Assembly (NCBI GenBank): GCA_009392915.1 | Contig: CP045477.1 | Span: 448,001-512,000, forward strand | Reading direction: 5' to 3' | DNA: 64,000 nucleotides | Source of the DNA: Candidatus Forterrea multitransposorum CG_2015-17_Forterrea_25_41 | Lineage (GTDB): Archaea; Iainarchaeota; Iainarchaeia; Iainarchaeales; CSSED10-239 | Shown here: positions 1 to 64,000 of the stretch, piece by piece | How positions within the stretch are numbered: position 1 is the stretch's first letter | Layout: every line of letters begins with the position of its first letter | The notes under the pieces: generated by a model | The model's input: the letters and a program-made list of their open reading frames with translations, nothing else | Database searches by the model: none | Told to the model about the DNA's origin: nothing | Position numbers and translations under genes: made by a program

Positions 1-1
1 T

Positions 2-133
2 TAATTCTTCAAGCATTTCTGTTGCATATTGTTTTAAGCCTTCAGGTATCTGTATAGCTAGAGGAGAATCTTTTTCTACAGCTAACTTTTCTTTTAATTT
101 TATTATTTCTTTTAATATTCTTTCTTCATACAT
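2..133 (-). CDS. partial small hypothetical protein (about 44 aa visible, MYEERILKEIIKLKEKLAVEKDSPLAIQIPEGLKQYATEMLEEL...); C-terminus runs off the window start
   Basis: Manual reverse-complement translation from ATG at 133-131; the frame stays open to position 2; not in the ORF track because it is truncated. Confidence 0.2.
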   Translation of the reverse strand, partial: MYEERILKEIIKLKEKLAVEKDSPLAIQIPEGLKQYATEMLEEL

Positions 134-309
134 ATAATTATCACTTTTTAATATATATTTAAGGGACAAAAATGTTTATAAATATATGATAATTAACTCA
201 TATATTCTTATACTGAAAGAATATTTTTAAGAAAGAAATAAATACTAAAATAATCTATATTATATAACACTTATAACAAAAAAATTAAAAAAAAAGAAAA
301 TGATAAACT

Positions 310-1395
310 ATGAAATCAATATTAATGATAATTACAATAATTTTAATATTCTTTGCAATATACTTTTTTGGACTTTATTTTTCAATAAACAAATTATATT
401 TTTATTTTAATATAAAGCCTCTTTTAAACCCATTAGTAATATCTTTAGTTATCTTTGGTTTAGTTTTTTTAAGTAATTTCTTGCAAGAAAAGTTTAGTAA
501 TTATTTAACACAAGGCCTATACAATGGTGCATATCTTTTATTTGCCTTAGCCTTGATGCTTGTTTTTGTAACTGTTATCTTAGAGGGAATAAAGTTTATC
601 TTTAAGATAAATATCTTAAACCAGACTTTTGGTTTTATAATAATTATAGTTACTTTATTGTTATTTATCTTTTCTTTTATAAATGCCTTAAGCTATAATC
701 AAAAGGAGATTGTTATTAAGAGTGATAAGATATTAGAAAATACAAAAATTATTCATTTATCAGACATTCATCTTTTTGGTATTAACTCTAAACATAGGTT
801 TGAAAATGTTTATAAAAAAGCAATTAAGAATAATCCAGACTATATTGTTATTACAGGAGATTTATTTGATAGACCAGGAAAAATATCTTTAGACACTTTA
901 GAGATTACAAATAAAAATAACATACCTGTTATCTATGCTCATGGAAACCATGACCTTATGTATGGAAAAGAAAAAGTTTTAGATATTTTAAAAGATAGTA
1001 AAGTTATAAATCTTGATACTGATATTTATATAGATGAACAAAGAAACATCACCTTTAGTGGTGTTAGGTATGATAGAGCAAATGACTTTTTAAAAAAAGA
1101 GCTTTCTAAAATAGAGATTGATGCAAATAATTATAATGTTTTATTATACCATGAACCAATTGATATTCCTGTAGCTTCTTCTAAAAAAATAGACTTAATG
1201 CTTTCAGGCCATACTCATGGTGGACAGGCTTTTCCAATAACTCTTTTAGTTAAAGCAATGTATCCTTACTATAGAGGACTTTATGAGTATCAAGATATGA
1301 AAATAATTGTAAGTCAAGGAACAAACTTTTGGGGTCCTAAAATACGTTTAGGAACAAGAAATGAGATAATAACTATTAAACTTGAGAAGATATGA
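310..1395 (+). CDS. membrane-anchored calcineurin-like metallophosphoesterase
   Basis: About 4 N-terminal TM helices followed by phosphoesterase motifs (IIHLSDIHL, VITGDLFDR, GNHD, LSGHTHGGQ). Confidence 0.6.
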   Translation: MKSILMIITIILIFFAIYFFGLYFSINKLYFYFNIKPLLNPLVISLVIFGLVFLSNFLQEKFSNYLTQGLYNGAYLLFALALMLVFVTVILEGIKFIFKINILNQTFGFIIIIVTLLLFIFSFINALSYNQKEIVIKSDKILENTKIIHLSDIHLFGINSKHRFENVYKKAIKNNPDYIVITGDLFDRPGKISLDTLEITNKNNIPVIYAHGNHDLMYGKEKVLDILKDSKVINLDTDIYIDEQRNITFSGVRYDRANDFLKKELSKIEIDANNYNVLLYHEPIDIPVASSKKIDLMLSGHTHGGQAFPITLLVKAMYPYYRGLYEYQDMKIIVSQGTNFWGPKIRLGTRNEIITIKLEKI

Positions 1396-1652
1396 ATGAA
1401 CATTTAACTGAAGTTAAAGATTATCCTAGAAGCTTAAAGGAACTTGCAAATGAGGTTGGTTTTCTAAGGTATAAAGAAACAGCTGAATTTTTAGAATATC
1501 TAAAAGAGAATATTAAGGAACAATCAATTGCTGATTTTAAAAAGGATAGAAAAAAGTTATCCCAAAGATTAGAAGAATGTTCTAAGCATTTAGAGAATGC
1601 AAGAAAAGAAATGGAAGAAGCTTGGAATATCTGCGAGCCTTATATGAAATAA
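1392..1652 (+). CDS. small coiled-coil hypothetical protein, translationally coupled (ATGA overlap) to the phosphoesterase
   Basis: ORF track; 4-nt overlap with the upstream gene; K/E-rich helical sequence. Confidence 0.3.
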   Translation: MNEHLTEVKDYPRSLKELANEVGFLRYKETAEFLEYLKENIKEQSIADFKKDRKKLSQRLEECSKHLENARKEMEEAWNICEPYMK

Positions 1653-1840
1653 TTTTAAAAGAGATTATCCAAATAATTTAACTAGTTCTTTTTTACTCAT
1701 TTTTTTAAAACCATATTTTTTAATATGTTTATTTTGAATATCATTAAGCTTTTGTATATATTCTTCTTTAGGAATAGTTTTAGACTTAATATTGTTTTTC
1801 ATAATTTACATCGGATACATATTATTTATTTTAATAAATT

Positions 1841-3403
1841 TTATTTTCTAATATCTTTCTTTCTTAAAAGCCTATTGTAAGTTATAGCAAACCTATGAGT
1901 CTCATCTCTTATCCTCTGTAAAAGCTTTAAAGCTTTTGATTTTCTTGAAAGCTTAAGAGGAATTAAATTATCTTCTAAAAAGATTTCTTCTTCTTTTTTT
2001 GCAAGAGAGATTAAATTTACTTTTTTATAAAGGTTTAAAGAATCAATTGCTTTCTTAGCAGAAGATAATTGCCCTTTTCCACCATCAATAACAATTAGAT
2101 CAGGAAAATCTTTACCTTCTTTTAAAAGTCTTAAATATCTTCTTTTAACAATCTCTTCAATTGCTAGAAAATCATTATTTCCTTCAAAAGATTTAATCTT
2201 AAATCTTCTATATTCTTTTTTATTTTCTCTTCCCTCTTTAAACTGAACCATAGAACCTACAGTAAACTTTCCTGAAAGATGAGAGATATCAAAACATTCA
2301 ATAACTTTTGGAATTTCTTTTAAAGATAAAGCATTTTTAAGTTCTTCTAAAGCAAAAGTGTTTTCTAAAAATTTAATCTCTATGTTCTTATATGCAAAAT
2401 CTAGAAGTTCTTTTTTTTCTCCAGTCTTTGGAACTATTAATTTTATTTTTTTATTTTTCTTTTTAAAATAATCAATAGTTGATTGTTCTGGAAGATAAGG
2501 TAAAATTATTTCAAGAGATTCTTTCTTTTCTAAATATTTATCTAAAATAAAATCATCTAAAATAGTTTCTTCTTCAAAAACATCTAAAGTATATTCTCTT
2601 TTGTTAACTAAGATTCCTTTTGAAATATTAAATATTACAAAATAAGCTTTATTCTTATGTAAAATATAATTAACTAAATCTTGATTATATGTTTTTGTTT
2701 TTTCAACATTTTGTTTTAAAGATAAATAATCAATGGCATTTATCTGATCTCTTAAAACTAAAGCAGACTCAAAATTATTTTCTTTTGAAAAAAATTCCAT
2801 TCTCTCTTTTAAACTTTTTAAAACATCTTCAGTTTTTCCTTTTAAAAGAGAAGAGATTGTTTCAATAGTTTGAAGATATTCTTCTTTTGATATTTTATTT
2901 ATGCAAGGAGCAGAACATTGTCCTATATGGTATCTTATACAAGGTGTTTTAGGTAAAGTTTTACATGTTCTTAGTTTAAAATATTTATTTATATATTTTA
3001 AAAGATTATCTCGTTTTTCAGCAGAAGTAAATGGTCCAAAAGCTATTTGATAATCTTTTGGTTTTTCTCTTAAAATAAATAATCTTGGGAAAGCTTCTTT
3101 GGTTAAGGAAAGATAAGAGTATTCTTTTGAGTCTTTAAAGATGATGTTGTACCTTGGTTTATGCTTCTTAATTAAATTGTTTTCTAAAAGAAGTGCCTCA
3201 AGTTCGTTTTTTGTAACTATAAAGTCAATTGAGGAGATGTTTTCAACTAAAGCCCTAGTCTTTGGGTCTAAATCTTCTTTTGTAAAGTAACTTGTAACTC
3301 TTTTTTTTAAGTTTTTAGCTTTACCTATATAGATTATCATGTTATTTTTATCTTTATAAAGATAACAACCAGGTTCTATAGGTATTTTTGATAGGTCAAG
3401 CAT
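1841..3403 (-). CDS. uvrC: excinuclease ABC subunit C (UvrC), short form lacking the C-terminal (HhH)2 domain
   Basis: N-terminal GIY-YIG (CYLYKDKNNMIIYIGKAKNLKKRVTSY), UvrB-interaction region and C-terminal RNase H-like endonuclease motif (DETHRFAITYNR); 520 aa ends right after that motif. Confidence 0.8.
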   Translation of the reverse strand: MLDLSKIPIEPGCYLYKDKNNMIIYIGKAKNLKKRVTSYFTKEDLDPKTRALVENISSIDFIVTKNELEALLLENNLIKKHKPRYNIIFKDSKEYSYLSLTKEAFPRLFILREKPKDYQIAFGPFTSAEKRDNLLKYINKYFKLRTCKTLPKTPCIRYHIGQCSAPCINKISKEEYLQTIETISSLLKGKTEDVLKSLKERMEFFSKENNFESALVLRDQINAIDYLSLKQNVEKTKTYNQDLVNYILHKNKAYFVIFNISKGILVNKREYTLDVFEEETILDDFILDKYLEKKESLEIILPYLPEQSTIDYFKKKNKKIKLIVPKTGEKKELLDFAYKNIEIKFLENTFALEELKNALSLKEIPKVIECFDISHLSGKFTVGSMVQFKEGRENKKEYRRFKIKSFEGNNDFLAIEEIVKRRYLRLLKEGKDFPDLIVIDGGKGQLSSAKKAIDSLNLYKKVNLISLAKKEEEIFLEDNLIPLKLSRKSKALKLLQRIRDETHRFAITYNRLLRKKDIRK

Positions 3404-3437
3404 AAATATATAGTTAAGAGAAACATTATAAAAATAG

Positions 3438-4541
3438 TTATCTTGGTCTTTTTGGTCTCTTTATCATTGGGTAACCTTTTGAAGGTTTAATTCTTTTAAG
3501 TTTAAAATCTTTAGAAAATAATCTTTTAAGAAAGCTTTCTTTTTTAACTTTTTGTTTTTCTTTTTTTATTTTTTCTACTTTGTTATTTTCACTAACTTTT
3601 TCTTTTTTAACTTCTTCTTTTGGTCTTAATAATCTTAAATCTTTTTCTTTAATATCTAAAACTTTTTTATTTTTTGTTTTTCCTAAAAGATAATTAATTT
3701 CAATATAAAGACCAGCTTTATTTCTATTTGAAACATTTCTATGAAGATATAGTTCTAATTTTTCATTAGGTGCATAATAAAGAGCATAATTTCCAAAAGG
3801 AATCATTTTTCCATTTTTAGTATGTTCAAAACCAAATTGAACCATAGGCATAAATAAAACTTTTCCTTCTTTTATTTGTGTATGCCCTTGAATGGATAAA
3901 AATTGAGAGGATCTATTATTAGTGTATTTAAGACCAGAAGAATAAACTCCTTCTTGAAATTTAAAATCTAAAATTCCTTCATAACTTGTAATTTTTCCTT
4001 GATCTATTTTTATTGATGCTCCAGCACCTATTTTTTTAGAAGTAACTGAAGATTGTAAAGAGGTTTTATCTAAAGGTTTAATATCTTTTAAAACAAAATT
4101 TGAAATTTCTTTTGAAAAACCAAGTCTTACATCTAAAGGTGTTTTTAAAAGTTTTGATAAATAAAGAGTTGAATAGATTCTTGCAAAAGTTAACTCTGGA
4201 ACTAATTTTCCATTTAAATAAAGATTATTTTTCCCAACTTCAACTGCAAAATTATATTGATTATCTTTTTTAAATTTTTTTCCAAATCTATATTCAAATG
4301 CTTGTTCTATAAATTTTTTAGAAGAAGAATCTGCTTCAAAACCATATGTTTTTGAAGAAAAAACATGTCCTTCTTTATAGATTGTAGGATATAGTTCAGT
4401 TGGGCTTATAAACTGTAAAGATTGAGCAGATATTTTTTGAGAACCAACTATAAGAGATCCAGAAACAGCTAAAGCTGTTAAAATTTTCTTTGGATCTTTT
4501 AAAAAAGATTTAATAAATGTAACTGGTTCTTTAAATTGCAT
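3438..4541 (-). CDS. secreted hypothetical protein (signal peptide, beta-rich, Lys-rich C-terminal tail)
   Basis: N-terminal hydrophobic signal-like segment (ILTALAVSGSLIVGSQKISAQS), alternating hydrophobic pattern, KKEK-rich C-terminus. Confidence 0.35.
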   Translation of the reverse strand: MQFKEPVTFIKSFLKDPKKILTALAVSGSLIVGSQKISAQSLQFISPTELYPTIYKEGHVFSSKTYGFEADSSSKKFIEQAFEYRFGKKFKKDNQYNFAVEVGKNNLYLNGKLVPELTFARIYSTLYLSKLLKTPLDVRLGFSKEISNFVLKDIKPLDKTSLQSSVTSKKIGAGASIKIDQGKITSYEGILDFKFQEGVYSSGLKYTNNRSSQFLSIQGHTQIKEGKVLFMPMVQFGFEHTKNGKMIPFGNYALYYAPNEKLELYLHRNVSNRNKAGLYIEINYLLGKTKNKKVLDIKEKDLRLLRPKEEVKKEKVSENNKVEKIKKEKQKVKKESFLKRLFSKDFKLKRIKPSKGYPMIKRPKRPR

Positions 4542-4724
4542 GATTAATTACTTATTTATATATTATATATAATATATAGAAACAGACATTTAAATATTTA
4601 ATGCTTTATTTTATTAAAAAATAGATATAAATCTTCAAAAATATAATAAATTTAGAAAAAAATAAGAATCAAAACCTTTAAACACTTTCTTACATAATAT
4701 AGTTATTAAGAAAAATTTAGAAGA

Positions 4725-5324
4725 ATGATAATTATGAAAAAAATTAAAGAAAAATTTAACCTAAAACATGAAACTAAAAAACATACGTTAAGAAAATTCA
4801 TTCTAGTTTTTTTAGTATTAATTACATATTTTTTAATAACTTCTTTAAAAATTGGTTTTAAAGAAGGAATTTCAATAACATTATTAACATGGTCTTTTTT
4901 TGTTTTGTCAACTCCGATTGCAGATGCTGGTTTTTTATTAGATTTTCCAATAAGATTAATTACAAAATTAAGAATGGTTTATTCAGAAATAATTGTATGG
5001 GTAATTGCAATAGCTTTAAATATTTTTTATTTTTTTACAAATCCTGAAAGTTATAATCAAACCATACTTCTATCTCTATTTAAACAAATATTATCTCAAC
5101 CATACCCTCTATGGATAATAATTATTCTATCGGGAATAGGAACTTTTCTATCAATAATATTTTTTGATGAACTAATGGATGTTAAGTATCATAAACATAG
5201 AAAAAAATATCACAAACACATTAGTAAATATCAATATATATTATTTGTATTCATTATTCTCTTAATAATTACAATATACTACTTTGTAATCAAACAACTA
5301 GGTATAAATATTCCTTTATTTTAA
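4725..5324 (+). CDS. polytopic membrane protein, unknown function
   Basis: About 5 predicted TM helices; no recognisable motif. Confidence 0.35.
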   Translation: MIIMKKIKEKFNLKHETKKHTLRKFILVFLVLITYFLITSLKIGFKEGISITLLTWSFFVLSTPIADAGFLLDFPIRLITKLRMVYSEIIVWVIAIALNIFYFFTNPESYNQTILLSLFKQILSQPYPLWIIIILSGIGTFLSIIFFDELMDVKYHKHRKKYHKHISKYQYILFVFIILLIITIYYFVIKQLGINIPLF

Positions 5325-5327
5325 AAA

Positions 5328-8150
5328 TTAAGAGAAAAGAGGTTTAAGATACTTTCCAGTATAACTTTTCTTTTCTTTTAAAATTTCTTTTACAGGGCCT
5401 TCAAAGATTATCTCTCCACCTTCATCTCCACCCTCAGGACCTAAATCAATTATCCAATCAGAAGCTTTAATAACATCTAAATTATGTTCAATTACTAAAA
5501 CACTGTTTCCCTTGTCAACAAGTTTATTTAAAACTTCAATTAATTTTTTAACATCATGGAAGTGAAGTCCAGTTGTAGGTTCGTCCAACAAATAAAGAGT
5601 CTTACCAGTATCTCTTTTAGATAACTCTTTTGTAATTTTTATTCTTTGTGCTTCTCCACCAGATAAAGTTACAGAACTTTGTCCAAGCTTAATGTATGAA
5701 AGACCAACATCCATTAATGTTTTTAATTTTCTTTTAAGAGAAGGTATATTTTCAAAGAAAGTATAAGCTTCTTCAACTGACATATCTAAAACATCAGCAA
5801 TTGATTTTCCTTTATATTTTACATCTAAAGTTTCATGGTTATATCTTTTACCTTTACATTCTTCACAATCAACATAAATATCAGGCAAGAAATTCATTTC
5901 AATCTTAATTTGTCCATCTCCAGAACATGCTTCACATCTTCCACCCTTAACATTAAAAGAAAATCTTCCTTGATCATACCCTCTTATTTTTGCTTCTTGA
6001 GTTTGTGCGAAAAGACTTCTGATATCATCAAAGACTTTTGTATATGTTGCAGGATTTGATCTAGGAGTTCTTCCAATAGGAGATTGATCAATAGAAATTA
6101 CTTTATCTATTTTATCTTTATAAATAATTTCTTTATGCTTACCAGGACTTTCTTTAGATTTATAAATATCATTCATTAGTTGTTTATATAAAATATCATA
6201 AATTAAAGTTGATTTTCCTGAACCTGAAACACCAGTAACAGAAGTTAAAACACCAGTTGGTATTTTTACAAAAATATTTTTTAAATTATTTTCTTCAGCT
6301 CCAACAATTTCTATAAAGTCTTTTGGTTTTCTAGTTTCTTTTTTAATTTCAACTTTAAGTTCTTTTGACAAATATTTTCCTGTTAAAGAATTTTTATCAT
6401 TTAAAATTTCTTTAGGAGTTCCTTTTGAAACTATATAACCTCCATGAACACCAGCTCCAGGACCAATATCAATTACATAATCTGCTTTTAAAATAGTTTC
6501 ATCATCATGTTCAACAACAATTACAGTGTTACCTAAATCTCTTAGTTTAAATAAAGTTTCAATTAATTTTTCATTATCTCTTTGGTGAAGTCCAATAGAT
6601 GGTTCGTCCAAGATATATAACACACCTGTAAGGTTAGTTCCTAAGTTGGTTGCAAGTCTTATTCTTTGTGCTTCTCCACCTGAAAGAGTTCCTGCCTTTC
6701 TTGAAAGAGTTAAATATCCTAAACCAACTTTTTCTAAAAATTCTAAACGAGAATTAATTTCTTTTAAAATATGTTTTGCAATTTCTTCTTGTTTTTTTGT
6801 AAGCTTTAAATTTTTAAAAAACAAAATTGCATTATTAACAGACATATCAGTAATATCAATAATTGATTTTCCAGAAATTTTAACAGCTAAGACTTTTCTT
6901 TTAAGTCTTTTTCCATGACATTTAGGACATGGTAAAGTTTTCATATATTTTTCCATTTCTTGTTTTCTATAATCAGACTCTGTTTGATGATAAAGTCTTT
7001 CTGTTTGTGGAATTAAACCCTCCCATACACCACTATATGAAAAGTTAGAAGTTCCATTCTTTCCAGAAAGATTAAAATCAATTGGATTTTCAGAACCATA
7101 CATTAAGATATTATATTGTTTTTTTGTAAAATCCTTAATTGGCATTAAAGGAGTAAAACCATATCTTCTTCCAACAGCACTTAAATGTTGTCCTCTCCAT
7201 CCATCAACAGCATTTCTATAAACAGCAATTGCACCATCTGCAATTGATTTTTCTTTATCAGGAATAATTAAATCAGGATCAAAAATCATTTTAATTCCAA
7301 GACCAGAACACTCTTCACAAGCACCAAATGGAGCATTAAAAGAAAACATCCTAGGTTCAAGTTCTTCAAAGGAAAGACCACATATAGGGCATGCCATTTT
7401 TGAAGAATATATTTGTTCTCTTTTTTCTTTTTGAGAATATATTTTTACAAGTCCATCAGGAGATTTTTTAATAGCATTTGTAACTGCTTCTATAAGTCTT
7501 GATTTTTCTTTTTCTTCAGAAGATATTTTATCAATAACTATTTCAATATCATGTTTTTTATATCTATCTAAAGTTATTGTTTCATCAGTTCTTTTTATTT
7601 CTCCATTAACTCTAACTTTAGTATATCCTTCTTTGTTTAGTTCTTCAAAAACTCTTTCATAAGTTCCTTTTTTTTGTCTAATGATTGGTGAAAGAATAAT
7701 TATTTCATCTTTAAAAGAATCTAAAATATTTTCTGTTAGCTTTTGAGGAGATTGATTTTCTATTTTTTGAGAAGGATGATCAGGACAAAAAGGAGTTCCA
7801 ACTCTTGCATATAATAATCTTAAATAATCATAAACTTCAGTAACTGTTCCAACAGTTGATCTTGGATTTTTAGAAGTTGTTTTTTGTTCAATTGAAATTG
7901 CTGGAGATAAACCATCTATAGAATCTACATCTGGTTTTTTCATCATCCCTAAAAATTGTCTTGCATATGCAGAAAGTGATTCAACATACCTTCTTTGCCC
8001 TTCAGCATAAATAGTATCAAAAGCTAAAGTTGATTTTCCTGAACCTGAAAGACCAGTAATAACAACTAATTTATCTTTTGGTATATTTATATCTATATTT
8101 TTTAGATTGTGCTCTCTTGCACCCTTAATAATAATATCTTTTAATGCCAT
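5328..8150 (-). CDS. uvrA: excinuclease ABC subunit A (UvrA)
   Basis: Two ABC ATPase modules ([10 protein letters not shown] and [10 protein letters not shown] Walker A; LSGGEAQRI signatures twice), Zn-finger CxxC pairs, 940 aa. Confidence 0.92.
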
Positions 8151-8510
8151 GAATTATCTTTCTTTTTAGCTTTAAGTATTTTTATAAAATAAATATAAAT
8201 ATGATTTTTAAATCATATAAAAGTAGTAATATAATATAGAGAGAAAATATTTATAAAAGGATGCAAGGTGCCTGGCCAATAAAGAAAATAAGAAGTTTTA
8301 AAGAAAATCTTTAACTTAAAAGGAGTAGATAAACCCAATAATACATATAAAATTAAAAAATAAGCATAAAATACACTTAAAACCTAAAATATACTAAAAG
8401 TTAACTATTTATTATGTAGTGAATATTTAAAATAAGGTATAAAGATTTATAAAGAGAAAAATACTATTTAAAATATTAAAAGTTTAACAATAAAAATAGA
8501 AAACTATTAA

Positions 8511-8776
8511 GTGTACAGGCACTTACTGGTCGAAAAACAGTTCAAGAAAACATTTAGCTTTATAAAATCTCAAGTCCGCAACCCAAAAAGCATCAAACAC
8601 TTAGGATACTGCTGCTTCCTTCCGGATCTGACAGGGTTTACTAAGATATTCGATCTTAATGGACGAACCGTCAGCAATTTTACAAAGAGTGCCTCCTTGC
8701 TTATTTGCCTTCCAGTAATAATCACTCCGGCTATGTAGATTTCCGGTAACAGGAGACTACAACCCCCCCAGCTAGC
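8511..8776 (-). ncRNA. ffs: signal recognition particle RNA (archaeal 7S-type)
   Basis: GC-rich island in AT-rich DNA; the minus strand carries the universal SRP helix-8 motif CUGUCAGAUCCGGAAGGAAGCAGCAG (compare E. coli 4.5S GUCAGGUCCGGAAGGAAGCAGC with a GGAA tetraloop); length about 270 nt fits archaeal 7S; the ends are approximate. Confidence 0.7.
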
Positions 8777-8884
8777 CTATACAAGTAATTAAAGTGACGA
8801 TACATTTAAAAACACTTTGGACAATATATATAACATAAAAATAATGTATTAATTCACTAAAAAACAAAAAAAGGTGTGTTAATA

Positions 8885-8936
8885 CCTTATATACAAAAAA
8901 GAAGCTTAATTTAAGCTTATTTTAATAATGAGGTGG
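8885..8936 (+). promoter_or_regulatory. ftsZ promoter region: TATA-like box (TTATATAC, 8887-8894), inverted repeat AAGCTTAA-T-TTAAGCTT (8902-8918), SD GAGGTGG (8930-8936)
   Basis: Read directly from the sequence upstream of ftsZ. Confidence 0.45.
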
Positions 8937-8941
8937 ATTGG

Positions 8942-10054
8942 ATGAGATCAATTGTATCAAATGCAGTAGAGCACAAATCTGCAGCTGCTGAGAACATAAA
9001 CGTTAAAGACAGCGAATTTGCAGCCCCAAAGATCATGGTTATGGGAATTGGTGGTGCAGGAAATAATTCTGTAAATAGAATCTGTGCAATGGGTGTTGCA
9101 GGTGCACAACTTGTAGCTATTAACACAGATAGACAACACTTAGGTATCATTTCAGATGATATAACAAAATTATTAATTGGAAAATCAGTAACTAATGGTT
9201 TAGGTGCTGGTGCATACCCTGAAATAGGTGCAAAAGCAGCAGAAGTTTCAAAAGCAGCATTAGAAGAAATCTTAGATGGTGTTGACATGCTTTTCATTAC
9301 TGCCGGAATGGGTGGTGGAACAGGAACAGGTGCAGCTCCAGTAGTAGCTCAAATAGCAAAACAACAAGGTGCAATTGTAATGTGTATAGTAACTTATCCT
9401 TTCGCACTTGAAAGAGCACGTTTAATTAAAGCAGAAGAAGGAATTGACCTTTTAAAAGATATTTGTGACACAGTTGTTGTTATTGATAACAATAGACTTG
9501 TTGAATTAGTTCCAAACCTTCCAATGCAAGATGCTTTCAGAGTAGCTGATGAAGTAATTGCAAGAACAGTAAGAGGAATTACAGAAACAATTACTCAACC
9601 TTCATTAATCAACCTTGATTACGCAGACATAAGAACAGTAATGGGTGGTAAAGGATTATCAGTTATCGCTGTTGGTGAATCACAATCTGTTAACAAAGTT
9701 GAAGAAGTTGTTGAAGACACATTAAAGAATGCTCTTTTAGATGTTGATATAACTGGTGCAACAGGTTGTTTAATCCATATTACAGGTGGAACTGAATTAA
9801 CTTTAGGTGAAGCTAACGCTGTTGGTGAAATGTTAACTGACCAAACAGATTCAAATGCAGCTGTTATCTGGGGTGCAAGAATTGATCCTACTTTTGAGAA
9901 TAAAATAGAAGTAATTGCTATTTTCACAGGTGTAAAATCACCATTCATCAAAGGAAGTAAAATGTTTAGAGGAAAAGATTCACCACAAAGCTACAACGGA
10001 AGTGGCAAAGGTGGAAGATCTTACGATGACAACTATGGATTAGATGTTTTATAA
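8942..10054 (+). CDS. ftsZ: cell division GTPase FtsZ (the track start 8933 is a GTG inside the SD; the ATG at 8942 is preferred)
   Basis: Tubulin/FtsZ signature GGGTGTG (MGGGTGTGAAPVVAQ) and an N-terminal GIGGAGNN motif; GC content clearly above the local average. Confidence 0.9.
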   Translation: MRSIVSNAVEHKSAAAENINVKDSEFAAPKIMVMGIGGAGNNSVNRICAMGVAGAQLVAINTDRQHLGIISDDITKLLIGKSVTNGLGAGAYPEIGAKAAEVSKAALEEILDGVDMLFITAGMGGGTGTGAAPVVAQIAKQQGAIVMCIVTYPFALERARLIKAEEGIDLLKDICDTVVVIDNNRLVELVPNLPMQDAFRVADEVIARTVRGITETITQPSLINLDYADIRTVMGGKGLSVIAVGESQSVNKVEEVVEDTLKNALLDVDITGATGCLIHITGGTELTLGEANAVGEMLTDQTDSNAAVIWGARIDPTFENKIEVIAIFTGVKSPFIKGSKMFRGKDSPQSYNGSGKGGRSYDDNYGLDVL

Positions 10055-10211
10055 GTAAAACATCTTTTCCTTTTTTTCTTTTTTTTATTATTTTTCTATT
10101 TCTTTAAAACACAACAATTTTTTATAAAAATACACTATTTTTATACATTTCTTTACACTATTATATTAGTACTTTTAACAAAAATTACAAAAAAAAGGAG
10201 TTTGAAAACAA

Positions 10212-12125
10212 ATGAAAATAAAAATAACATTTCCAGATGGTTCCATAAAAGAAATTGACTCTGGAAAAACAGCAGAAGAAGTAATAAGAGAAGAGATCGG
10301 TGAAGGTCTTTTAAACGCAAGCATAGCTGTAAAAATAAATAATGATATTAAAGACTTATCAACTCCAATAACGAACGATTGTGATTTTAAAGTACTTACA
10401 ACAAAAGATATAGAAGCAAAAGAAGTTTTATGGCATAGTTCAGCACATATCTTAGCTTATGCTATAGAAAAAATATATCCAGAAGTAAAACTAACTATTG
10501 GACCTGCTATTGAAAATGGTTTTTACTATGATTTAGATTTAGACACACCAATAACAGAAGAAGACTTTGAAAAAATAGAAAAAGAAGCTGAAAAAATAAT
10601 TTCAGAAAAACTACCTTTCATAAGAAAAGAATTTAGCTATCAAGAAGCAAAAGAAATGTTTAAAGATAACCCTTACAAAATAGAAATGATTGAAGATTTA
10701 GAAAAAGAAAATCAACCAATAACATACTATTCTTTAGGAGACTTTAAAGATCTTTGTAGAGGACCACACTTAAAACATTCAGGAAAGGTAAAAGCTTTTA
10801 AAGTTTTAAAAACATCAGGTGCCTACTGGAGAGCAAATTCTAAAAATAAACAATTAAAAAGAGTATATGGTATTTCTTTCTTTTCAAAAGAAGAAATGAA
10901 AGAATACTTAATAAAACAAGAAGAAATTGCAAAAAGAGATCATAGAAAAATAGGAAGAGAACTTGATCTTTATTCTTTCCAAGAAGAAGCACCAGGTATG
11001 CCTTTCTTCCATGATAAAGGTTCTTTTATCTGGAATAAACTAGTTGAGTTTGTTTCACAGATAATGGAAGATAGAGATTATGAAGTTAATAAAACTCCAT
11101 TAATCCTAAACAGAAGTTTATGGCTTCAATCAGGTCACTGGGATCACTATAAAGAAAACATGTATTTTACAAAAATAGATAACCAAGACTTTGCAGTAAA
11201 ACCAATGAATTGTCCAGGAAACATCTTAATCTATAAAGCACATCAATATTCATATAGAGATCTTCCTATAAGAGCAGGAGAGTTTGGTTTAGTTCATAGA
11301 CACGAACTTTCAGGAGTTCTTTCTGGTCTTTTCAGAGTAAGAGCTTTTACTCAAGATGATGCCCATGTCTTCTGTACTGAAGAACAACTAAAAAATGAAA
11401 TTAAAGATTTAATTGATTTCATGGATGTTGTTTATAAAACATTTAACTTCTCTTACAGCATGGAACTTTCAACAAAACCTGATAAAGCTATGGGTGACCC
11501 TAAGATATGGGAAATGGCAGAAAATACTTTAGAAGAAGTTTTAAAAGAAATGAAAAAAGACTTTAAGATAAACCCTGGTGATGGTGCTTTCTATGGTCCA
11601 AAAATAGATTTCCATTTAACAGATGCTATTGGTAGAAAATGGCAATGTGGAACAATACAACTTGATTTCCAAATGCCTGAAAAGTTTGATCTAACATATG
11701 AAGCTGCAGATAACACTAAAAAAAGACCAATTATGCTTCACAGAGCTGTTTTAGGCTCAGTTGAAAGATTTATGGGTATTTTAGTTGAGCATTTTGCAGG
11801 TAAATTTCCACTTTGGATCTCACCTATGCAAGTAATTATCCTTCCAATAGCTGATAGACATAACGAGTATGCAGAAAACCTAAGACAAGCACTTAAAAAA
11901 GAAGGTTTTAGAGCAAAGATTAACGATAAAGCAGAGACAATGAACAAAAAGATAAGGTCTGCTCAACTTGAGAAAATAAACTATATTTTAGTTATTGGAG
12001 ATAAAGAGCAAGAAAACCAAACAATAAATGTAAGAACAAGAGATGAAAAGATTTTAGGTGAGATGAAATTATCTGACCTTATTGAACAAATGAAACAAGA
12101 AATTTTAAAGAAAGAGATTAAATAG
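10212..12125 (+). CDS. thrS: threonyl-tRNA synthetase, bacterial-type (TGS plus N2 editing domain plus class II core)
   Basis: N-terminal TGS fold (KITFPDGSIKE), HSSAHILAYAIEKIYP editing motif, class II motifs (FRVRAFTQDDAHVF, GDGAFYGPKIDF), anticodon-binding C-terminus. Confidence 0.9.
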   Translation: MKIKITFPDGSIKEIDSGKTAEEVIREEIGEGLLNASIAVKINNDIKDLSTPITNDCDFKVLTTKDIEAKEVLWHSSAHILAYAIEKIYPEVKLTIGPAIENGFYYDLDLDTPITEEDFEKIEKEAEKIISEKLPFIRKEFSYQEAKEMFKDNPYKIEMIEDLEKENQPITYYSLGDFKDLCRGPHLKHSGKVKAFKVLKTSGAYWRANSKNKQLKRVYGISFFSKEEMKEYLIKQEEIAKRDHRKIGRELDLYSFQEEAPGMPFFHDKGSFIWNKLVEFVSQIMEDRDYEVNKTPLILNRSLWLQSGHWDHYKENMYFTKIDNQDFAVKPMNCPGNILIYKAHQYSYRDLPIRAGEFGLVHRHELSGVLSGLFRVRAFTQDDAHVFCTEEQLKNEIKDLIDFMDVVYKTFNFSYSMELSTKPDKAMGDPKIWEMAENTLEEVLKEMKKDFKINPGDGAFYGPKIDFHLTDAIGRKWQCGTIQLDFQMPEKFDLTYEAADNTKKRPIMLHRAVLGSVERFMGILVEHFAGKFPLWISPMQVIILPIADRHNEYAENLRQALKKEGFRAKINDKAETMNKKIRSAQLEKINYILVIGDKEQENQTINVRTRDEKILGEMKLSDLIEQMKQEILKKEIK

Positions 12126-12181
12126 TTTCTCTTTATTCTCTTTTCTTTTTTTTTCTTTCGTTTTACTTTTTTTTAAAAAAA

Positions 12182-12481
12182 CTATTCTTCAAAATAATAA
12201 TTATTATCATCTTCAAGCTTTATAGCTTTTCCATTTACTAAAGCAGAAGAAATCTTTTTTCTAGCATCAATTAAAAGTCTATGAAAAGTAGGTTGAGAAA
12301 TATTCATTCTTTCAGCACATTCTTTTTGCTCTAAACCTAAAAAATCTTTAAGCCTAATAGCTTCAATTTCAACAAAGCTTAATACTTCTTCTTCAATTTC
12401 TCTTAAAGGTATTCCAGCTGGTTTAAAATAATTAGAGGATGGTTTATGTGAAATATTTCTCATTCTTCTTTTTCTTGGCAT
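12182..12481 (-). CDS. DUF134/UPF0251 family putative DNA-binding protein (sigma-70 region-4-like HTH)
   Basis: Start MPRKRRMR...YFKPAGIPLREIEEEVLSFVEIEAIRLKDFLGLEQKECAERMNISQPTFHRLL is the hallmark of the DUF134 family. Confidence 0.7.
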   Translation of the reverse strand: MPRKRRMRNISHKPSSNYFKPAGIPLREIEEEVLSFVEIEAIRLKDFLGLEQKECAERMNISQPTFHRLLIDARKKISSALVNGKAIKLEDDNNYYFEE

Positions 12482-12500
12482 ATTTTAAAACCTTTTTTTC

Positions 12501-12857
12501 TTAATGTTTACAAGGAGTATTTAAATCTTTTAAATCAGCTATATTTTCAATTACTTCTTTTAAGAAATTATAATCTCCTGTTTTAAGAATAATATTTTTT
12601 TCTACAAATAAATCAATTGCTTTTTTACCCATACCTTTACTAAAAACTGTATCTATATTATTTTCTAAAATTTGATCTACTGGAGATTTAGAACTATTAT
12701 GATCTAAATAATTTTTAATAATTTTTAATTCTTTTAAAACTGTATCATATATTGCAAAAAAATTACAAGTTCCAAAATGATTGCTTAATTTTGAATCTAA
12801 ATTATTATTATCTTCTAATGAAATTAAAATTTTCATAAATAAATCCTCTAGTATCAT
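12501..12857 (-). CDS. NifX/NifB-C-like (dinitrogenase FeMo-cofactor-binding fold) small protein
   Basis: SNHFGTCNFFAIYD motif (FG.C..F.IYD), typical of the NifX/NafY/MTH1175-like family; about 118 aa. Confidence 0.55.
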   Translation of the reverse strand: MILEDLFMKILISLEDNNNLDSKLSNHFGTCNFFAIYDTVLKELKIIKNYLDHNSSKSPVDQILENNIDTVFSKGMGKKAIDLFVEKNIILKTGDYNFLKEVIENIADLKDLNTPCKH

Positions 12858-12932
12858 TTAATATTTTTAAAATTAAATATTTAATGAATATATATAAATA
12901 TATAAAGAAAAGAAATAAAAGAACTACTCTTT

Positions 12933-13067
12933 TTAAAGAGTAGCTCTTCTTCTAAGACCCCTTCCTTTTGTTTGAGAAACACTTTCTCTTTCAGGATTGC
13001 ATCTTCCTCTTTTCATTCCAGTCATTGATCCTTTTCCATCAGGACCAGTTCCGTCTTTATTCGGCAT
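12933..13067 (-). CDS. 44-aa Gly/Lys-rich micro-protein (DUF5320-like: MPNKDGTGPDGKGSMTGMKRGRCNPERESVSQTKGRGLRRRATL)
   Basis: Manual translation (not in the ORF track); an MPxxDGTGPxGxGPMTGRG-type sequence commonly sits next to DUF134 and NifX-like genes; the stop lies within the inverted repeat GAACTACTCTTT/AAAGAGTAGCTC. Confidence 0.45.
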   Translation of the reverse strand: MPNKDGTGPDGKGSMTGMKRGRCNPERESVSQTKGRGLRRRATL

Positions 13068-13228
13068 ATTAAATTCCTCCTTTTCTTTTATGAATCTATA
13101 TTCATAATCATGTTACGAACAGTTTATAAAGCTATTGAATATATATTCATTTAAATAAAATACAAATATTTATAAAGATAATTAACAACATTAATTTATT
13201 AACAATAATAAATATAGGTGATATTAAT

Positions 13229-14158
13229 ATGGGATTATTTAAAAGAAAAACACCAGTTGTTCAAGAAAAAAAATCAGAATATGGACCAATTAACAGACTT
13301 GTAAGAAATGCTAAAGCAAAATCACAAGCAAAACAAAAAGCAAGAACACTAAAAGAAGTTGCAGAAATTAAATTTAATAAAATAAAAAGTGCTTTAAGAC
13401 TAAGACCTGCAAAAGTAAAAATAACTTATGAAGTTTTATCTAAAGAATATTCTTCTGCAGAAATTAAAAAAATAGATCAAAAACTTGCAATGCTTGAAAA
13501 AAGAGCAGAAGAAAGTCATAAAAGAATACTTGAACTTAAAGGTAAAACATTAAAAGATAATACAAATATCGAAGTTATTAATAGAAAAAAAATTGCACAA
13601 CAACTTCTTAAAGGAGAAGAAGTTAAAAGTATACCTAAAAGAAACGCAATTAATCCTGAAAGCTTAGAGGCAAATAAAGGAACAAAAGCATCTACTAAAA
13701 CCTTAAAAGAAATTGAAGCAGGAGATAAAAAAGTTTTAAAAACAAGAGAACTTGACAAACATTTTACTTCAGAAAAGAAAAGAGCAATGGTTTCAAAAGA
13801 AATAAGAAAAGAAATTGAGAATGCAAGATTAATAAATAAAGAAATTGCAAGTATTCAATCAATAAAATTTAATGACATTATAAAAAATCAACTAAAATCT
13901 TTTGGAACAATAGCAGAAACTAAACAAGCAAGAGAAGAAATTATTAAATCTCTTTACAATAAATATGAAAAAGGAGCAATTAATTTATCTGGTTTAAGAG
14001 ATTTAATTAAATATTTATCTGTTGAAGTTGAGATTGGTAAAAAAATGAATATTATAAATTCTGTTGAAAATGCAAACACTTATCTTTTAGGAAATGCTCA
14101 ACTTATAAATGAAATAAAAGATATTTCTGAAATAAAAAAGAAATTTAAGTTTTTTTAA
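13229..14158 (+). CDS. Lys-rich coiled-coil hypothetical protein
   Basis: ORF track; highly charged K/E-rich, predicted helical; no motif. Confidence 0.35.
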   Translation: MGLFKRKTPVVQEKKSEYGPINRLVRNAKAKSQAKQKARTLKEVAEIKFNKIKSALRLRPAKVKITYEVLSKEYSSAEIKKIDQKLAMLEKRAEESHKRILELKGKTLKDNTNIEVINRKKIAQQLLKGEEVKSIPKRNAINPESLEANKGTKASTKTLKEIEAGDKKVLKTRELDKHFTSEKKRAMVSKEIRKEIENARLINKEIASIQSIKFNDIIKNQLKSFGTIAETKQAREEIIKSLYNKYEKGAINLSGLRDLIKYLSVEVEIGKKMNIINSVENANTYLLGNAQLINEIKDISEIKKKFKFF

Positions 14159-14164
14159 AAAAAA

Positions 14165-14728
14165 TTAAAGTTTCTTTGAATAAATACCCCAAAGATAATC
14201 TTTTTTATCTTTGTGGGTTCCTATTTTTTTTAAATTAAAAGAAAGATGCTTATTAATTGATCTTTTATTTTTTATTGGACTTTCTAAAATCTCACAAATA
14301 TATAATGAAAAGTCTAAAGACTTTGCATGTTTAAACATCTCTTTATTTAAAGACTCTCCAATTTTTGGAAAACTTCTATTTGAGACTAACTGTTTACCAA
14401 AAAGAACTTTATTTTCTTTTAATAATTTTTCATCAACATCTATTTCTTCTAAAAAACTAGGATTAAGTTTAATATATTTCTTTAAACTATAAGCTAAAAA
14501 ATAACCAACAACTTCTTCTTTATTTTTTGCAACAAAAAGGAAAGTATTTTTACATCTTAAAGATTTTAAAAGATTTTCAATTGAGACTTCATAGACTAAA
14601 AAACCATTATCTGTAACTTCTTTTTTATTTATTTTTAAATTATATTCTAAAAGTTGAGATTTTTGTAAATTATATATTTGTAAAATATCGTTTTTTTTAG
14701 CTTTTGTAATATTTATTTCTGAATTCAT
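14165..14728 (-). CDS. hypothetical protein (possible GNAT-like acetyltransferase fold, weak)
   Basis: ORF track; weak resemblance only. Confidence 0.25.
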   Translation of the reverse strand: MNSEINITKAKKNDILQIYNLQKSQLLEYNLKINKKEVTDNGFLVYEVSIENLLKSLRCKNTFLFVAKNKEEVVGYFLAYSLKKYIKLNPSFLEEIDVDEKLLKENKVLFGKQLVSNRSFPKIGESLNKEMFKHAKSLDFSLYICEILESPIKNKRSINKHLSFNLKKIGTHKDKKDYLWGIYSKKL

Positions 14729-14774
14729 AGGTTATTACCAATTAAAATTATATTTTTCTTTTTAAAAAAAAGAA

Positions 14775-14856
14775 TGCAGGGTACAGGATTCGAACCTGTG
14801 AAGCACTAAGCAATGGATTTTGAGTCCATCCCCTTTGACCGCTCGGGAAACCCTGC
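14775..14856 (-). tRNA. tRNA-Leu (anticodon CAA), class II with long variable arm
   Basis: Manual fold: acceptor GCAGGGU/ACCCUGC, anticodon stem AUGGA/UCCAU, loop CUCAAAA, T-arm ACAGG-UUCGAAU-CCUGU; no encoded CCA. Confidence 0.8.
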
Positions 14857-14920
14857 TATATAAATATATTAAGAGAAGATATGTTTTTAAAAAGAAGTTA
14901 AAAGAAAATAATATTTATTG

Positions 14921-15520
14921 TTACTTAAAAAGATTTAAAATTAATAAAAAAACAGACAAAGAAATAAAAAAGAACAATTCAAAGATACCAGTGAAACCAA
15001 ACAAAAATAACATTAAAAGAGAGCCTCCTAAAGTTATTAAAAACCAATTAAAAGATTTTAGATATATTTTCTTATTATAAGAAGAAAGATATTTAGAGAA
15101 TAAAAATAAAGAAAACATTAAGAACAAAGAAAACAAAAAAGCAAATATATTATGAAAATTAAAAAAAGAAGTATTTTTAATTTCATAATCAACAAACTCA
15201 TAATCATTTTCAACAAAAGTGTTATCAATGGTTGGAGTTAAAACAGTCAATACTAAAAAAAGTATTGAAAATAAAAGAAATTTAAAAGATTTTTTATCAT
15301 GATAATTATATTTTTTATAAATATTATATATAGTTATAAATAATAAAATACCAGTTATCAATCCCCAAACTATAAACTTAAGCTTATAATCAAATAGATT
15401 TCCTATCTTACTTAAAGTATACTCAAAAGGAGATTCATTAAAGCTAAACCATAAAGTAAACAAAGGTATGCTTATTATAAAATAAGTTAAAACAGTGTTA
15501 TTAAATTTAGTAAAATACAT
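14921..15520 (-). CDS. polytopic membrane protein, unknown function
   Basis: ORF track; multiple TM helices. Confidence 0.3.
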   Translation of the reverse strand: MYFTKFNNTVLTYFIISIPLFTLWFSFNESPFEYTLSKIGNLFDYKLKFIVWGLITGILLFITIYNIYKKYNYHDKKSFKFLLFSILFLVLTVLTPTIDNTFVENDYEFVDYEIKNTSFFNFHNIFAFLFSLFLMFSLFLFSKYLSSYNKKIYLKSFNWFLITLGGSLLMLFLFGFTGIFELFFFISLSVFLLILNLFK

Positions 15521-15606
15521 ATATATTCTAATATAATATCATGCAATAATTATTAAAAATAGTATTATTTTTAAAATAAAAAAAAATAGAAAAATAATTC
15601 TAAAAA

Positions 15607-16038
15607 TTATTCTTCTAATGAAGTTCTACCTAGATTTTTATTTACACAAACTTTATTTTCACAAGTACAATCTTCTGGAGAGTAAGCTGCCTCATACATG
15701 AAAATCATTGTACAAATTTCTGGTTTTGTAAATTCAGATTCATATTCTTTGTTTATACAAGAAGTTGGATGACAATCAGAAGGCAAAGGAATACAGTCAT
15801 CATCTATTTGACATCCTTGAAATTGATCTAAAGAATCTATTTGTTTTGTAAAAATACCACCATCTTCTGCAATACATTTTTCAGGATAACTTTCTAATAT
15901 AGGATTTCCTGCAGCAACACATTCTTCAAAATTTGTAATTATTAGCTTATCTTTTACAAAAATAACAGGAAGTAAAATTCCAAGTAAAACAACAATAATT
16001 AATAATACAACTCCTAAAATAATATATTTTTTATTCAT
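15607..16038 (-). CDS. membrane-anchored Cys-rich (10 Cys) extracellular protein
   Basis: N-terminal TM anchor (ILGVVLLIIVVLLGILLPVIFV) followed by a Cys-rich ectodomain. Confidence 0.35.
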   Translation of the reverse strand: MNKKYIILGVVLLIIVVLLGILLPVIFVKDKLIITNFEECVAAGNPILESYPEKCIAEDGGIFTKQIDSLDQFQGCQIDDDCIPLPSDCHPTSCINKEYESEFTKPEICTMIFMYEAAYSPEDCTCENKVCVNKNLGRTSLEE

Positions 16039-16084
16039 AATTATACTACACCTTTTTATTTAAAAAAAAGAAAAAAAGAAAAAA

Positions 16085-16963
16085 CTATCTTTTCTTTGAA
16101 TTCTTTTTATTTCTTGAAACTAAATAAACTATCCAACCTAAAAATGCAAATGGAATTATTACAAATAAAAATTTCAATAATGCATTTACACTATTTACAA
16201 AAGATCTTACAAGATCAGATAATTTAACAAGTGCTATATTAGAATAACTGTATTTTTCAGAAATATTTAAATTAATTGTAGAATAATCAACTCTTTGATC
16301 CATGTTCTTTAATGAATCTTCTAAATATTTAATTGTTCTTTCTTGATTAAATATTCTATCATTTAATTCTATTTTATCTGAAATTTTTTCAGCACTATTA
16401 TACATTTCTTGATATCTTAAAAGTCTTTCTCTTTCAACTTCAAGTTCAATTTCTCTATTAGTATAACTTCCAGTTATATCATTTGAATTTTCAGTAAAAT
16501 AAGTAACTTTACCAATCTCTCTTAATTGAGAAACAACAGAATCAAGTTTTGAAGATTCAACTTTAATAGAGTAAGAACCATAATATTCTTCTTTATTACC
16601 ATTTTCTCTTGTATTTAAACTTTCATTTAAAACTATTGAATCAGAAGAAGAAACAATTGACTTTACTTTTGAATCTGCAAGTTTAAATTCTCCACCTTTA
16701 ACTTCTAAAGAAAGACTAGAATTTTTTGTAATTTTTCTATCTTCAACTTCTGGTGCAAAATCTTGACTATAGCTTAAACCATAACCACCAGCATATTCCA
16801 TAGATTTAGAATACATGGCACTATCATTCATTGCAAAAGAATCTCTTGCAGAATAACTAGTTCCATTTGAAACTAAAAAAGTTAAAACTAAGAATGCAAC
16901 AACAACTAAAAGAATTATTAACCAATTTTCTTTTAATCTTATTAATTGTTCTTTAAAGCTCAT
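16085..16963 (-). CDS. bitopic protein with N- and C-terminal TM helices flanking an extracellular coiled-coil region
   Basis: TM at both ends (LIILLVVVAFLVLTFLV and FLFVIIPFAFLGWIVYLV); helical middle. Confidence 0.3.
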   Translation of the reverse strand: MSFKEQLIRLKENWLIILLVVVAFLVLTFLVSNGTSYSARDSFAMNDSAMYSKSMEYAGGYGLSYSQDFAPEVEDRKITKNSSLSLEVKGGEFKLADSKVKSIVSSSDSIVLNESLNTRENGNKEEYYGSYSIKVESSKLDSVVSQLREIGKVTYFTENSNDITGSYTNREIELEVERERLLRYQEMYNSAEKISDKIELNDRIFNQERTIKYLEDSLKNMDQRVDYSTINLNISEKYSYSNIALVKLSDLVRSFVNSVNALLKFLFVIIPFAFLGWIVYLVSRNKKNSKKR

Positions 16964-17092
16964 TTTTTTTATTCACCTCGTAACTATAAGTTTAATTAAC
17001 TAATTATTATATAAAAAGATTTAAAAAGAGGAACAAATACTTAGGAAAAAACCTTAAAGAACATTTCTTTTAAAAAATAAAAAAGATTAAAG

Positions 17093-17175
17093 CGCAGAGG
17101 ACGGGATTCGAACCCGTGTAGTCGTGAGACTCTAGCTTAGCAGGCTAGCGCGTTTGACCACTCTGCCACCTCTGC
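17093..17175 (-). tRNA. tRNA-Ser (anticodon GCU), class II
   Basis: Manual fold: acceptor GCAGAGG/CCUCUGC, anticodon stem CUAGC/GCUAG, loop CUGCUAA, long variable arm, T-arm GGGUUCGAAUCCC. Confidence 0.8.
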
Positions 17176-17247
17176 TCTATTTGTTTTATTCTTCTTATAA
17201 ACAATTAGTAAATATTTATGCTTCTAAAAGTATTTAAAGGTATTTTT

Positions 17248-18150
17248 TTATTTTTTAGAGAAAACCTTTCCTAAAAAAACCTTTTTATTAACACCATACC
17301 TTTTAACATCAATATACCCTTTACCTTCTAATTTTTTAAGGTTTCTTGAAACAGTACCTTTTGGTAAAAAACATTCTTTTGAAAGATTTTTTTGCAAAAT
17401 ACCATTCTTTTCTAAAACAATTTTAATTATTTTTTGCTCATTTTCATTAAGTCCTAAAAGAAGATCTTCAGCTTCTATTTTTTCTTTATTTGAAGAAATT
17501 AAAGATTTTTTCTTTTTTAAAATAAACTTAACTAAAACAAAAAATACAAAAAAAGAAATAAAAAATATCATAAAAAACAAAAACCAATTAAATGGTTTTT
17601 TATCAATCATAGAAGAAAAATGAATTGAATAATTAATATCAAAATAAGAAATTGGCTCATTATAAGTTACTAAAAACTTATTATCTTGTATAGTTACATT
17701 TCTATAATCTAGAGAAAGAGAAATTATTTCTGTTTTTTTAGGTAAAATTAAAGAAAAACTATCCACATATTCTTTAAAAATAGGTAAATAACTAACAGAC
17801 CAAACATTTCCATTCTTAAAAGAATAAACATCAGTTAAATAAATTATTTCAAGAGTTAAAGAATTATCTAAAATACAGCAATTATTTAGATTAATTGTTA
17901 AAGTATTAAATGAATAATTATAATTAATATCTTTATTTGTATTCTTTATCTTAAGATCATAAACAGGAATAATTGGAAGAACAATAGAATCTCCTTTTTT
18001 AATTTCTGTAAATAAAACTATATCGTTTACTTGTAAAATACCATTCTCATTAACAGTAATAGAAGTATCTATTTTTTCTATATTATATGCAAAAGAATTA
18101 ACAGAAAATAAAACAATTAATAATAATAATAAAAAATAATAATTTTTCAT
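17248..18150 (-). CDS. membrane-tethered transcriptional regulator: signal/extracellular domain, TM helix, cytoplasmic winged-HTH (MarR/TrmB-like)
   Basis: N-terminal signal, central TM (WFLFFMIFFISFFVFFVLVKFIL), C-terminal LSKECFLPKGTVSRNLKKLEGKGYIDVKR wHTH-like segment. Confidence 0.45.
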   Translation of the reverse strand: MKNYYFLLLLLIVLFSVNSFAYNIEKIDTSITVNENGILQVNDIVLFTEIKKGDSIVLPIIPVYDLKIKNTNKDINYNYSFNTLTINLNNCCILDNSLTLEIIYLTDVYSFKNGNVWSVSYLPIFKEYVDSFSLILPKKTEIISLSLDYRNVTIQDNKFLVTYNEPISYFDINYSIHFSSMIDKKPFNWFLFFMIFFISFFVFFVLVKFILKKKKSLISSNKEKIEAEDLLLGLNENEQKIIKIVLEKNGILQKNLSKECFLPKGTVSRNLKKLEGKGYIDVKRYGVNKKVFLGKVFSKK

Positions 18151-18229
18151 AATAATATATAGTATATTAAAATATTTAAAATGTATTATTTAATTTTTAT
18201 TAAAAAAAAAAGAAAAAGAAGAGAAATAA

Positions 18230-19753
18230 CTATTCAGTTATCTCTACATCTTCAGAAGCATTTAAAGAAACATACTTTTCTCTATGTCCAAAAGGAATAA
18301 AACCAAATAACTTTCTTTGTTCTTTAACCTTTAAAACATATTCAAGTTTGCTATCTACAGAAACAAGTTCAACATTTCCAATAACATTTTCTGTTTTAAT
18401 ATTATTTTCAATTAAAACATTGTTAATTGGTTTTATTTTTCTAACCTTTTCTTGATTTGAAATATACATTTCAGTCATACTTTCATCTGTAAATACTTCA
18501 TAGTCTTCTAAAGTCTCAATTAAAACATCATCACCTTTTTCTTTTCTAAGGTCTTTTTTAGCTTCAGCATTTATTGAAACATTAGATATCTTTACTTGTT
18601 CTTGAACAATCATTCTATTTTGAAGTTTTTCTTGAGCTTTTTCTGAAAGTGTATCAATTGGAGCAAAAGCTACAACAAAATTTTCAGAAACTATTGTTTT
18701 GTAAAGAGGATCTTGACTATCAACTATTCTTCTATTAACTAAACTTACTTCAATAGAATATTTGTTATCTCTAAATTCTTTCCCAAATACTTTTTCAATT
18801 AAATCTAGATTATTTTTTATAGATACTTGATAATTATAAGTATATACTCTTCTCATTTCAGGTAATACACTATTTGCTTGATTTCTAGTAGCAACTGATG
18901 TATTTGCTGAAACTGATCCAGAACCAGAATTATTTACTTGATTTGAAGCAGAAACAGATGCTCTTACTCTTTCAATATTCTTAATAGATTCTAAATTTTG
19001 TGATGAAGAAACTTGAGTATAAACTTCAGCTTTCACAGTTGAAACATCAATTTCAGAAGATTCATTTACAGAAACACTTGAATCAATTCTTTCTGTTGGA
19101 ACTGTTATACCACCTTCACGATCTACCATTAAATAAACTACTTTATCTGATGTTGATATATCAACTAAAGGAGTCATTTTAAAAACTAAATTATATTCTT
19201 CTTTTAAAAGTTCTTTTGAAGAGATTACTCTTGCATGGATTTTTGAATTATTATAGATAAATCCAGAATTATCGTTTACAACAGGAGTAAATTTAACACT
19301 TAAACCTAATTTATTTTCAGTTACTGGAGGTTTAGGTTTTTCTATAAATTTTTCAATACCAACTTTACATTCTTGTTCAGTTTCAAAAGATCTGATATTG
19401 TTAACTCCACAACCACTTCCACATTCTACAAACTCACAAGAATATTCTATTTCAGATTCTTGATTATAATTTGTTTTAGAATCTTCTTCTTGAACATCTA
19501 CATTAGTATGAACTTCAGAAGATATTACCCACATAGGAATACAAACAGCAGGACAGATTTCATCAATATTTCCTTGAGAATTATCAATTGTATCTATATT
19601 AATATTTGCATTCATATTAAGATTAGGAGTATTATCATCAACTACAATCATTTCTGTTACATAATCTGCATTTATTGGAGGAACAGCTAAAATTCCTACA
19701 GCAAATATAAAAGCTAACAGAATAACTGAAATTATTTTTTTTATAACATTCAT
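18230..19753 (-). CDS. large secreted protein with Cys-rich N-terminal region and S/N-rich middle
   Basis: Signal peptide (IISVILLAFIFAVGILAVPPINA), clustered Cys (CPAVCIP, CEFVECGSGCG). Confidence 0.35.
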   Translation of the reverse strand: MNVIKKIISVILLAFIFAVGILAVPPINADYVTEMIVVDDNTPNLNMNANINIDTIDNSQGNIDEICPAVCIPMWVISSEVHTNVDVQEEDSKTNYNQESEIEYSCEFVECGSGCGVNNIRSFETEQECKVGIEKFIEKPKPPVTENKLGLSVKFTPVVNDNSGFIYNNSKIHARVISSKELLKEEYNLVFKMTPLVDISTSDKVVYLMVDREGGITVPTERIDSSVSVNESSEIDVSTVKAEVYTQVSSSQNLESIKNIERVRASVSASNQVNNSGSGSVSANTSVATRNQANSVLPEMRRVYTYNYQVSIKNNLDLIEKVFGKEFRDNKYSIEVSLVNRRIVDSQDPLYKTIVSENFVVAFAPIDTLSEKAQEKLQNRMIVQEQVKISNVSINAEAKKDLRKEKGDDVLIETLEDYEVFTDESMTEMYISNQEKVRKIKPINNVLIENNIKTENVIGNVELVSVDSKLEYVLKVKEQRKLFGFIPFGHREKYVSLNASEDVEITE

Positions 19754-19985
19754 ATGTTATTACCACCTTTTTATTTTTTGTATAAAATTATATAAAAGAT
19801 TATAACTTACTTTAATTAGCCTTTTAAAAATAATTAAAGCTACATTAAGTTATAAACTACAAAATACTTATAAACTTTATTATTTAAATAGAATAGGTGA
19901 AACATTGCGAAACTTTACGAAAAATAAGCTTAAAAACCAAAGAAAACTATATAATTTTAAAAGTTTTTTAAAAATTAGATAATAA

Positions 19986-20057
19986 GCGCCCCAGGCGGGA
20001 GTCGAACCCGCCCCACAACCTTGACAGGGTCGTATCCTAACCGATAGACTACTGGGG
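19986..20057 (-). tRNA. tRNA-Asp (anticodon GUC)
   Basis: Manual fold: acceptor GCCCCAG/CUGGGGC, anticodon stem CGACC/GGUUG, loop CUGUCAA, T-arm GCGGG-UUCGACU-CCCGC; discriminator G; no CCA. Confidence 0.8.
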
Positions 20058-20174
20058 CTTTTTGTTAAAGATTTTAAATTTATACTAAATAAAATAGTTA
20101 AACTATAAATAAATTAATGCACAAAAACATTTATATTTGTATCTTCTAACAAAATTACATCTAAAAACCATGTA

Positions 20175-20777
20175 TTATTTTATCTTTTTTAAAAAATACC
20201 AAAAAGCAATAAATAACACTACAAAACCAACTAAAAAAATCATTAAAACATTAAAATAATTTAAAACTGATTTTGAAATCTCTTCTCCAAGCTTATAACC
20301 AAGAATTGTTAAAAAAGAAACCCATAAAAAAGATCCTAAAAAAGTGTAAAAAATAAAATCTTTTAAAGGCATTTTTGAAAAACCAGCAGGAATAGAAATA
20401 TACTGTCTTACAACAGGTATTAACCTTCCAAAAAAAGTTGCTGATTTACCATATTTTTTAAAAAACAATTCTGCTTTTTCTAGATGAGAAATATTTATAA
20501 AGAATATTCTTTGGTGTCTTAAAAGATATCTCCTTCCTAAATAATAACCTATAGAATAATTTATTAATGCACCAAAAACAGAACCTAAAGTTCCTAAAAG
20601 AATTACAAGAAATATATTTAAATTACCTACATATGCAAAAGCACCTGCAGGAACCATTATGATCTCTGAAGGAAAAGGAATAAATGAACTTTCAATAGTC
20701 ATTAATAAAAACACCAATAAATGTCCAACAAATCCTGTTAAATAATCAGACAAAAATAAAATCATTTCTTCAAACAT
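20175..20777 (-). CDS. DedA/SNARE-associated family membrane protein
   Basis: Family-typical motifs (PFPSEIIMVPAGAFAY, GRLIPVVRQYISIPAG). Confidence 0.7.
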   Translation of the reverse strand: MFEEMILFLSDYLTGFVGHLLVFLLMTIESSFIPFPSEIIMVPAGAFAYVGNLNIFLVILLGTLGSVFGALINYSIGYYLGRRYLLRHQRIFFINISHLEKAELFFKKYGKSATFFGRLIPVVRQYISIPAGFSKMPLKDFIFYTFLGSFLWVSFLTILGYKLGEEISKSVLNYFNVLMIFLVGFVVLFIAFWYFLKKIK

Positions 20778-20805
20778 AAGTTTTCGTCATTTCTTTTTAA
20801 GATAT

Positions 20806-21510
20806 CTAAACTATATAACTAGATACAAAAAAGATTAAAAGACTTACTGGAAGTAAAAAACATAAATAAATCCAAACTTTCTTTGAATTACTATCAATCT
20901 GTGATAAATAAATTGAAGAAATTATAACATATTCAACTAAATATACAATTGCACAATAATAACTTACAATAAACAAACTAGAATTAGAAGTTAAACCAAC
21001 AACTGAAATATCAACAATTCCAGTTAAACTTTTAACCAAAGAAATTACAACCCCTAAAATCCCAGGAACAATAAAACCACCTGCAAAAAGAATAGTGTAT
21101 TTTTGCATTAAAAGAATTGAAGTTCTTTCATCAAACAATTCTCTTGATTTTAAAAAATCTTTAACTAAATTTTTATAATCTTTAGAAGTAACTGTTCCAG
21201 TAAAAACTGAATATTCTAAAAGATCTAAAAAATTTGAAAGAAAAGAAGAATTATATTTATTTTTTAAAATATTAAACACTTCTTTAGGGGTATGCCCTTT
21301 GTTTATTTTATTTAAAATTAATTTAAATTCAGAAGATATTAATTGATTACTGGAAGATGCAAGCTTTACTAAAATTACTTTTAGATCATTTGTTTTAACA
21401 AACCCAGAGATTCTTAAAACTTCATCAATTAAAGCATCTTCAAATTTCTTTCTCTTAATACTAAAAAAATAATCTCCAAATAAGTAATTTAAATACTTCA
21501 TTAATTTCAT
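20806..21510 (-). CDS. FlaJ/TadC-like (T2SS-F domain) half-protein: cytoplasmic helical domain plus C-terminal TM helices
   Basis: Domain layout and position immediately downstream of the secretion ATPase; weak sequence-level call. Confidence 0.45.
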   Translation of the reverse strand: MKLMKYLNYLFGDYFFSIKRKKFEDALIDEVLRISGFVKTNDLKVILVKLASSSNQLISSEFKLILNKINKGHTPKEVFNILKNKYNSSFLSNFLDLLEYSVFTGTVTSKDYKNLVKDFLKSRELFDERTSILLMQKYTILFAGGFIVPGILGVVISLVKSLTGIVDISVVGLTSNSSLFIVSYYCAIVYLVEYVIISSIYLSQIDSNSKKVWIYLCFLLPVSLLIFFVSSYIV

Positions 21511-21533
21511 AATTAATTAACTCTCATTTTTAT

Positions 21534-22280
21534 TTATGGAAGATTAGCTTTCATTGTTAGGAATATAAACATATCAATTATTGGAAATAAAATAACAATT
21601 ATAAAAATAACAGATAAAGGTGTAAAAGATAATTCTAAAAAATTACTACCAACTAATAAAAACATTAAAAACAAAGCAGGAACAATTGCAGAAACAACAA
21701 TATAGATTAAAGATAAAAGACTTAATTTAGTGGAATAATTTTTAATTAAATAATTTTGTTTTTCAATAATACTTGAAGATAATGTTCTTAAAGATTCAGA
21801 TTTATTTAAAGAACCAGTAGATAAAACATCTTCAATCTGATAAAAAACTCTCTTTAAATCTGAGTTTTCAACACCCACAGAAATAAAAGATTCAGAAAGA
21901 GAATAACCTAAGACATTTACTTTATATAAAACTTTTTTAATAATTTGCCCAATTAAAGAAGAATCAACTCTATTTTCTAAAGCAATTTTTAAAGAAATAT
22001 TCTTATCTAAATCATTTGCAAGGTTATTTAAGAAAAAAGGAATTTCTTTATTTATTTGTCTTTGATGATTTTGAAGCTTAATCTTGTATTTAAAAAAAAT
22101 AATAAAAAAGAACATAAAGAAAAACATAATAAATAAATTAAATAAATAACTATAAGATAAACTAATAACCACTGAATCAATTAATAAAAAAATAATTAAA
22201 ATTATTAAATAGAGAATAATAAATAACAAAAAGTTCTTTCTTGTAAATATTTCTTTCTTTAAAAAAATATAATCAATCAT
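21534..22280 (-). CDS. FlaJ/TadB-like (T2SS-F domain) half-protein; overlaps the ATPase gene by 8 nt
   Basis: N-terminal TMs, central cytoplasmic helical bundle, C-terminal TMs; operon context. Confidence 0.45.
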   Translation of the reverse strand: MIDYIFLKKEIFTRKNFLLFIILYLIILIIFLLIDSVVISLSYSYLFNLFIMFFFMFFFIIFFKYKIKLQNHQRQINKEIPFFLNNLANDLDKNISLKIALENRVDSSLIGQIIKKVLYKVNVLGYSLSESFISVGVENSDLKRVFYQIEDVLSTGSLNKSESLRTLSSSIIEKQNYLIKNYSTKLSLLSLIYIVVSAIVPALFLMFLLVGSNFLELSFTPLSVIFIIVILFPIIDMFIFLTMKANLP

Positions 22281-24036
22281 AATCTTTTCTAATTAATATT
22301 TCATCAATTATTTTTTCTTGTTTCTTATAAACTTTAAGATAATCTTTTTTATTTTTAATATCAAATGCAAATTTTAATTTATCATAGATTTTAATAGAAT
22401 CATTAACTTTAATTAATTTATTTTTATAAATATCAAAATAAAATAAAACATTTAAAGAAATTTTTCCATCTTTATATATAACTTCACAGATTTCAGTAAT
22501 ATTTCTTAAATCAATAGATTTACCTTTTAAATATTTATTATATCTTCTTTGAGTTATAATTAAATCAATTACACCTAAATCAGTTTCTAAAACACCATAT
22601 GACTTAAACCTTAATAGAGCTTCATTAGCACTTTGAGAATGGAAAGTTGTATATGTACCTTTTGCTTGACCACAAAGCATAGATTCAATTAAATATTTTG
22701 ATTCTTCTCTACTTCTAATTTCTCCAATAACAACTCTATCAGGTCTCATTCTTAAAGTGTTTATAACTAAACTTTCAAGATTAATTCCAATCTCAGGATT
22801 TACAAGTGTAAAAACTTTATGTTTATGAGGGATATTTATCTCTCTAACTTCTTCAACAACAACAAATCTTTCATCTAAAGGAACAAAAGAAAGTAAAGTG
22901 TTTAAAGTGGTTGTTTTTCCAGAACCAGTATTTCCAACAACAATTATATTTGAATCTGTTAAAAAACAAAGACTTAAAAAAACTAAAGCTTCTTTTGAAA
23001 CTGTATTAAAAGAGATTAAATCTTTAATTGTAAATGGTTTTTGAGAAAATTTTCTAATAGTAATACAAGCACTTTCAGTTATTGGGTTTATAACTGCATT
23101 AAGTCTTGAATTATCTTTAAGATAAGTATCTAAAATTGGATTTTTTAAAGTAATATATTTATTTGAGTGCCAAGAAAGTTTATTAATTAAATCCCTTATT
23201 ACTTGAGAAGAAGAATAAGAAAGATTACTTTCAAGCCAACCATAATATTTATGATAAACATAAAGTGATTTTCCTTCTCCAATAATTACAATTTCTTCAA
23301 GATAAGGATCTTTTAATATTTCTGTTAATGGTCCATAATTATAAAGATTATTAAAAGAAATATCTATAATATAATTAAATTGATCTTCTTCAAGCTCTAT
23401 GTTATTAACATAACAATAATCAATTAATTCTTTTTCAATATCTTCTTTTATTCTTTCAGTTGAAACTTTTTCAATATATTCTGTTCTAGTTTTATAAGAA
23501 TCTAAAATAAAGTTAATAACTTCAATTTCTTGGATTGAAAGATTTTGATGAAAAATTAAATATCTTTTAGAAGAATCTTTCATTTCAAATACATTTTTAG
23601 AAATATTTCTTAAGATTTCTTTTTTTAAATCTAAAACAACATAACCTAAATATCTATTAAGAATATATTTCTTTTCATCATCAGTAAACTCATCCATTAT
23701 CTTTAATAAAGCAGGATTATTTTTATAACAAAACATAGAAAAAGAACTTAAAGCACATAAATCACATTTATAAGCTTTATTTTTTCTTAAGATAATAGCA
23801 TTATGTGGACAAGCTTTAAGACACTCACCACACCCATCACATTTTTCAGAATCAATTGCTACAACGCCTTTAGAAACATAATAAATAGCATTTTTTTTAC
23901 AAGCTTTAATACAAGGAGCATCTTTACAATTGGTACAATTGAATACACAAGAAGAGTCTTTTTTTGTAAAATTGTAAGGACAATTTAGAAAAACATCTGT
24001 ATCTTTGATAAAATCTTCTGTTTTCTTAAGATACAT
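22273..24036 (-). CDS. FlaI/VirB11/PilB-family secretion ATPase fused to an N-terminal 2x[4Fe-4S] ferredoxin-like domain
   Basis: N-terminus: CTNCKDAPCIKAC and the canonical CDGCGECLKACP (CxxCxxCxxxCP). ATPase core: Walker A VVGNTGSGKTTTLN, Walker B/Glu RPDRVVIGEIRSREE, His box TTFHSQSA. Confidence 0.75.
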   Translation of the reverse strand: MYLKKTEDFIKDTDVFLNCPYNFTKKDSSCVFNCTNCKDAPCIKACKKNAIYYVSKGVVAIDSEKCDGCGECLKACPHNAIILRKNKAYKCDLCALSSFSMFCYKNNPALLKIMDEFTDDEKKYILNRYLGYVVLDLKKEILRNISKNVFEMKDSSKRYLIFHQNLSIQEIEVINFILDSYKTRTEYIEKVSTERIKEDIEKELIDYCYVNNIELEEDQFNYIIDISFNNLYNYGPLTEILKDPYLEEIVIIGEGKSLYVYHKYYGWLESNLSYSSSQVIRDLINKLSWHSNKYITLKNPILDTYLKDNSRLNAVINPITESACITIRKFSQKPFTIKDLISFNTVSKEALVFLSLCFLTDSNIIVVGNTGSGKTTTLNTLLSFVPLDERFVVVEEVREINIPHKHKVFTLVNPEIGINLESLVINTLRMRPDRVVIGEIRSREESKYLIESMLCGQAKGTYTTFHSQSANEALLRFKSYGVLETDLGVIDLIITQRRYNKYLKGKSIDLRNITEICEVIYKDGKISLNVLFYFDIYKNKLIKVNDSIKIYDKLKFAFDIKNKKDYLKVYKKQEKIIDEILIRKDYD

Positions 24037-24140
24037 CTATAATTTAATTATAGAATAAAAAGATTAATAAATAGATCCTAAAATCTATAAAACAGGTTTT
24101 TTAAAAAGATATTTATATCTATCTATATTTAAATATAAGT

Positions 24141-25061
24141 ATGGAAGATGAATATATTATTATTTCAACAAACAAAGAAAAAGCCCAAGCAACAACAATT
24201 GCAAATAAACTAAATCTTACACTTGGAGATATTAATATAAAACAAGTTCAAGGTTCAGAAACAAGTGTTGATGTTAAAAGTTATGTAAATTATAAAAAAG
24301 TATTTTTAATATATAACATATCTCAACCAGTAAATGAATCAATAATGCAACTTTTATTTATAGCTGATGCCATAAGAAAAGAAGGTGCTGAAAAAATATA
24401 TTTAATTACTTCTTATCTTCCTTACACTAAAATAAAATATAGAACAGAATATAAATTAAATTTTAGTTTATTTTCAAGACTTTTACAAGAAACAAATATT
24501 GATAAAATATATACTTTTGGTCTTTATTCTCCAAAAATAAGTTTTTATCTTAAAATACCTCTTTACAATGTTCCTTTAATAAATCTTTTTTCAAAAGTTA
24601 TTGAAGATAATTTCACTAAAAATAAAAATCTAATAATAACTACAATAGATTATGAAATGCAAGAAACTTCAAAAGATATTGCTAAAAAAACAAAATCAGA
24701 AGTTATTTTTCCAACAAAAGACATAATTAACAATAAAATTAAATTTAATATCTCAGGAAATGTTAATGGAAAAGATATTTTAATAATTTCAGATTCAATA
24801 TTTACTGGAGAAAACATTATTGAATATTCAAACTATTTAACACTTAAGGGTGCAAAAAACATATCAGTTATAGCAACACATGGTATTTTAGATAAAAAAG
24901 CAATACCTCTAATTGAAAAATCTGTGATTAAACAAATATATGTAATTAATCATAATTATCAAAAATCAGAAAAAATAAAAATAGTTTCAACAACTAAGAT
25001 AATTGAAGAAATTATTAAAAGAACTGTAGATAAAAAGAACCTTAAAAACGTATTAAAATGA
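24141..25061 (+). CDS. divergent ribose-phosphate pyrophosphokinase (PRPP synthetase) homolog, probably non-catalytic
   Basis: Strong similarity to the Prs N-domain (VFLIYNISQPVNESIMQLLFIADAIRKEGAEKIYLITSYLPY) but the catalytic ARQDRK and the PRPP-loop DDxxDTxGT are replaced (TKIKYR; ISDSIFTGEN). Confidence 0.5.
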   Translation: MEDEYIIISTNKEKAQATTIANKLNLTLGDINIKQVQGSETSVDVKSYVNYKKVFLIYNISQPVNESIMQLLFIADAIRKEGAEKIYLITSYLPYTKIKYRTEYKLNFSLFSRLLQETNIDKIYTFGLYSPKISFYLKIPLYNVPLINLFSKVIEDNFTKNKNLIITTIDYEMQETSKDIAKKTKSEVIFPTKDIINNKIKFNISGNVNGKDILIISDSIFTGENIIEYSNYLTLKGAKNISVIATHGILDKKAIPLIEKSVIKQIYVINHNYQKSEKIKIVSTTKIIEEIIKRTVDKKNLKNVLK

Positions 25062-25132
25062 TTTAAATATCTTTCTATACTATATAATATATACTTGTTT
25101 TTGTAAACAATAATTAAAGGTTGTGATGAAAA

Positions 25133-25612
25133 ATGATAAAAAGTGGAATGAAAAACCAAAATGAAAATAATGATAATTATTTAACAATTATCCTTGATGA
25201 TGGGGATGAAGTTGTTTATTGTGTAGAATCTGCTTTTAAAGAAAACTCTATCAAGAAAGCTATATTAGTTTCTGCAGATGGAAAACTAAGAGATTCAAAA
25301 ATGGCAATCTCAAGAGCAGGAAACCTAAGACAAAGAATATATTCAGAACCTTTAAAGATTAAACAAGTTTCAGGAGAATTTAATAAAATAAATGATGATT
25401 ATTTTGGAGATGTTAACATCTCTCTTGAAAAAGACCCAATCCATACTGTAAGTGGAGCTTTACTTAAAGGAATTGCAGATGGAGAAGTAACAATTAGATT
25501 TAAAATAATTAAAGATCTTGATTATCAACCTAATAATACAAAAACAATGGTTAAAGAAAAAATAATACAAGAAACTGTTAAAAAAGAACCTAAGCCTATG
25601 ATTATAGCTTAG
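25133..25612 (+). CDS. DUF296/PPC-domain protein
   Basis: Overall similarity to the PPC (DUF296) fold: an ...AILVSADGKL...AISRAGN...VSGALLKG-IADGEVTIRF pattern. Confidence 0.45.
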   Translation: MIKSGMKNQNENNDNYLTIILDDGDEVVYCVESAFKENSIKKAILVSADGKLRDSKMAISRAGNLRQRIYSEPLKIKQVSGEFNKINDDYFGDVNISLEKDPIHTVSGALLKGIADGEVTIRFKIIKDLDYQPNNTKTMVKEKIIQETVKKEPKPMIIA

Positions 25613-26376
25613 TTTTTTTCTATTTTTTTATATATTTTTAAAATTATTTTTCTTATATTTCTTTTTAGTTTGTTTTTAAAATTTGGATTATTCTTACAAT
25701 AGTTATAAGAATATATTATAAAAAGCAAAAAAACAATTACAAAAAAATAAACTAAAGTATAATCTTTTTCTTCTTCTTTATAGACTACTATTTTTTCTAA
25801 CCTAAAGGGAAGATAACTTTGAGAAAAATCATCTGTTAAATAACTAAAGTTTCTATCAATAATATAAAATTTATTTAAAGATTCTGAAAATACACTATTT
25901 GTTTTAATTATATCTTTTGGAAAATCATAATAAACATTTAAATCATGTAAAGAATAAGTTACAAATAAATAATCTTGATAGTCTTTTTTAGAAATTACCC
26001 TTAAATGAATTTCTTTCTTTGAAATATTTAAAGAATCGTAAAGTTGAGTATAACCAGAAATATTTAAATCTTTTTTTAAAGAAATTTCTTTTTCAGAAAT
26101 AATTTTAAGTTCTGGAAGAGAATCATATTCTTTTAATATCTGCTCATATCTTAAAGAATCATTAGCATCTATTATGGAAAAATCAATTAATGGAAAATCT
26201 AAAAGATAATTATTAAATTCATTTTTTAAAAGATTATAATCTTTTTCTAAAAGATAAAGATTACTTTCAAAATCACTTGCATAAATAAAAGGTGTAAAAA
26301 ATAAGAAGAAGATAAATATTAAGATACAAAAGTAAGATTGTTTAAATAAAGAATTAAGTAAATCTTTATTATTCAT
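25609..26376 (-). CDS. hypothetical secreted/membrane protein
   Basis: ORF track; N-terminal hydrophobic segment, C-terminal TM. Confidence 0.3.
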   Translation of the reverse strand: MNNKDLLNSLFKQSYFCILIFIFFLFFTPFIYASDFESNLYLLEKDYNLLKNEFNNYLLDFPLIDFSIIDANDSLRYEQILKEYDSLPELKIISEKEISLKKDLNISGYTQLYDSLNISKKEIHLRVISKKDYQDYLFVTYSLHDLNVYYDFPKDIIKTNSVFSESLNKFYIIDRNFSYLTDDFSQSYLPFRLEKIVVYKEEEKDYTLVYFFVIVFLLFIIYSYNYCKNNPNFKNKLKRNIRKIILKIYKKIEKN

Positions 26377-26415
26377 TATAAAAATATTAGTTATTAGAAA
26401 ACTATTTAATTATTA

Positions 26416-27180
26416 CTATTTTTTAAAACCAGATATAAAAAATAAAGTTTTCTTTTCAAAAACTTTAAATAACTCAAATCCCTTAAACTCAGGAGAATAT
26501 TTAAGAAGAGAAATATTTTCTTCTAAAAACCATTTTTTAACTTCTTTGATAGTATGGTAAGACTCAAAAGGAACTAAATATCTATCATAAATAGAATTTT
26601 TTGGAGCATTCTTTAATGGTTTTAATAAAAAAGAATGATTAAAATAATAATCTAGTTTTTTAGGATCTTTTGAAAAGAAAGTATGTAGTAAAAACCTAAT
26701 AATTCTATACCTTAATCTTGCAAATTTATGATAAAGTGCAATAGTTATGACACCATTTTTTTTTAAAAGAGAAGTTAGTTTTTTAAAACCTTTAAAAGCA
26801 TCTTCTGTATGATGTAAAACCCCTATTGAAAAAATATAATCAAATGTTCCTAAATCACTTAAATCATCATTTAAAATATCTTTTTGAAAAATTTTAATAT
26901 TTAATTTTTCATCAATTACTCTCTTTCTAAGAACAGACAACTGTCCAGAAGATAGATCAATTGAAGTAACCTTTGCCCCTTTTTTTGCAAGAAAAATAGA
27001 TTTTTCTCCAGTTCCACATCCAGCATCTAGTATTTTTTTACCTCTTAGGTCTTTTAAGTCTGCTTTAGAGTAAGAAATAATACCAGAAATTAGTTTATTA
27101 TGTTTTTTTCTTTGACGATTAGTATAAAGTTTAATTAAAGGATAATTATAGTTATCATAATAATTTTTTACTTCTTTCAT
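26416..27180 (-). CDS. class I SAM-dependent methyltransferase
   Basis: Motif I ILDAGCGTGEKSIFLAKKGAKVTSIDLS; 4-nt overlap with the upstream HAD gene. Confidence 0.7.
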   Translation of the reverse strand: MKEVKNYYDNYNYPLIKLYTNRQRKKHNKLISGIISYSKADLKDLRGKKILDAGCGTGEKSIFLAKKGAKVTSIDLSSGQLSVLRKRVIDEKLNIKIFQKDILNDDLSDLGTFDYIFSIGVLHHTEDAFKGFKKLTSLLKKNGVITIALYHKFARLRYRIIRFLLHTFFSKDPKKLDYYFNHSFLLKPLKNAPKNSIYDRYLVPFESYHTIKEVKKWFLEENISLLKYSPEFKGFELFKVFEKKTLFFISGFKK

Positions 27181-27836
27181 AATTTAATCAAAGACTTTAG
27201 TTTATTTAAAGTTATTTCTTTAGTACTTTTTACAATTAAAGAAGCTTTTAATTTTTTAAAATCAGAAACTGTAGTAAATTCTGATAACACACCTACAGAT
27301 TTTAGACCAGCTCTATGAATAGAAACAATACCTTGAAGAGAATCTTCTATTCCTACACATTCATTAGATGAAAGTTTTAAAAAAGTTAAAGGATTATAAA
27401 AAGCATCTTTGTAAGGTTTATGTCTTTTAATATCTTCAGAAGTTAAAATTAAATCAAAATAATCTAAAAGATTAAATTTATTAAGTAAAAACAAAATATT
27501 TTCTTTTTCATTTGAAGAAGAAATAACAATTTTAATATTATTTTTCTTTAATGTTTTTAAAAGATTAATTATACCTGGGTTAGGTTTTATTTCTTTTAAG
27601 AAAGAATAAAAAATATCATGTTTTTCAGAAATATAATCTGAAAGCTTTATTGAAAGATTATATTTTTTATTTACATATTTTAGAAAATCTTTAGTTGTTG
27701 TTGCAAGATTTTCTTTTTGTTCTTTTTTTGTAAATTTTATATTATATTTTTTAAAAAAAAGTTCTCTAGTCTTAAGATAATATTTAGCAGAGTTAAATAA
27801 TACTCCATCAAAATCAAAAATAACAGCTTTTAACAT
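27177..27836 (-). CDS. HAD-superfamily hydrolase (beta-phosphoglucomutase/phosphatase-like)
   Basis: Motif I MLKAVIFDFDGVL, motif II ISSSN, motif IV GIEDS. Confidence 0.65.
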   Translation of the reverse strand: MLKAVIFDFDGVLFNSAKYYLKTRELFFKKYNIKFTKKEQKENLATTTKDFLKYVNKKYNLSIKLSDYISEKHDIFYSFLKEIKPNPGIINLLKTLKKNNIKIVISSSNEKENILFLLNKFNLLDYFDLILTSEDIKRHKPYKDAFYNPLTFLKLSSNECVGIEDSLQGIVSIHRAGLKSVGVLSEFTTVSDFKKLKASLIVKSTKEITLNKLKSLIKL

Positions 27837-27908
27837 AAATTTACACCTATAAAAAAAATGATTAATAATAAAAAAAAAGAAAAAAGAAAAAATGATTTTA
27901 AAAAAAAA

Positions 27909-28370
27909 TTATCTATCTTTCCATGCAACAAGACCTATTATTACTAAATATGCAATTCCAACAAAAATATTTACTATTGGAATAATAGCTAAAATAGGTA
28001 CTAAAGCAAGCCATCCAGGATACTTTCTTTTCTCAAAGATTCTCCACATGGATATTAAAGCTAGAACCATTACAGCAGCCCATCCTAAAACAGGAACTAA
28101 TAGTAAGAATATTAATGCCCAATGGAATCCACCAAGCTCTAAGATCATTGCATAATTTGCAATTGGGATCCATGCAAGCCAAGCTTTTTTATATTTTAAT
28201 TTTTTTCCAATAGTTTGGAATGCAAGTGCTGTATAAATATATAAAGCAACACCAACTATACCAGCTAATAAAGCCATACCAGCAATTAAAGCAATTATAC
28301 CACCTAATGCTTCAGGACTAGCTGTCATATTAGTGCTATCAACTGCAGCAAATAACATATTTGAAAACAT
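27909..28370 (-). CDS. small polytopic membrane protein, GC-rich relative to its surroundings
   Basis: 4 TM helices; compositionally distinct (clearly higher GC). Confidence 0.4.
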   Translation of the reverse strand: MFSNMLFAAVDSTNMTASPEALGGIIALIAGMALLAGIVGVALYIYTALAFQTIGKKLKYKKAWLAWIPIANYAMILELGGFHWALIFLLLVPVLGWAAVMVLALISMWRIFEKRKYPGWLALVPILAIIPIVNIFVGIAYLVIIGLVAWKDR

Positions 28371-28475
28371 TTATTACGCCTCCGTTTTTAATTGTAATTT
28401 ATAACATATATAACATATAAAAGATTTATAAAGGTATTATTTTTAAAAATACCCTTAAATTTCTTTTAAAAACCC

Positions 28476-28946
28476 TTAAATTTCATCTACAGAATAAACA
28501 AAATCTAAATCTATTTTATCATATGAGAATAATTCTTCATCTTTAAAAAATCTTGCAATTTCAATATCTGAAGAAACTTGTGAATCTGAAGCATGTACAA
28601 CATTACATTGCCCACTTAAAGAATAATCTCCTCTAATAGTTCCAGCTTCTGCTTCATAACCTTTTGTAACACCTACAAGATTTCTTACAACAGTAATAGC
28701 ATTTACACCTTCAATTACAAGTAAAACAGAAGGAGCACTTTGCATAAATCTTTTTAAATGAGGGAAAAAAGGCTTATCTTTTAAATGAAAATAATGTTCA
28801 CCTATTAAGTCATCATTTAAGTGCATCATTTTAAGTCCTACAAGTTTTAGTCCTTTTCTTTCAAATCTATGTAGGATTTCTCCAACAAGACCTCTATTTA
28901 ATGAATCTGGTTTAAAAATAACTAATGTTCGTTCCATATTTGACAC
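28476..28946 (-). CDS. ndk: nucleoside diphosphate kinase
   Basis: LVIFKPDS, GLVGEIL...ERKGLKLVG, active-site NVVHASDS; SD GAGGTG 7 nt upstream. Confidence 0.85.
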   Translation of the reverse strand: MSNMERTLVIFKPDSLNRGLVGEILHRFERKGLKLVGLKMMHLNDDLIGEHYFHLKDKPFFPHLKRFMQSAPSVLLVIEGVNAITVVRNLVGVTKGYEAEAGTIRGDYSLSGQCNVVHASDSQVSSDIEIARFFKDEELFSYDKIDLDFVYSVDEI

Positions 28947-28954
28947 CTCTAAAT

Positions 28955-30145
28955 TTATTTTCTTTCTAAAATGTATATGTATCTATTGATTTTTGAATCG
29001 TTTGCAGCTGCATAAAAAATAGGATTTTCAATTGAAATTTGGTTTGTAATTTTTGATGTATCTAAATAATCAAAACCATTATTTAAAAATACAGAATCAG
29101 AGACTTTTAATAATTGATTATCATATGTCTTAAGTTCTGGTAAGATACAAACAATTCTTGTTTTTGGTTTTAAATTACTATAAAGATTTCTAAATAAATC
29201 AGAATAAAGTTTATTTAAAGAATCAACTATACTTTTAGCTCTTAAAAAATTTGGTAATTTAGAGATAAAAGGACCCATGTATGGTTCAAAAACAACTCCG
29301 TCTACAGAAAAATTAAGTTTAGATGAATCACCATGAAGTACAGTAAAATCATTTGTATATTTAAAATAAGAAACAGCCCAGGCTAAATTTTTCTTAGAGC
29401 TTATAACTTTTTCTCTTTCTTTGTCAATTCCTAAAACATTATATCCTTTAGATAAACCTTCTATTAAAAAATTTCCAAAACCACAAAAAGGGTCTAAAAT
29501 TCTTTTTCCTTTTTTAAGACCTAAAATATTTATCATTATTTTAATAAGTCTAAAAGAAGTTGAATATAATTTTTCTTGTTCAGGTCTTAAAGTATCTTTT
29601 TTAATTATATCTTTAGGAGAATAACAAACAACTGCATATCCTAAATAATATTTATTATCAACTTTTGTAAAAAAGATTTCAAAACCTTTATCTAAAGAAT
29701 AAGAAAAATAATTATTAGGATTAATAATTGTGTTTTCTTTTTTATCTTTAAACTTTTTTGCTTTTTTTAAAACACCTTTAACTTTCTCTAGTTTAAATTG
29801 TTCTTTAAAAGATTGTTTTAAAAAATCAAGATCATCTTGAGAAATAAATTTATGTGAGATTCCATAATTAAATTTATTTGAATAATCTTTATCAAAAAAA
29901 TTTAAAAAATCACTAGATAGTTTATTAGAACTATAAAAGACTTTATAGATCCTTGTAGTTCCACCTAAATCATCTATGATTTTTGAAAAATCTACTTTTT
30001 GTTTAAAATCAAAAATAGCATAAGTATCTGTACTTGTAATATAAGAAAAGGAAATATTATTTAGTTTAAAATAAGAAAATACCTCAAGTATTGATAATTT
30101 ATAATCCCTTCCAAATAAAAATAAGTACATATATTTCAAACACAA
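28955..30145 (-). CDS. THUMP-domain RNA (guanine-N2) methyltransferase, Trm14/TrmN-like
   Basis: N-terminal THUMP-like region plus UPF0020 methylase motifs (ILDPFCGFGNFLIEG, VLGIDKE). Confidence 0.65.
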   Translation of the reverse strand: MCLKYMYLFLFGRDYKLSILEVFSYFKLNNISFSYITSTDTYAIFDFKQKVDFSKIIDDLGGTTRIYKVFYSSNKLSSDFLNFFDKDYSNKFNYGISHKFISQDDLDFLKQSFKEQFKLEKVKGVLKKAKKFKDKKENTIINPNNYFSYSLDKGFEIFFTKVDNKYYLGYAVVCYSPKDIIKKDTLRPEQEKLYSTSFRLIKIMINILGLKKGKRILDPFCGFGNFLIEGLSKGYNVLGIDKEREKVISSKKNLAWAVSYFKYTNDFTVLHGDSSKLNFSVDGVVFEPYMGPFISKLPNFLRAKSIVDSLNKLYSDLFRNLYSNLKPKTRIVCILPELKTYDNQLLKVSDSVFLNNGFDYLDTSKITNQISIENPIFYAAANDSKINRYIYILERK

Positions 30146-30190
30146 TTGTTTTTATTTTTTTTAAAAAAATGAAAAAATAAAAGAAGAAAA

Positions 30191-30919
30191 TTACTTCTTC
30201 TTTTTATCATCTTTTTTAGCAGCAGGAGCAGCTTTACCAGCTGGAGCTTTTGAATCTTTACCAGCAACAACTTTACCTTTTGCAGCTTTAAGTTCTTGAG
30301 CTTTTGCTTCTTCTGCTTTCTTTTCTTCTTCTGCCATAGCAGCAAGTTTTCTTCTCTTCTTTGTAGTTCCAACAGATTTTAAGTTGTCTTTATTTTCTTC
30401 AATTACAACTTTCATTCTACAAGGAAGTTTAGAATCAAGTCTTTCAAAGACTTTTTTTACAAATTCAACATTTGCTTCATCAACTAAAACACTAAATAAT
30501 TTTTGATTAGATTTAACTCTTGCAGCAACACCAACAACTTTTCCAAAAGGGCATTGACTCATACCTTGTTGAATTCTGTCGGCTTTAGCACCTTGAGCTT
30601 GTTTATTTTCTCTTAAGAAAAATTGAGGATATACTCTTAATTTCATATAGAAATTTTGAGCAGTTAATTTTTTATTTAAGTTTCTTACAACAGTTGTTCT
30701 TACAGATTCTAAAGCTGAATCTCTAATTTGTATTTTTTCAGAAGTTACATAATGAACTACATGAGAATATTGTTTTTCTCCAAAACCCATATGGTATTGT
30801 CTAACTTTAATACCTGGAGTTCCGCCTACATAGTTCTTTCTATGCACTCTTTTTGCAACTCTTGTATATGCTCTTTTATTTACTTTTGGATTATAACAAT
30901 GTCCTGGTCTAACACCCAT
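30191..30919 (-). CDS. rpl10e: 50S ribosomal protein L10e (uL16) with a roughly 65-aa Lys/Ala-rich C-terminal extension
   Basis: MGVRPGHCYNPKVNKRAYTRVAKRVHRKNYVGGTPGIKVRQYHMG is the L10e hallmark; TATA TTTATAAA and SD GGTGA upstream; tail ...AKAQELKAAKGKVVAGKDSKAPAGKAAPAAKKDDKKKK. Confidence 0.85.
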   Translation of the reverse strand: MGVRPGHCYNPKVNKRAYTRVAKRVHRKNYVGGTPGIKVRQYHMGFGEKQYSHVVHYVTSEKIQIRDSALESVRTTVVRNLNKKLTAQNFYMKLRVYPQFFLRENKQAQGAKADRIQQGMSQCPFGKVVGVAARVKSNQKLFSVLVDEANVEFVKKVFERLDSKLPCRMKVVIEENKDNLKSVGTTKKRRKLAAMAEEEKKAEEAKAQELKAAKGKVVAGKDSKAPAGKAAPAAKKDDKKKK

Positions 30920-31080
30920 AAATACTCACCTATAATTTTAAATTTTTTTATAAATTAACTCCTTTATTTTAAAGTTTTACTTAGTAACAAAGAAATTGTC
31001 TAATATAATATATATATAGAAAAGTATATAAAGTAATATTTTAGAAGTAAAAATAAGATTAAAACTTAATTAAATTGAAA

Positions 31081-31148
31081 GTAAGAACAGGGATCTGTTA
31101 TATAGGATAACAGTGTGCTCTTACCTTCTTCTTTCTGCCTTTTTTTTC
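31081..31148. terminator. nested inverted repeat (GTAAGA...CTGTTAT-N5-ATAACAG...TCTTAC) followed by a T8 run; terminator-like element or small structured RNA between the pilus operon and rpl10e
   Basis: Read from the sequence; strand assignment ambiguous. Confidence 0.3.
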
Positions 31149-31290
31149 TATTTGTGAAATTAGGTAATAGATTACCGTAAATATTATTGATAAAACTCTT
31201 TTTATAGGTATGGGGGTTGTAAAAAAAAACTAAAATAAGAAAAAAGTTTAGAAAACTAAACTCTTTTATGTTGAAGATAAATTAATAAAA

Positions 31291-33081
31291 TCATCCATAA
31301 GTAGTTGCTTTAATACTTTTAACTACACCACTTACAAGAACCCAGCCACCCCATTGACCAGTATTTCTGGATGAATTGGTTACAGATAAAGTCCAACCAG
31401 GTTCACTGTCACCAACTTCCCAATATTTACATTTTTTAGAAGAACCAAAAGCTTCTACTTTAATATTATAATTACCAGCAGGAACTTTCCAAGATCCATC
31501 TTTATCAGTTGCAAGTTGTGAACCACCATATTTAAGATATAAACCATCATTTCCATAATCATTAGTTATTGAACAAACATATGAAGCACTTGTTGAAGAA
31601 TAATTAAAAGTGAGACCTGCTTGAGAAGTATCATTTTCAGAAGCTAAACTAACTACTCCTTCTAAAACTAAATTACCTTGTGTACTTAAACCCTGGTAAA
31701 AGAAACCTGCAGAAGACCAAAATTCATTTAATTTAACACCACCACCTGAGAACGCAGGCTGAGCTACAACTGTACCACCTGATTGCGACCAACCAGACAA
31801 ACTAGTAATACTAGTTTGATTTAATAAAACTACAGCAGGAGCTGATAGAACAAGATTAATACTTGAACTTGTTGCTGTTCTTGAAGCACCATCTGTTACA
31901 GTTACTCTAATATATTTTGTACCAGTAGTTGAAAATGAATAAGTTGGATTTGAAACTGAAGTTCCAAAAACAATCCAAGTACTTTGATTTGTACTATATT
32001 CCCAGGAATAATTAGATACTCCAGAAACTGCATTACTTACAGAAGAATTAAAACTTATTGTTTGACCAGTATCATAATTTGTACCAGTTGTTGGAGAAGT
32101 AACACTTACAGCTAAAGGATCACTAATTAAAATATTACTAACAGTATCAGAATAAACTTGATTAATAGGAGAAGGTCTTGAAGCATCTGTAACTAAAACT
32201 CTAAACTCATAAGTCCCACCTGTTGCAAAACCATTTGTTGTAGTATAACTATTAGAACCAAAGTTAGTCCAACCAGTACTGTTTCTATTATACTGCCATT
32301 GATAAGATTTAGTACCAATTGCATTTGAAACACCTACATCAAATATTATTCCTTCACTAAGATTATAAACATCACTTGCATCAGGAGTATAAATAGTTGC
32401 TGTTAATGGAAGAACAACTGTAAAATCTTCACTTGAAGTTGAAATATCTCCAGTTCCAGAATCTGTTACTTTATAATAAATAGTATAGCTTCCTGTTGAA
32501 GATAAAGTTTGAGATAAAGAAGCACAATTAGTACCAACTGCAGTATTAGTATCATTTGAGTTTAATATCCATTCACAAGAAACTGTTGAAACATTATTAT
32601 CATAATTTCCAGTAAATGAAATTGTTTCATTATTATTCCAAGTAGTTCTTGACATTGTAATACTTGAAGATAACAAATCTAAAATATTTATTCCAATTGT
32701 TTGAGAATCACTTGAAGAATCAAAATCATCTAAAGTATCTAATTTAATTGAATAATCATTAAATACTGAAAAAGAATAACTTGTATTACAATCAGTACTA
32801 AAAGATGTAAATGATGGTAAGTCAGCTCTCTTATGACTCCAATTACAAGTTACATTTCCAACATTATTACTATATGAAGAATTAAAATTAATTGTTTTTG
32901 TAACATTATAATTTGATTCTTCTGTTGGATTTAATATTGTTGATGAAAAATCATCAAAAATTTCAACAAATAAATCATCACTAAAAGTTCCTTCATCATC
33001 ATTTGCAATTACTAAAATTTCATAAATTCCAGGAGTTGTAAAAGTATAAGAAATATCACACAAGGTATCTGAAGGATTCAT
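31291..33081 (-). CDS. S/T-rich, beta-rich repeat (PKD/Ig-like) surface adhesin-like domain; lacks its own signal peptide. The frame continues upstream through 46 sense codons to a single TAA that terminates the pilin-like ORF
   Basis: ORF track plus manual frame check (see findings); composition SSYSN, TGT, repeated roughly 90-aa modules. Confidence 0.5.
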   Translation of the reverse strand: MNPSDTLCDISYTFTTPGIYEILVIANDDEGTFSDDLFVEIFDDFSSTILNPTEESNYNVTKTINFNSSYSNNVGNVTCNWSHKRADLPSFTSFSTDCNTSYSFSVFNDYSIKLDTLDDFDSSSDSQTIGINILDLLSSSITMSRTTWNNNETISFTGNYDNNVSTVSCEWILNSNDTNTAVGTNCASLSQTLSSTGSYTIYYKVTDSGTGDISTSSEDFTVVLPLTATIYTPDASDVYNLSEGIIFDVGVSNAIGTKSYQWQYNRNSTGWTNFGSNSYTTTNGFATGGTYEFRVLVTDASRPSPINQVYSDTVSNILISDPLAVSVTSPTTGTNYDTGQTISFNSSVSNAVSGVSNYSWEYSTNQSTWIVFGTSVSNPTYSFSTTGTKYIRVTVTDGASRTATSSSINLVLSAPAVVLLNQTSITSLSGWSQSGGTVVAQPAFSGGGVKLNEFWSSAGFFYQGLSTQGNLVLEGVVSLASENDTSQAGLTFNYSSTSASYVCSITNDYGNDGLYLKYGGSQLATDKDGSWKVPAGNYNIKVEAFGSSKKCKYWEVGDSEPGWTLSVTNSSRNTGQWGGWVLVSGVVKSIKATTYG

Positions 33082-33219
33082 TCTTACTTGTGATCCACCT
33101 GCAATTGTATGATACCATTCACAAGAAACACTTCCTCTTTGATAAAGTGTATCAGTTTCAAAAGAAACAGAAGTGTTTACTCTGAATGAATCAAAATTTG
33201 TAACATTTGAAAAGAAAAT

Positions 33220-33744
33220 TTAAGAAGATGGAAGTTCTACAGCACATTTTCTTAAATCAATTGTTTTTTTAGGACAAGTAGAGTTTGATAAAGTAAAAAC
33301 CTTTAAATCTAAAGGATCAATTATTTCTCCAGAATCAACATTAATATCAGAATTTACAATTGTAAAATCAGTTGTTGATTTTAATTTTTTAATTTCTCCA
33401 GATAAAATAGGATTATCAAAATTACCATACATTTTTAGAACATTTGAAGAATTTTGAGAAGTTCCTTGAATATTTAAAGAAAGATTATAAAAATCAATAG
33501 GGGTTGGGTTTCTTAATAAAACTTCAATATTTCCAGTAGTTGAATCAAGATTACAAGATTCTACAACTAAATTATACTTAATACAATCCATTCTAGAAAC
33601 TTCTTGTAATTGATCTTGTGAAACATCTAATTTTTCTCTAACAGATGTTTTTGACCAAGATAAAAATCCTGCAACTAAAACAGCTGTTACCAAGATTAAT
33701 AAAACTACAGAAATTATTGCCGAAATTGATTTTTTTCTATTCAT
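33220..33744 (-). CDS. type IV pilin-like protein (class III signal peptide); probably the N-terminal part of a pilin-adhesin fusion
   Basis: MNRKKS|ISAIISVVLLILVTAVLVAGFLSW: basic residues, a small residue at -1, a hydrophobic helix (archaeal prepilin signature); in frame with the downstream adhesin ORF. Confidence 0.55.
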   Translation of the reverse strand: MNRKKSISAIISVVLLILVTAVLVAGFLSWSKTSVREKLDVSQDQLQEVSRMDCIKYNLVVESCNLDSTTGNIEVLLRNPTPIDFYNLSLNIQGTSQNSSNVLKMYGNFDNPILSGEIKKLKSTTDFTIVNSDINVDSGEIIDPLDLKVFTLSNSTCPKKTIDLRKCAVELPSS

Positions 33745-33830
33745 AAATATCTTTTTTAAAATATAATATAATTATAGATATTATAGAAACTATTTTAAAG
33801 GTATCTTTATTCTTTTAAAAAAATAAATAT

Positions 33831-34172
33831 TTAAAAAGAAATAATATCATTTATTTTTATAAAAGAAATATCTGTTTCAATTGGAAGTTCAATTATATAT
33901 TTAGCTTTCTTTTTTGGAGAATAAAAAGTAAAAGGTCTTAATCTTTTTTTAATATCAATAACTTTTTTATTTGAATCTAGAAAAAGAACATTTATTGAAT
34001 AGAAAACAAAAAGCATATGAATTGAAGAGCCTACAATAGATTCATATTCTCTTTTAAAAATAAGACCAAAATCAAATTTCTTTCTTGGAAAAAACATAAG
34101 TCCAAGTCCTTGTTTTAAAGGAGAAATTATTTTCTTTTTTTTAATTATTATTTTATTATTAACTTTTATCAA
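33831..34172 (-). CDS. DUF192 (COG1430) family small protein
   Basis: GLGLMFF...FGLIF...IHMLFV.YSINVLFLD...YIIELP matches the DUF192 consensus. Confidence 0.5.
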   Translation of the reverse strand: MIKVNNKIIIKKKKIISPLKQGLGLMFFPRKKFDFGLIFKREYESIVGSSIHMLFVFYSINVLFLDSNKKVIDIKKRLRPFTFYSPKKKAKYIIELPIETDISFIKINDIISF

Positions 34173-34178
34173 AAATAA

Positions 34179-35330
34179 TCACACTTTTTTTTTTAAACTT
34201 ACCCTATATAAAATAACAAAATCAATATCAGATTTTCTAATCTCAAAATCAAAAAATACAGCATCTGGTACAAAAATAGCATACTCTGCACAAGAAAGAC
34301 CACATTCACTTTGATCAAAAGGTAAAAAATATAGATTATTACTATATGTTTTATCTAGAATATATTTAGAACTAATAGATTTTAAAGCAATGACTTCAGA
34401 AATATTTACTTGTTCTAGCTGATTACGATTCATATAGGTAATAGTGTCAATTAAAACACTCTCAGCATCTGGTTTTGGAACAGCAATTTGAAAGATTAAA
34501 ATTGTAAATATAAAAAATATGAAAATATATTTGATAAAATTAAAACTACTTTCTTCTTTTATTGCAAACATTATAAAAGAAATAAAGATAGAAAGAACAA
34601 TTGCCATATAAAGAAGGAAATTATCAAAAAATATTCTTGTTATTAAATCTTGATCTGCATACCATAAAAAATTATTACCTAGTATAATATTTATGAATAA
34701 AATTACAACTAAAAAGATTACAAATAAAACAATGGATAAATAATATAAATTTAAAAAATATTTTTTCTTTTGTGTTTCTTCTTTAAAAATAGAAATATCT
34801 TTTGAAATATTTAAAAGAACTCTATCAAGAGGTATAGAACTTTCTTTAAAAGTCTTTAACAATATTAAAGTGTGAGTGATTATTGGACTTTTAATAGTCT
34901 CATTAATACCTGATAAAGCATTTTCAAAATCATCTCCCCAAGAAACTCTATTTGCTATTCTTTTTATTTCTGTATCAATTGAACCATAAACATTTGATGT
35001 TGTGATATTGTTTAATGATATTGATAAATTATTTGTAGATTTATACTCTCTCGATAAATCTTGTAAAAAGAATGTAAAAGAAGTTTCAATTGCTTTCTTT
35101 TTAAAGTGTTTTAAAACATATTCTAAAACAAAACCTAAAAAACTTACGAAAAAACCAAAAAAGAAAACTGCATAGTATAATTCAGTATGAAGAAAATATT
35201 TATTTGATAAATGAACAATTAAAAGACCAGATAAAATACTTGCAAGAATTAATATTTGGTATTCATAATTATAAATTAATAGTTTTAATTTAATATTCAT
35301 TTTATCTAAAAATTTATTTTTTTCTATCAT
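34179..35330 (-). CDS. FlaJ/TadC-like polytopic membrane protein (T2SS-F-like half)
   Basis: TM helices flanking a cytoplasmic helical region; operon context. Confidence 0.4.
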   Translation of the reverse strand: MIEKNKFLDKMNIKLKLLIYNYEYQILILASILSGLLIVHLSNKYFLHTELYYAVFFFGFFVSFLGFVLEYVLKHFKKKAIETSFTFFLQDLSREYKSTNNLSISLNNITTSNVYGSIDTEIKRIANRVSWGDDFENALSGINETIKSPIITHTLILLKTFKESSIPLDRVLLNISKDISIFKEETQKKKYFLNLYYLSIVLFVIFLVVILFINIILGNNFLWYADQDLITRIFFDNFLLYMAIVLSIFISFIMFAIKEESSFNFIKYIFIFFIFTILIFQIAVPKPDAESVLIDTITYMNRNQLEQVNISEVIALKSISSKYILDKTYSNNLYFLPFDQSECGLSCAEYAIFVPDAVFFDFEIRKSDIDFVILYRVSLKKKV

Positions 35331-35346
35331 TTAAAAATCAATCTCT

Positions 35347-36189
35347 TCATTTATATAAAATCCCAATTAATACAAATTCAATTACTGCAAATATTATTGA
35401 AAAAATCAACAATGATTCTTTTAATAAAAAATAATCTGTAAAAGTTATAAAAAATATTATTAAAATAACAATAAAAAAGAAAAATAAAAATATTGACATT
35501 AAAAATAAAATATTAATTCTACTTTTCTTTTGTTCACTTAACTCTCTTTTAGATTGTTCTAAATTAGTTAAGAAATCAAGAATAACTTGATTTAAGTCTT
35601 CTTTTTGATCAATAACTTCAATTAATTTTCTAAAGAAGTTTTTTTCAACTTCAGAATATGTTTCAGAAATTATTGATTTAAAAGTATCTTTAAGATTATG
35701 ATTTCTTTTATTTAAAGCAATTATTTTCTTTGCTTCTCTGCTTAATATATCATTATTTTCTAAGTTTTCAAAAACATTCAATACATCTTTAATAGTTAGA
35801 TTTTCATCTCTTAAAACAGATAAATGTTTTATAGATCTTTGAAATTCACTACCAATTTCTTTTTTTATATTATTTAAAATAAAAAAAGGATATTTAAATA
35901 AAAGTAAAAAAATCATAAAAGCAAAAGTAAAAGAAATAAAAATAGTTATAAAAAAACTAAAAAGATTAAACAATATTCCAAGTCTAATCATTAAATAAAT
36001 AAAAGCAAACTCTATAACTATTAAAAAAAATATAGAAATAAAAGAAATATTTGAAATATAACTAATAGAATCTTCATTGATACCAGTATATTCTAAAACT
36101 CTATCAAAATTTTTAAAAGTACCTTTAAATTGCATAACAATATCTTTTAAGAAAAATAAAGATATACTTGTTAAGAATTTACTAAACAT
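35347..36189 (-). CDS. FlaJ/TadB-like polytopic membrane protein (T2SS-F-like half)
   Basis: N-terminal TMs, cytoplasmic helical domain (EIGSEFQRSIKHLSVLRDENLTIKDVLNVF), C-terminal TMs; starts 7 nt after the upstream stop. Confidence 0.4.
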   Translation of the reverse strand: MFSKFLTSISLFFLKDIVMQFKGTFKNFDRVLEYTGINEDSISYISNISFISIFFLIVIEFAFIYLMIRLGILFNLFSFFITIFISFTFAFMIFLLLFKYPFFILNNIKKEIGSEFQRSIKHLSVLRDENLTIKDVLNVFENLENNDILSREAKKIIALNKRNHNLKDTFKSIISETYSEVEKNFFRKLIEVIDQKEDLNQVILDFLTNLEQSKRELSEQKKSRINILFLMSIFLFFFFIVILIIFFITFTDYFLLKESLLIFSIIFAVIEFVLIGILYK

Positions 36190-36196
36190 ATTTTTT

Positions 36197-39100
36197 TCAC
36201 TTTATATCGAGTCTTTTAAACAACTCGTCCTTTTCATAATTATATTGAGAGATAATACTATTAAAATCTTTGTAATTGTATACTTTTGAATCCTTCATCC
36301 ATCTCATAAGTTTCTTTTTCTTTAAAAAATCAACAACATTTATTGAAGAAGATAAAAGATTAATATTGTATTTATTTTCGGATATTTCTAAATCTACAAC
36401 TACACTTTCATTTTTATTAATTATTTCTTTAATATTTACAATTTGATAAGTTTCTTTAAAACCTTGTTTAATTCTTTTAATTTCTATTAGAATAGATTTT
36501 TGATTAACCATTTTTAATTGTTCAATAAATTTATCAGCAACATTTGGTTTTATTGAAAAGATATTTAAGTTATACCAAGAAACATCAAAAATATCTTCTC
36601 CAAACTCATCAATTGCAATAATATCTGGTTTCTGAGAAATTGTTTGTTCAATAATTAAACGTTTACTTAAATCTGCATTATTTGTAAAAATTCTATTAAT
36701 CCATTCTTTTTGAGGAAGTTTAAATCTATCGTATGCCTGAACAGTTATAATTTTCTGATCAGGATAAAATAAAAGTATAGAATTATAAATTACAAAAGAA
36801 TCATCAACATCATGTAAAATAACTTTATAGTTTTCTGAAATTGCAGACCAGATATATGAAAATACATCTACAGAACCAATAGATGTATTAACTAAAGCAA
36901 CAGGTGTTAATGGTTCATCAAGATATTTTTTAATTACAAAAGAAGAACCTTTACTACTAGTATCTCCTAAAGAATAAAGACCTTCAACTTTATAACCATT
37001 AGGTAAATATCCATCAATCACAGGATGTTCTGGAGTTATATAGATACCCATATTTTTAGTTAAAATAGTTACAAAGTTATTTAACTCAATAATATCTTTA
37101 AAACTAATATTTGTTTTTAAAACACCATACTCTACATGGTAAACTATAAGATTTGATTTTTCACCAGAACAACTAACTTCAATTATTTTTTTATCAAGTA
37201 AAAGATTAGTTAAAATACCTAACCCAAAAAATTCTCTTTGAATAAATTTAAGATAAAGTTTTTGTTGTAATTTACCTAAACTATAAGATAATTTTTCAAC
37301 AGAAATATCAAATATTTTTTGAATATATTTATCAAGACTATGTTTATCTCCATTAAAAGAATAATAGTTTTTATCGATTGTATTAAAAAATACTTTTTTT
37401 AATTGAATATATTCTTTTTCTTGTTCACTATTAAGTTCTGGTTGTACTAAATTATAGAAAAGACCTTTAGTATTATCATAATGTATTGTAACATATGTAA
37501 AATCATCTATAGAATATTTATCAAAAATATTTTTTATATTTTCTTCAAATGAAGCAATAGGATCTTGATACACTAAAGAAGAAAATAGAGAATTGTCAGA
37601 AGATAATTTTTCTTGATATATTTCTTTATTTATTTTAACAGGATTTTTTCCAGCATCTTTTGGAAGGATATAATCCATACCTTTTTCTCTTAAGTCTTTA
37701 AATTTTTCTGCAATTAAATCATTTTTAACTTTCGGAGTTAATTTTACTTCTTTGATAATTTTAATTTCTTGTTCTTTTGGTAATGATTCTTTTTTAATTG
37801 TTTTAGATATTTTTTCATCATCATTATCTTCATCAGAATAATTCTCTTTTGAAGTAACTTTTTCTTCTCTTATAGAAGGAGAAATATATTTTTTATTTTT
37901 GTTTGAAATTTTAGATTTATCTTTTTTATTTTTAGGAGAAGAAATTTCTCTCATACCTTTATATATTCTTTCATCATCTTCTTTAGATAAATCAACATCA
38001 GAAAATACTTTTTTAACATCTTCTTCATCTTTATCTATTTTCTCATTTAAAACATTAACATCAAATTTTTCTTTTTCTTTTTCTTCTAAAGTTTTTGATT
38101 TTTTTAATTTAGAAATATTATTTTCAATTTCAGAATTTAATTTTACTTGATTATTATCAATTACAAAATTTGGTGTTTTTTCAGAAGATTCATTTGTTTT
38201 AATTTCAGAAGATAAAGAAGAATCTTCATTTAAAACTTTTAAATCATTTTTTGAATCTTTATCATATACAGAAAACTTATCTTCAACAGTGTTAGATAAA
38301 TCTTTAACATCATCTTCAATTGCAAAAATATCTGGAACTTCAATTTCTTCAAATAAACCATTAGCCTCACCTAAAGAAGAATTATTTAAATGAGAACTAG
38401 AATTTTTAGAATCTATTTCTAAATTACCTGTGTTTTTAGGAAAATCATTTGAATTTGCTAAAGTTTCTTTATTTTGAGAATCTTTATTTTTATTTACAGA
38501 TAAATGATCTATTTTTGAATATAAATTTTTAACATCATACTTTGGAAAATCAATTTTACTTTTTTTAGGTTTATCATCTAAAAAAGAAAATGATTCTAAA
38601 TAAACTTCTTGATCAAGTTTACTTGCTTTTTTATTTAATTGATCTAATAAATCATCTACATTTTCATTTTTTGATTTTACTTCTGAAAAAATATCATTTG
38701 ATTCTTTACTTTCAGAATATTCTTTTGGTTTAGATACATTTTCTAAAATATCTTTCAAAAGAGACATGGTTTTTTTATTATTATTTGATTCATCAAAATT
38801 TATTTCTTTTTTAATTGAATTATCAATATGATCTATTTTAGGCTCACTTATTAAAAATGAATTTGAAGGTTTTATTTTTTTTTCAGAAGATGAATCCGAA
38901 AGTAGTAGTTCATGAGATGAATCAGGGAGTAATAATTCATTATTAATTTTTGATGAAATTAATTTATTAGATGTTGATTTTTTATCAACTTTATCTAAAG
39001 GAACTTCTTTTTTAAAAATATTAGAATTATCAACCTTATCTAAAGGAACTTCTTTTTTAGAAATATTAGAATTATCAACTTTATCTAAAGGAACTTCTTT

Positions 39101-39547
39101 TTTAGAAATATTAGAATTATCAACTTTATCTAAAGGAACTTCTTTTTTAGAAATATTAGAATTATCAACTTTATCTAAAGGAACTTCTTTTTTAGAAATA
39201 TCTAAATTATCAACTTTATCTAAAAGAATCTTTTTTTTTCTAAAAGGATTAAAATCTTTATATTTTTCTTCAATATCAGAAGTGTCAACTTTTAAGTTTA
39301 CTTTCTTAACATCATTATAATTTTTATTTAAAGAAAAATCATCTTTTTTAGTTTCTGGTAAAACTACATCAAATTTTTGTAATTTTTTAGAATTACTATT
39401 ATTTTTTAAAGAACTATCAATTTTATCTTCTTTTAAAGAACTATCAAATTTATTATTTTTTACAGAATCTGAAGCTTTAGATATAGATTTAGATAGAGGA
39501 ATTCTTTTAATAACCTTAAAACCAGAAAAATTATCCTCTCCACCCAT
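36197..39547 (-). CDS. giant FlaI/PilB-like pseudo-ATPase: roughly 650-aa disordered K/D/S/E-rich N-terminal region with 5x DKVDNSNISKKEVPL repeats, plus a C-terminal FlaI N-domain and a degenerate ATPase domain with no P-loop
   Basis: C-terminal half aligns with the active ATPase at 22273-24036 (LLLDKKIIEVSCSGEKSNLIVYHVEYGVLKTNISF vs ILKDPYLEEIVIIGEGKSLYVYHKYYGWLESNLSY), but Walker A GNTGSGKTT is replaced by HDVDDSFVI and Walker B RPDRVVIGEIRSREE by KPDIIAIDEFGEDI. Confidence 0.6.
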   Translation of the reverse strand: MGGEDNFSGFKVIKRIPLSKSISKASDSVKNNKFDSSLKEDKIDSSLKNNSNSKKLQKFDVVLPETKKDDFSLNKNYNDVKKVNLKVDTSDIEEKYKDFNPFRKKKILLDKVDNLDISKKEVPLDKVDNSNISKKEVPLDKVDNSNISKKEVPLDKVDNSNISKKEVPLDKVDNSNIFKKEVPLDKVDKKSTSNKLISSKINNELLLPDSSHELLLSDSSSEKKIKPSNSFLISEPKIDHIDNSIKKEINFDESNNNKKTMSLLKDILENVSKPKEYSESKESNDIFSEVKSKNENVDDLLDQLNKKASKLDQEVYLESFSFLDDKPKKSKIDFPKYDVKNLYSKIDHLSVNKNKDSQNKETLANSNDFPKNTGNLEIDSKNSSSHLNNSSLGEANGLFEEIEVPDIFAIEDDVKDLSNTVEDKFSVYDKDSKNDLKVLNEDSSLSSEIKTNESSEKTPNFVIDNNQVKLNSEIENNISKLKKSKTLEEKEKEKFDVNVLNEKIDKDEEDVKKVFSDVDLSKEDDERIYKGMREISSPKNKKDKSKISNKNKKYISPSIREEKVTSKENYSDEDNDDEKISKTIKKESLPKEQEIKIIKEVKLTPKVKNDLIAEKFKDLREKGMDYILPKDAGKNPVKINKEIYQEKLSSDNSLFSSLVYQDPIASFEENIKNIFDKYSIDDFTYVTIHYDNTKGLFYNLVQPELNSEQEKEYIQLKKVFFNTIDKNYYSFNGDKHSLDKYIQKIFDISVEKLSYSLGKLQQKLYLKFIQREFFGLGILTNLLLDKKIIEVSCSGEKSNLIVYHVEYGVLKTNISFKDIIELNNFVTILTKNMGIYITPEHPVIDGYLPNGYKVEGLYSLGDTSSKGSSFVIKKYLDEPLTPVALVNTSIGSVDVFSYIWSAISENYKVILHDVDDSFVIYNSILLFYPDQKIITVQAYDRFKLPQKEWINRIFTNNADLSKRLIIEQTISQKPDIIAIDEFGEDIFDVSWYNLNIFSIKPNVADKFIEQLKMVNQKSILIEIKRIKQGFKETYQIVNIKEIINKNESVVVDLEISENKYNINLLSSSINVVDFLKKKKLMRWMKDSKVYNYKDFNSIISQYNYEKDELFKRLDIK
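38991..39230 (-). repeat. five near-perfect 45-nt tandem repeats (unit TTATCTAAAGGAACTTCTTTTTTAGAAATATTAGAATTATCAAC), in-frame within the pseudo-ATPase gene
   Basis: Seen directly; encodes (DKVDNSNISKKEVPL)x5. Confidence 0.9.
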
Positions 39548-39630
39548 AAATATGCCTTCTTTAAAATATATTTTAATATATAGATATTAGTTCATTAGAT
39601 TTATAAATCTTTAGATATTTTTTAATAGCT

Positions 39631-40362
39631 TCAAATAACAAAAGAAATAATTTTTGGAATAATTTCAAAAACATATAAAAGAATTAGAAAGATATAACTT
39701 ACTAGGATTAATATAATAAATGGAATTAAAGGAGAAAACCACACCTTAGAAATATTATGATTTTTAGCAATAACTTTAATTTTTTTAATTTCATTTTCTG
39801 GTTCAATATTTGGCATAAAAACAATTTTTGAAATTAATTTATTATTTTCTACATACAATTTTTCTAAAGGAGTATAAAAATTATTTACTTTTTTTAAAGA
39901 TAAAGGAACCCCTAAAAACATTAGATATAATGATTTAAAAAAATTATATTTAGGAAAATTTCTTGAAAATAAATTATATAAAAATAAGAAAACAGGTATA
40001 AGTAAAGTTAAAACTAAAGCAAAAAAGAAAATAAACATTGGAAAATATATATCAAAAATATTTGTAAATGATATTGCAAAAATAGTATAAAGATCCCCTT
40101 CTCCTATATATGTAAAATAACTAATCTTTCCTAAAACATAAAAAATTAATAAAAATATAAAACTTACAGCAAGTTGTATTAAATAACCTTTCCATAAAAT
40201 AAAATCTGTTTTAAAAACAAAAATACCTAAATAAAGAATACTAAAGATGGCTAAGAAAAATAAAGACATTATATTTATTTCTCTATACTTAATATCTTGA
40301 TAAGTTACATACAATAAAATAATTATAGAAAAAATAATTATTGGTAAATAAATATAATCCAT
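39631..40362 (-). CDS. A24-family prepilin/preflagellin peptidase (FlaK/PibD-like)
   Basis: Polytopic; first catalytic Asp in YQDIKYREINI, second in IGEGDLYT (a GxGDxK-like motif). Confidence 0.55.
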   Translation of the reverse strand: MDYIYLPIIIFSIIILLYVTYQDIKYREINIMSLFFLAIFSILYLGIFVFKTDFILWKGYLIQLAVSFIFLLIFYVLGKISYFTYIGEGDLYTIFAISFTNIFDIYFPMFIFFFALVLTLLIPVFLFLYNLFSRNFPKYNFFKSLYLMFLGVPLSLKKVNNFYTPLEKLYVENNKLISKIVFMPNIEPENEIKKIKVIAKNHNISKVWFSPLIPFIILILVSYIFLILLYVFEIIPKIISFVI

Positions 40363-40369
40363 AAGTTAT

Positions 40370-41281
40370 CTATATTGATCTTTTTGTAAGATACATTAAA
40401 TCTTTATAAGCTTTAACTTTTGTTTTTCTTGCAGTTGATCTTTCAAAAAGATTATCAGTATAATTTCCAGGAGGTCCTACTGATTTAATTTTTTTATTTT
40501 TAATTTTATTTAAAAGAATCTTATTCTTTAAATTATCATCATCTTTATCAAAAAAAGAAGTATTTAGATCAATTGTTAAAATACCACTACCAATCTCAGA
40601 AACATTATAACTTCCAGAACCAGCTGTAATATAGTTTGACATTTTACCAAGCTTAATTGCTGCTTCAAATTTATAAACAACATCATAACTTTTTTGATCA
40701 ATTTTATGAGTTAAATATTCACTAAAACTTGAAAGTCCTAAAGTCTTAAAAAACCTATGAAGCTCTAAATAATCTAAAATATGTCTTAATTTTCTTAAGA
40801 AAAAAGAATCATGCATATAATAAGATAAATACCCAATTGTTCCAGTATATGCTTCAACACCAATTTTTTTTTCTTTAATAATTTTTTCTAATTTATCAAG
40901 TCCTAAAATATAAGTTGCAGAATTTGATATAAGTCCAAAAGGATGTGCAATTGTTATTAAATATCTTTTTTTATAACAAAAATCAATTAATCTTTTAAGA
41001 GAAACTTTATCTTCATAAAGTATAGAATAATTATAAATACTAGCATCTTCAGAAAAAACTAAAACTTCTCCAGAATCAGTTAATATTTTAATACCTGGAA
41101 TTAATAATTTATCTTTTGGTTTAAATTTTAAAAGTTCAAAATATGCTTTTCTAGGATCTAAATAATTATATTCAGTTATAGCTGTACCTAAAAGATTATT
41201 TTCAGAAACTACTTTCCAATATTTTTTTGCAGACTCTTTATTTTTAAAAAGATGAGTATGCATGTCAATATTATATAACAT
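40370..41281 (-). CDS. PHP-family or metal-dependent phosphoesterase-like protein
   Basis: N-terminal IDMHTHL metal-binding motif, additional His/Asp motifs (AHPFG); tight operon context with the peptidase. Confidence 0.4.
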   Translation of the reverse strand: MLYNIDMHTHLFKNKESAKKYWKVVSENNLLGTAITEYNYLDPRKAYFELLKFKPKDKLLIPGIKILTDSGEVLVFSEDASIYNYSILYEDKVSLKRLIDFCYKKRYLITIAHPFGLISNSATYILGLDKLEKIIKEKKIGVEAYTGTIGYLSYYMHDSFFLRKLRHILDYLELHRFFKTLGLSSFSEYLTHKIDQKSYDVVYKFEAAIKLGKMSNYITAGSGSYNVSEIGSGILTIDLNTSFFDKDDDNLKNKILLNKIKNKKIKSVGPPGNYTDNLFERSTARKTKVKAYKDLMYLTKRSI

Positions 41282-41435
41282 ATATTAATATATGAACCTA
41301 TTAATATATATTTATTTTGCTTATATAATATATTACTTATGATGATTATTTAAAAATTTATATAAAAAATTACTATTTAAAATAATTTTTAAAAAAAAAT
41401 ATTAATTTTAAAAAAAACAAGGATGTGAATAAAAA

Positions 41436-42740
41436 ATGAAATTAAAATGTTTAGGAGCCGGAAATGAAGTTGGTAGAAGTGGTTTTTTACTTTACGGTTC
41501 TGATAAAATTTTATTTGATTATGGATTAAAATTAAATCCAAAATATCTAAATGAAAAATCTGAAAAAGTAGATTTTGAAGGAAATGTTGAAGAACCTATA
41601 AAAATAACAGAATACTTAGATGCAGTAATTCTTAGTCACGCGCACTTAGATCATTCTGGAGACATACCTTCTCTTTATAAAAAATATAATCCAAATCTTT
41701 TTTTAACTCAAGCAACTTTAGATTTATCTTCTCTTTTATGGAAAGATACTTTAAAAATTGCAAAATATGAACAAAAAACACCACCTTTTGAAAAAGAAGA
41801 TATGTATGCTGCACAAGATAGTGCTTTCTTTTTAAAACTTAATAAACCTACAGAAATTACAAAGAATTCAAAATTAACTTTTTATGATGCAGGACACATT
41901 ACTGGAAGTGTAATTTCAGTAATTGAAATGGATGGCAAAAAAGTAATGTATACTGGAGATTTTAGAGCTGAAGAAAGTTCATTATTTGCAGGATATGATA
42001 GAAATATACCAGAAGTAGATTATTTAATAATTGAAAGTACATATGGTTCTGAAAATCATATACCTAGAAAAAAAATAGAAGAAGATTTAATTAAAGAGAT
42101 TCAAGATACTTTAAAGAAAAGAGGAATGGTAATGCTTGCATCTTTTGCAATTGAAAGAAGTCAAGAACTAATAAGCCTTATGCATAAATATAAAATTAAA
42201 GCTCCAATATATGTTGATGGAATGGGAGTTAAAGCAACAGACATATTCTTAAACTACCCTGAATTTTTTAAAGATTATAAAGATTTTAAAAAATCAACTA
42301 AAGAAGTAAATTTTATAAGAAATAGCAAAATTAGAAAAAGTTTACTTAGAGAAACAAAACCATCAATTATTATAACTACAGCTGGAATGCTAGAAGGAGG
42401 ACCAATACTTCTTTATCTTAAAGAATTTGGTGATGATCCTAAAAACAAATTAATAACTACTGGATATCAAGTAGATGGTACAAATGGAAGTAGACTAAAA
42501 GAAACAGGTAAACTTTTCATTGATGGTGACTTATATCAACCAAGATGTGAAATTAAACATGCAAGTTTTTCAGGTCATCCAGGAAGAGATGAACTTATTA
42601 AATTTGTTAAAAAAGTAAAACCTAAGAAAGTAGTTTGTGTACATGGGGATCCATCCTCAATTGTAGATTTTAGAAAAACACTTGAAAAAGATGGTTTTGA
42701 AACTATTGCTCCAATGACTGGAGAAATAATTGATTTATAG
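41436..42740 (+). CDS. beta-CASP metallo-beta-lactamase ribonuclease (archaeal aCPSF2-type, no KH domains)
   Basis: HAHLDHSG motif, beta-CASP motifs, C-terminal GHPGRDELIKFV and VHGDP. Confidence 0.8.
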   Translation: MKLKCLGAGNEVGRSGFLLYGSDKILFDYGLKLNPKYLNEKSEKVDFEGNVEEPIKITEYLDAVILSHAHLDHSGDIPSLYKKYNPNLFLTQATLDLSSLLWKDTLKIAKYEQKTPPFEKEDMYAAQDSAFFLKLNKPTEITKNSKLTFYDAGHITGSVISVIEMDGKKVMYTGDFRAEESSLFAGYDRNIPEVDYLIIESTYGSENHIPRKKIEEDLIKEIQDTLKKRGMVMLASFAIERSQELISLMHKYKIKAPIYVDGMGVKATDIFLNYPEFFKDYKDFKKSTKEVNFIRNSKIRKSLLRETKPSIIITTAGMLEGGPILLYLKEFGDDPKNKLITTGYQVDGTNGSRLKETGKLFIDGDLYQPRCEIKHASFSGHPGRDELIKFVKKVKPKKVVCVHGDPSSIVDFRKTLEKDGFETIAPMTGEIIDL

Positions 42741-43491
42741 AAAAGTGATATATAACATGAAGAGATTTTGTCCAAAATGTGGAAAAGAAATAACTGAAGA
42801 TGAAATGATTGATAATTTTTGTATTGATTGTTACATGTCAGAAAATGAACTTATAAAAATACCAGAAATAGACATTTCTCTTTGTGTTAAATGTTTTAAA
42901 ATAAAGATGGGTAAAAAATGGTATAATAATTTTGAAGATCTTGAAGAAGATATTTCAAAAAGTATTAAATCAAATATTTTAATACAACCAAAAAAATCTA
43001 CAAAAGTAAATATCGATCTTGAAAATAACATTCATTTTGCAGAAATTACAGTAAACACCATTATTGGAAATAAATTTAAAGAATTAAAATATAATGTAAA
43101 TATTAATGTTAAGAAAGATACTTGTCTTACATGTTCTAGAATTGCTGGAAATTATTATACAACAATTATACAAATTAGGTTTAATGATAAGAAATTACAA
43201 AAACTTATTTTAGATAAACTAATTAAAGAAATTTATGAAATAATTAATGCAATAAATGAAAAAACAAGTAGACCTTCTGCAAATATAAATATCATAAAAG
43301 AAGTTCCTCAAAAAAATGGAATTGACTTTTATACAGATAATTTAAAGTACAGTAGAAATATTGGTATTCATTTAATGAAACATAAAAGCGCAATTGAAAG
43401 AAAATATTCCAAAAGTCTTGTAGGAATTGATAAAGACGGTAAAGATCTTACAAGAACAACTATTTGTATACACTTTGGAAATAAAGAATAA
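42730..43491 (+). CDS. NMD3-family protein (archaeal homolog of the 60S export adaptor)
   Basis: CPKCGK...CIDCY and CVKCFK Zn-ribbon pairs, CLTCSRIAGNYYTTIIQIR matching the NMD3 C..C....YY..I.Q.R motif; overlaps the RNase gene by 11 nt. Confidence 0.55.
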   Translation: MIYRKVIYNMKRFCPKCGKEITEDEMIDNFCIDCYMSENELIKIPEIDISLCVKCFKIKMGKKWYNNFEDLEEDISKSIKSNILIQPKKSTKVNIDLENNIHFAEITVNTIIGNKFKELKYNVNINVKKDTCLTCSRIAGNYYTTIIQIRFNDKKLQKLILDKLIKEIYEIINAINEKTSRPSANINIIKEVPQKNGIDFYTDNLKYSRNIGIHLMKHKSAIERKYSKSLVGIDKDGKDLTRTTICIHFGNKE

Positions 43492-43492
43492 A

Positions 43493-44149
43493 TTATTTAA
43501 GTTTCCTTAACTGGGAAACTTTTCCTTTCATGGAAATTACTAATAATTTATCTTTTTTTTCAAGAACCATTTTATCTTCAGTAAATAAAAATTTTCCTTG
43601 TCTGTAAAGACCAATTGTTCTTGTATCTCCTGGAATTTTATCATTAAAAAATTTAACAGTCTGTCCAATATATCTTGAATTATCATCTAAAGCAATTTCT
43701 ACAATTTCAGCATCTCCTTTAGAAAAGAAAGATAAATCTAAAACATCAGGCTGAGTTACAAGTTGTGCAATGTATCCAGCAGCAGCAGCTTCTGGATGAA
43801 TTACAATATCAATACCTAGTTTTTTAATAATTGGACCATGATAATGAACTTTACTTAAAGAAACAGCAACTGTTTTAACTCCTAATTCTTTTGACATAAG
43901 ACCTATAATTAAATTTGTTTCATCAGTCTCTGTTAAAGAAATTAAAACAGCAGCTCTATCAATTCCTGCTTTTTCTAAAACAGAAGGTTCTGTACCGTCT
44001 CCAGTTATAGAAATAATATCTAAATCATTTGCAACTTTTTGACTTCTTAAAGTATCTTTTTCAACAACAACCACATCATGATTTTCAGAGATTAATAATT
44101 CTGTTACATAATAACCTAGATTACCACAACCAACAATTATAATATACAT
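43493..44149 (-). CDS. trkA: TrkA/KtrA K+ transport NAD-binding regulatory subunit (RCK N plus C)
   Basis: MYIIIVGCGNLGYYVTELL Rossmann motif; 218 aa. Confidence 0.8.
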   Translation of the reverse strand: MYIIIVGCGNLGYYVTELLISENHDVVVVEKDTLRSQKVANDLDIISITGDGTEPSVLEKAGIDRAAVLISLTETDETNLIIGLMSKELGVKTVAVSLSKVHYHGPIIKKLGIDIVIHPEAAAAGYIAQLVTQPDVLDLSFFSKGDAEIVEIALDDNSRYIGQTVKFFNDKIPGDTRTIGLYRQGKFLFTEDKMVLEKKDKLLVISMKGKVSQLRKLK

Positions 44150-44215
44150 ATTTATTTCTTCTTTTTAATTTTTTAATATTAAATATAATAGATGTTTAGA
44201 TTTATAAATGTATTT

Positions 44216-45679
44216 TTAAATTAAATATTTTCTTGAAAAAATAATCCCTATTATTGATAATAAAGGAATAATTTCAAGTCTTCCAACCCACATATTAATA
44301 ATAAGCATAACTTTTAGAGCAGAAGGCATATAACTATTTGTAAGTCCAGTTGTTATACCAACATTGCTTTGTGCAGAAATAACTTCAAAAACACTTTCTT
44401 GAAGAGAATATCCATAAAAAGTAAACATTAAAACACCAATTAAAATAAAAATTATAAAAATAAATATTAAAAAATATACAGATCTTAATCTTGCATTATC
44501 TATAAGTTCCCCATTATATTTTTTTGAAAAATATGCAATATTTGGAAGATTAATTTGTCTTATTTTCCAAAAAATAGATTTTAAAGATAAAATTAATCTA
44601 TCAACTTTAATTCCACCAGTTGTTGAGTTTGTAGAAGCTCCTGTAAACATTAATATTAAAAAAATCACTAAAATAAAAGGTGAGAAAGATAAAATTTGTT
44701 CACTTGCAAAAGTTGAGAAACCCCCACAAGACATCATACCTACAACAGTTAAAAGTATTGTTACAAAATCAATTGAGCCATTTAATTTAAAAAAAATTAA
44801 TAAAGCAGCAATAAGCATAATTAAAAGCATATAAATAAATTGTTTATCATTTAAATAAACCTTAAAACTTTTCTTTAAATAAAATTTATAGTGTAAAATA
44901 AAAGAACTTGCACCTAAAATCATAATTATAATCAAAGTAATATATATTGGAACATTTCCAATTGATAAAAGACTTTGAGAATTAGATTGAGAACCTGTAG
45001 TTGAAACTGCAGACATTGAATAATTAAAAGAATCAAATAAAGACATTCCAAAAATATTTAAAAAAATAACTCCTAATAAAGTTACTACTAAATAAATTAC
45101 CCACATATTTATTATGGTATTTTTAAAACTTGGAGAAATTCTATCATGCCCTTCTGCAGAAATTAATTTTGAAGATCCTCTAGTACCTTTTACAATTCCA
45201 AAAAAAGCTAAAACTACAATTCCAAGTCCACCTATCCATGAAATAAAAGATCTCCAAAGAGAAAGACTTTTAAGAGAAGGAACTAAGTTATCATACATTG
45301 TAAGTCCAGTTGTTGTTAAAGAAGACATGGATTCAAAATAAGAATCAAGTAAAGATAATTCAGAAGATAAGAAATAAAATGGTAAAGATGCAAAAAAAGC
45401 ATAGATTATCCATACAAAAACAACAACTATTAAAGATTGTGTTAAAGTAATACTAAATAGATTATCATTTCCTAAGAAAACTTTTTTTTTAGTAGACTTT
45501 AATAAAAGATAACCTGTTAATAAAGCAAAAAAGAATATTAGTAAATATACAAAAGAAACTCTTAAACTTTCTTTTAAAAATAAAGAAAGAATAAATGGAA
45601 ACAGAAATGTAAAACTACTATAGAATAAAATTTGACCAGTAGAATTTAAAACATTCTTATAATTCCAATAATAACTCAT
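44216..45679 (-). CDS. trkH: TrkH/KtrB K+ transporter membrane subunit
   Basis: Four pore-loop repeats with T/SxGxT-like filters (LTTTGLT, VSTTGSQ, ASTNSTTGGIK, SNVGITTGL). Confidence 0.8.
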   Translation of the reverse strand: MSYYWNYKNVLNSTGQILFYSSFTFLFPFILSLFLKESLRVSFVYLLIFFFALLTGYLLLKSTKKKVFLGNDNLFSITLTQSLIVVVFVWIIYAFFASLPFYFLSSELSLLDSYFESMSSLTTTGLTMYDNLVPSLKSLSLWRSFISWIGGLGIVVLAFFGIVKGTRGSSKLISAEGHDRISPSFKNTIINMWVIYLVVTLLGVIFLNIFGMSLFDSFNYSMSAVSTTGSQSNSQSLLSIGNVPIYITLIIIMILGASSFILHYKFYLKKSFKVYLNDKQFIYMLLIMLIAALLIFFKLNGSIDFVTILLTVVGMMSCGGFSTFASEQILSFSPFILVIFLILMFTGASTNSTTGGIKVDRLILSLKSIFWKIRQINLPNIAYFSKKYNGELIDNARLRSVYFLIFIFIIFILIGVLMFTFYGYSLQESVFEVISAQSNVGITTGLTNSYMPSALKVMLIINMWVGRLEIIPLLSIIGIIFSRKYLI

Positions 45680-45880
45680 AATTTTTCTTTTTAATAATAT
45701 ATTTTATAATATATAGCAGATAGTAAAGATTTTTAAAGATATATTTTATATATACTAAAAAAAAGAAGAAGAAAAAAGGAGAAAATAAAGAGATGTTTTA
45801 TTTTTATAAAAAAATTAAATAAAACATCTAAGATATAACTTTATTTAAAATAACTAAGATTTCAAAAAAATAACTAAAAA

Positions 45881-45952
45881 CTATTTCTTTTTAGTTTTTT
45901 TTGCAGTCTCTTTAGCAGCTGGTTTTGCTTTAGCTTTAGCTTTTTGAGCCAT
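45881..45952 (-). CDS. 23-aa Lys/Ala-rich micro-ORF (MAQKAKAKAKPAAKETAKKTKKK) preceded by a strong SD AGGGGTGA
   Basis: Manual translation; SD 8 nt upstream; not in the ORF track. Confidence 0.25.
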   Translation of the reverse strand: MAQKAKAKAKPAAKETAKKTKKK

Positions 45953-46002
45953 TTTTTAGTTCACCCCTTTTTTTAAAGAATCAATTAAAACGTAATTCCA
46001 TT

Positions 46003-46197
46003 TTAATAGTCATCATCATCGTCGAAATCATCATCGTCTTCTTCTTCATAACTTGGTTTCTTTGGTGAAGGTTGTTTTTTAAAATCATTAAGATCTTCTT
46101 CAAAATCTTCATCAAATTCTTCCTCGTCAAAATCCTCATCATCGTAACTTTTTCCCATTGTAATAAATGATTTATTCATAATGACCATTTCCTCCAA
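46003..46197 (-). CDS. small hyper-acidic protein (D/E/F-rich; C-terminus DDDDFDDDDDY); the true start is probably the ATG at 46188 or 46179 after SD GGAGG
   Basis: The track start is a TTG; the downstream ATGs have a GGAGG SD. Confidence 0.4.
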   Translation of the reverse strand: MEEMVIMNKSFITMGKSYDDEDFDEEEFDEDFEEDLNDFKKQPSPKKPSYEEEDDDDFDDDDDY

Positions 46198-46450
46198 ATA
46201 ACTATCAATAAAAAATATGATTTATTGATATATATTTAAAAGAACAGACTTAGTTTTTAAACTTAATGCTAGTTGAAAAAGTAGAGTAAAGATTTAAATA
46301 CTTAACCATAGTATATTTAATCAAATATAATAAAATATTAAAAACCCTTATTTTAGAAATAGTTTAAAAAGAGAATACAAGAAATAAAGAAAAAAAGAAC
46401 TCTAAATACTTATTATTAAAGCATTTAAAGTTAATTGTTAAAGACAGATT

Positions 46451-47779
46451 TTATGGATTTAATCTATCTGTGTCCCTTGGAAGGAAAGTAACTTCACGTA
46501 CATTCTTCATATCAAGCATAAGCATTAAAAATCTTGTAGGACTAATAGCAAAACCACCATGAGGAGGACAACCATATCTAAAGAAATTTAAATAATCTTG
46601 TATTAAATCAAGATTAATTTTTTTCTCAATAGCTTGTTCTCTTAAAATATCTGTCCTGTGTTCTCTTTGAGCACCAGTAGTTACTTCTACACCTTTCCAT
46701 ATTAGATCAAAACTTTTTGTAAGCCCACCTTCTTTTTTCATATGGTAAAATGGTCTTGCAGAATATGGATAGTCTTTTATGAAAACAAATTCATGATTAA
46801 AAGTTTCTTTTACATATTCAAAAATTAATTTTTCACCATCAGCATCCAAATCATCTTCTGGTCCCTTATAACCTTTTTTTCTTACAATCTCTTGTGCTTC
46901 TTTCATTGTAAGTCTTGGAAAAGGAAGAGAAGGAACTATAACTTCCTGATTGAAAATATTTTTTATTTCTTCACCATATTCTTCTTTTATTCTTCCTATA
47001 AAATAATTTATCCAGGATTCTTCTAAATGCATTACATCTTCATGAGAATCAATATAAGATATTTCCATATCAATCATTGTAAACTCTGTATCATGTCTAG
47101 ATGTATGAGATGGGTTTGCTCTGAAAACTGGATTGATTTCAAAAATTTTTTCAAAACCAGCAGACATGGCCATCTGTTTATAAAATTGCGGAGATTGTGC
47201 AAGGTATGCTTTTTTTCCAAAATAATCTACAGAGAAAAGTTCTGCACCAGATTCACTTGGAGCACCCATAAACTTAGGAGTATGTATCTGTATAAAATCA
47301 TTCTTTGCCCAAAATTCTCTCATAGCCTTTTCCATGAAAGTACCTATCTTAAATATTAAAAGATTTTTAGGTTTTCTTAAATCAATCCATCTATAATCAA
47401 GTCTTTTTGATAGATCCGCAGAATCTTTTCCTAAAACAACTTGTATTGGAAGATTAACATCTGCAGTTGAAAGAATTTCTATATTGTTTACTAAAAGTTC
47501 AATTTTATTTTCAGTAACCTCTTGACCTTTTACATTTCCTTTTTGAACAATTCCTTTAACTGAAATTACTGATTCTCTTGTAATATTTTTAATTTCTTCA
47601 AAAGAAGGAGAATCACTAGTTACTACAAGTTGCACTATTCCGGAGTAATCTCTTAAAAGTAAAAAAGCTATTTTGCTTTGTGCTCTTATTTCATGTACAA
47701 AACCTTTAAGTAAAACTTCTTGTGAAACCTTATCATTTAACTGATTAATTTTTATTCTTTCCATTTTTAAAAACCTCAT
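46451..47779 (-). CDS. aspS: aspartyl-tRNA synthetase, archaeal/eukaryal type (the ATG at 47764 may be the true start)
   Basis: OB-fold anticodon-binding N-domain plus class II motifs (FRANPSHTSRHDTEFTMIDME, GGFAISPTR); 440 aa typical of archaeal AspRS. Confidence 0.9.
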   Translation of the reverse strand: MRFLKMERIKINQLNDKVSQEVLLKGFVHEIRAQSKIAFLLLRDYSGIVQLVVTSDSPSFEEIKNITRESVISVKGIVQKGNVKGQEVTENKIELLVNNIEILSTADVNLPIQVVLGKDSADLSKRLDYRWIDLRKPKNLLIFKIGTFMEKAMREFWAKNDFIQIHTPKFMGAPSESGAELFSVDYFGKKAYLAQSPQFYKQMAMSAGFEKIFEINPVFRANPSHTSRHDTEFTMIDMEISYIDSHEDVMHLEESWINYFIGRIKEEYGEEIKNIFNQEVIVPSLPFPRLTMKEAQEIVRKKGYKGPEDDLDADGEKLIFEYVKETFNHEFVFIKDYPYSARPFYHMKKEGGLTKSFDLIWKGVEVTTGAQREHRTDILREQAIEKKINLDLIQDYLNFFRYGCPPHGGFAISPTRFLMLMLDMKNVREVTFLPRDTDRLNP

Positions 47780-47962
47780 AAAACTATCTTTTATGTCAAA
47801 TATATATATTATAATTAAAATAATTTATATATGTTACTAATAAGATAAAATGTATAAGAAAATAGAAAAATAGAAGATTAAATTAAAAATTATTTTTTAT
47901 ATTTAGAAAAAAAACATTAATACCATTAAATAACAGTATCTTGCTTTTTTTCCAAATAAAAA

Positions 47963-48235
47963 TTATCTATTCTTAAATAAAACAACAAATTGTATAATTA
48001 CTAAAATTGCAATTACAGCCCACCAAATAATATTTACTAAATCAACATTTTTACAAGTATCTAATGCATTCATTACTGGTAAACTACAATTACTTATTTT
48101 TTCAACAAAAGTAATATAATTACTTCCAAAAAAACCATAATCAACATTAATTATTTTTACATACCTTAATGCAAAAAGTATAGCTGCAATAAACACCCAC
48201 ACAAAACTAAATACCTTTATTTTATTTTTATTCAT
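47963..48235 (-). CDS. small 2-TM membrane protein
   Basis: ORF track; hydrophobic. Confidence 0.3.
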   Translation of the reverse strand: MNKNKIKVFSFVWVFIAAILFALRYVKIINVDYGFFGSNYITFVEKISNCSLPVMNALDTCKNVDLVNIIWWAVIAILVIIQFVVLFKNR

Positions 48236-48304
48236 AATTTATTTTCCCCTTATTATTTTTTATTTTTTAAATTATTTAACAATAATTAATATTTTTAAAA
48301 ATAT

Positions 48305-48589
48305 TTAAACTAATCCAAAAAATTTTAAAATTAACATAATTCCTAAACCAGCAAGACCAAAGATACCTGATATAATTATTGTTAACCAGAAAGGTAGTTT
48401 AATACCTATAATTGTACAAAATATAAAACCTGCAATACCAATTATACTGTTCAATATAAAATTTTTAAAAAATACTAAAAATAAAATTGTTAATACTATT
48501 AAAACAATACCTATAATTAAACTAATAGGATTATTTACTAAATTATTAATACCAACACCAACACTTTGACTAATTATATTTGCATCCAT
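48305..48589 (-). CDS. small 3-TM membrane protein (Gly-rich helices)
   Basis: ORF track; hydrophobic. Confidence 0.3.
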   Translation of the reverse strand: MDANIISQSVGVGINNLVNNPISLIIGIVLIVLTILFLVFFKNFILNSIIGIAGFIFCTIIGIKLPFWLTIIISGIFGLAGLGIMLILKFFGLV

Positions 48590-48770
48590 ATTTATTTTCT
48601 CCTATATTCTTTAAATTTAAAATAAAAAAAGTTGTTATTAAAGTTATAATATTTTAAACAATATACATAAGATGTAATACAAACAGTGTATAAAGTGGCT
48701 TATTTTAAGAAAACAAACAAAAATTAGAAAATAATAAAATATTTAATATAAATTGTAAAATAAATTAAAG

Positions 48771-48845
48771 CAGACCGAGTGGGATTTGAACCCACGATCC
48801 CAAGCTTAGGAGGCTTGTGCGTTATCCTGACTACGCTACCGGCCT
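48771..48845 (-). tRNA. tRNA-Arg (anticodon CCU)
   Basis: Manual fold: D-arm GCGU/ACGC, anticodon stem CAAGC/GCUUG, loop CUCCUAA, T-arm GUGGG-UUCAAAU-CCCAC, acceptor AGGCCGG/UCGGUCU with two G-U pairs. Confidence 0.7.
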
Positions 48846-48988
48846 TTTATTTTAAAGAAAAAAAGAATAAAATATAAAATACTAACCTTTTTAAATCATT
48901 GCAATATTACAAATATATAAGTATACTTAAATTTATATTATATTTGTTTTATATATTATTATAGAAAAATCAATCAAGATAGATATTT

Positions 48989-49552
48989 ATGGCAAAAAAC
49001 ATTCTTATTTTCCTAGGACCACAAGGAAGTGGTAAAAGTACTCAAGCAGAAATTGTTGCAAAAGAAAAAAAATATGTACACATCACAGAATCAGATCTTT
49101 TACATGAATTTGTTAAAAAAAATAACAAAGAATCAAAAATGGTAAAAGAAATGATGAAAAAAGGAGAAATGGTTCCTTTTGAGATAACATGTAAAATTAC
49201 TTTTGAAAAAATAGATAAAATTAAATCAAAAAATATTATTCTAGATGGTTTTCCAAGACTTTTAGATCAAACACATGTTCTTGATTATTATATCTATAAA
49301 GAAAATCATAATCTTTTAGGAATAGTATACATTGATTTACCTAAAAAAGAATGTGTAAAAAGATTACTTTTAAGAAAAAGAGAAGATGATACTTTAAAAG
49401 TAATAAATACAAGATTAAAAATTTATTTTGAAAAAACTAAAAAAGTACTTGACCATTATCAAGAAAAAAAGAAATTAATTAAAATTAATGGAAATCAAGT
49501 TATTGATAAAGTTTCAAAAGAAATATTTAAAAAATTAAAAAACATAGTGTGA
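48989..49552 (+). CDS. adk: adenylate kinase (bacterial/eukaryal-type short form)
   Basis: P-loop LGPQGSGKSTQAE; about 187 aa. Confidence 0.75.
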   Translation: MAKNILIFLGPQGSGKSTQAEIVAKEKKYVHITESDLLHEFVKKNNKESKMVKEMMKKGEMVPFEITCKITFEKIDKIKSKNIILDGFPRLLDQTHVLDYYIYKENHNLLGIVYIDLPKKECVKRLLLRKREDDTLKVINTRLKIYFEKTKKVLDHYQEKKKLIKINGNQVIDKVSKEIFKKLKNIV

Positions 49553-49556
49553 AATT

Positions 49557-51170
49557 ATGTCAGATCAAAGAATTATTGAAAATATCAGAAAATTAAAATC
49601 ATTAGGAATGCCTGATAAAGAAATAATCGAGAATCTTGTAAACATAGGTTTATCCCCTGACGAAAGTGCAAAATTAATAAATGATTCTGGTAAAGAAAAA
49701 GAAGAAAGTGAACTTCAAACAAAAATTAAAGAAATAAAAGATAAACCTAAAAAAGAAAAAACAAAAGAAGTAACTCCAAAAAAGAAAGAAGAAATACCAA
49801 ATGATTTCTTTTCAGATGATCAAGGAGAAATAATTGATTCACCAATTAACAATGATACTGATGATGATATCTTAGAAGACGATACTTCAAAAGAATTAAA
49901 CAAATTAAAAAATATATCTTCAAAAGAAAAAAATGATGAGTTAAGTTTTGATATAGATTTAAAAGAAGATAAAAAAGAAGAACCTGATCTTTATAAGAAA
50001 TACAAAGAAGATGAAAATGAAGATTTATATAAAAAATATGTTACAACAAATGAAAAACCAAACCAAGTAGAAGTTAATAATACTGGAGATGTTTGGCAAA
50101 AAGGATTACTTGCAACCATTAACTCTAAATTAACAGAACTTGAAAATAAACAAAAATCTATTGAAGATGCAATTAAATTAAAAATAGAAAATGAAATGGA
50201 TAATATCCAAAAATATCAAGAAAAAACACAACAAGAAACAAAACAAATAACCAGTAAAATAATTTCATCTGAAACAGATAAATTAAATGCAAAAATTGTA
50301 ACAGAAGTTGCAAAACTAAAAATTGCAGAAGCAAAAATAAATAATAAAATACAAATAATTGAAGAAGATAAAGGAAAAATACAAGAACTTTCAAAAGATT
50401 TTGAATCATTAAAAAAAGATTTAAAAGATAATATTATAGAAACTAAAAAAAGAACAGACTCAATTGTATCTAGAACAGAAGAAAGTCTTTCAAAAATAAT
50501 TACAACAACAACAGTTAAACTTAATGAAAAAATTAAAGAAATCAATAGCACTTTAGCATTACAATCAAAAATAACAGAAGGACTTGTTAAAAATACTCAA
50601 AATACATTATCAACAGAAATTAAAAAATTAATAGAGTTCCAAAAAGATATAAAAACACAAATTGATCCTAAAAAAATATATGATAAAATTAGTGAACTTG
50701 AAGACTTTAAGATTAAACTTGCAAATAGATATGAAGAAAGATTTGAAACTGTTAAAACTGAATTTTTACATAAAGCAAAAATTGCAATAAAATCTGAAAT
50801 TGAAAACGATTTAAAAGAGTTAAACCAAATCAAAGAAGAAGTTGTTTCAAAAACAGATCCAGAAAGAATAGAAAAGAAACTTGTAGAACTTAGAAAACTT
50901 GAAGAAGAACTAGTAGCATCAGTTGATACAAAAATAGAACAATCTTTAAAAATATATCAAGCATCAATAACTAAAGAATTTAAAGATAAAATGGTTGAAA
51001 TTGATAACTATAAAAACAGTTTAGAAAAAAGCAAATTATTAGTTGACGAATTAAAAGATAAAATAAAAGAAATAGATAAATTTAAACAACAGTTTATTGC
51101 TGTAATTGATGAAAATATCGAAAAGATGAATCAAAATATGAAGATTCTTCTAGAACAAAAAAAAGGTTAG
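49557..51170 (+). CDS. long coiled-coil K/E-rich hypothetical protein
   Basis: ORF track; heptad-rich; starts 5 nt after adk. Confidence 0.35.
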   Translation: MSDQRIIENIRKLKSLGMPDKEIIENLVNIGLSPDESAKLINDSGKEKEESELQTKIKEIKDKPKKEKTKEVTPKKKEEIPNDFFSDDQGEIIDSPINNDTDDDILEDDTSKELNKLKNISSKEKNDELSFDIDLKEDKKEEPDLYKKYKEDENEDLYKKYVTTNEKPNQVEVNNTGDVWQKGLLATINSKLTELENKQKSIEDAIKLKIENEMDNIQKYQEKTQQETKQITSKIISSETDKLNAKIVTEVAKLKIAEAKINNKIQIIEEDKGKIQELSKDFESLKKDLKDNIIETKKRTDSIVSRTEESLSKIITTTTVKLNEKIKEINSTLALQSKITEGLVKNTQNTLSTEIKKLIEFQKDIKTQIDPKKIYDKISELEDFKIKLANRYEERFETVKTEFLHKAKIAIKSEIENDLKELNQIKEEVVSKTDPERIEKKLVELRKLEEELVASVDTKIEQSLKIYQASITKEFKDKMVEIDNYKNSLEKSKLLVDELKDKIKEIDKFKQQFIAVIDENIEKMNQNMKILLEQKKG

Positions 51171-51178
51171 AAGTAAAT

Positions 51179-53002
51179 TTAACTTCTAACACTACTTTTA
51201 TGTTTTGTTTTAATAACTCCTGTTGTAAAAAGAATTATTAAAAGTAAAGCTAAAAATATTATACCAAGTAAAATAGATTTAGATAATGTGAAAAAACCTG
51301 TTATAGGGTTTACATCGTCATCATCATATTTTACTAAAGCATCTTTAACTTTTAAAGTTACTGGTTTTGATGTAACAGCTCCAGAATTACTATAGAAAAC
51401 AAAACTGATTTCATATTCTTGAGCAGGTATGTCTCCTGAAATTATTTTTCCAGAAATAACTCTTGATGATTTTTTAGGAATATATGTATATTGATCAATT
51501 TCATAACTTATTTCTTGAGGAAGACCAACAATATCTATTCTTGAAATAGTTATATCTTTATCATCAAAGTTATAAATCTCAAATGAAAAATCTTTAGAAC
51601 CATTTACATCAACTGAAAGTTCTTTTGGGAATGATAAAAATTCAATTTTAAAAATGTCTTTTTGTCTAAAAGAAGTTACATTTAAAACAAATCTTTCAGA
51701 AAAGTTAGATTGATTAGATGCAATAAGTTCAATTTGAGAGCTTTTCTCAACAGTATTTCTACCAGCAGAAACATTAAATACAACAGTCATTGTTGTGTTT
51801 GGAGAAAGTGTTACTCTTTCACTCATATCATTGATTTTAATATCATTTGAAGAAATAAAATCAAAATATATAGTTTCTAAAACATCTCCTTTATTTTCAA
51901 CAACAGCAGTAATATTATAAGATTTACCAATCTCTAAAAGGAAAGAAGATTGTAAAAGTCTTATTTCAAGATTACTTTCTGGTTGTACTAAAAATCTTAA
52001 ATTTCTAGTAGTAGTTGTTCTTTCATCAAAGAAAGATAACTCAACAGGATAATCTCCTGAAGAAATTTCTTGAGTTGCTAAGAAAGTTATAGATACTTCT
52101 TTTAATTCATAAGGAGCAAGTTTAACTTCTCTATTTGAAAAAGAAATTTCTAAAGAATTATCTGATTCTTGAGATATAAAAATATGTTTATTTTTATTAG
52201 AAGTATTTTTAATTGTAAAATCTAAAGTATATTCTTCTCCTTTTGTAAGTAAATGAGTTGTTGATTGAACACCAACTACTGTAAAATCAGGAGTTAAAAC
52301 TTCTTGACAATCTGAAACATAAACATTAAATGTTTTCTTTGAAGTTATTTCATCATTTGAAATTGTTAAAGTAATTAAATGACTACCTGTGCTTGCATTA
52401 AAAGTTTCTATTTGAATAGGAATTTCTACATCGTCTTTTAAATATCTATTATTTCCACCTTTAATATTTGCAATAATAGTATCACTTGATAATGAAAGAT
52501 TATAGAAATCATTCATTGAAACATCTTCAAAAGTTAAAATTACTTCTTGAGCATTATTATTACAATAAGAAGTTCTTGATAAATCAACTTCAAATTTACC
52601 ATCTTCAGAATCATCATCAACATCTATTCTTAAAGAATAATCTCTAATACTGTTTGTTTTCATATCTTTTACAAAGAAAGTAACATCTGAAGATCCATCA
52701 TCTAAAGATTTAATAATAAATGAACTATCAATTGAAGAAAATTGATTAAATGTAAATACTTTTGAAAAATCACATTCAAGTTCATCTTCATCACAGAAAG
52801 TATATACTAATACTTCTTGAGATGTTGAATTATTATTTTCAATTGTAAAATTTATTTTTAAAGTATCATCATCCATCATAGAATAACTATTTTTTTCAAA
52901 ACTAACATTTATTTGGTCTATAGGCTCTGAAAAAACACCAACACTTAAAAGTGCTAAAACCACTAAAATTATTCCAAAAAATAAATAATATTTTTTATTC
53001 AT
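51179..53002 (-). CDS. large cell-surface protein: signal peptide, multiple beta-sandwich-like modules, C-terminal TM anchor plus basic tail
   Basis: N-terminal signal (FGIILVVLALLSVGVFS), C-terminal LGIIFLALLLIILFTTGVIKTKHKSSVRS. Confidence 0.45.
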   Translation of the reverse strand: MNKKYYLFFGIILVVLALLSVGVFSEPIDQINVSFEKNSYSMMDDDTLKINFTIENNNSTSQEVLVYTFCDEDELECDFSKVFTFNQFSSIDSSFIIKSLDDGSSDVTFFVKDMKTNSIRDYSLRIDVDDDSEDGKFEVDLSRTSYCNNNAQEVILTFEDVSMNDFYNLSLSSDTIIANIKGGNNRYLKDDVEIPIQIETFNASTGSHLITLTISNDEITSKKTFNVYVSDCQEVLTPDFTVVGVQSTTHLLTKGEEYTLDFTIKNTSNKNKHIFISQESDNSLEISFSNREVKLAPYELKEVSITFLATQEISSGDYPVELSFFDERTTTTRNLRFLVQPESNLEIRLLQSSFLLEIGKSYNITAVVENKGDVLETIYFDFISSNDIKINDMSERVTLSPNTTMTVVFNVSAGRNTVEKSSQIELIASNQSNFSERFVLNVTSFRQKDIFKIEFLSFPKELSVDVNGSKDFSFEIYNFDDKDITISRIDIVGLPQEISYEIDQYTYIPKKSSRVISGKIISGDIPAQEYEISFVFYSNSGAVTSKPVTLKVKDALVKYDDDDVNPITGFFTLSKSILLGIIFLALLLIILFTTGVIKTKHKSSVRS

Positions 53003-53017
53003 ATCTAATCATTTTCC

Positions 53018-53827
53018 TTATTTTTTATTTATATGTCTTATGTATCTAGTTGAGAAAGATAAAACTAAAACAACTAAAAATACAACTAAAAGTATTTTAA
53101 AATATATAGAATCTAAAAAATCTCCTATAAATTTAAGAGAAAAATAACCTGACAAAGGATTATTTTCTAAAATATTAATTTCTTTATTAAATATTAAATT
53201 ATTACAAGTGTAGATAACATTTATTTTATTTTCATACTCTGAATATATAGTACTGTATAAATATTCTGAATTATTTGAAATACTTATTTCTTTTTCTTCA
53301 GTTAAATTAGCACCTATAATATCTGTAATTTTTACTAATTTTATATCATCAGAAGAATTTTTAAATAACATTTTTAAGTTAATAGAACCATCTTCTAAAT
53401 TATCATAAGATAAATCTAAAGATAAATCTTCACAATTTTTATTAAATACTTGATTTATTGTAAAATATTCAACAAATCTATTACCTGCAAAAGAAGTCTC
53501 TATACTTGCAGTATAAGTTTGAGATAAAGAATTATTCAAAGGATATAACTTATAAGTTATTGTTTTATACTCATTTGGAAGTAAAAGTACCTTTTCAACA
53601 GAAAGGTCTGAAGTAAATGGAGAAGTATTTAACTTTATATCAAAGTATACAGCTTCAGATAGAAAATTGTATAAAACAACCTCTTTTTCAATAGCTTCAT
53701 CAGTTAAGTACACGTTATTTTGAAGAGATATAACTGAATTTGAACCTTGAAGAGAGCTTGAGAAAACTAAAGTTATGATTATTGAAGATACTATAAAAAA
53801 CATTAAATTTTTTATATATTTTTTCAT
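53018..53827 (-). CDS. smaller cell-surface protein with the same signal-ectodomain-C-terminal-TM-anchor architecture
   Basis: N-terminal signal, C-terminal FKILLVVFLVVLVLSFSTRYIRHINKK. Confidence 0.4.
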   Translation of the reverse strand: MKKYIKNLMFFIVSSIIITLVFSSSLQGSNSVISLQNNVYLTDEAIEKEVVLYNFLSEAVYFDIKLNTSPFTSDLSVEKVLLLPNEYKTITYKLYPLNNSLSQTYTASIETSFAGNRFVEYFTINQVFNKNCEDLSLDLSYDNLEDGSINLKMLFKNSSDDIKLVKITDIIGANLTEEKEISISNNSEYLYSTIYSEYENKINVIYTCNNLIFNKEINILENNPLSGYFSLKFIGDFLDSIYFKILLVVFLVVLVLSFSTRYIRHINKK

Positions 53828-54212
53828 AATTCTTTAAATCTCCTTATATTTTTTTATTATTAAATTTTTTAAAAGTTTTTGGGGAAAAAGGTTAAAAAGA
53901 AGGTAAGATAGTCTTTGTTAAATGAAGTTAATTTTTTATTAACTTATTAACTGTAAGGATTTGTTATTATATATCTTAAGAAGAAAAAGATTTATAAAGG
54001 AATCTATTTATTATGTATAGTTAAATAATTACTTATATTTAAAAACCTTATTATATCTTTTATGATTAATAATAGATATTAAAAAAGACTATAACTTCTA
54101 GCTTTCCTCTCTGGATCTTAAAGTATATAGCATTCTCCAGAATAAAGATAACTATAATCTGTAAAGATTAATTATCTATATATTTAACATATCATATAAG
54201 AATCTAAAATAT

Positions 54213-57200
54213 TTATTTTAAATTTAAACCAATAACAGAAGTATGTTCCTTTAAAGTTACACCAATAATCTGATCTGCACCAGAAACAAAAGCACCATTG
54301 TGAGATACAGAGATAATAGTTGTATCTTTTGCAAGTTCTTTTACAAAATTAAGTAAAGTTCCTGCATTATAATCATCTAAAGCAGCATCAACTTCATCTA
54401 AAATATAGAAAGGAGCTTTTCTATAAGCATAAAGAGAGAAAATAAAAGCAAGAGCAGTAATTGTCTTTTCTCCACCAGACATTATATCTATATCTTTTGT
54501 TTTACCATTCTTTGTAATATTTATCAAAAGCTTAGAAGTTAAGATATCATCTCCTTCTAAAACAAGTTCACCAGATAAAAGTTTTGACATTTGTTTAATA
54601 ATATTTTTAAATTCTTTATTAATCTTATTAAAACAATCAATAAACACTGTTTTTTTCTTTAAATTTATTTCATTTAACATACTTTCAACTTCTTCTTTTT
54701 CTTTTGAAAGTATACTACATTTTTCTAAAATTTCATCATATTCTTTTGCAAGCTTTCCATAAGAATCAATTGCATTAAAATTAATATTTCCTAAAGCATT
54801 CTTATCTCTTTTAACTTTTCTTAATTCAGAACTAATTTCTTCAAGAGAGATTTCATCCATTAAAACCATATCTTCTTCTTTAAGATCTAAAAGTTTTAAA
54901 TTTTGTTCAATTTGGTTTGCTTTACTTTGGTTTGTTGAAATTAATATCTTTAAGTTATTTAAAGAAAGATTAAGATCTGATATTTGAGAATCATAAAGAT
55001 ATATCTTTTGTGAAATTTCAGTAATTCTTTTAGAAACATCTTGTTTTTCAGAATAAAGTTTATTTTTCTTAATATCTTCTTCTTCAAAATCATTTGAAAT
55101 TTTTATAAGTCTGTTTTCAATATCTTGTTTTCTATCTTCAAGAATTGTAATTTCTTCTTTAAGTTTTGATATTTTATTAGTATTTATTTCAATATAATCT
55201 TTTTTATTTAATATTTTTTCTTGTAAAATCTTTTCATCAGAAGATTTTGAAATAACGCTTTGTTCTAAAAGATTAATTTCTGAGATTAAATCATCATATT
55301 CATTTCTTAGAGAATCATTAATACTTACATTAAATTTTTTTAATTTAATTTCTAAAGATTCCTTTTTTTCTGAAATTTTAGAAATATCATTTTCAAGAGA
55401 AGAGATTTCATTTTCAAGAGAAGAGATGTCTGTTGAAACTCTTAAGATTGTTGTTTGGTTTGTTTTAGTTAAGCTTTCTTCGTTTAATTTTTCAGTTAAA
55501 TCTTGTTTAATTGCTTTTTTTGTGTTTATTGAAATATTTAAAGATTCTTTTTTATCTTTAAAAGAATTTATTTCTTTTAAAAGAGAAGAATTTTCTTCAA
55601 TTAAAGAAGCATATTCTTCTTTTTTATTTTTAAGATCAGATTCTATTTTTAAAATATCAGACTCAAGTTTAGAAGTATCTTTATAGAGAATCTTTCTAAA
55701 AGAAAAACCATCAAAATAATAATCTTTTAAAGAAAGAGAAGGTTTTTTAGAACCTAAGCTATTCTTAAAATAAGAAGCTAATTCTTTTTGTCCAAGATTT
55801 AAGGCACTTAATATTACAAAAGATAAATTATAATCAATATTTGAAAGTATTTTTTTAATTTCACTATCATCTTTTAAAACAACATAAGAAACATAAAAAG
55901 ATTTTTCTGAATCTGAAAGAGAAATTACTTCATCTAAAAAACCAATAAATGTTTTAAAGTCTGAAACTTTTTCTTTAATCTCTTTTCTTTTATCTGTTAT
56001 ATTTGAAGAAGAAGATAAATCTTTCTTTAAAGAAGATAAATCAATCTTTAAATTATTAAGAGTATTTTCTAATGTTTGTTTTTTAATTATATTATTTTCT
56101 AAATTTTTTTCTTTATCTTCAAGTTCTTTAAAAATTAAAGAGATTTCTTTTTCAAGAGAAGATATTTCTTCAGTTAGAGATTTTGATTTTTCTGTAAAAG
56201 ATTGAACTCTTGAAACAATTTCTTTATTTTGTTTTTCTAAATTTTCTTTTTGTAAAGAAAAAGCATTAAGTCTACTTTTTTTCTCAAAGAAAAGATCTTG
56301 TTTTTCATTTAAAGATTTATTTTCAAGAGATAATTTTTCATAAAGCTCTTCTTGCATAGCTTTAATCTCTTCAAATTCTCTTTTATTTTTATCTAAATCT
56401 ATTTTTAAAGCATCTTTAGTTTTTTGTTTTTCAGAAATTTTAGTTTTAATATTTGAAACAATTATTTTAATTTCATCAATTTCTTTTACAAAAGAAGATA
56501 GTTCTTGTGAAGCTTTATTATTTTCAGAAATTAAATAATTTAAATTATTTTTTGAAGAATTTAAAGAATTTGTAACTATTTCTTTAGAAGCATTAATTTC
56601 AGATAATTGTTTTCCAATGGTTGTTTGTACTTTTTCAGAATGAGCAATTAATTCTTGATTTATTTGTTCTAATTTTTCATCAAGTTCTTTTGTTTTTAAA
56701 TTACCATCTTGTTTTTCTATGGTCAAAAGATTAAGTTTTTCTTCTTTTTCTTCTAAATCATTTCCATAATCATTTATTTCTTGAGTATACAAATCAATTT
56801 GTTTTTTATAAAGATTATAATTATATTTATTTTCTAAAGTTTCAAGTTCTTTATACTTAATAGCATTATCTTTTTCTTCTCTTAATTGTTCAACATATGG
56901 CTTTCTTTCATTTAAAGCAATGTTTACTTTATCAAGTCTTTCTTTTACTTTTTTTAAATTAACTTCAGCTTCTTTTTTTCTAGCATCAAAAAGAGAAATT
57001 CCTGAAACATCATCAATGATTGTTCTTCTCTCTTCTGAATTAAGATTTATAATTTTTGTAACATCTCCTTGCTGTACTGTGTTAAAACCATCAGTATCAA
57101 GACCTAATTCGTTTAAATAAGACATTATTTCATGAAGAGCTTGTTTTTTACCATTTAGAGAAAAAATAGATTTACCTTCTTTATCAATCTCTCTTGAAAC

Positions 57201-57461
57201 TTCAATTTCTTGATCTTCGTTTTTTAAAACTGCTCTTACAAGAGCAGTATTTGCTTTTGTATGATGATTAATAAGGTTTGTAAGTTTATCAACTCTTAAT
57301 CTTTTAAGAGAAGTTGCTCCAAAAACAAAAAGTAAAGCATCTACTATATTACTTTTTCCAGAACCATTAGGCCCAACAACAATATGTAGTCCTTTATCAA
57401 AAGGTATTTTAGTATATTCAAAGGATTTGAAATTTTTAATAATAAGTTCTTTTAATTGCAT
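54213..57461 (-). CDS. smc: SMC-family chromosome-segregation ATPase
   Basis: N-terminal Walker A VVGPNGSGKSNIVDA, a roughly 900-aa coiled coil with a degenerate central hinge, C-terminal signature MSGGEKTITALA, Walker B ILDEVDAALD; no CxxC hook, so SMC rather than Rad50. Confidence 0.65.
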   Translation of the reverse strand: MQLKELIIKNFKSFEYTKIPFDKGLHIVVGPNGSGKSNIVDALLFVFGATSLKRLRVDKLTNLINHHTKANTALVRAVLKNEDQEIEVSREIDKEGKSIFSLNGKKQALHEIMSYLNELGLDTDGFNTVQQGDVTKIINLNSEERRTIIDDVSGISLFDARKKEAEVNLKKVKERLDKVNIALNERKPYVEQLREEKDNAIKYKELETLENKYNYNLYKKQIDLYTQEINDYGNDLEEKEEKLNLLTIEKQDGNLKTKELDEKLEQINQELIAHSEKVQTTIGKQLSEINASKEIVTNSLNSSKNNLNYLISENNKASQELSSFVKEIDEIKIIVSNIKTKISEKQKTKDALKIDLDKNKREFEEIKAMQEELYEKLSLENKSLNEKQDLFFEKKSRLNAFSLQKENLEKQNKEIVSRVQSFTEKSKSLTEEISSLEKEISLIFKELEDKEKNLENNIIKKQTLENTLNNLKIDLSSLKKDLSSSSNITDKRKEIKEKVSDFKTFIGFLDEVISLSDSEKSFYVSYVVLKDDSEIKKILSNIDYNLSFVILSALNLGQKELASYFKNSLGSKKPSLSLKDYYFDGFSFRKILYKDTSKLESDILKIESDLKNKKEEYASLIEENSSLLKEINSFKDKKESLNISINTKKAIKQDLTEKLNEESLTKTNQTTILRVSTDISSLENEISSLENDISKISEKKESLEIKLKKFNVSINDSLRNEYDDLISEINLLEQSVISKSSDEKILQEKILNKKDYIEINTNKISKLKEEITILEDRKQDIENRLIKISNDFEEEDIKKNKLYSEKQDVSKRITEISQKIYLYDSQISDLNLSLNNLKILISTNQSKANQIEQNLKLLDLKEEDMVLMDEISLEEISSELRKVKRDKNALGNINFNAIDSYGKLAKEYDEILEKCSILSKEKEEVESMLNEINLKKKTVFIDCFNKINKEFKNIIKQMSKLLSGELVLEGDDILTSKLLINITKNGKTKDIDIMSGGEKTITALAFIFSLYAYRKAPFYILDEVDAALDDYNAGTLLNFVKELAKDTTIISVSHNGAFVSGADQIIGVTLKEHTSVIGLNLK

Positions 57462-57559
57462 TAATAATCAAGGATTTATAATTTTATATTTAGTAAATAT
57501 ACTAAAATATATTATACCAAAATATATTTAAATACTACAATAAAGAAAAAAAAAGAAAA

Positions 57560-58852
57560 TTAGAAGAAATTTTCATTCTTCTTAATTTCTGTCTTTCCAT
57601 ACATATAAGGAACTAAAACTTCAGGAACTTTTATGTTTCCTTCCTTTGTTTGGAAGTTTTCAATAATAGCAACTAAAGTTCTTTGAGTAGGTATAGCTGT
57701 ATTATTTAAAGTATGAACATAATACTTTTCCCCTTGCTTTGTTTTTCCTTTAATGTTAAGACCAATTGCTTGAGCTTCTGTAAGATTTGAACAAGAACCA
57801 AGCTCTATAAAACCATTTCTTCTTGGAGAATGTGCTTCTAAGTCTATTTGTCTGTATTTCATGTCACCTAAATCTCCAGAACAAATCTCTAAAATTCTTA
57901 TTGGAAGACCTAAGCCTTTAAAGATCTCTATAGAGTTATTTTTAAGTTCTTCAAATATTTTTTCAGATTCATCTGCTTTACAGATTACAACTTGCTCTAT
58001 CTTATCAAATTGATGAAGACGGAAAAGACCTCTTTCTTCAATACCATGAGCTCCAATCTCTTTTCTAAAACATGAAGTATAAGAGTAAAGTTTTAAAGGT
58101 AATTTTTCTTCAGGAATAGTCTTATCCATAAACATTGAGATTAATGGATGCTCTGAAGTTCCTATCATGTAAAGGTCTTCATTTTCTATTTTATAGACCA
58201 TATCTTTAAAGAAAGTAAAATCAATAACACCATCACATGCTTTTTTATTAATCATTAATGGTGGTAGGACGTATGTATATCCTTTCTTTGCTAAGATATC
58301 TTGAGCATACCTTATTAAAGCATTGTTAAGTAAAGCAAGATCTCCTAAAAGATAATAAAAGCCTTTACCAGAGTTATCTCTTGAAGAATCAAAGTCTACA
58401 ATGTTTAGTTTTTCTGCAATCTCAGCATGACCTTTTATTTCAAAATCAAAGTCTCTTATTTTCCCATACTCTTCAGTTACAACATTTTCTTTATCATCTT
58501 TACCTATTGGTGTTTCTTTACTTATAAGGTTTGGTATTTGATTTAAGAGCGTATCAATTTCTTCTTTTTGTGTTTTTAAAACAACATCCATTTCTTTTAT
58601 TTTTTCAGGTAAAGCTTTAACTTCAGCTAAGACATCGCTTGCATCTTGACCATTATGTTTTCTTTTTGCAACTTCTTCAGTTAAGATGTTTCTTTGATTT
58701 CTTAATTGATTTGCTTTTTTTAAAGTCTCTCTGTATTCTATATCTAAAGCAATTAATTTTTCTAGGGAAGAAACCTTATGCTCCTGGAATTTCTTCTTTA
58801 AGTTTTCAATAACTGCTTCTTTGTTTTCTCTTATATATTTTATGTCAAGCAT
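57560..58852 (-). CDS. serS: seryl-tRNA synthetase
   Basis: N-terminal coiled-coil arm, class II core (FRKEIGAHGIEERGLFRLHQFDKIEQ, GSCSNLTEAQAIGLN). Confidence 0.9.
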   Translation of the reverse strand: MLDIKYIRENKEAVIENLKKKFQEHKVSSLEKLIALDIEYRETLKKANQLRNQRNILTEEVAKRKHNGQDASDVLAEVKALPEKIKEMDVVLKTQKEEIDTLLNQIPNLISKETPIGKDDKENVVTEEYGKIRDFDFEIKGHAEIAEKLNIVDFDSSRDNSGKGFYYLLGDLALLNNALIRYAQDILAKKGYTYVLPPLMINKKACDGVIDFTFFKDMVYKIENEDLYMIGTSEHPLISMFMDKTIPEEKLPLKLYSYTSCFRKEIGAHGIEERGLFRLHQFDKIEQVVICKADESEKIFEELKNNSIEIFKGLGLPIRILEICSGDLGDMKYRQIDLEAHSPRRNGFIELGSCSNLTEAQAIGLNIKGKTKQGEKYYVHTLNNTAIPTQRTLVAIIENFQTKEGNIKVPEVLVPYMYGKTEIKKNENFF

Positions 58853-58943
58853 AGTAATTTCCTCCTTTTACACTTTTTATGTTAAAATATATATATATTT
58901 ATTATATCAAAACAAATATAAATAGAAAATAAAAAGAAAAAAC

Positions 58944-61592
58944 CTAAGATTCTATTTTCCAGAATCTTTTAGATTTGTTTATTTTCTTTAATAAATCATA
59001 AATAATTACAAAAAATAAACCAATAGAAATAGCAACAACCCATTCAATAAACATTAAAGGAGTTGTTCCAAAAGATACATTTAATGGAGTATAAATAATT
59101 ATAACTGTTGCAGCAATAGAAATTAAGGATGCATAAAATAAATATTTGTTAACTAATGGAGATCTATTTAAAACTCCTTTTCTAAAAGACCTAAAATTAA
59201 AAGCACCTAATATCTCAAGCATAATTAAAGTTAAAAGTGCAGTTGTTGCTGCATGAACTTGATTTAAACCTAAAATATTAAAAGTTATATAGTATACAGT
59301 TAAAGTAAATAATGTCATTAAGATACCAGAAAAGAAAAGTAAAATTAATAGATTTTTAGTTAAGATTTGTCTTTTAATTGGTTTCTCATTCATAATATCA
59401 TTTGAAGATGGATTAAACCCTAAAGCTATTGCTGGAAGATTATCAGTTACAATATTCATAAATAAAATTTGAAGTGGTAAAAGAATAGGTATTGGCCATC
59501 CAAAATTACTAGCAAGCAAAACACCAAAGATAACTATAAATAATTCAGAAAAATTACAAGAAAGTTGATAAGTCATAAACTTTCTAATATTTGTAAAAAT
59601 TGTTCTTCCTTCTTTTACAGCATAAACAATTGTTGCAAAATTATCATCCTTTAAAGTTAAATCAGCAACAGATCTTGAAACATCAGTTCCTGCAATACCC
59701 ATTGCAACTCCAACATGTGCTTCTTTTAAAGCAGGAGCATCATTTACACCATCTCCTGTCATGGTTACAATTTCTCCATTTTCTTTTAAAGCTTTAACAA
59801 TTCTTAATTTATGTTCAGGTCTTACTCTTGCAAAAACAGAAACATCTTTTATAATTTGTTTTAATTCTTCATCTGAAAAATCATCAATTTGAAAACCTTC
59901 TAAAACTTTTCCATCTAAAAGTCCAATTTCTTTTGCAATTGCAATTGCTGTTTCTTTATTATCACCAGTAATCATTTTAACATTTATACCAGCTCTTCTA
60001 CAAAGAGAAATTGTATCTTTAACTTCTTCTCTTGGAGGATCTTCCATTCCAACAAAACCAATAAATATTAATTCTGATTCAAGATCATTATAATTCTTAT
60101 CTTTATAAGCAAACGCTAAAGTCCTTAAAGCTCTTTTTGTCATTTCTTGGTTTTCTGCTAATATTTTTTTAACATCTGATTCTGTTATTTTATAGACTTT
60201 TTCATTTTTTAGAATATGTGTACATTTCTTTAAAACATATTCAATCGCACCCTTAACATACACTTCTTTATTTTCATCTTTAGAAATTAAAACACTCATC
60301 ATTTTTCTTTCAGAAGAAAATGGAATTTCTTCATCTCTAACAATATTAAAATCTTCTTTATAAATACCTGCTTTTGAAGCTAAAACTAAAAGAGAAGCTT
60401 CTGTTGGAGTTCCTGTAATTTTAAAATAATTTTCATTTTCAATTTCTGAAATATAAGAATCATTACAAAGAACTGAAGATTTTAAAAGAAGAGATAAATC
60501 TTTTTCTTTTACAAGATCAATTTCTTTTTTATTATTTAAAAATAAACCATGTTTTTCATAACCAACACCAGTAACATCAAATAATTTGTTATCAATATAT
60601 ATTTTTCTTACAGTCATTTCTCCTTTTGTAATAGTTCCTGTTTTATCTGAACAAATAACTGTTGTTTCTCCTAAAGTTTCAATGATTGACATTCTACTTA
60701 CAACTGCATTCTTTTGTGCCATTCTATAAGCACCTGAAGAAAGAGTAGTTACTAAAACAACAGGAAGACCTTCTGGGAAAGATGCAACTGAAATTGCAAT
60801 AACAAGTATCAATACTTCAACTATAACTTCACTTGTAATAACTGGAGACTTTAATAAAACTAGAATACCTGTTAAGATAGATAAAGAGAGACCAATAAAT
60901 GCAAGAACTTTTGTGATTTTATTTATTTTTTTCTGTAACAATATTTCTTTTTCGGTTCCAGAAATTAATTTTGCAATCTTTCCAAACTTTGTATTCATTC
61001 CTGTATGTGTAACTTTTAAAATAGCTTTTCCTGAAACTACAAAAGATCCCATAAAAGCTTTATTTTCATCAGTTAATTCTTTTTCAGTTGAGATTGTTTT
61101 TCTAACTTCTTTAGATTCTCCTGTAAGAATAGATTCATTTAAAGAAATATTTTTTTCACTTATCAAAACACCATCAGCAGGAACTCTTTCTCCTGTTCTT
61201 AAAATTAAATAATCTCCAGGCACAATTTCACTTGAAGGTATTTCTATTTCTTTTGAGTCTCTAATAACTAAAGAAACAGAAGTTATCATTTTTTTAAGAG
61301 CAGAAACTGCTTTTTCAGCTCTGTATTCTTGGAAAAAACCTACCCCCACAACTAAAAGGATAACTGCTATAACTGTATAACCAGTTGCTGTTTTTCCAAC
61401 TAAAAAAGATAAAAAAGAAGCTGCAAGTAAAAGATAAACTATAAAGTTTGATTTAACTTGTCTTAAAAGAATATCATACCATTTAATTTTATTTACTTCT
61501 ATGATTTCATTAAGACCATATTGTTTTAAATTTTCTTTAGCTTCCTTTGTAGTTAACCCTGTATACTTCATAAATATCTTTATTTTAAACAA
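58944..61592 (-). CDS. P-type cation-transporting ATPase (type II, Ca2+/cation)
   Basis: TGES, CSDKTGTIT phosphorylation site, KGA, MITGDN, GDGVNDAPALKEA; 10 TMs. Confidence 0.85.
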   Translation of the reverse strand: MFKIKIFMKYTGLTTKEAKENLKQYGLNEIIEVNKIKWYDILLRQVKSNFIVYLLLAASFLSFLVGKTATGYTVIAVILLVVGVGFFQEYRAEKAVSALKKMITSVSLVIRDSKEIEIPSSEIVPGDYLILRTGERVPADGVLISEKNISLNESILTGESKEVRKTISTEKELTDENKAFMGSFVVSGKAILKVTHTGMNTKFGKIAKLISGTEKEILLQKKINKITKVLAFIGLSLSILTGILVLLKSPVITSEVIVEVLILVIAISVASFPEGLPVVLVTTLSSGAYRMAQKNAVVSRMSIIETLGETTVICSDKTGTITKGEMTVRKIYIDNKLFDVTGVGYEKHGLFLNNKKEIDLVKEKDLSLLLKSSVLCNDSYISEIENENYFKITGTPTEASLLVLASKAGIYKEDFNIVRDEEIPFSSERKMMSVLISKDENKEVYVKGAIEYVLKKCTHILKNEKVYKITESDVKKILAENQEMTKRALRTLAFAYKDKNYNDLESELIFIGFVGMEDPPREEVKDTISLCRRAGINVKMITGDNKETAIAIAKEIGLLDGKVLEGFQIDDFSDEELKQIIKDVSVFARVRPEHKLRIVKALKENGEIVTMTGDGVNDAPALKEAHVGVAMGIAGTDVSRSVADLTLKDDNFATIVYAVKEGRTIFTNIRKFMTYQLSCNFSELFIVIFGVLLASNFGWPIPILLPLQILFMNIVTDNLPAIALGFNPSSNDIMNEKPIKRQILTKNLLILLFFSGILMTLFTLTVYYITFNILGLNQVHAATTALLTLIMLEILGAFNFRSFRKGVLNRSPLVNKYLFYASLISIAATVIIIYTPLNVSFGTTPLMFIEWVVAISIGLFFVIIYDLLKKINKSKRFWKIES

Positions 61593-61658
61593 AAATCAGT
61601 TGTTATAATATATGTTGTATATTATATTTATAAAGATATCTTTTAGAAATTATAAAAA

Positions 61659-63359
61659 TTAAACCTCTTCAAAATGAAGGTCTTCTCTGTTTTCAAAAGA
61701 AGAAATATGTTTAAACTTTTCTTCTAAAAATTTCTTTTTATTAAAACCGTGTTTTTCAATCATTGAAGAAATATGCTCTCCACCTAAAAGATCAGGCATA
61801 ATAACATGAGTTGCACCTTCTTTATAAAGACTAAAAGTATTCTCTACATTATTAGAAGTTACAATAATTATTAAATCTTTATTAATCTCTTTTATTTTAT
61901 TAATAAACATTATATTTGATTCATAACTAGAAATAATAGATATAACCATCTTAGTTTCTTTTAGATTAAGATCATCTAAAAGTTCCATGTTTGTAACATC
62001 CCCATAGATACATGGAATTCTTCTTCTTGTAAGTTTTTGAATAGTTAAAGGATCATAATCAACTATTAAAAAATTAATATTATTTCTTTTAAAATGTTTT
62101 AAAAGATCATGGCCTACTCTATCATAACCAAAGACAATAACATCGTGAGGTTTATCTTGATTGTAAGATGCATCATCAACTTTCTTTCCTTGTTTTTCAA
62201 ATATTTTTAAATATTTTGAAATATATGGAAAGATCTTATCAGCATAAATAATCATGTAACTTGAACCAGCCATTGTTATTAAACCAACAGCAGTAACTAA
62301 AGAAAGAATAGTAGTATCAACATGTCCTACAGTTACACCAAGAGCAACTAAAATTAAAGAAAATTCACTAATCTGTGCAACAGTTAAACCTGCTAAAAAA
62401 CCATTTCTTCTTGAATATCCTAATTTACCCATTAGAATAATAACAATTAAAGGATTTCCAATTAAAACAAATAAAGATAAAAGAATAATTGGTACAATGT
62501 ATAAACCTACACTTGAAAAATTCATTTGGTATCCTAAAAGTATAAAGAAAATTACAATAAAGAAATCTCTTATAGGTCTCATTCTAGAACTAATCTCATG
62601 CCTGTAAGGAGACATTGAAAGAGTCATTCCTGCTAAAAAAGCTCCAACTTCAATTGAGAAATTAAAAAAATGAAATACAGCAGATAAAATTAAAGCCCAA
62701 CTTATTGAAAAAAGAATTAAAAGTTCTTGAGATTTTGCTAAAAATTTTGTAAATCTTGGAAGAACATATAAACCTATTAAAAAGAAAATTACAACTAGTA
62801 AAATACCTATTAAAACAGTTTTTATAATTTCAAAAGTAATATTTGTTCCTTGAGAACCTGCAATTGAAGATACAACCATTAATATTAATACAGCTAAGAT
62901 GTCTTGAACTATTAAAAAACCAATAGAAATTTTACCATATAGTCTATTTGTATCTCCTCTATCAGAAAGAAGTTTCATAATAATAATAGTACTACTAAAG
63001 GTAAGAGCTATTGCAATATAAATAGAAATTACTGTTGAAAAACCTAAAAGTATAGATACTAAAAAACCTATTACAGAAGTAAAAATAACTTGACCTAAAC
63101 CAGTAATTAAAGAAACCTTTCCAACTTCTTTTATAATTTTTGGATTTAAGTGAAGCCCTACAACAAACAATAAAAGAGCAATACCAATTTTTGAAAATAA
63201 TTCAATTGTTGATATGTTTGATAAGATATTTAAAGCAGAAACAATAATTCCAGTAACAATATACCCTATAAGTAAAGGTTGTTTTAATTTTTGCATAATT
63301 AAACCAACTAAGGTTGCAATTCCGATAATAAGGGCAATTTCAAAAAATACTTGAATCAT
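61659..63359 (-). CDS. CPA2-family monovalent cation:proton antiporter with C-terminal RCK/TrkA-N domain (KefB-like)
   Basis: Roughly 12-TM Na_H_Exchanger domain plus C-terminal VIVFGYDRVGHDL Rossmann motif. Confidence 0.8.
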   Translation of the reverse strand: MIQVFFEIALIIGIATLVGLIMQKLKQPLLIGYIVTGIIVSALNILSNISTIELFSKIGIALLLFVVGLHLNPKIIKEVGKVSLITGLGQVIFTSVIGFLVSILLGFSTVISIYIAIALTFSSTIIIMKLLSDRGDTNRLYGKISIGFLIVQDILAVLILMVVSSIAGSQGTNITFEIIKTVLIGILLVVIFFLIGLYVLPRFTKFLAKSQELLILFSISWALILSAVFHFFNFSIEVGAFLAGMTLSMSPYRHEISSRMRPIRDFFIVIFFILLGYQMNFSSVGLYIVPIILLSLFVLIGNPLIVIILMGKLGYSRRNGFLAGLTVAQISEFSLILVALGVTVGHVDTTILSLVTAVGLITMAGSSYMIIYADKIFPYISKYLKIFEKQGKKVDDASYNQDKPHDVIVFGYDRVGHDLLKHFKRNNINFLIVDYDPLTIQKLTRRRIPCIYGDVTNMELLDDLNLKETKMVISIISSYESNIMFINKIKEINKDLIIIVTSNNVENTFSLYKEGATHVIMPDLLGGEHISSMIEKHGFNKKKFLEEKFKHISSFENREDLHFEEV

Positions 63360-63434
63360 GTTTTATACACTATTAATAACTTTTTATAAATATATAAAAA
63401 TATAATATAAAACATTTAAAAACAGAACTAATTA

Positions 63435-64000
63435 TTAGTTTTTAAAAATAAGAAACCTTCTTTTTTCAAGGAAAATATTTTTTTTAAAATAAAGATATAA
63501 ACCAAAAAATAATATTGAAAAACCAAGAAAATAACCAGCTAAAACATCTGTAAACCAGTGAATATTAATTATTATTCTTGAAAATCCCATAAAAATAAAT
63601 AATAGTAAAGAAATAATTGAAATAAATTTGTTATTTTTATAAAACAAGAAAAAAATAAAACCAAAAAGAACAACACCCATAGTTGCATGTCCACTTGGAA
63701 AACTTAAAGTTGTAAGAAAAAGATTATCAGGTCTAATTCTTCCAATAATGTGTTTTAAAGAATAAACTATTAAAAGATCTAAAAAAACTAAAACATAGAG
63801 AAGATTAATTTCTTTATGTTTATTTAATAAACTTAAATAAATAGTTAATAGAATAACAATTATTAAAACACCATAAACAGAACCAATTGCAGAGATTATT
63901 TTTGCAAAAGAATAAGTAAAAGTATTTGTTAAATCAACTGTGCTACTGCTTACAAAATTATCTAATGAATTTGTAAGATTTATTTTAAATAAAACTAATA
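63435..64000 (-). CDS. PAP2-family phosphatase (partial; N-terminus beyond the window end)
   Basis: Motif 3 SRIIINIHWFTDVLAG in the tracked ORF; manual upstream translation gives motif 2 FPSGHAT in the same frame, so the gene extends 5' past 63680. Confidence 0.55.
   Translation of the reverse strand, partial: LVLFKINLTNSLDNFVSSSTVDLTNTFTYSFAKIISAIGSVYGVLIIVILLTIYLSLLNKHKEINLLYVLVFLDLLIVYSLKHIIGRIRPDNLFLTTLSFPSGHATMGVVLFGFIFFLFYKNNKFISIISLLLFIFMGFSRIIINIHWFTDVLAGYFLGFSILFFGLYLYFKKNIFLEKRRFLIFKN

Follow-up and report, generated by a model that had tools for sequence, protein, structure and literature searches.

The minus-strand cluster at 31291-41281 of the window (the whole 64-kb stretch of DNA analysed), termed locus B, is an Epd/Tad-like type IV filament cluster, conserved within and specific to the Candidatus Iainarchaeum/Diapherotrites lineage (DPANN). 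It supplies a prepilin peptidase, a split platform, a DUF192 protein and pilin-headed adhesins. The FlaI-type subunit of the cluster is not decaying: it is a bona fide pseudoenzyme that has been conserved. Because this pseudo-ATPase has lost its catalytic motifs yet is strongly selected, the filament machine is most likely powered by a nearby ferredoxin-fused ATPase (Fer4-ATPase, locus A). We give an even chance to the overall model in which the pseudo-ATPase is a scaffold or regulator and ATP hydrolysis is provided in trans by the Fer4-ATPase module.

The pseudo-ATPase gene (36197-39547, minus strand) encodes a 1116-aa protein with no Pfam hit. Residues 640-1116 (36197..37630) form a complete two-domain FlaI/GspE fold from which the P-loop is deleted. 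phmmer matched residues about 674-985 to archaeal GspE 2OAP (E 3.5e-30) and FlaI (E 2.7e-21). At the Walker A position HDVDDSFV was found instead of GETASGKT, and none of the four ATPase catalytic motifs was present. In the AF2 model of the domain (pLDDT 84.5), strand 269-273 passes almost straight into helix 275-286 at the expected P-loop site; Foldseek aligned the domain with 2OAP (E 1e-30, TM 0.69). A motif census detected a P-loop in none of 35 distinct ortholog sequences, drawn from 48 loci. In these orthologs an acidic patch, shortened by 2-3 aa, stands at Walker A, the EE of the Asp box reads Q-S/A, and no His box is left. With the P-loop absent throughout and the fold retained, the preliminary description of the FlaI-like gene as a pseudo-ATPase was correct. 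The Walker B aspartate (hhhhD) is mostly kept and a Q..D pair is conserved at the former Asp box, which might suggest that the protein binds or hydrolyses nucleotide via a non-canonical site. Such activity is very improbable, however, since the P-loop is deleted, the acidic residues in its place would repel phosphate, and Lys/Thr, catalytic Glu and His box are missing in 35/35 sequences.

The pseudo-ATPase domain is under purifying selection as strong as that on housekeeping genes (dN/dS 0.042 and 0.142; 0.077 and 0.153 for the housekeeping comparator aCPSF). Loss of the motifs dates to the root of the family, after which the gene was maintained. A homolog search limited the family to Iainarchaeum/Diapherotrites and revealed no close active paralog; the next matches were 22-28% identical and came from other lineages. 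Pseudo-ATPase and Fer4-ATPase share 23% identity and are not recent paralogs. In the lineage L001/L020/L053/L054, both platform genes of locus B have been deleted, and the peptidase, pseudo-ATPase and DUF192 genes are kept. Pseudo-ATPase dN/dS in this lineage, which lacks the platform genes, was 0.10 over dS 0.77, indicating that the pseudo-ATPase is independent of its own platform.

The N-terminal extension of the pseudo-ATPase (about 640 aa; 37631..39547, minus strand) is low-complexity and K/E/S/N/D-rich, contains no TM segment or signal peptide by sequence, and evolves fast (dN/dS 0.38-0.67). Across the family this arm is 350-640 aa long and disordered, and alignments revealed three conserved short motifs (SFLDDKPK..LYSKID, EEIEVPDI..DD and DYILPKD). 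The pseudo-ATPase has gained a long disordered N-terminal arm in which these motifs are conserved. Within the extension, a near-perfect tandem repeat (38982..39239, minus strand; 45 nt x 5.7; TRF score 463, 96% matches) codes for the 15-aa repeats KKEVPLDKVDNSNIS. The repeat region is an assembly gap (Ns) in the sister strain L007.

All eight ORFs of locus B were present where the preliminary description had placed eight consecutive minus-strand genes. However, locus B comprises seven genes, not eight, because the pilin and adhesin ORFs form one frame. The gaps between the seven genes are 7, 83, 7, 16, 6 and 86 nt. A gene-neighbourhood comparison, the check proposed for this locus, showed the identical gene order in about 40 loci of >20 species; the arrangement is therefore far beyond chance. 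Family assignments agreed with the claim that all canonical type IV filament parts, a competent ATPase excepted, are present in the cluster. Loss of catalytic motifs, the stop codon that interrupts the window strain's adhesin frame and deletion of the platform in one lineage might suggest that locus B is a decaying relic, i.e. a pseudogenised pilus operon. We assign this next to no probability: all core genes had dN/dS of 0.04-0.17, equal to that of housekeeping genes; the ORFs are uninterrupted in the about 40 loci from >20 species; the predicted fold is confident; and the gene outlived the loss of its motifs at the family root. The selection data (dN/dS) effectively refute a decaying relic.

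The A24 class III signal (prepilin/preflagellin) peptidase (39631..40362, minus strand) is FlaK-like with an Arc_PepC_II C-terminal domain (PF06847, 40 bits, above cutoff). Peptidase_A24 (PF01478) scored 22 bits, below cutoff, and NCBIfam FlaK_Arch gave E 1e-7. The catalytic residues D23 (QDIKxREIN) and D90 (YIGEGDL; GEGD) were invariant in 10 species. Platform half 1 (280 aa; 35347..36189, minus strand) and platform half 2 (383 aa; 34179..35330, minus strand) each contain one T2SSF domain (PF00482, 37.8 and 34.6 bits, respectively, above the Pfam cutoff). Half 1 corresponds to the N-terminal half of ArlJ/FlaJ (positions 20-242 of 555 in the NCBIfam ArlJ model) and is conserved in about 35 loci; half 2 is conserved together with it, and the two are missing jointly in the L001/L020/L053/L054 lineage. 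What had been described as two FlaJ halves are indeed two single-domain proteins; the reading is revised to the normal split platform of DPANN system 1/4A, in which the platform is likewise encoded as two single-T2SSF-domain genes (bioRxiv 10.64898/2026.04.22.720090). The DUF192 (COG1430) protein (113 aa; 33831..34172, minus strand) matched PF02643 (37.4 bits, above cutoff) and NCBIfam PRK03760 (E 1e-21); it has no signal peptide or TM segment, and no solved relative was found by sequence. Its gene lies 3' of the platform genes, or directly 3' of the pseudo-ATPase gene where the platform is deleted, in every sufficiently long locus. No other partner accompanies the pseudo-ATPase as persistently as DUF192, and the conserved association proposed earlier was present in every locus examined.

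The pilin-headed adhesin gene (31291..33744, minus strand) encodes a pilin domain (aa 1-174), PKD repeats and a variable C-terminal domain. It is broken by a single in-frame TAA (33220-33222, codon 175), after which 642 codons are open. The upstream ORF (33220-33744) has a class III signal/pilin-like N-terminus, and the downstream ORF (31291-33081) matched PKD_4 (38 bits). The 46 codons from the TAA to the first Met are also coding sequence, and with them a PKD domain is complete. In the sister strains L007, L035 and L036 the site is CAA; the ORFs of L035 and L036 are 811 and 933 aa, and the L007 frame runs off the contig end. P0194 (813 aa, 83% identical) is uninterrupted. The division into separate pilin and adhesin genes is thus withdrawn, the TAA being strain-specific. 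The pilin head of locus B reads K-R-S-L-S-P-L-I-A-T-I-L-L..., and PF07790 (Archaeal type IV pilin N-terminal) was matched by 10 of 16 adhesin family members. Modular type IV pilins, such as PilB/PilC of Streptococcus sanguinis, carry a large adhesive module (lectin/LamG-like, PKD) C-terminal to a canonical pilin head. The locus B proteins resemble such pilins in combining a pilin head with an adhesive module, which would be displayed on the filament; they differ in their archaeal pilin head, in modules of up to 2867 aa, and in a stop or frameshift at the head-module junction in three lineages, where the module ORF is still intact.

The PHP (polymerase/histidinol-phosphatase) fold protein (303 aa; 40370..41281, minus strand) was recognised from its predicted fold. 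It had no sequence-profile match to Pfam or PDB, and NCBIfam CehA/McbA (E 1e-3) was below cutoff. Its AF2 model (pLDDT 85.2) matched PHP phosphoesterases in Foldseek (E 3e-6 to 1e-3, TM about 0.5), including PsfC 7RTY (2.6e-6), phosphoesterases 3E38/2ANU and RNase AM 7UG9. The about 50 homolog clusters are lineage-restricted and all annotated 'hypothetical'; dN/dS of the gene was 0.04-0.14. The protein resembles PHP-domain phosphoesterases (PsfC, RNase AM/YciV, TM0559) in predicted fold and in its invariant His113 and Glu143. Unlike in those enzymes, HxH, present here, is not conserved among orthologs, more than half of which read N-T-H/Q/S, and AGSG stands in place of the C-terminal DxH, so that the metal-ligand set is incomplete. 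Its catalytic competence is therefore doubtful. The PHP-fold gene is probably co-transcribed with the peptidase gene, from which it is separated by 7 nt. In a distant lineage without pilus genes nearby, it still adjoins aCPSF/ATP-grasp; its linkage to the pilus genes may thus be inherited synteny and not pilus function. For the PHP-like hydrolase previously placed in the pilus operon, support thus extends to the fold only.

The Fer4-ATPase (22273..24036, minus strand) is a TFF ATPase with an N-terminal 2x[4Fe-4S] ferredoxin domain (T2SSE 122 bits, plus Fer4 families). Its motifs are intact: Walker A GNTGSGKTT, Asp box VVVEEVRE, Walker B RPDRVVIGEIR and His box TTFHS. PDB matches were 2OAP (9e-45), FlaI (7e-37) and CpaF (1.6e-34); bacterial CpaF scored as well as FlaI, whereas the pseudo-ATPase is clearly FlaI/GspE-like. 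Two platform halves of 248 and 234 aa (20806..22280, minus strand; one T2SSF domain each, PF00482 18 and 30 bits) complete a trio conserved in L012, L023, L031, L032 and L034. The DedA/VTT-domain membrane protein gene (20175..20777, minus strand; PF09335 83 bits) is the conserved last gene of locus A and lies 3' of the trio in L012, L023, L032 and L034. No T2SSE-type protein besides the Fer4-ATPase and the pseudo-ATPase was found within the 64-kb window; no pilin or peptidase adjoins locus A there, nor the trio in L031 and L032. Locus A, as first described, therefore holds the sole intact ATPase of the window and its own split platform pair, without pilin or peptidase. The Fer4-ATPase family (>100 homolog clusters in Iainarchaeum/Diapherotrites/Micrarchaeota) is far wider than that of the pseudo-ATPase, indicating that elsewhere locus A functions in the absence of locus B.

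The two loci had been proposed to be complementary halves of one machine, or to be joined by recruitment of the ATPase in trans. In L012, DUF192, a 66-nt spacer and Fer4-ATPase-T2SSF-T2SSF-DedA lie on one strand in contiguous sequence; the spacer is AT-rich and may harbour its own promoter. The Fer4-ATPase module lies downstream of locus B on the same strand, at 12 kb in the window and about 18 kb in a second species, L021/L023 (pseudo-ATPase about 48% identity), and the trio in L034 is flanked by five genes with the locus B pilin-head family. These arrangements, and the pseudo-ATPase outlasting its platform, support the proposal in part. The lack of any further T2SSE ATPase in the window and of a peptidase or pilin beside the Fer4-ATPase trio in the window, L031 and L032 also speaks for it. 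Against it, the two modules are directly adjacent in 1 of about 40 loci, the 12-18 kb interval falls within conserved synteny of a housekeeping block (L10e, MTase, NDK, PRPP synthase), and the Fer4-ATPase family is the wider one. Loci A and B also each have their own platform pair, and TFF ATPases as a rule bind their cognate platform; both points count against powering in trans, as do the 23% identity of the two ATPases and the different affinities of the Fer4-ATPase (CpaF as much as FlaI) and the pseudo-ATPase (FlaI/GspE).

Separate platform pairs, rare adjacency and the spread of locus A without locus B would also suit two independent modules: locus B a motor-less processing/display platform with the pseudo-ATPase as structural cap, and locus A a separate secretion/pilus machine. 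Cut adhesins would then be membrane-anchored or sit in a short static stub, making ATP hydrolysis unnecessary; many family members are pilin-headed proteins of very large size, up to 2867 aa, which resemble anchored adhesins more than polymerising subunits. We consider this possible but doubtful, because locus B of several species contains pilins of 165-179 aa, as short as polymerising major subunits typically are, the active ATPase in L034 is flanked by the locus B pilin family, and the pseudo-ATPase stays constrained where its own platform is deleted. Moreover, no type IV filament is known to be assembled without an ATPase. It is unlikely that another intact FlaI-type ATPase, outside the window, serves locus B with the pseudo-ATPase as its regulatory partner, as ArlH is to ArlI. 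The genome sequence examined was 64 kb and many archaea have several TFF ATPases; however, these DPANN genomes are small, the active ATPase near locus B was Fer4-fused in every contig where one was seen, and the homolog search with the pseudo-ATPase, as noted above, revealed no close active paralog.

In the model of powering in trans, the pseudo-ATPase would sit on the cytoplasmic face of the platform and serve, without catalysis, as scaffold or regulator, its N-terminal arm would recruit partners, and locus A would hydrolyse the ATP needed to extract pilins and assemble the filament. The locus B peptidase would cleave the locus B prepilins, and both modules would jointly carry out or control their polymerisation. 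The Fe-S domain of the Fer4-ATPase would render assembly redox-sensitive.

In the archaellum motor, the catalytic hexameric ATPase ArlI (FlaI) is modulated by ArlH (FlaH), a nucleotide-binding-fold protein with little or no hydrolysis; ArlH has a RecA/KaiC fold and still binds ATP. In contrast, the non-catalytic partner in locus B is a FlaI-fold paralog without P-loop, has its own platform pair and is encoded away from the active ATPase. Bacterial Tad/Flp systems (CpaF/TadA, TadB + TadC, TadV peptidase) are similar in their two-gene platform, a peptidase without methyltransferase domain and a single CpaF/FlaI-branch ATPase (the Fer4-ATPase matched CpaF at E 1.6e-34). Unlike loci A and B, they have no dead ATPase paralog, ATPase Fe-S domain or DUF192, and the pilins of locus B belong to the archaeal PF07790 type and bear large additional modules. 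Archaeal Epd-like 'system 1'/subsystem 4A loci share with locus B a FlaI/GspE-type subunit, class III signal peptidase, PF07790-type pilins and adhesin. Locus B differs in that every member has a catalytically dead ATPase subunit with the 350-640-aa disordered N-terminal arm, and in that DUF192 is a fixed component. Archaeal TFF ATPases have been stated to have functional ATP-binding motifs (bioRxiv 10.64898/2026.04.22.720090); inactive ATPases, ferredoxin fusions and DUF192 are absent from that work and from Makarova, Koonin & Albers 2016 (PMC4858521).

The filament would show large modular adhesins (PKD, LamG-type). These are hypervariable from strain to strain, a pattern consistent with an episymbiont that attaches to a host or surface.

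The 1116-aa protein encoded at 36197-39547 (minus strand) in the pilus locus of the window (locus B, 31291-41281, minus strand) consists of an N-terminal arm and an ATPase-like domain (residues 640-1116). It matched neither PF00437 nor any other Pfam family and scored far below cutoff against the NCBIfam FlaI model; its homology was therefore taken from a phmmer search of PDB sequences and from a fold search. In the phmmer search, residues ~674-985 aligned with Archaeoglobus GspE (2OAP; E 3.5e-30) and with FlaI (E 2.7e-21). The AF2 model of residues 640-1116 (pLDDT 84.5) showed an N-terminal domain and a RecA-like C-terminal domain, both of which superposed on 2OAP (Foldseek E 1e-30, TM 0.69); the Foldseek match of the model to FlaI had an E value of 1e-29.

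ATPase motifs were scored in 35 distinct orthologs out of 48 loci. All four motifs were missing in every one of the 35, leaving the cluster with no functional ATPase of its own. The P-loop (Walker A, GxxGxGK[ST]) was found in none; its position reads HDV--DDSF in the window protein, and across the orthologs 2-3 residues are deleted there and the site has become an acidic patch (DDS, GDS or EEN). The acidic pair EE of the Asp box was changed to Q-S/A, the position of the catalytic Glu of Walker B was variable (GE to D-E/N/Q/D/T/V), and the His box was missing. In the predicted structure, β-strand 269-273 runs nearly straight into helix 275-286 (model numbering), and the phosphate-binding loop is excised. 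The preliminary description had called this protein a pseudo-ATPase; the motif loss in all 35 orthologs and the retained FlaI/GspE fold bear this out, and the status of the FlaI-like protein as a pseudoenzyme is firmly established.

The dN/dS of the pseudo-ATPase domain was 0.042 relative to a sister strain and 0.142 relative to a 78%-identical species; the same comparisons gave 0.077 and 0.153 for aCPSF, a housekeeping nuclease. Selection on the domain is indistinguishable from that on aCPSF. Because dN/dS is low and the motifs are lost in all orthologs, the loss evidently dates back to the root of the family, after which the protein was retained. A reading of locus B as decaying pseudogenes was ruled out by dN/dS values of 0.04-0.17 and by intact ORFs in ~40 loci. 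Among 5.8 billion proteins searched, the family formed only 17 clusters, and no cluster carried a Pfam T2SSE annotation; the matches that followed in the same search were ordinary ATPases at 22-28% identity.

The N-terminal 350-640 aa of the pseudo-ATPase are low-complexity and fast-evolving (dN/dS 0.38-0.67), and three short motifs within them are kept across the family. At the sequence level, this combination is the signature of a putative disordered arm with docking sites. The arm contains a near-perfect tandem repeat of 45 nt x 5.7 (15-aa units) at 38982-39239. The repeat region is an assembly gap in the sister strain L007, which suggests that its copy number varies.

Eight minus-strand ORFs were found where the preliminary description had placed them, with intergenic gaps of 7, 83, 7, 16, 6 and 86 nt, and its pilus operon was confirmed overall, except that the pilin and adhesin ORFs share one frame that is split by a TAA. 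Gene-neighbourhood conservation had been proposed as a check on the operon; the order PHP-fold gene, peptidase, pseudo-ATPase, T2SSF, T2SSF, DUF192, optional pilins/adhesins and L10e recurred in ~40 loci representing more than 20 species, among which pseudo-ATPase identity fell as low as ~40%. The peptidase is an A24 class III signal peptidase, above cutoff for Arc_PepC_II (PF06847) and below it for PF01478, and its catalytic aspartates D23 and GEGD-D90 (GxGD) were invariant in ten species. The platform is encoded by two genes with one T2SSF (PF00482) domain apiece, both above the Pfam cutoff. The DUF192 protein (PF02643/COG1430) scored 37.4 bits against a cutoff of 27 and matched NCBIfam PRK03760 (E 1e-21); its gene was found in every locus long enough to reveal it. 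No match to this protein was found among PDB sequences, and a literature search for a link between DUF192 and pili gave nothing relevant.

Both platform genes were cleanly deleted in one lineage, seen in the homologous loci L001/L002, L020, L053 and L054 (many independent assemblies). This lineage retained the PHP-fold gene, the peptidase, the pseudo-ATPase and DUF192, with ~72 nt separating the last two genes. Compared with the platform-bearing relative L022, its ATPase-like domain had a dN/dS of 0.10 at a dS of 0.77. The pseudo-ATPase is thus constrained in genomes whose locus has lost the platform genes, indicating a function that does not require a platform of its own.

The PHP-fold gene at 40370-41281 (minus strand; 303 aa) was the most conserved member of locus B (mean column identity 70%) and was confined to the Iainarchaeum/Diapherotrites clade. 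Its product had no Pfam match and reached 18.5 bits against the NCBIfam CehA/McbA model, below the cutoff of 80; a profile of 13 orthologs found nothing among PDB sequences. The AF2 model (pLDDT 85.2) displayed the distorted (β/α)7 barrel of PHP proteins, matching eight PHP structures at Foldseek E<1e-3, probability 1.0 and TM 0.34-0.57. The full set of PHP metal ligands (HxH, H, E, H, DxH) is not kept in the family: HxH is present in the window protein but has degenerated to NTH, NTQ or NTS in over half of its orthologs, and AGSG occupies the place of the C-terminal DxH; H113 and E143 are kept throughout. A single distant homolog (32% identity) adjoins aCPSF and an ATP-grasp gene and has no pilus or other type IV filament (TFF) genes nearby. 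Since it shares its flank with the window copy, the association of the PHP-fold gene with pilus genes may be inherited synteny. The adjacency described earlier is real, and the case for a functional link between PHP protein and pilus is weakened. An ATP-grasp_5 gene (~205 aa) lies between aCPSF and the PHP-fold gene in loci L001-L004 and L016-L022 and in the distant L033, and is missing in the window.

The pilin carries a class III signal and a hydrophobic N-terminal helix (window N-terminus MNRKK-S|ISAIISVVLLILVTAVLVAGFLSW). Pilin_N (PF07790) was matched by 10 of 16 sampled members of its family (best E 2e-4); the window copy itself did not match. The 174-aa pilin ORF and the 596-aa adhesin ORF lie in one frame, parted by a single TAA at 33220-33222 (minus strand), and the 46 codons from the TAA to the first Met belong to the coding sequence and supply the rest of a PKD domain. 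At the position of the TAA, three sister strains (L007, L035 and L036) have CAA; the proteins of L035 and L036 are uninterrupted (811 and 933 aa), and that of L007 runs off the contig end. An 813-aa homolog with 83% identity is also uninterrupted. These findings indicate that the stop in the window is a strain-specific CAA-to-TAA change.

The pilin-head family comprised 46 representative clusters, with ~17 stand-alone pilins of 163-179 aa and ~25 heads of 260-2867-aa proteins. In genuine short pilins (six distinct cases), at most 30 open codons followed the stop in any frame. The stop-free stretch after the head extended for 642 codons in the window, 1128 in L005 and 760 in L008; at the composition of this genome, stops should recur about every 11 codons. 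L005 has a TAA at the boundary between head and module (15490-15492), present in three independent assemblies (L005/L006/L039), and L008 has a TGA plus a +1 shift there (~15166-15170). Three independent interruptions thus fall at the same domain boundary, and the downstream modules are intact with neither a start codon nor a signal peptide of their own. No common recoding signal was found at the interrupted junctions (TAA ATT TTC in the window versus TAA TCA GTT in L005). The interruptions may reflect switching, readthrough or recent mutation. L026 was considered as a further case of same-frame readthrough and rejected; its downstream ORF has a start of its own and is set off by additional stops, and so is an ordinary separate gene. 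The C-terminal third of the adhesin (31291-32300) is hypervariable among strains, with identity falling from ~95% to ~40%; adhesin lengths are 811, 817 and 933 aa among the window strain, L035 and L036, and flanking genes are 95-99% identical.

A non-coding element of ~130 nt (~31076-31211, minus strand) lies between the adhesin stop and L10e, with a TATA-like TATAAAAAG box ahead of it. Many of its bases are invariant across eight species whose proteins are only 45-60% identical, and it includes an invariant CTGTT/AACAG hairpin as well as a purine/pyrimidine closing stem. No Rfam match was obtained at E<=1, and RNAalifold gave weak support (3 covarying pairs). The element could represent a small RNA or the leader of the L10e operon.

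The window has a GC content of ~23% and contains an archaeal SRP RNA. Loci 98-99% identical to it came from Candidatus Iainarchaeum MAGs; more distant relatives were labelled Iainarchaeum or Diapherotrites, which are DPANN archaea. The rest of the window is housekeeping in character (UvrA/UvrC, ThrRS, SerRS, SMC, aCPSF, L10e, NDK). A scan of the whole window revealed no TFF genes beyond locus B and the second locus described below (locus A); the remaining large ORFs encode UvrA/UvrC, ThrRS, SerRS, SMC and three unannotated proteins. The latter are consecutive (49557-53827; 537, 607 and 269 aa) and have no Pfam match; in related loci, syntenic unannotated ORFs of similar size adjoin adenylate kinase.

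The genomic parts list of locus B corresponds to that of archaeal Epd-like 'system 1'/subsystem 4A loci, whose bacterial counterpart is the Tad system. A two-gene platform has been noted for DPANN Epd-like loci, and core ATPase motifs were reported to be present across systems (bioRxiv 10.64898/2026.04.22.720090). Inactive ATPases, ferredoxin-fused ATPases and DUF192 are mentioned neither in the 2016 census (PMC4858521) nor in the 2026 MacSyFinder survey (bioRxiv 10.64898/2026.04.22.720090). Literature searches found no papers on pseudo-ATPases of type IV pilus systems, nor any on 4Fe-4S with FlaI and DPANN. The nearest functional analogy to a pseudo-ATPase with an active ATPase is ArlH with ArlI of the archaellum. 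ArlH differs in fold from FlaI/GspE and retains ATP binding. The pseudo-ATPase keeps the FlaI/GspE fold but lacks Walker A, whereas ArlH/FlaH is a RecA/KaiC-like single domain with Walker A kept; the resemblance would be functional only.

Locus A (20806-24036, minus strand) contains the only other T2SSE-type gene of the window, as described earlier, and has no adjoining pilin or peptidase. This gene (22273-24036) encodes a ferredoxin-fused ATPase (Fer4-ATPase) with intact Walker A, Walker B, Asp and His boxes, and its N-terminal ferredoxin domain has at least eight Cys for two [4Fe-4S] clusters. The Fer4-ATPase family formed more than 100 clusters across Iainarchaeum, Diapherotrites and Micrarchaeota. 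The trio of Fer4-ATPase and two T2SSF platform halves is kept down to 37% identity, and in five of six loci examined (including L012, L023, L032 and L034) the module ends with a DedA/VTT membrane protein (20175-20777 in the window). The window also encodes a membrane-anchored wHTH protein (17248-18150) and a secreted protein (18230-19753), both of which are found again close to the module in L034; in the window, a tRNA (19987-20058) sits between them and the locus A operon.

The preliminary description had proposed that loci A and B are complementary halves of one machine, or that locus B recruits the Fer4-ATPase in trans. Several findings connect the two loci. In L012, the trio and DedA lie directly 3′ of DUF192 on one strand, with a contiguous 66-nt spacer. 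In L021/L023 (~48% pseudo-ATPase identity), the Fer4-ATPase gene lies ~18 kb downstream of locus B on the same strand; the window has the same layout at 12 kb. In L034, five proteins whose N-termini (e.g. KRSLSPLIATILLIVVSVILITVVLTW) belong to the locus B pilin-head family flank the trio, which ties the active motor genetically to locus B-type pilins. The lineage lacking platform genes in locus B also favors a connection.

Other findings weaken a model of two strictly complementary halves. A separate platform pair is present in each module, which favors the main rival explanation, that loci A and B are two independent machines. Fer4-ATPase and pseudo-ATPase share just 23% identity, and the former matches CpaF as strongly as FlaI, whereas the latter does not. 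Locus A is widespread in the absence of locus B, and the 12-18 kb spacing falls within conserved housekeeping synteny. Fer4-ATPase was absent within 10 kb of locus B from the 25 loci added by a metagenome scan, so that L012 is the sole direct adjacency found. Against two independent machines stand the L034 pilin heads and the platform-less lineage, and we consider this explanation rather unlikely. Recruitment in trans, by which the Fer4-ATPase module would supply ATP hydrolysis for the locus B filament, is the best-supported mechanism, and we give it about an even chance.

A broader reading, offered tentatively and in our view unlikely to hold in full, is that Iainarchaeia have a two-module TFF machine. 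One module, made up of the dead FlaI paralog and its split platform together with the sole prepilin peptidase and DUF192, would be a station that processes and primes pilins, or would form mixed rings with the other module, a redox-sensing Fer4-ATPase doing all mechanical work. The stop or frameshift at the head/module junction would be a recoding or switching device through which one gene yields plain major pilin and adhesin-tipped pilin in a set ratio. If true, the two modules would divide their labour in an alpha/beta-like manner undescribed for any TFF system.

Locus B has no PF00437 match, and automated TFF detection that depends on a model of an active-looking ATPase would miss it or call it incomplete. 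A pseudo-ATPase kept under strong selection throughout the history of the clade separates the structural or regulatory role of the TFF ATPase ring from its catalytic role, and is a natural tool for studying the coupling of TFF rings to the platform. A host-attached lifestyle is assumed for DPANN archaea, and type IV filaments and adhesins are the main candidates for this contact; to our knowledge, no DPANN pilus machine has been dissected so far. With its 2x[4Fe-4S] domain, the partner ATPase may place pilus assembly under redox control in fermentative cells that depend on a host. The hypervariable pilin-headed adhesins and interrupted junctions suggest that attachment specificity evolves rapidly or is switched.

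Follow-up and report, generated by a model that had tools for sequence, protein, structure and literature searches.

A FlaI/GspE-like protein without ATP-binding motifs at the ATPase position of a pilus cassette from Iainarchaeota

What can a protein contribute to a pilus machine if its gene lies at the position of the motor ATPase and its sequence has lost the motifs for ATP binding? To our knowledge, the type IV pili, archaella, T2SS and Tad systems described so far all rely on an active hexameric ATPase that is bound to a platform protein. The question is raised by a locus in the 64-kb window analyzed here, which is the whole stretch of DNA at its full length. The initial annotation had given an ORF of 1116 aa at 36197-39547, and an ATG-to-stop ORF of this extent is indeed found, to which we add that it lies on the minus strand. 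Its placement where a pilus operon would encode its ATPase likewise agrees with the neighborhood, with an A24 peptidase encoded upstream, and with two single-domain T2SSF halves and a class-III-signal-like protein encoded downstream:

36197..39547, minus strand: P-loop-less FlaI/GspE-like protein (pseudo-ATPase), whole gene (ORF, translation)
39631..40362, minus strand: archaeal prepilin peptidase (PibD/FlaK type), directly upstream of the pseudo-ATPase (Pfam Arc_PepC_II 5.8e-10 and Peptidase_A24)
35347..36189, minus strand: split FlaJ/TadC platform, half 1, with one T2SSF domain (Pfam T2SSF 2.1e-9; NCBIfam ArlJ/FlaJ 5e-9)
34179..35330, minus strand: split FlaJ/TadC platform, half 2, syntenic (Pfam T2SSF 2e-8)
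33831..34172, minus strand: DUF192 protein, constant final member of the cassette (Pfam DUF192 2.9e-9)
33220..33744, minus strand: pilin-like protein with a class III signal-peptide-like N-terminus (MNRKKSISAIISVVLLILVTAVLVAGF...), read off the sequence

In nearly all related loci with upstream sequence available, the prepilin peptidase gene precedes that of the pseudo-ATPase, the synteny of the first FlaJ half is kept in all related loci, where both T2SSF halves directly follow the pseudo-ATPase, and the DUF192 gene is found in all related loci that reach far enough; the closest active relative has one in its cassette, too. The pilin-like protein has no match in Pfam or NCBIfam and is weakly conserved downstream in 8 loci. 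As the cassette contains none of the archaellum genes FlaH, FlaX, FlaF and FlaG, its set of PibD, T2SSF halves, DUF192 and a pilin-like protein differs from the archaellum FlaI/ArlI operon with its FlaH, FlaJ, FlaF, FlaG and archaellins. A protein of 1101 aa (P0035) is identical to the pseudo-ATPase over the C-terminal 467 aa; at NCBI it is annotated as “hypothetical protein”.

Is the protein a homolog of secretion ATPases at all? Its C-terminal part clearly is, although the usual family profile does not recognize it:

36200..37594, minus strand: FlaI/GspE fold, aa ~652-1116, with N-domain, degenerate RecA-like domain and PilB3_C-like helical end (phmmer, AF2, Foldseek, hhalign)

In phmmer searches against the PDB, this domain matches afGspE (2OAP; 9e-31, 110 bits) and FlaI (4II7; 9e-22), and hhalign against canonical relatives gives a probability of 100 with E=5e-55 over 446 columns. 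The AF2 model of the domain (pLDDT 88, pTM 0.86) has the same two structures as top Foldseek matches (2OAP with E=3e-31 and TM 0.78, 4II7 with E~1e-30; TM range 0.6-0.78), and a two-domain fold of PAS-like N-domain and RecA-like C-domain is kept together with the C-terminal helical element. The assignment of the C-terminal ~450 aa to FlaI/PilB in the initial annotation is thus well founded, as the full span is covered by profile and fold comparison with canonical FlaI/GspE. The alignment over these 450 aa with the ATPase encoded at 22273-24036, which had also been described, extends in pairwise comparison over ~210 aa only, while the quoted segment pairs are all present: BLASTP aligns aa 773-981 with aa 231-439 of the 587-aa active ATPase (23% identity over 212 aa, E=2e-13, 60 bits), which places the active VGNTGSGKTT opposite LHDVDDSF and RPDRVVIGEIRS opposite KPDIIAIDEFGE. 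The T2SSE profile (PF00437), which had been named as a check of the fold, matches 0 of 13 family members even at E<=1; the fold is identified by phmmer, hhalign and AF2/Foldseek. The full-length protein has no Pfam match at E<=0.01, its NCBIfam FlaI score of 108 bits does not reach the equivalog cutoff of 550, and 11 of the 13 members give a weak PilB3_C (PF23989) signal.

Within this fold, the catalytic motifs are degenerate or deleted:

36782..36814, minus strand: Walker A remnant, aa 912-922 (HDVDDS--FVIYN), acidic, 2 residues shorter and without Gly-Lys-Thr (columns of a 40-sequence alignment)
36596..36631, minus strand: Walker B remnant, aa 973-984 (KPDIIAIDEFGE), with D980 and F982 conserved (alignment)

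The Walker A lesion is common to every family member, the replacements being acidic (DDS, GDS, EDN). The Asp box is changed from IEDTxE to VQAYD and Walker B from VGEVRG to IDEFGE, the His box segment (ATGH...T.H) is deleted, leaving a seven-column gap without an aligned His in any family member, and the first Arg of RQRP is also lost. The catalytic-Glu column (aa 981) varies between E, N, D, H, K, S, T, V and Q, while its neighbors D980 and F982 are fixed. Both motif replacements had been recognized in the initial annotation and recur in the BLASTP pair as well as in the alignment columns. Its statement that GKT/GKS is absent also holds, as a regex scan of all 1116 aa finds no GK[ST], G[KR][ST] or [AG]xxxxGK and hence no cryptic intact motif among these patterns; GK[ST] is likewise absent from the ATPase domain of ~55 family members and of the further members P0066 and P0070. 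With P-loop, Asp box, catalytic Glu and His box lost, the protein would be expected neither to bind nor to hydrolyze ATP canonically, a prediction of the initial annotation that is supported by the motif loss.

Could the protein nevertheless be a cryptic enzyme that binds a nucleotide or other ligand, and perhaps hydrolyzes it, in a remodeled pocket made up of Q937, D940, D980, F982 and W991? The former active-site region does not drift freely and has acquired this new set of invariant residues, and P-loop-less RecA-type subunits that bind nucleotide exist, e.g. subunit B of A/V-ATPases. However, the shortened P-loop is acidic and should therefore repel phosphate, four motifs are gone together, including a deletion at the His box, the catalytic-Glu column is under no constraint, and Pfam T2SSE fails in all 13 members, which renders such an activity distinctly unlikely. 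Like afGspE (2OAP) and FlaI/ArlI (4II7, 4IHQ), the pseudo-ATPase has the two domains and the C-terminal helical element, aligned from end to end, and its gene adjoins genes for FlaJ/TadC-type platforms and a PibD-type peptidase. Unlike these enzymes, it is devoid of Walker A, Asp box, Walker B Glu and His box, scores far under the family thresholds and carries a disordered N-terminal extension of ~650 aa.

Loss of catalytic motifs could in principle indicate that a broken ATPase is decaying, or that AT-rich DNA has led to the annotation of a long but spurious ORF. The missing Pfam match of the full protein and the “hypothetical” label at NCBI would fit, but the conservation data refute this idea, the probability of which is negligible: there are >50 homologue clusters with intact orthologous ORFs of 790-1200 aa and the same lesions, the 1116 codons are unbroken in DNA of 22% GC, 60 columns are invariant among 13 family sequences, and the C-terminal domain differs from its closest relative by 44 synonymous and 8 non-synonymous changes (dN/dS 0.039). 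The order of PibD, dead ATPase, two half-FlaJ genes and DUF192 is the same in 16 species-level Iainarchaeota/Diapherotrites MAGs and at the loci L001, L002 and L023. A survey for P-loop-less homologues beside split FlaJ genes, as proposed in the initial annotation, has therefore been answered positively. The family is well delimited, as 16 representatives at 50% identity score >690 bits and canonical enzymes follow only after a steep drop, at ~200 bits, and the dead-ATPase clade is monophyletic in 100 of 100 bootstraps (75 of 100 with the distant member P0070 added). In the closest active relative, P0061 with GGTATGKTT, the order is ATPase, T2SSF, T2SSF, ..., DUF192. Judged by its sequence, the protein is a pseudoenzyme, with clear homology to an enzyme family, clade-wide loss of catalytic residues and retention under purifying selection. 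The motif loss probably arose once, in the ancestor of an Iainarchaeota (Diapherotrites) DPANN clade, and presumably in situ, with the gene already at the ATPase position in a cassette of PibD, ATPase, two FlaJ halves and DUF192, and strong purifying selection would have maintained the pseudo-ATPase since then.

Where could the energy for such a system come from? A second module is present in the window:

22273..24036, minus strand: intact ATPase, in which T2SSE is fused to a 2x[4Fe-4S] ferredoxin domain at its N-terminus (Pfam T2SSE 2.3e-35 and Fer4 families)
20806..22280, minus strand: split FlaJ/TadC platform of the active ATPase, the second such pair, with halves at 21534-22280 and 20806-21510 (Pfam T2SSF 5.4e-7 and 3e-3)

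This ATPase has all motifs (GNTGSGKTT, VVEEVRE, IGEIRS, TTFHS), and the T2SSE homologues in the 64-kb window thus number exactly two, one dead and one live. The synteny with its split FlaJ pair is found in L010, L019, L020 and L021. In L010, the active ATPase lies directly downstream of the DUF192 gene of the cassette, in other cases its module is 12-18 kb off on the same contig; contigs are shared also in JAQVTI010000004.1 and NODE_1490_length_41531, and for three more dead/active pairs the contigs match in size. The initial annotation had regarded the two proteins as paralogs, which is correct in so far as they are homologous, but they are not close: the pseudo-ATPase is afGspE/FlaI/PilB3-like, whereas the ATPase at 22273-24036 belongs to a separate ferredoxin-fused clade, which is far wider than the dead family and includes Micrarchaeota and other Diapherotrites.

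One ring per pilus machine, in which dead and ferredoxin-fused subunits alternate as in F1 or V1, takes up the mixed hexamers suggested in the initial annotation and would be compatible with the location of both genes on one contig, with their adjacency in L010 and with the presence of one dead and one live homologue in the genome neighborhood. Rings of catalytic and non-catalytic paralogues have precedent: F1 alpha and the A/V-type B subunit, the latter also without canonical P-loop, have lost catalysis and are kept as essential structural or regulatory ring members. Rotary ATPases belong to another ASCE family, however, and their non-catalytic subunits alternate with close paralogues, whereas the candidate partner of the pseudo-ATPase comes from a distant clade and has a separate platform. 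The two proteins are only 23% identical over only ~210 aa, the pseudo-ATPase being nearer to afGspE (110 bits) than to its neighbor (60 bits), and their N-terminal regions, an IDR and a ferredoxin domain, are unrelated. As each ATPase has its own split FlaJ pair, two separate ATPase-platform assemblies are indicated, and the wider distribution of the ferredoxin-fused family means that it works elsewhere without a dead partner. Mixed hexamers are therefore the less likely arrangement, and we consider them unlikely.

The N-terminal region sets the pseudo-ATPase further apart:

37595..39547, minus strand: N-terminal extension of ~650 aa, K/D/S/E/N-rich, predicted disordered and fast-evolving (AF2, composition, dN/dS)
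38507..38659, minus strand: best-conserved island of the extension, aa 297-347 (D.LL..L..FLE.FSFLDD.PK..KI....V.NLYSKID; column conservation among 37 family members)

As had been noted initially, the N-terminal ~650 aa are of low complexity, with 62% K/D/S/E/N in residues 1-650, and most of them are predicted to be disordered (pLDDT<50 for 532 residues of the full-length model; in the extension, segments 1-264, 267-295, 354-414, 419-456 and 537-614). No transmembrane segment is predicted in the extension (maximum hydropathy 1.21), and its dN/dS is 0.38 versus 0.04 for the domain. Four islands are conserved, at aa 297-347, 399-412, 459-478 and 625-631 (DYILPKD), the first of which contains the invariant residues L304, E318, F322, P327 and L342 and is modeled with moderate pLDDT as a helix and two strands.

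What role would then be compatible with all this? A motor look-alike without ATP-binding motifs in the ATPase slot suggests that the motor of the pilus machine probably includes a subunit without catalytic activity, and a platform-docking scaffold or regulatory subunit is most likely. More specifically, we lean towards a catalytically inert FlaI/GspE descendant that, probably as a ring, docks under the two-piece FlaJ platform of its own cassette and has a structural or regulatory role there, while the energy for pilin extraction would be provided in trans by the ferredoxin-fused T2SSE module. The disordered extension with its four islands may serve as flexible tether or recruitment arm. The dedicated platform pair of the pseudo-ATPase is an odd feature if energy comes from another ATPase with its own platform. 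A third T2SSE ATPase, encoded outside the 64-kb window, could be the true motor of the cassette.

A dead ring might also act as a brake or lock on the platform, i.e. as a negative regulator or clutch that keeps the filament static or blocks retraction or assembly. The platform-facing fold is kept while catalysis is lost, and conservation peaks in N-domain and linker (aa 841-880, 0.83-0.86), outside the former active site, in the part through which the subunits of FlaI/GspE rings contact each other. Pili are believed to give DPANN archaea a stable hold on their hosts, which a brake would suit. As such a function explains neither the initial assembly of the filament on this platform nor the conservation of a 650-aa extension that carries motif islands, we regard it as rather improbable. 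A bolder extension of the scaffold idea, offered tentatively, is a hitherto unrecognized two-module type-IV-filament machine of Iainarchaeota, in which an Fe-S-containing, redox-sensing ATPase with its split platform is combined with a second split platform that is capped by a permanently nucleotide-free FlaI-like ring, whose disordered 650-aa arms with conserved linear motifs recruit or organize other cytoplasmic components. If this were true, the dead ring would be a stator or hub, and the pilus machines of archaea would gain an architecturally new class, perhaps with a role in attachment to hosts.

Do known systems offer parallels? FlaH/ArlH is a non- or weakly hydrolyzing RecA-like partner that regulates and scaffolds the archaellum motor ATPase, but the likeness is a functional analogy only, since FlaH is KaiC-like and binds ATP via Walker A, whereas the pseudo-ATPase is a FlaI homologue without P-loop and with its own platform genes. 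PilU, which supports PilT-dependent retraction in bacteria, is an accessory paralogue that depends on another motor ATPase of the superfamily; unlike the pseudo-ATPase, it keeps all catalytic motifs and hydrolyzes ATP. No published description of such a dead pilus ATPase was found in the open-access literature, in line with the claim of the initial annotation that this is not a described component. Passages of Makarova, Koonin & Albers 2016 (PMC4858521) describe duplicated ATPase/tadC operons that share pilins; the words “inactivated”, “catalytic” and “disrupted” are absent from the PMC4858521 text, and “Walker” occurs there only as an author name in the reference list. Haloferax-type PilB/PilC operons (PilB3) likewise comprise two ATPase-platform modules per genome, only one of which is linked to pilins and peptidase, but there both ATPases are presumed to be active, whereas here one module appears to be catalytically dead throughout the clade.

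A dead ATPase that selection maintains at the motor position throughout a clade implies that such a machine can include, as an integral part, a subunit that has the shape of the motor but does not catalyze. The pseudo-ATPase represents a natural separation-of-function variant, in which structural roles of the ring, such as platform gating, pilin recruitment or regulation, are set apart from energy supply. As Pfam misses the family and NCBI lists it as hypothetical, censuses of DPANN pilus ATPases will miscount systems or call such operons ATPase-less. The conserved short motifs in the disordered extension provide handles for searches for binding partners.

The extension also contains a tandem repeat:

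38982..39239, minus strand: 45-bp tandem repeat x5.7, coding for the 15-aa unit KKEVPLDKVDNSNIS (aa ~104-189; TRF score 463, 96% matches)

The extension had been described as repeat-bearing, which is true for this protein, but the repeat is a strain-level copy-number polymorphism and not a feature of the family, with 5 copies of the 15-aa unit here, 4 in P0035 and 0 in the 99%-identical P0034 and P0036. In the extension of another member, P0058, a stray GKS is found at residue 411 of 942.

The core reading of the initial annotation, an inert FlaI/PilB paralog, is upheld by sequence, profile, fold, family and synteny, and a conserved, Iainarchaeota-wide pseudo-ATPase family describes the case better than a single odd gene. 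The window has a GC content of ~22% and contains:

8512-8783: Archaea_SRP RNA, which marks the window as archaeal
22273-24036, minus strand: Fer4-ATPase, a 587-aa T2SSE ATPase that bears a 2x[4Fe-4S] ferredoxin domain near its N-terminus (aa ~33-95)
36197..39547, minus strand: pseudo-ATPase, 1116 aa, ATG start (ORF and translation)

The frame of the pseudo-ATPase is genuine, with 1116 codons from the ATG, and a regex scan of the entire protein for GK[ST], G[KR][ST] and [AG]xxxxGK returned nothing, which rules out a cryptic P-loop and agrees with the claimed absence of GKT/GKS. In BLASTP, residues 773-981 match residues 231-439 of the Fer4-ATPase (23% identity, 212 aa, E=2e-13), with VGNTGSGKTT (Walker A) of the latter opposite LHDVDDSF and its Walker B stretch RPDRVVIGEIRS opposite KPDIIAIDEFGE. 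All segment pairs initially quoted for an alignment of the C-terminal 450 aa are found here, but the match is significant over ~210 aa only, and beyond these the claim therefore rests on profile and fold evidence. The Fer4-ATPase has all motifs intact (GNTGSGKTT, VVEEVRE, IGEIRS, TTFHS). The replacement of Walker A and of Walker B with its catalytic Glu is confirmed by BLASTP and, family-wide, by an alignment of 40 sequences, in which the nucleotide motifs are missing in every family member and the motif columns read as follows:

Walker A: canonical G(G/T)xGSGKTT, family G-(G/E/D)D(S/A/N), shorter by two residues (HDVDDS in the window protein)
Asp box: canonical IEDTxE, family (I/V)Q(S/A)YD
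Walker B: canonical VGE(V/I)RG, family (L/V)D-x-F
His box: canonical ATGH..T.H, gone from the family, seven-column gap
RQRP: canonical RQRP, family SE(R/K)P

D980 and F982 are fixed as a remnant of Walker B, and the catalytic-Glu column is occupied by E, N, D, H, K, S, T, V or Q. The former active site is less conserved than the N-domain and linker, yet it has acquired the new invariants Q937, F982 (adjacent to D980) and W991; a remodelled ligand pocket is a less likely alternative.

According to phmmer, AlphaFold2, Foldseek and profile-profile comparison, the C-terminal ~465 aa form a complete FlaI/GspE fold. Among PDB sequences, phmmer matched best to afGspE, a secretion ATPase of archaea (2OAP, 9e-31), and to FlaI, the ATPase of the archaellum (4II7, 4IHQ; ~1e-21), with bacterial CpaF much weaker. 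An AlphaFold2 model of aa 650-1116, with an alignment of 40 sequences as input, has a mean pLDDT of 88 and a pTM of 0.86, and a Foldseek search against the PDB placed 2OAP (E=3e-31, TM 0.78) and FlaI chains at the top, followed by CpaF, PilB, VirB11 and PilT. Over 446 columns, from the N-domain through the C-terminal helices, the family profile aligned with that of 16 canonical relatives (probability 100, E=5e-55), and the proposed FlaI/PilB-type fold is thus upheld by both structure and profile comparison. The standard T2SSE/FlaI profile HMMs do not recover the protein: PF00437 (T2SSE) was detected in none of 13 family members even at E<=1, and NCBIfam FlaI matched the pseudo-ATPase with 108 bits, below the cutoff of 550, the match ending at the former Walker A. 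The full-length protein has no Pfam match at E<=0.01, and the scan of the 13 members at E<=1 gave weak matches to PilB3_C (PF23989). As Pfam does not detect T2SSE in the family, homology is established instead by phmmer against the PDB, by profile-profile comparison and by the fold search.

Database searches yielded ~55 clusters at 90% identity (757-1209 aa, plus fragments), none of them with GK[ST] in the ATPase domain; a stray GKS in the member P0058 (residue 411 of 942) lies within the N-terminal extension. When 1.84 billion representatives were searched exhaustively, 16 of them (50% identity) scored 690-1008 bits and the canonical enzymes came next at ~200-260 bits, and P0070 (824 aa, 235 bits) is a distant family member, likewise without P-loop. 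All P-loop-less proteins group into a single clade in a crude, Poisson-corrected NJ tree (100/100 bootstraps; 75/100 once P0070 is added); this clade lies within the canonical FlaI/GspE-like proteins, far from the clade of ferredoxin-fused ATPases. A recent tandem duplication of the neighbouring active ATPase was rejected as the source of the pseudo-ATPase, as the two belong to different clades. In comparison with the closest relative (locus L003), the domain shows 44 synonymous and 8 non-synonymous differences (dN/dS 0.039), and with remoter relatives dN/dS is 0.14-0.33 at saturated dS. Conservation is maximal at the end of the N-domain and in the linker (aa 841-880, PNGYKVEGLYS.GD.SSKGSSF.IKKY). 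The family is under selection rather than a broken gene, and decay of a gene on its way out is excluded.

In a survey with one genome for each species, 16 MAGs carry the gene; they are recorded as Candidatus Iainarchaeum, Candidatus Diapherotrites, 'Candidatus ainarchaeum' or archaeon. Iainarchaeum belongs to the Iainarchaeota, kingdom Nanobdellati, DPANN (NCBI taxonomy). Recurrence beside split FlaJ genes, initially put as a question, was found in this survey, and the cassette order was constant at all loci (tblastn): PibD-type prepilin peptidase, pseudo-ATPase, T2SSF half a, T2SSF half b, DUF192. Usually, a 303-aa metallohydrolase-like protein and a beta-CASP RNase are encoded 5' of the cassette, and often a pilin-like protein 3' of it. 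The neighbours in the window are:

31291-33081, minus strand: PKD-domain, Ser/Thr/Asn-rich protein, 596 aa, 3' of the pilin-like gene
33220-33744, minus strand: pilin-like protein, 174 aa, start MNRKKSISAIISVVLLILVTAVLVAGF, which as read from the sequence resembles a class III signal peptide
40370-41281, minus strand: 303-aa protein, start MLYNIDMHTHLF, weak match to CehA/McbA metallohydrolase

In most loci the gene of the 303-aa protein is found just 5' of PibD, but L010 lacks it at this position; its identity across loci (57-81%) is above that of every cassette protein. The 596-aa PKD-domain protein occupies the same position in L003 and L004, and no signal peptide is recognisable at its predicted start.

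The closest relative with a P-loop, P0061 (626 aa, GGTATGKTT), has the gene order ATPase, T2SSF (292), T2SSF (399), three small genes, DUF192. As P0061 keeps its P-loop in a like arrangement, the dead protein fills a slot that is held by an active ATPase elsewhere, which together with the fixed position agrees with its initial assignment to the ATPase slot of a pilus operon, and the motif loss most likely happened in place. The split platform is kept in all related loci, also in the cassette of P0061, and both platforms of the window (20806-22280 and 34179-36189) consist of two genes with one T2SSF domain apiece. At locus L002, the source gene call at 13268-14752 is one 494-aa product matching both T2SSF and DUF192. 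It was not counted as a fusion, as table 11 translation has an in-frame stop between the parts; either the gene call is an artefact or the stop is read through.

On the 3' side of the Fer4-ATPase gene lie two T2SSF halves of its own and a VTT/DedA protein. This entire module lies directly after the cassette DUF192 on the same strand in L010, and on JAQVTI010000004.1 it is 18 kb away from the cassette, with intervening genes as in the window. Both ATPase genes are on one contig in NODE_1490_length_41531, and for three more such pairs the longest contigs are of equal size (160638, 63384, 18638). Within the 64-kb window, tblastn detected no third T2SSE homologue. The mixed hexamers of pseudo-ATPase and Fer4-ATPase that had initially been considered are possible but disfavoured, as the two proteins are distant members of different clades with 23% identity, and as each ATPase has its own platform pair. 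The ferredoxin-fused family (at least 267 clusters at E<=1e-80) spans Diapherotrites/Iainarchaeota and Micrarchaeota; being much larger and reaching Micrarchaeota and other Diapherotrites, it is independent of the dead protein. The ferredoxin fusion by its domain composition suggests a redox-sensing pilus motor, and a literature search found no paper on ferredoxin-fused pilus ATPases.

The N-terminal ~650 aa are low-complexity and predicted to be disordered, as initially described: K, D, S, E and N make up 62%, Trp and Cys are completely missing, and most of these residues have pLDDT<50 in the full-length AF2 model. Membrane anchoring by the extension was rejected, as there is no hydrophobic stretch (19-residue hydropathy maximum 1.21). 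Its size ranges from ~300 to ~750 aa across members, and in the closest pair its dN/dS is 0.38, a pace roughly tenfold that of the domain; despite this fast evolution, it is an open frame in 22% GC DNA. Column conservation reveals four islands:

Island 1, aa 297-347: D.LL..L..FLE.FSFLDD.PK..KI....V.NLYSKID
Island 2, aa 399-412: EEIEVPDI..IEDD
Island 3, aa 459-478
Island 4, aa 625-631: DYILPKD

Islands 1 and 3 form small helix/strand elements of moderate confidence in the AF2 model. A 15-aa repeat (45 bp x 5.7) is present in five copies in the window protein and in four in P0035 (1101 aa, C-terminal 467 aa identical to the window protein), and is missing from the 99%-identical P0034 and P0036. 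As the copy number differs in near-identical strains and the repeat is missing elsewhere, it is a recent, non-defining slippage polymorphism and was rejected as a functional feature. Between L003 (3886-6601) and the window (37601-40362), PibD is 86% and the extension 79% identical in strains that otherwise share ~97-98%, which is a local divergence hotspot across peptidase and disordered arm.

From the kept fold, the loss of all catalytic motifs, the single origin of this loss, the purifying selection on the domain, the fixed position between peptidase and split platform and the linkage to an intact ATPase module, we infer that the pseudo-ATPase serves as a scaffold or regulator, a subunit that docks on the platform without catalysis. 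Its disordered arms would recruit partners through linear motifs, and the energy for pilin extraction would be supplied by the Fe-S ATPase module; a role as lock or brake is a less likely alternative. The protein descends from FlaI/GspE/PilB-type ATPases and would work like them, but it lacks four sequence-defined marks of membership and stays below the curated thresholds, and is therefore classed as a pseudo-enzyme derivative and not as a member. Functionally, it can be likened to the archaellum protein FlaH and to those subunits of rotary ATPases that are non-catalytic. Archaeal duplicated ATPase/TadC operons with shared pilins have been described in a paper that makes no mention of inactivation (PMC4858521). 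A literature search that covered a minority of the subscription journals found no description of a P-loop-less or inactive FlaI/PilB paralogue, and no relevant paper on DPANN pili. The family would surprise specialists of type IV filament systems; its biology sits in uncultivated organisms, and the mechanism given above is a proposal.

Partial motif degeneration is seen in two further FlaI-like proteins and may reflect independent inactivations: P0151 (514 aa; loci L024 and L025, contigs ~4 kb) has GKH for GKT, ILDRVSG for VGEVRG and TTFFS for T.H, and P0128 (610 aa) has GTGRT and TFDA. The search of representatives also brought up two canonical FlaI-like ATPases of other organisms, P0139 (1159 aa) and P0072 (1086 aa), that are interrupted by large intein-like insertions, one exactly within Walker A (GTATGK|C...HN|TT) and the other just ahead of the His box.

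Follow-up and report, generated by a model that had tools for sequence, protein, structure and literature searches.

A probably length-variable coding minisatellite in the predicted disordered extension of a Walker-A-less FlaI/GspE-like protein from an Iainarchaeota archaeon

The stretch of DNA analyzed here (the window, 64,000 nucleotides) comes from Candidatus Forterrea multitransposorum and carries, on its minus strand, a gene for a FlaI/ArlI/GspE-like protein whose N-terminal part encodes a tandem array of 45-nt units. This host gene is located between a gene for a putative prepilin peptidase, directly upstream, and two ORFs for putative membrane platform proteins, directly downstream.

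36197-39547, minus strand: host gene for a FlaI/ArlI/GspE-like protein of 1116 amino acids without P-loop (NCBIfam and PDB profile matches; orthologues with 39-99% identity)
36791-36814, minus strand: degenerate Walker A position, reading HDVDDSFV where FlaI and GspE have GxxxSGKT
37598-39547, minus strand: N-terminal extension (residues 1-650), rich in K, D, E, S and N, 40% charged, free of Trp and Cys, and variable, with many indels and a few conserved islands
39482-39526, minus strand: motif SGFKVIKRIPLSKSI near the N-terminus (residues 8-22), conserved, in frame with the array and upstream of it
39631-40362, minus strand: archaeal prepilin/preflagellin peptidase gene of type A24 (Pfam Arc_PepC_II, 5.8e-10, and Peptidase_A24; NCBIfam FlaK, 1.3e-7)
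34179-36189, minus strand: two FlaJ/T2SSF-like membrane platform ORFs (35347-36189 and 34179-35330; Pfam T2SSF, 2.1e-9; T2SSF annotation on both)

Comparison of the host protein with NCBIfam gave a match to FlaI (NF058587) at E=1.9e-30 over residues 668-955, with 106 bits and thus far below the family cutoff of 550, and PDB profiles matched 2oap (4e-40) and the FlaI entries 4ii7 and 4ihq (about 1e-27). No Pfam family, including T2SSE, was matched at E<=0.01. Residues from about 650 to 1116 align with the N-terminal domain and with the first part of the C-terminal domain in FlaI and afGspE, and homology to the PDB ATPases ends at the Walker B position. In the HMM alignment to 2oap, GEtaSGKTT stands opposite 'dedds..f' of the host protein. 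The Walker A motif has been lost in all orthologues examined (P0001-P0008 and L017), and P0009 and a paralogue encoded in the window at 22273-24036 retain it intact. Nor is the Walker B glutamate conserved, as this position reads IDEF, VDEF, VDHF, VDYF, LDVF, or VDNF across orthologues. With the FlaI/ArlI and GspE-type secretion ATPases (4ihq/4ii7, 2oap) the host protein shares homology and the neighboring A24 peptidase and FlaJ-like genes, but it differs from them in lacking Walker A, a conserved Walker B glutamate, and a T2SSE match, in scoring below curated family thresholds, in carrying a low-complexity N-terminal extension of about 650 residues, and in having a separate intact paralogue. 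A reading made from the letters alone had called the gene product a pseudo-ATPase, and the replacement of Walker A by HDVDDSFV bears this label out. Judged by its sequence and neighbors, the gene appears to belong to a type-IV-filament-like locus and its product is predicted to be a non-catalytic FlaI/GspE paralogue in an archaeon of the Iainarchaeota (Diapherotrites, DPANN). Nothing specific was found in the literature on DPANN, type IV pili, and an inactive ATPase.

Tandem Repeats Finder (TRF) locates the array at 38982-39239 on the minus strand, with a period of 45, 5.7 copies, 96% matches, and a score of 463, whereas the second-best array of the whole window scores only 107 and the controls, 30 dinucleotide-preserving shuffles, top out at 101. 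When the window was scanned with the consensus unit and up to 3 mismatches were allowed, 5 matches were obtained, all on the minus strand and none outside the array, and the same scan of shuffled windows gave none (0/100 shuffles).

38982-39239, minus strand: whole array, in which 5 full units are flanked by a partial unit of 17 nt on the 3' side of the gene and by a degenerate half-match of 16 nt on the 5' side
39179-39223, minus strand: unit A, first in gene order, TTAGATAAAGTTGATAATTTAGATATTTCTAAAAAAGAAGTTCCT encoding LDKVDNLDISKKEVP (residues 109-123), with 3 mismatches to the core unit
39044-39178, minus strand: units B1-B3, 100% identical copies of TTAGATAAAGTTGATAATTCTAATATTTCTAAAAAAGAAGTTCCT encoding LDKVDNSNISKKEVP (residues 124-168)
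38999-39043, minus strand: unit C, the last full unit, encoding LDKVDNSNIFKKEVP (residues 169-183), with 2 mismatches
38982-38998, minus strand: partial sixth unit of 17 nt, TTAGATAAAGTTGATAA, encoding LDKVD and running into the unique sequence KKSTSNKL...

In the ORF the encoded order is LDKVDNLDISKKEVP, three times LDKVDNSNISKKEVP, LDKVDNSNIFKKEVP, and LDKVD, and the repeated part corresponds to residues 109-188. Each of the three inner copies (39044-39088, 39089-39133, and 39134-39178) matches the consensus without a mismatch, and a perfectly periodic stretch of 166 nt (39036-39201) holds all three. In unit C, one change is synonymous (AAA>AAG) and the other replaces S by F; between units, substitutions are mostly non-synonymous, 4 of 5 changed nucleotides being in altered codons. 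The sequence-only reading had reported five near-identical 45-nt repeats at this place, and the array is real. In its details that reading needs correction: one edge copy has 3 mismatches rather than the 1-2 allowed for, the unit as typed has 44 nt instead of 45 because one T was dropped, and the span given, 38991-39230, amounts to 5.3 units in a register 8 nt off the codon register. The 45-nt unit equals 15 codons and lies in frame, and the encoded peptide LDKVDNSNISKKEVP has a net charge of 0 and contains one proline. Frame-shifting phase variation can be discarded, as 45 is a multiple of 3 and every allele described below stays in frame.

From the alignment of orthologues it is evident that the array sits in the most variable spacer of the N-terminal extension. 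Constraint on the extension is relaxed, dN/dS being 0.50 for residues 1-650 versus 0.04 for residues 651-1116. A value of 1.27 for the array itself was dropped as an indication of positive selection, since this segment aligns poorly to the sister lineage. An AlphaFold2 (AF2) model gives pLDDT values below 50 for residues 1-297 and 23-27 for the array, with neither helix nor strand up to residue 238, although the model is weak (mean pLDDT of 38.6 from an alignment of 8 sequences) and low pLDDT alone is no proof of disorder. Charged residues make up 42% of the array, proline recurs at intervals of 15 residues, and a single Phe is the sole aromatic residue. Together, model and composition suggest that the spacer is intrinsically disordered and polyampholytic. 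A structured protein repeat (coiled coil, solenoid, or beta-repeat) was rejected on the basis of the periodic proline and of the lack of secondary structure over the array in the same weak model. The N-terminal 277 residues alone, used as a protein query, gave no match at E<=1e-3, probably through low-complexity filtering. Upstream of the array, the motif SGFKVIKRIPLSKSI is kept in orthologues that are 47-85% identical overall to the window protein and also in L016 and L019, and P0008 (39% identity) has no aligned counterpart of it. Conservation of this motif in the frame of the array indicates that extension and array are translated.

Within a protein cluster formed at 90% identity, otherwise identical proteins of 1116, 1101, 1086, and 1071 amino acids contain 5, 4, 3, and 2 units, respectively, and ten DNA loci (L001-L010) confirm these differences in unit number. 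The flanks of these ten loci, 10.3 kb to the left and 12.8 kb to the right (about 23 kb), are identical except for one SNP in L009. The alleles are listed below by the order of their units.

ABBBC: 1116 amino acids, 26 contigs (28 index blocks)
ABBC: 1101 amino acids, 11 contigs
ABC: 1086 amino acids, 4 contigs (MEGAHIT k141)
AC: 1071 amino acids, 1 contig
ABBB: 1 contig, units rearranged
A-B-A-C': 1 contig, a mosaic that needs more than one event, in one assembly only

The frame is kept in all 2-5-copy alleles, whose full-length products have 1071-1116 amino acids, and all variant alleles are contractions. Every allele comes from short-read assembly, and the periodic stretch of 166 nt is longer than a read of 150 nt. 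A fixed copy number of 5, or possibly more, in a genuine array is therefore a real possibility, to which we give some weight. The alleles with 2-5 copies would then have been produced by de Bruijn assembly of short reads, by bubble popping, by scaffolding, or by manual curation of a tandem repeat that exceeds the read length. ABBC and a hypothetical 6-copy ABBBBC are spelled by the same k-mers as ABBBC up to k=122, so that 5 and 4 copies are inseparable below k=123; SPAdes scaffolds with a coverage of 11 (7 contigs, e.g., L011) have a run of 100 N within the array; the alleles partly follow the pipeline (ABC with MEGAHIT, a gap in SPAdes scaffolds); the identical flanks might mean that the same samples, or sister samples, were assembled more than once; and a pattern of contractions only, which is also what assembly collapse would give, counts against polymorphism. 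However, k-mers of ABBBC cannot spell ABC above k=77, and ABC is nevertheless present in at least two ENA assemblies, on MEGAHIT k141 contigs that are 42-216 kb long, while ABBB, AC, and A-B-A-C' require novel k-mers above k=34, 32, and 20, respectively, which argues for real reads behind the 3-copy, 2-copy, ABBB, and mosaic alleles. Several alleles are on contigs of 0.2-0.7 Mb and thus not restricted to poor assemblies.

The window has two smaller in-frame arrays in the same extension.

38888-38940, minus strand: second in-frame mini-array, 27 nt x 2.0, encoding (N)ELLLPDSSHELLLSDSS; sister strain L021 has 3 copies of this unit
39397-39467, minus strand: third in-frame mini-array, 27 nt x 2.6, encoding KFDSSLKEDKIDSSLKNN; missing in the sister lineage (alignment gap of 9 amino acids)

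Sister strains with 97-98% DNA identity differ by clean in-register 27-nt indels at two mini-arrays of this spacer, and these indel-bearing mini-arrays of at most 81 nt are well inside read length, so that the locus does slip in nature. Weighing both sides, we consider it somewhat more likely than not that the unit-number differences reflect a true polymorphism of the population and not assembly error. Ongoing length variation, as proposed from the sequence alone, is thus backed by proteins and DNA loci with 5, 4, 3, or 2 units, with the caveat that these are short-read assemblies of a 166-nt periodic stretch.

A sister lineage with 82% amino acid identity (L012, L020, L021, P0002, and P0003) has no array and only a degenerate single-copy KVDLSNSYLKENSLE-KVNS at the homologous place. 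This and the DNA identity of three units support the recent expansion that the sequence-only reading had deduced from the similarity of the copies. Other orthologues in the Iainarchaeota possess arrays of their own: in the equivalent spacer the distant orthologue L017 has an independent array of 90 nt x 2.6 with 93% matches, P0008/L018 has a 15-nt x 3.7 array, and the period is divisible by 3 in 24 of 24 TRF rows inside orthologous ORFs. The units are unrelated to one another (SFEKDSLKS, ELLLPDSSN, EPKPSESFRKK..., NKNLN). In-frame arrays have arisen repeatedly and independently in the same spacer of orthologues.

This recurrence, together with copy-number heterogeneity against otherwise invariant flanks and with the finding that repeat number alters phenotype in tolA (PMC3477136), would be expected if the 15-mer were a functional short linear motif, for example one binding a partner in the pilus machinery, with copy number selected for avidity or valency and serving bet-hedging in a clonal episymbiont population. 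We regard this as improbable, because the unit sequence is unconserved, orthologues having unrelated units, the array is wholly absent from the sister lineage, between-unit substitutions are mostly non-synonymous, and identity of the units at the DNA level suggests youth and not selection at the protein level. It is similarly doubtful, in our opinion, that the recurrent arrays bear witness to selection for a multivalent disordered tether of adjustable length in a non-catalytic FlaI paralogue that would scaffold or regulate a type-IV-filament machine of the Iainarchaeota, fast gain and loss of 15-residue modules then providing bet-hedging in filament assembly or host attachment.

It is very hard to believe that the array is untranslated, with a start at a downstream Met as in the 856-residue P0015, and is a regulatory or other DNA-level repeat, an iteron, CRISPR-like, or a mobile-element remnant: one gene caller did put the start at Met261 in gapped scaffolds and the extension has no Pfam domain, yet the 856-residue call was produced by the N-gap, 650 codons stay open at about 21% GC (estimated chance of no stop about 1e-28), the motif FKVIKRIPLSKSI, upstream and in frame, is kept in most orthologues (47-85% identity, plus L016 and L019), all arrays in orthologous ORFs have periods divisible by 3, and the locus has no Rfam match, a unit absent from viral contigs, and no plus-strand ORF of at least 60 amino acids. 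A CRISPR array was rejected on the grounds that the units are head to tail, lack spacers, lie in a coding frame, and have no Rfam match, a non-coding RNA for the lack of an Rfam match at the array, and plus-strand coding for the lack of such an ORF there. Exact patterns of the array flank or junction had no match among viral contigs, and nothing suggests a mobile or viral origin. Metagenome and genome contigs, scanned in the same way in collections that evidently do not expose this genome, added no alleles.

The likely explanation, in our judgment, is a young coding minisatellite, driven by slippage or recombination, in a disordered linker of a non-catalytic FlaI/GspE paralogue. It would have originated in this lineage through amplification of a pre-existing segment of the disordered polyampholytic N-terminal spacer. 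Whole units would be gained or lost by replication slippage or by unequal homologous recombination between identical units, by which the interior units would be kept homogenized while the two edge units diverge. Each such event would add or remove exactly 15 residues (LDKVDNSNISKKEVP), always keeping the frame because 45 is divisible by 3, and would not act as an on/off switch; it would make the flexible tether that connects the N-terminal motif (residues 8-22) to the remainder of the protein longer or shorter. The sequence-only reading had foreseen such 15-residue steps in a disordered spacer without frameshift, and the low pLDDT and charged composition are consistent with it. The changes in length are probably near-neutral.

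We therefore describe the array as probably an ordinary coding minisatellite of variable length. Within 23 kb it is apparently the only variable site in a DPANN population that is otherwise invariant and clonal, with a genome of about 0.66 Mb. If the polymorphism is real, the array could serve as a marker of strains or time series and would show, as is rarely possible, slipped-strand or recombinational mutation at work in an uncultivated archaeon with a reduced genome. Copy number is uncertain in any short-read assembly, this window included, and for this reason public annotations of the host gene range from 856 to 1116 amino acids. The host protein poses the more interesting question, being a conserved Walker-A-less FlaI paralogue with an extension of about 650 residues that has spawned in-frame arrays repeatedly.

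Contingency loci of the type described by Moxon consist of simple sequence repeats with units of 1-8 nt, which by slipped-strand mispairing shift the reading frame or the spacing of a promoter. Like these loci, the array would be a hypermutable intragenic repeat tract with heterogeneity in a clonal population; unlike them, its 45-nt unit keeps the frame and would modulate length only. A closer likeness is offered by tolA of E. coli, where the number of in-frame repeats in the linker domain ranges from 8 to 16 in 234 isolates (PMC3477136) and contract at 6.9e-5 in a RecA-dependent manner, slippage or recombination being held responsible (Zhou, Michiels & Aertsen 2012, PMC3477136). In both cases, units that are a multiple of 3 lie head to tail in an ORF and in a spacer, not the catalytic domain, of a protein of a cell-envelope machine, and copy number varies, in the present case probably, among close relatives, with the protein staying in frame. 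The tolA units are of 15/18 bp, imperfect (n=13), and make up a long periplasmic alpha-helix, whereas here 2-5 nearly perfect units of 45 bp are predicted to be disordered and cytoplasmic; for tolA a phenotype was demonstrated and isolates were analyzed by PCR, whereas here the organism is an uncultivated archaeon and variation is deduced from metagenome assemblies. Of 26 intragenic tandem repeats surveyed in Legionella pneumophila, 7 differ in copy number from strain to strain, and the repeats serve as strain markers (Coil et al. 2008, PMC2639597). These, too, are genome-encoded repeats within genes, but they come from a bacterium, in many cases from proteins linked to the surface or to virulence, and were checked by PCR and sequencing across strains.

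Tandem Repeats Finder (TRF) reports one outstanding array at window positions 38982–39239, with a period of 45 nt, 5.7 copies, 96% matches and a score of 463; the repeat is also evident by direct reading of window 38700–39500. The second-best array of the 64-kb window scores 107, and 30 dinucleotide-preserving shuffles of the window gave top scores between 48 and 101. The consensus unit has five matches at three or fewer mismatches, on the minus strand only (38999–39223), no dispersed copies elsewhere in the 64-kb window and, at the same threshold, no matches in 100 shuffles. The array is in frame and corresponds to residues 109–188 of the 1116-aa protein encoded by the ORF at 36197–39547 (minus strand). 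In gene order, its units are:

39179–39223, minus strand: unit A, peptide LDKVDNLDISKKEVP, three mismatches to the core
39044–39178, minus strand: units B1–B3, peptide LDKVDNSNISKKEVP three times, no mismatches, DNA 100% identical
38999–39043, minus strand: unit C, peptide LDKVDNSNIFKKEVP, two mismatches, one synonymous and one S>F
38982–38998, minus strand: partial unit of 17 nt, LDKVD

Unit A is marked by the sequence AATTTAGAT and unit C by GATAAGG and ATTTTTAAA. The sequence-only reading had described five near-identical 45-nt units arranged head to tail with at most one or two mismatches per copy, and the TRF score and the five matches bear out this arrangement, except that the unit as typed there has 44 nt and that one edge copy carries three mismatches.

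The proteins that cluster with the window protein at 90% identity include ones that are identical outside the array, with lengths of 1071 to 1116 aa, in agreement with the proposal that whole units are gained or lost in steps of 15 residues without frameshift.

Copy-number alleles of the array (order of unit types, protein length, occurrence)
ABBBC (window): 1116 aa, 26 contigs; 28 index blocks
ABBC: 1101 aa, 11 contigs (protein P0011)
ABBB: 1101 aa, 1 contig (P0001)
A-B-A-C': 1101 aa, 1 contig (P0012)
ABC: 1086 aa, 4 contigs (P0016)
AC: 1071 aa, 1 contig (P0013)

The unit strings of all alleles were confirmed in DNA (fetched loci L001–L010). Over flanks of 10.3 kb (upstream) and 12.8 kb (downstream), no locus departs from the window save for one SNP in L009 and 2 nt at the contig end in L005; within these 23 kb, the array is therefore the sole site that varies in a near-clonal population. 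Of the five variant alleles, four equal ABBBC minus one in-register deletion; A-B-A-C' cannot be derived in this way. At L007 10325–10504 (GCA_009994485.1), the third unit of A-B-A-C' is of the A type and the fourth is a B/C chimera; the cause would be gene conversion from unit to unit, or else an error of assembly or curation.

All allele records are short-read assemblies, and the copy-number alleles might be assembly artefacts. The five-copy allele contains a perfectly periodic stretch of 166 nt (39036–39201) and its k-mers up to k=122 spell ABBC entirely, and likewise a hypothetical ABBBBC, so that 150-nt reads alone cannot settle five versus four copies, nor the count in the window. Every variant is a contraction, as is also expected of assembly collapse, and in seven SPAdes scaffolds (for example L011, coverage 11) a run of 100 N lies inside the array, which is the reason for the truncated 856-aa gene call P0015. 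However, novel k-mers relative to ABBBC are required for AC above k=32, for ABBB above k=34, for A-B-A-C' above k=20 and for ABC above k=77, and two ENA assemblies still contain ABC, on MEGAHIT k141 contigs of 42 and 216 kb. Several variant alleles also lie on contigs of 0.2–0.7 Mb. On balance, we consider real length polymorphism somewhat more probable than artefact, and the earlier proposal of ongoing length variation draws support from alleles of two to five units on near-identical flanks, with the reservation stated for the five- and four-unit counts. Runs of about 100 N occur exactly at tandem arrays in the SPAdes scaffolds L011 (about 9577–9678, the 45-nt array) and L014 (low coverage; about 4470–4570, a 27-nt SFEKDSLKS duplication), and these gaps account for split or truncated public gene calls (856 aa, and 915 aa labeled 'partial').

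The array is absent from the sister lineage (proteins P0002 and P0003, loci L012, L020 and L021; 82% aa identity), in which the homologous stretch reads ...RKKEVSLENEKKKVDLSNSYLKENSLEKVNSVDKINDVKETKPDISKKASFEKDSLKS...; there, KVDLSNSYLKENSLE with KVNS after it looks like the unit KVDNSNISKKEVPLD in about 1.3 degenerate copies. From this degenerate counterpart it follows that the window lineage amplified a pre-existing segment. Arrays turning over by slippage or unequal exchange usually show identical interior units and diverged edge units. The recent expansion that had been proposed is thus upheld by the identity of B1–B3 and by a sister lineage without the array.

The same spacer carries other arrays. 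The sister-lineage loci L012, L020 and L021 share 97–98% DNA identity, yet clean indels of 27 nt, in register, separate them at two mini-arrays (SFEKDSLKS once or twice; ELLLPDSSN two or three times), which at 81 nt or less are fully resolved by reads. The equivalent spacer of L017, a distant orthologue of 844 aa with Walker A lost and 43% identity in the C-terminal domain, contains an independent array (90 nt × 2.6, 93% matches, 30-aa unit EPKPSESFRKKDPETKPKTEKSFKKTLKKK), and the orthologue P0008 (locus L018) has a perfect array of 15 nt × 3.7. Two further 27-nt mini-arrays are found in the window gene:

38888–38940: 27-nt mini-array
39397–39467: 27-nt mini-array

Array unit sequences are unrelated between lineages. 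The period is divisible by 3 in all 24 TRF rows within the window and orthologous ORFs, a pattern that the purging of frame-breaking arrays would produce. The sister-strain indels and the orthologue arrays are independent evidence that the spacer slips.

Residues 1–650 of the window protein contain 18.6% K, 10.9% D, 9.4% E, 12.9% S and 10.2% N (40% charged) and neither Trp nor Cys. An AlphaFold2 model built on the orthologue alignment A1 is weak overall (eight sequences, mean pLDDT 38.6); in it, residues 1–297 have pLDDT below 50 throughout, the array has 23–27 and no secondary structure appears before residue 239. Because the model is weak, we infer disorder of the extension from composition, model and indel-rich evolution jointly. 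In alignment A1, variable spacers, the most variable of which holds the array, separate short conserved islands: FKVIKRIPLSKSI (residues 8–22); FNPF; LESFSFLDDKPK...YDVKNLYSKID; LFEEIEVPDIFAIEDD; PNFVID; and DYILPKD. The N-terminal motif precedes the array, shares its frame and is kept in orthologues of 47–85% overall identity to the window protein and in loci L016 and L019, so that the array is translated; the estimated chance probability of a 650-codon open frame at about 21% GC is about 1e-28. For residues 1–650, dN/dS is 0.50, indicating relaxed constraint. Between window 36197–39547 and L012 10001–13243, dS amounts to 0.34 in the N-terminal extension and to threefold less, 0.11, in the C-terminal domain; the difference may stem from inter-lineage recombination of the domain, from constraint on codons or from alignment effects.

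Over its last ~450 residues, the window protein is homologous to archaeal secretion ATPases of the FlaI/ArlI and GspE types, with PDB profile matches to Archaeoglobus fulgidus GspE (2oap, 4e-40) and FlaI (4ii7/4ihq, ~1e-27). The NCBIfam FlaI model matches at E=1.9e-30, but its 106 bits fall well short of the 550-bit cutoff, and no Pfam family reaches E≤0.01 in the window protein. In the HMM alignment, HDVDDSFV (window 36791–36814) faces the P-loop GEtaSGKTT of 2oap. The P-loop is missing from all orthologues P0001–P0008 and L017 (39–99% identity), and the Walker B Glu position varies (DE, DH, DY, DV, DN). With dN/dS of 0.04 against the sister lineage, the C-terminal domain is under strong purifying selection. 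The window protein descends from FlaI/GspE ATPases and works in their context; judged by its sequence, it would be a conserved non-catalytic paralogue and not a decaying gene, and the combination of lost catalytic motifs and strong purifying selection makes 'pseudo-ATPase' a fair label. Filing it as an ATPase was ruled out by the failed test for the defining P-loop. The pseudo-ATPase (36197–37597, minus strand) forms a conserved family in Iainarchaeota/Diapherotrites MAGs, in which DGYLPNGYKVEG...GSSFVIKKY and similar motifs are invariant; these invariant motifs and the low dN/dS, despite the lost Walker A and variable Walker B Glu, suggest a non-catalytic role, structural or regulatory. No description of the family was found in the literature searched. 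The distant FlaI-like protein P0009 (938 aa, JGI; 22% identity) has an intact P-loop and a K/E-rich low-complexity N-terminal extension of about 450 aa, and thus long disordered N-extensions of FlaI-type proteins are not confined to inactive paralogues.

The host gene sits in a type-IV-filament-like locus, in which the FlaJ/T2SSF-like genes are followed by DUF192 and by one pilin-like and one PKD-like ORF:

39631–40362: A24 prepilin peptidase gene, upstream of the host gene
35347–36189: FlaJ/T2SSF-like gene, downstream
34179–35330: FlaJ/T2SSF-like gene, downstream

At L012 15669–18113, a single 814-aa ORF with a faint PKD_4 match replaces the two ORFs at window 31291–33744 (174-aa pilin-like and 596-aa PKD-like), so that putative filament/adhesin genes of the locus differ between close lineages. 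A second type-IV-filament module occupies window 20806–24036 (minus strand):

22273–24036, minus strand: 587-aa FlaI/GspE-like ATPase, Walker A GNTGSGKTT and Walker B VVIGEIR intact
21534–22280, minus strand: FlaJ-like membrane ORF, after the ATPase
20806–21510, minus strand: FlaJ-like membrane ORF, after the ATPase

A competent ATPase, whose Cys-rich N-terminal extension resembles a 2x[4Fe-4S] ferredoxin, thus exists in this genome alongside the paralogue without Walker A, and each of the two has a split platform protein of its own. The organism has a GC content of about 23%; among named relatives, Candidatus Iainarchaeum / Diapherotrites MAGs (DPANN) are closest to it. The window has an exact match in a 663-kb JGI contig. 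Its archaeal SRP RNA and four tRNA genes, otherwise ordinary, confirm an archaeal chromosome:

8512–8783, minus strand: archaeal SRP RNA
14775–14856: tRNA-Leu (CAA)
17092–17175: tRNA-Ser (GCT)
19986–20058: tRNA-Asp (GTC)
48770–48845: tRNA-Arg (CCT)

The array is best read as a coding minisatellite of recent origin, which would be created and resized when identical 45-nt units slip during replication or recombine unequally; the disordered polyampholyte spacer would tolerate the insertions, and each event would make the tether that joins the N-terminal motif to the remaining protein longer or shorter by 15 residues with the frame kept. We regard length changes as probably near-neutral, because units are not conserved across lineages and inter-unit substitutions are mostly non-synonymous, although copy number might, less probably, act as a tuning or valency device. 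An on/off phase switch is ruled out, as gain or loss of units stays in frame. The more intriguing lead is the host family, a FlaI paralogue that lacks Walker A, has a long disordered extension in which arrays keep arising and lies near an intact paralogue.

The array belongs to the same class as the in-frame intragenic tandem repeats of bacteria, of which 7 of 26 were polymorphic between strains in a Legionella survey (PMC2639597). Its closest functional analogue is the repeat tract of E. coli tolA, with 13 imperfect units of 15/18 bp in linker domain II, 8–16 copies among 234 isolates, RecA-dependent contractions (6.9e-5) and a phenotype that depends on copy number (PMC3477136). From contingency loci the array differs in remaining in frame, and to the FlaI/GspE ATPases the window protein is related by descent, yet lacks the P-loop that defines them.
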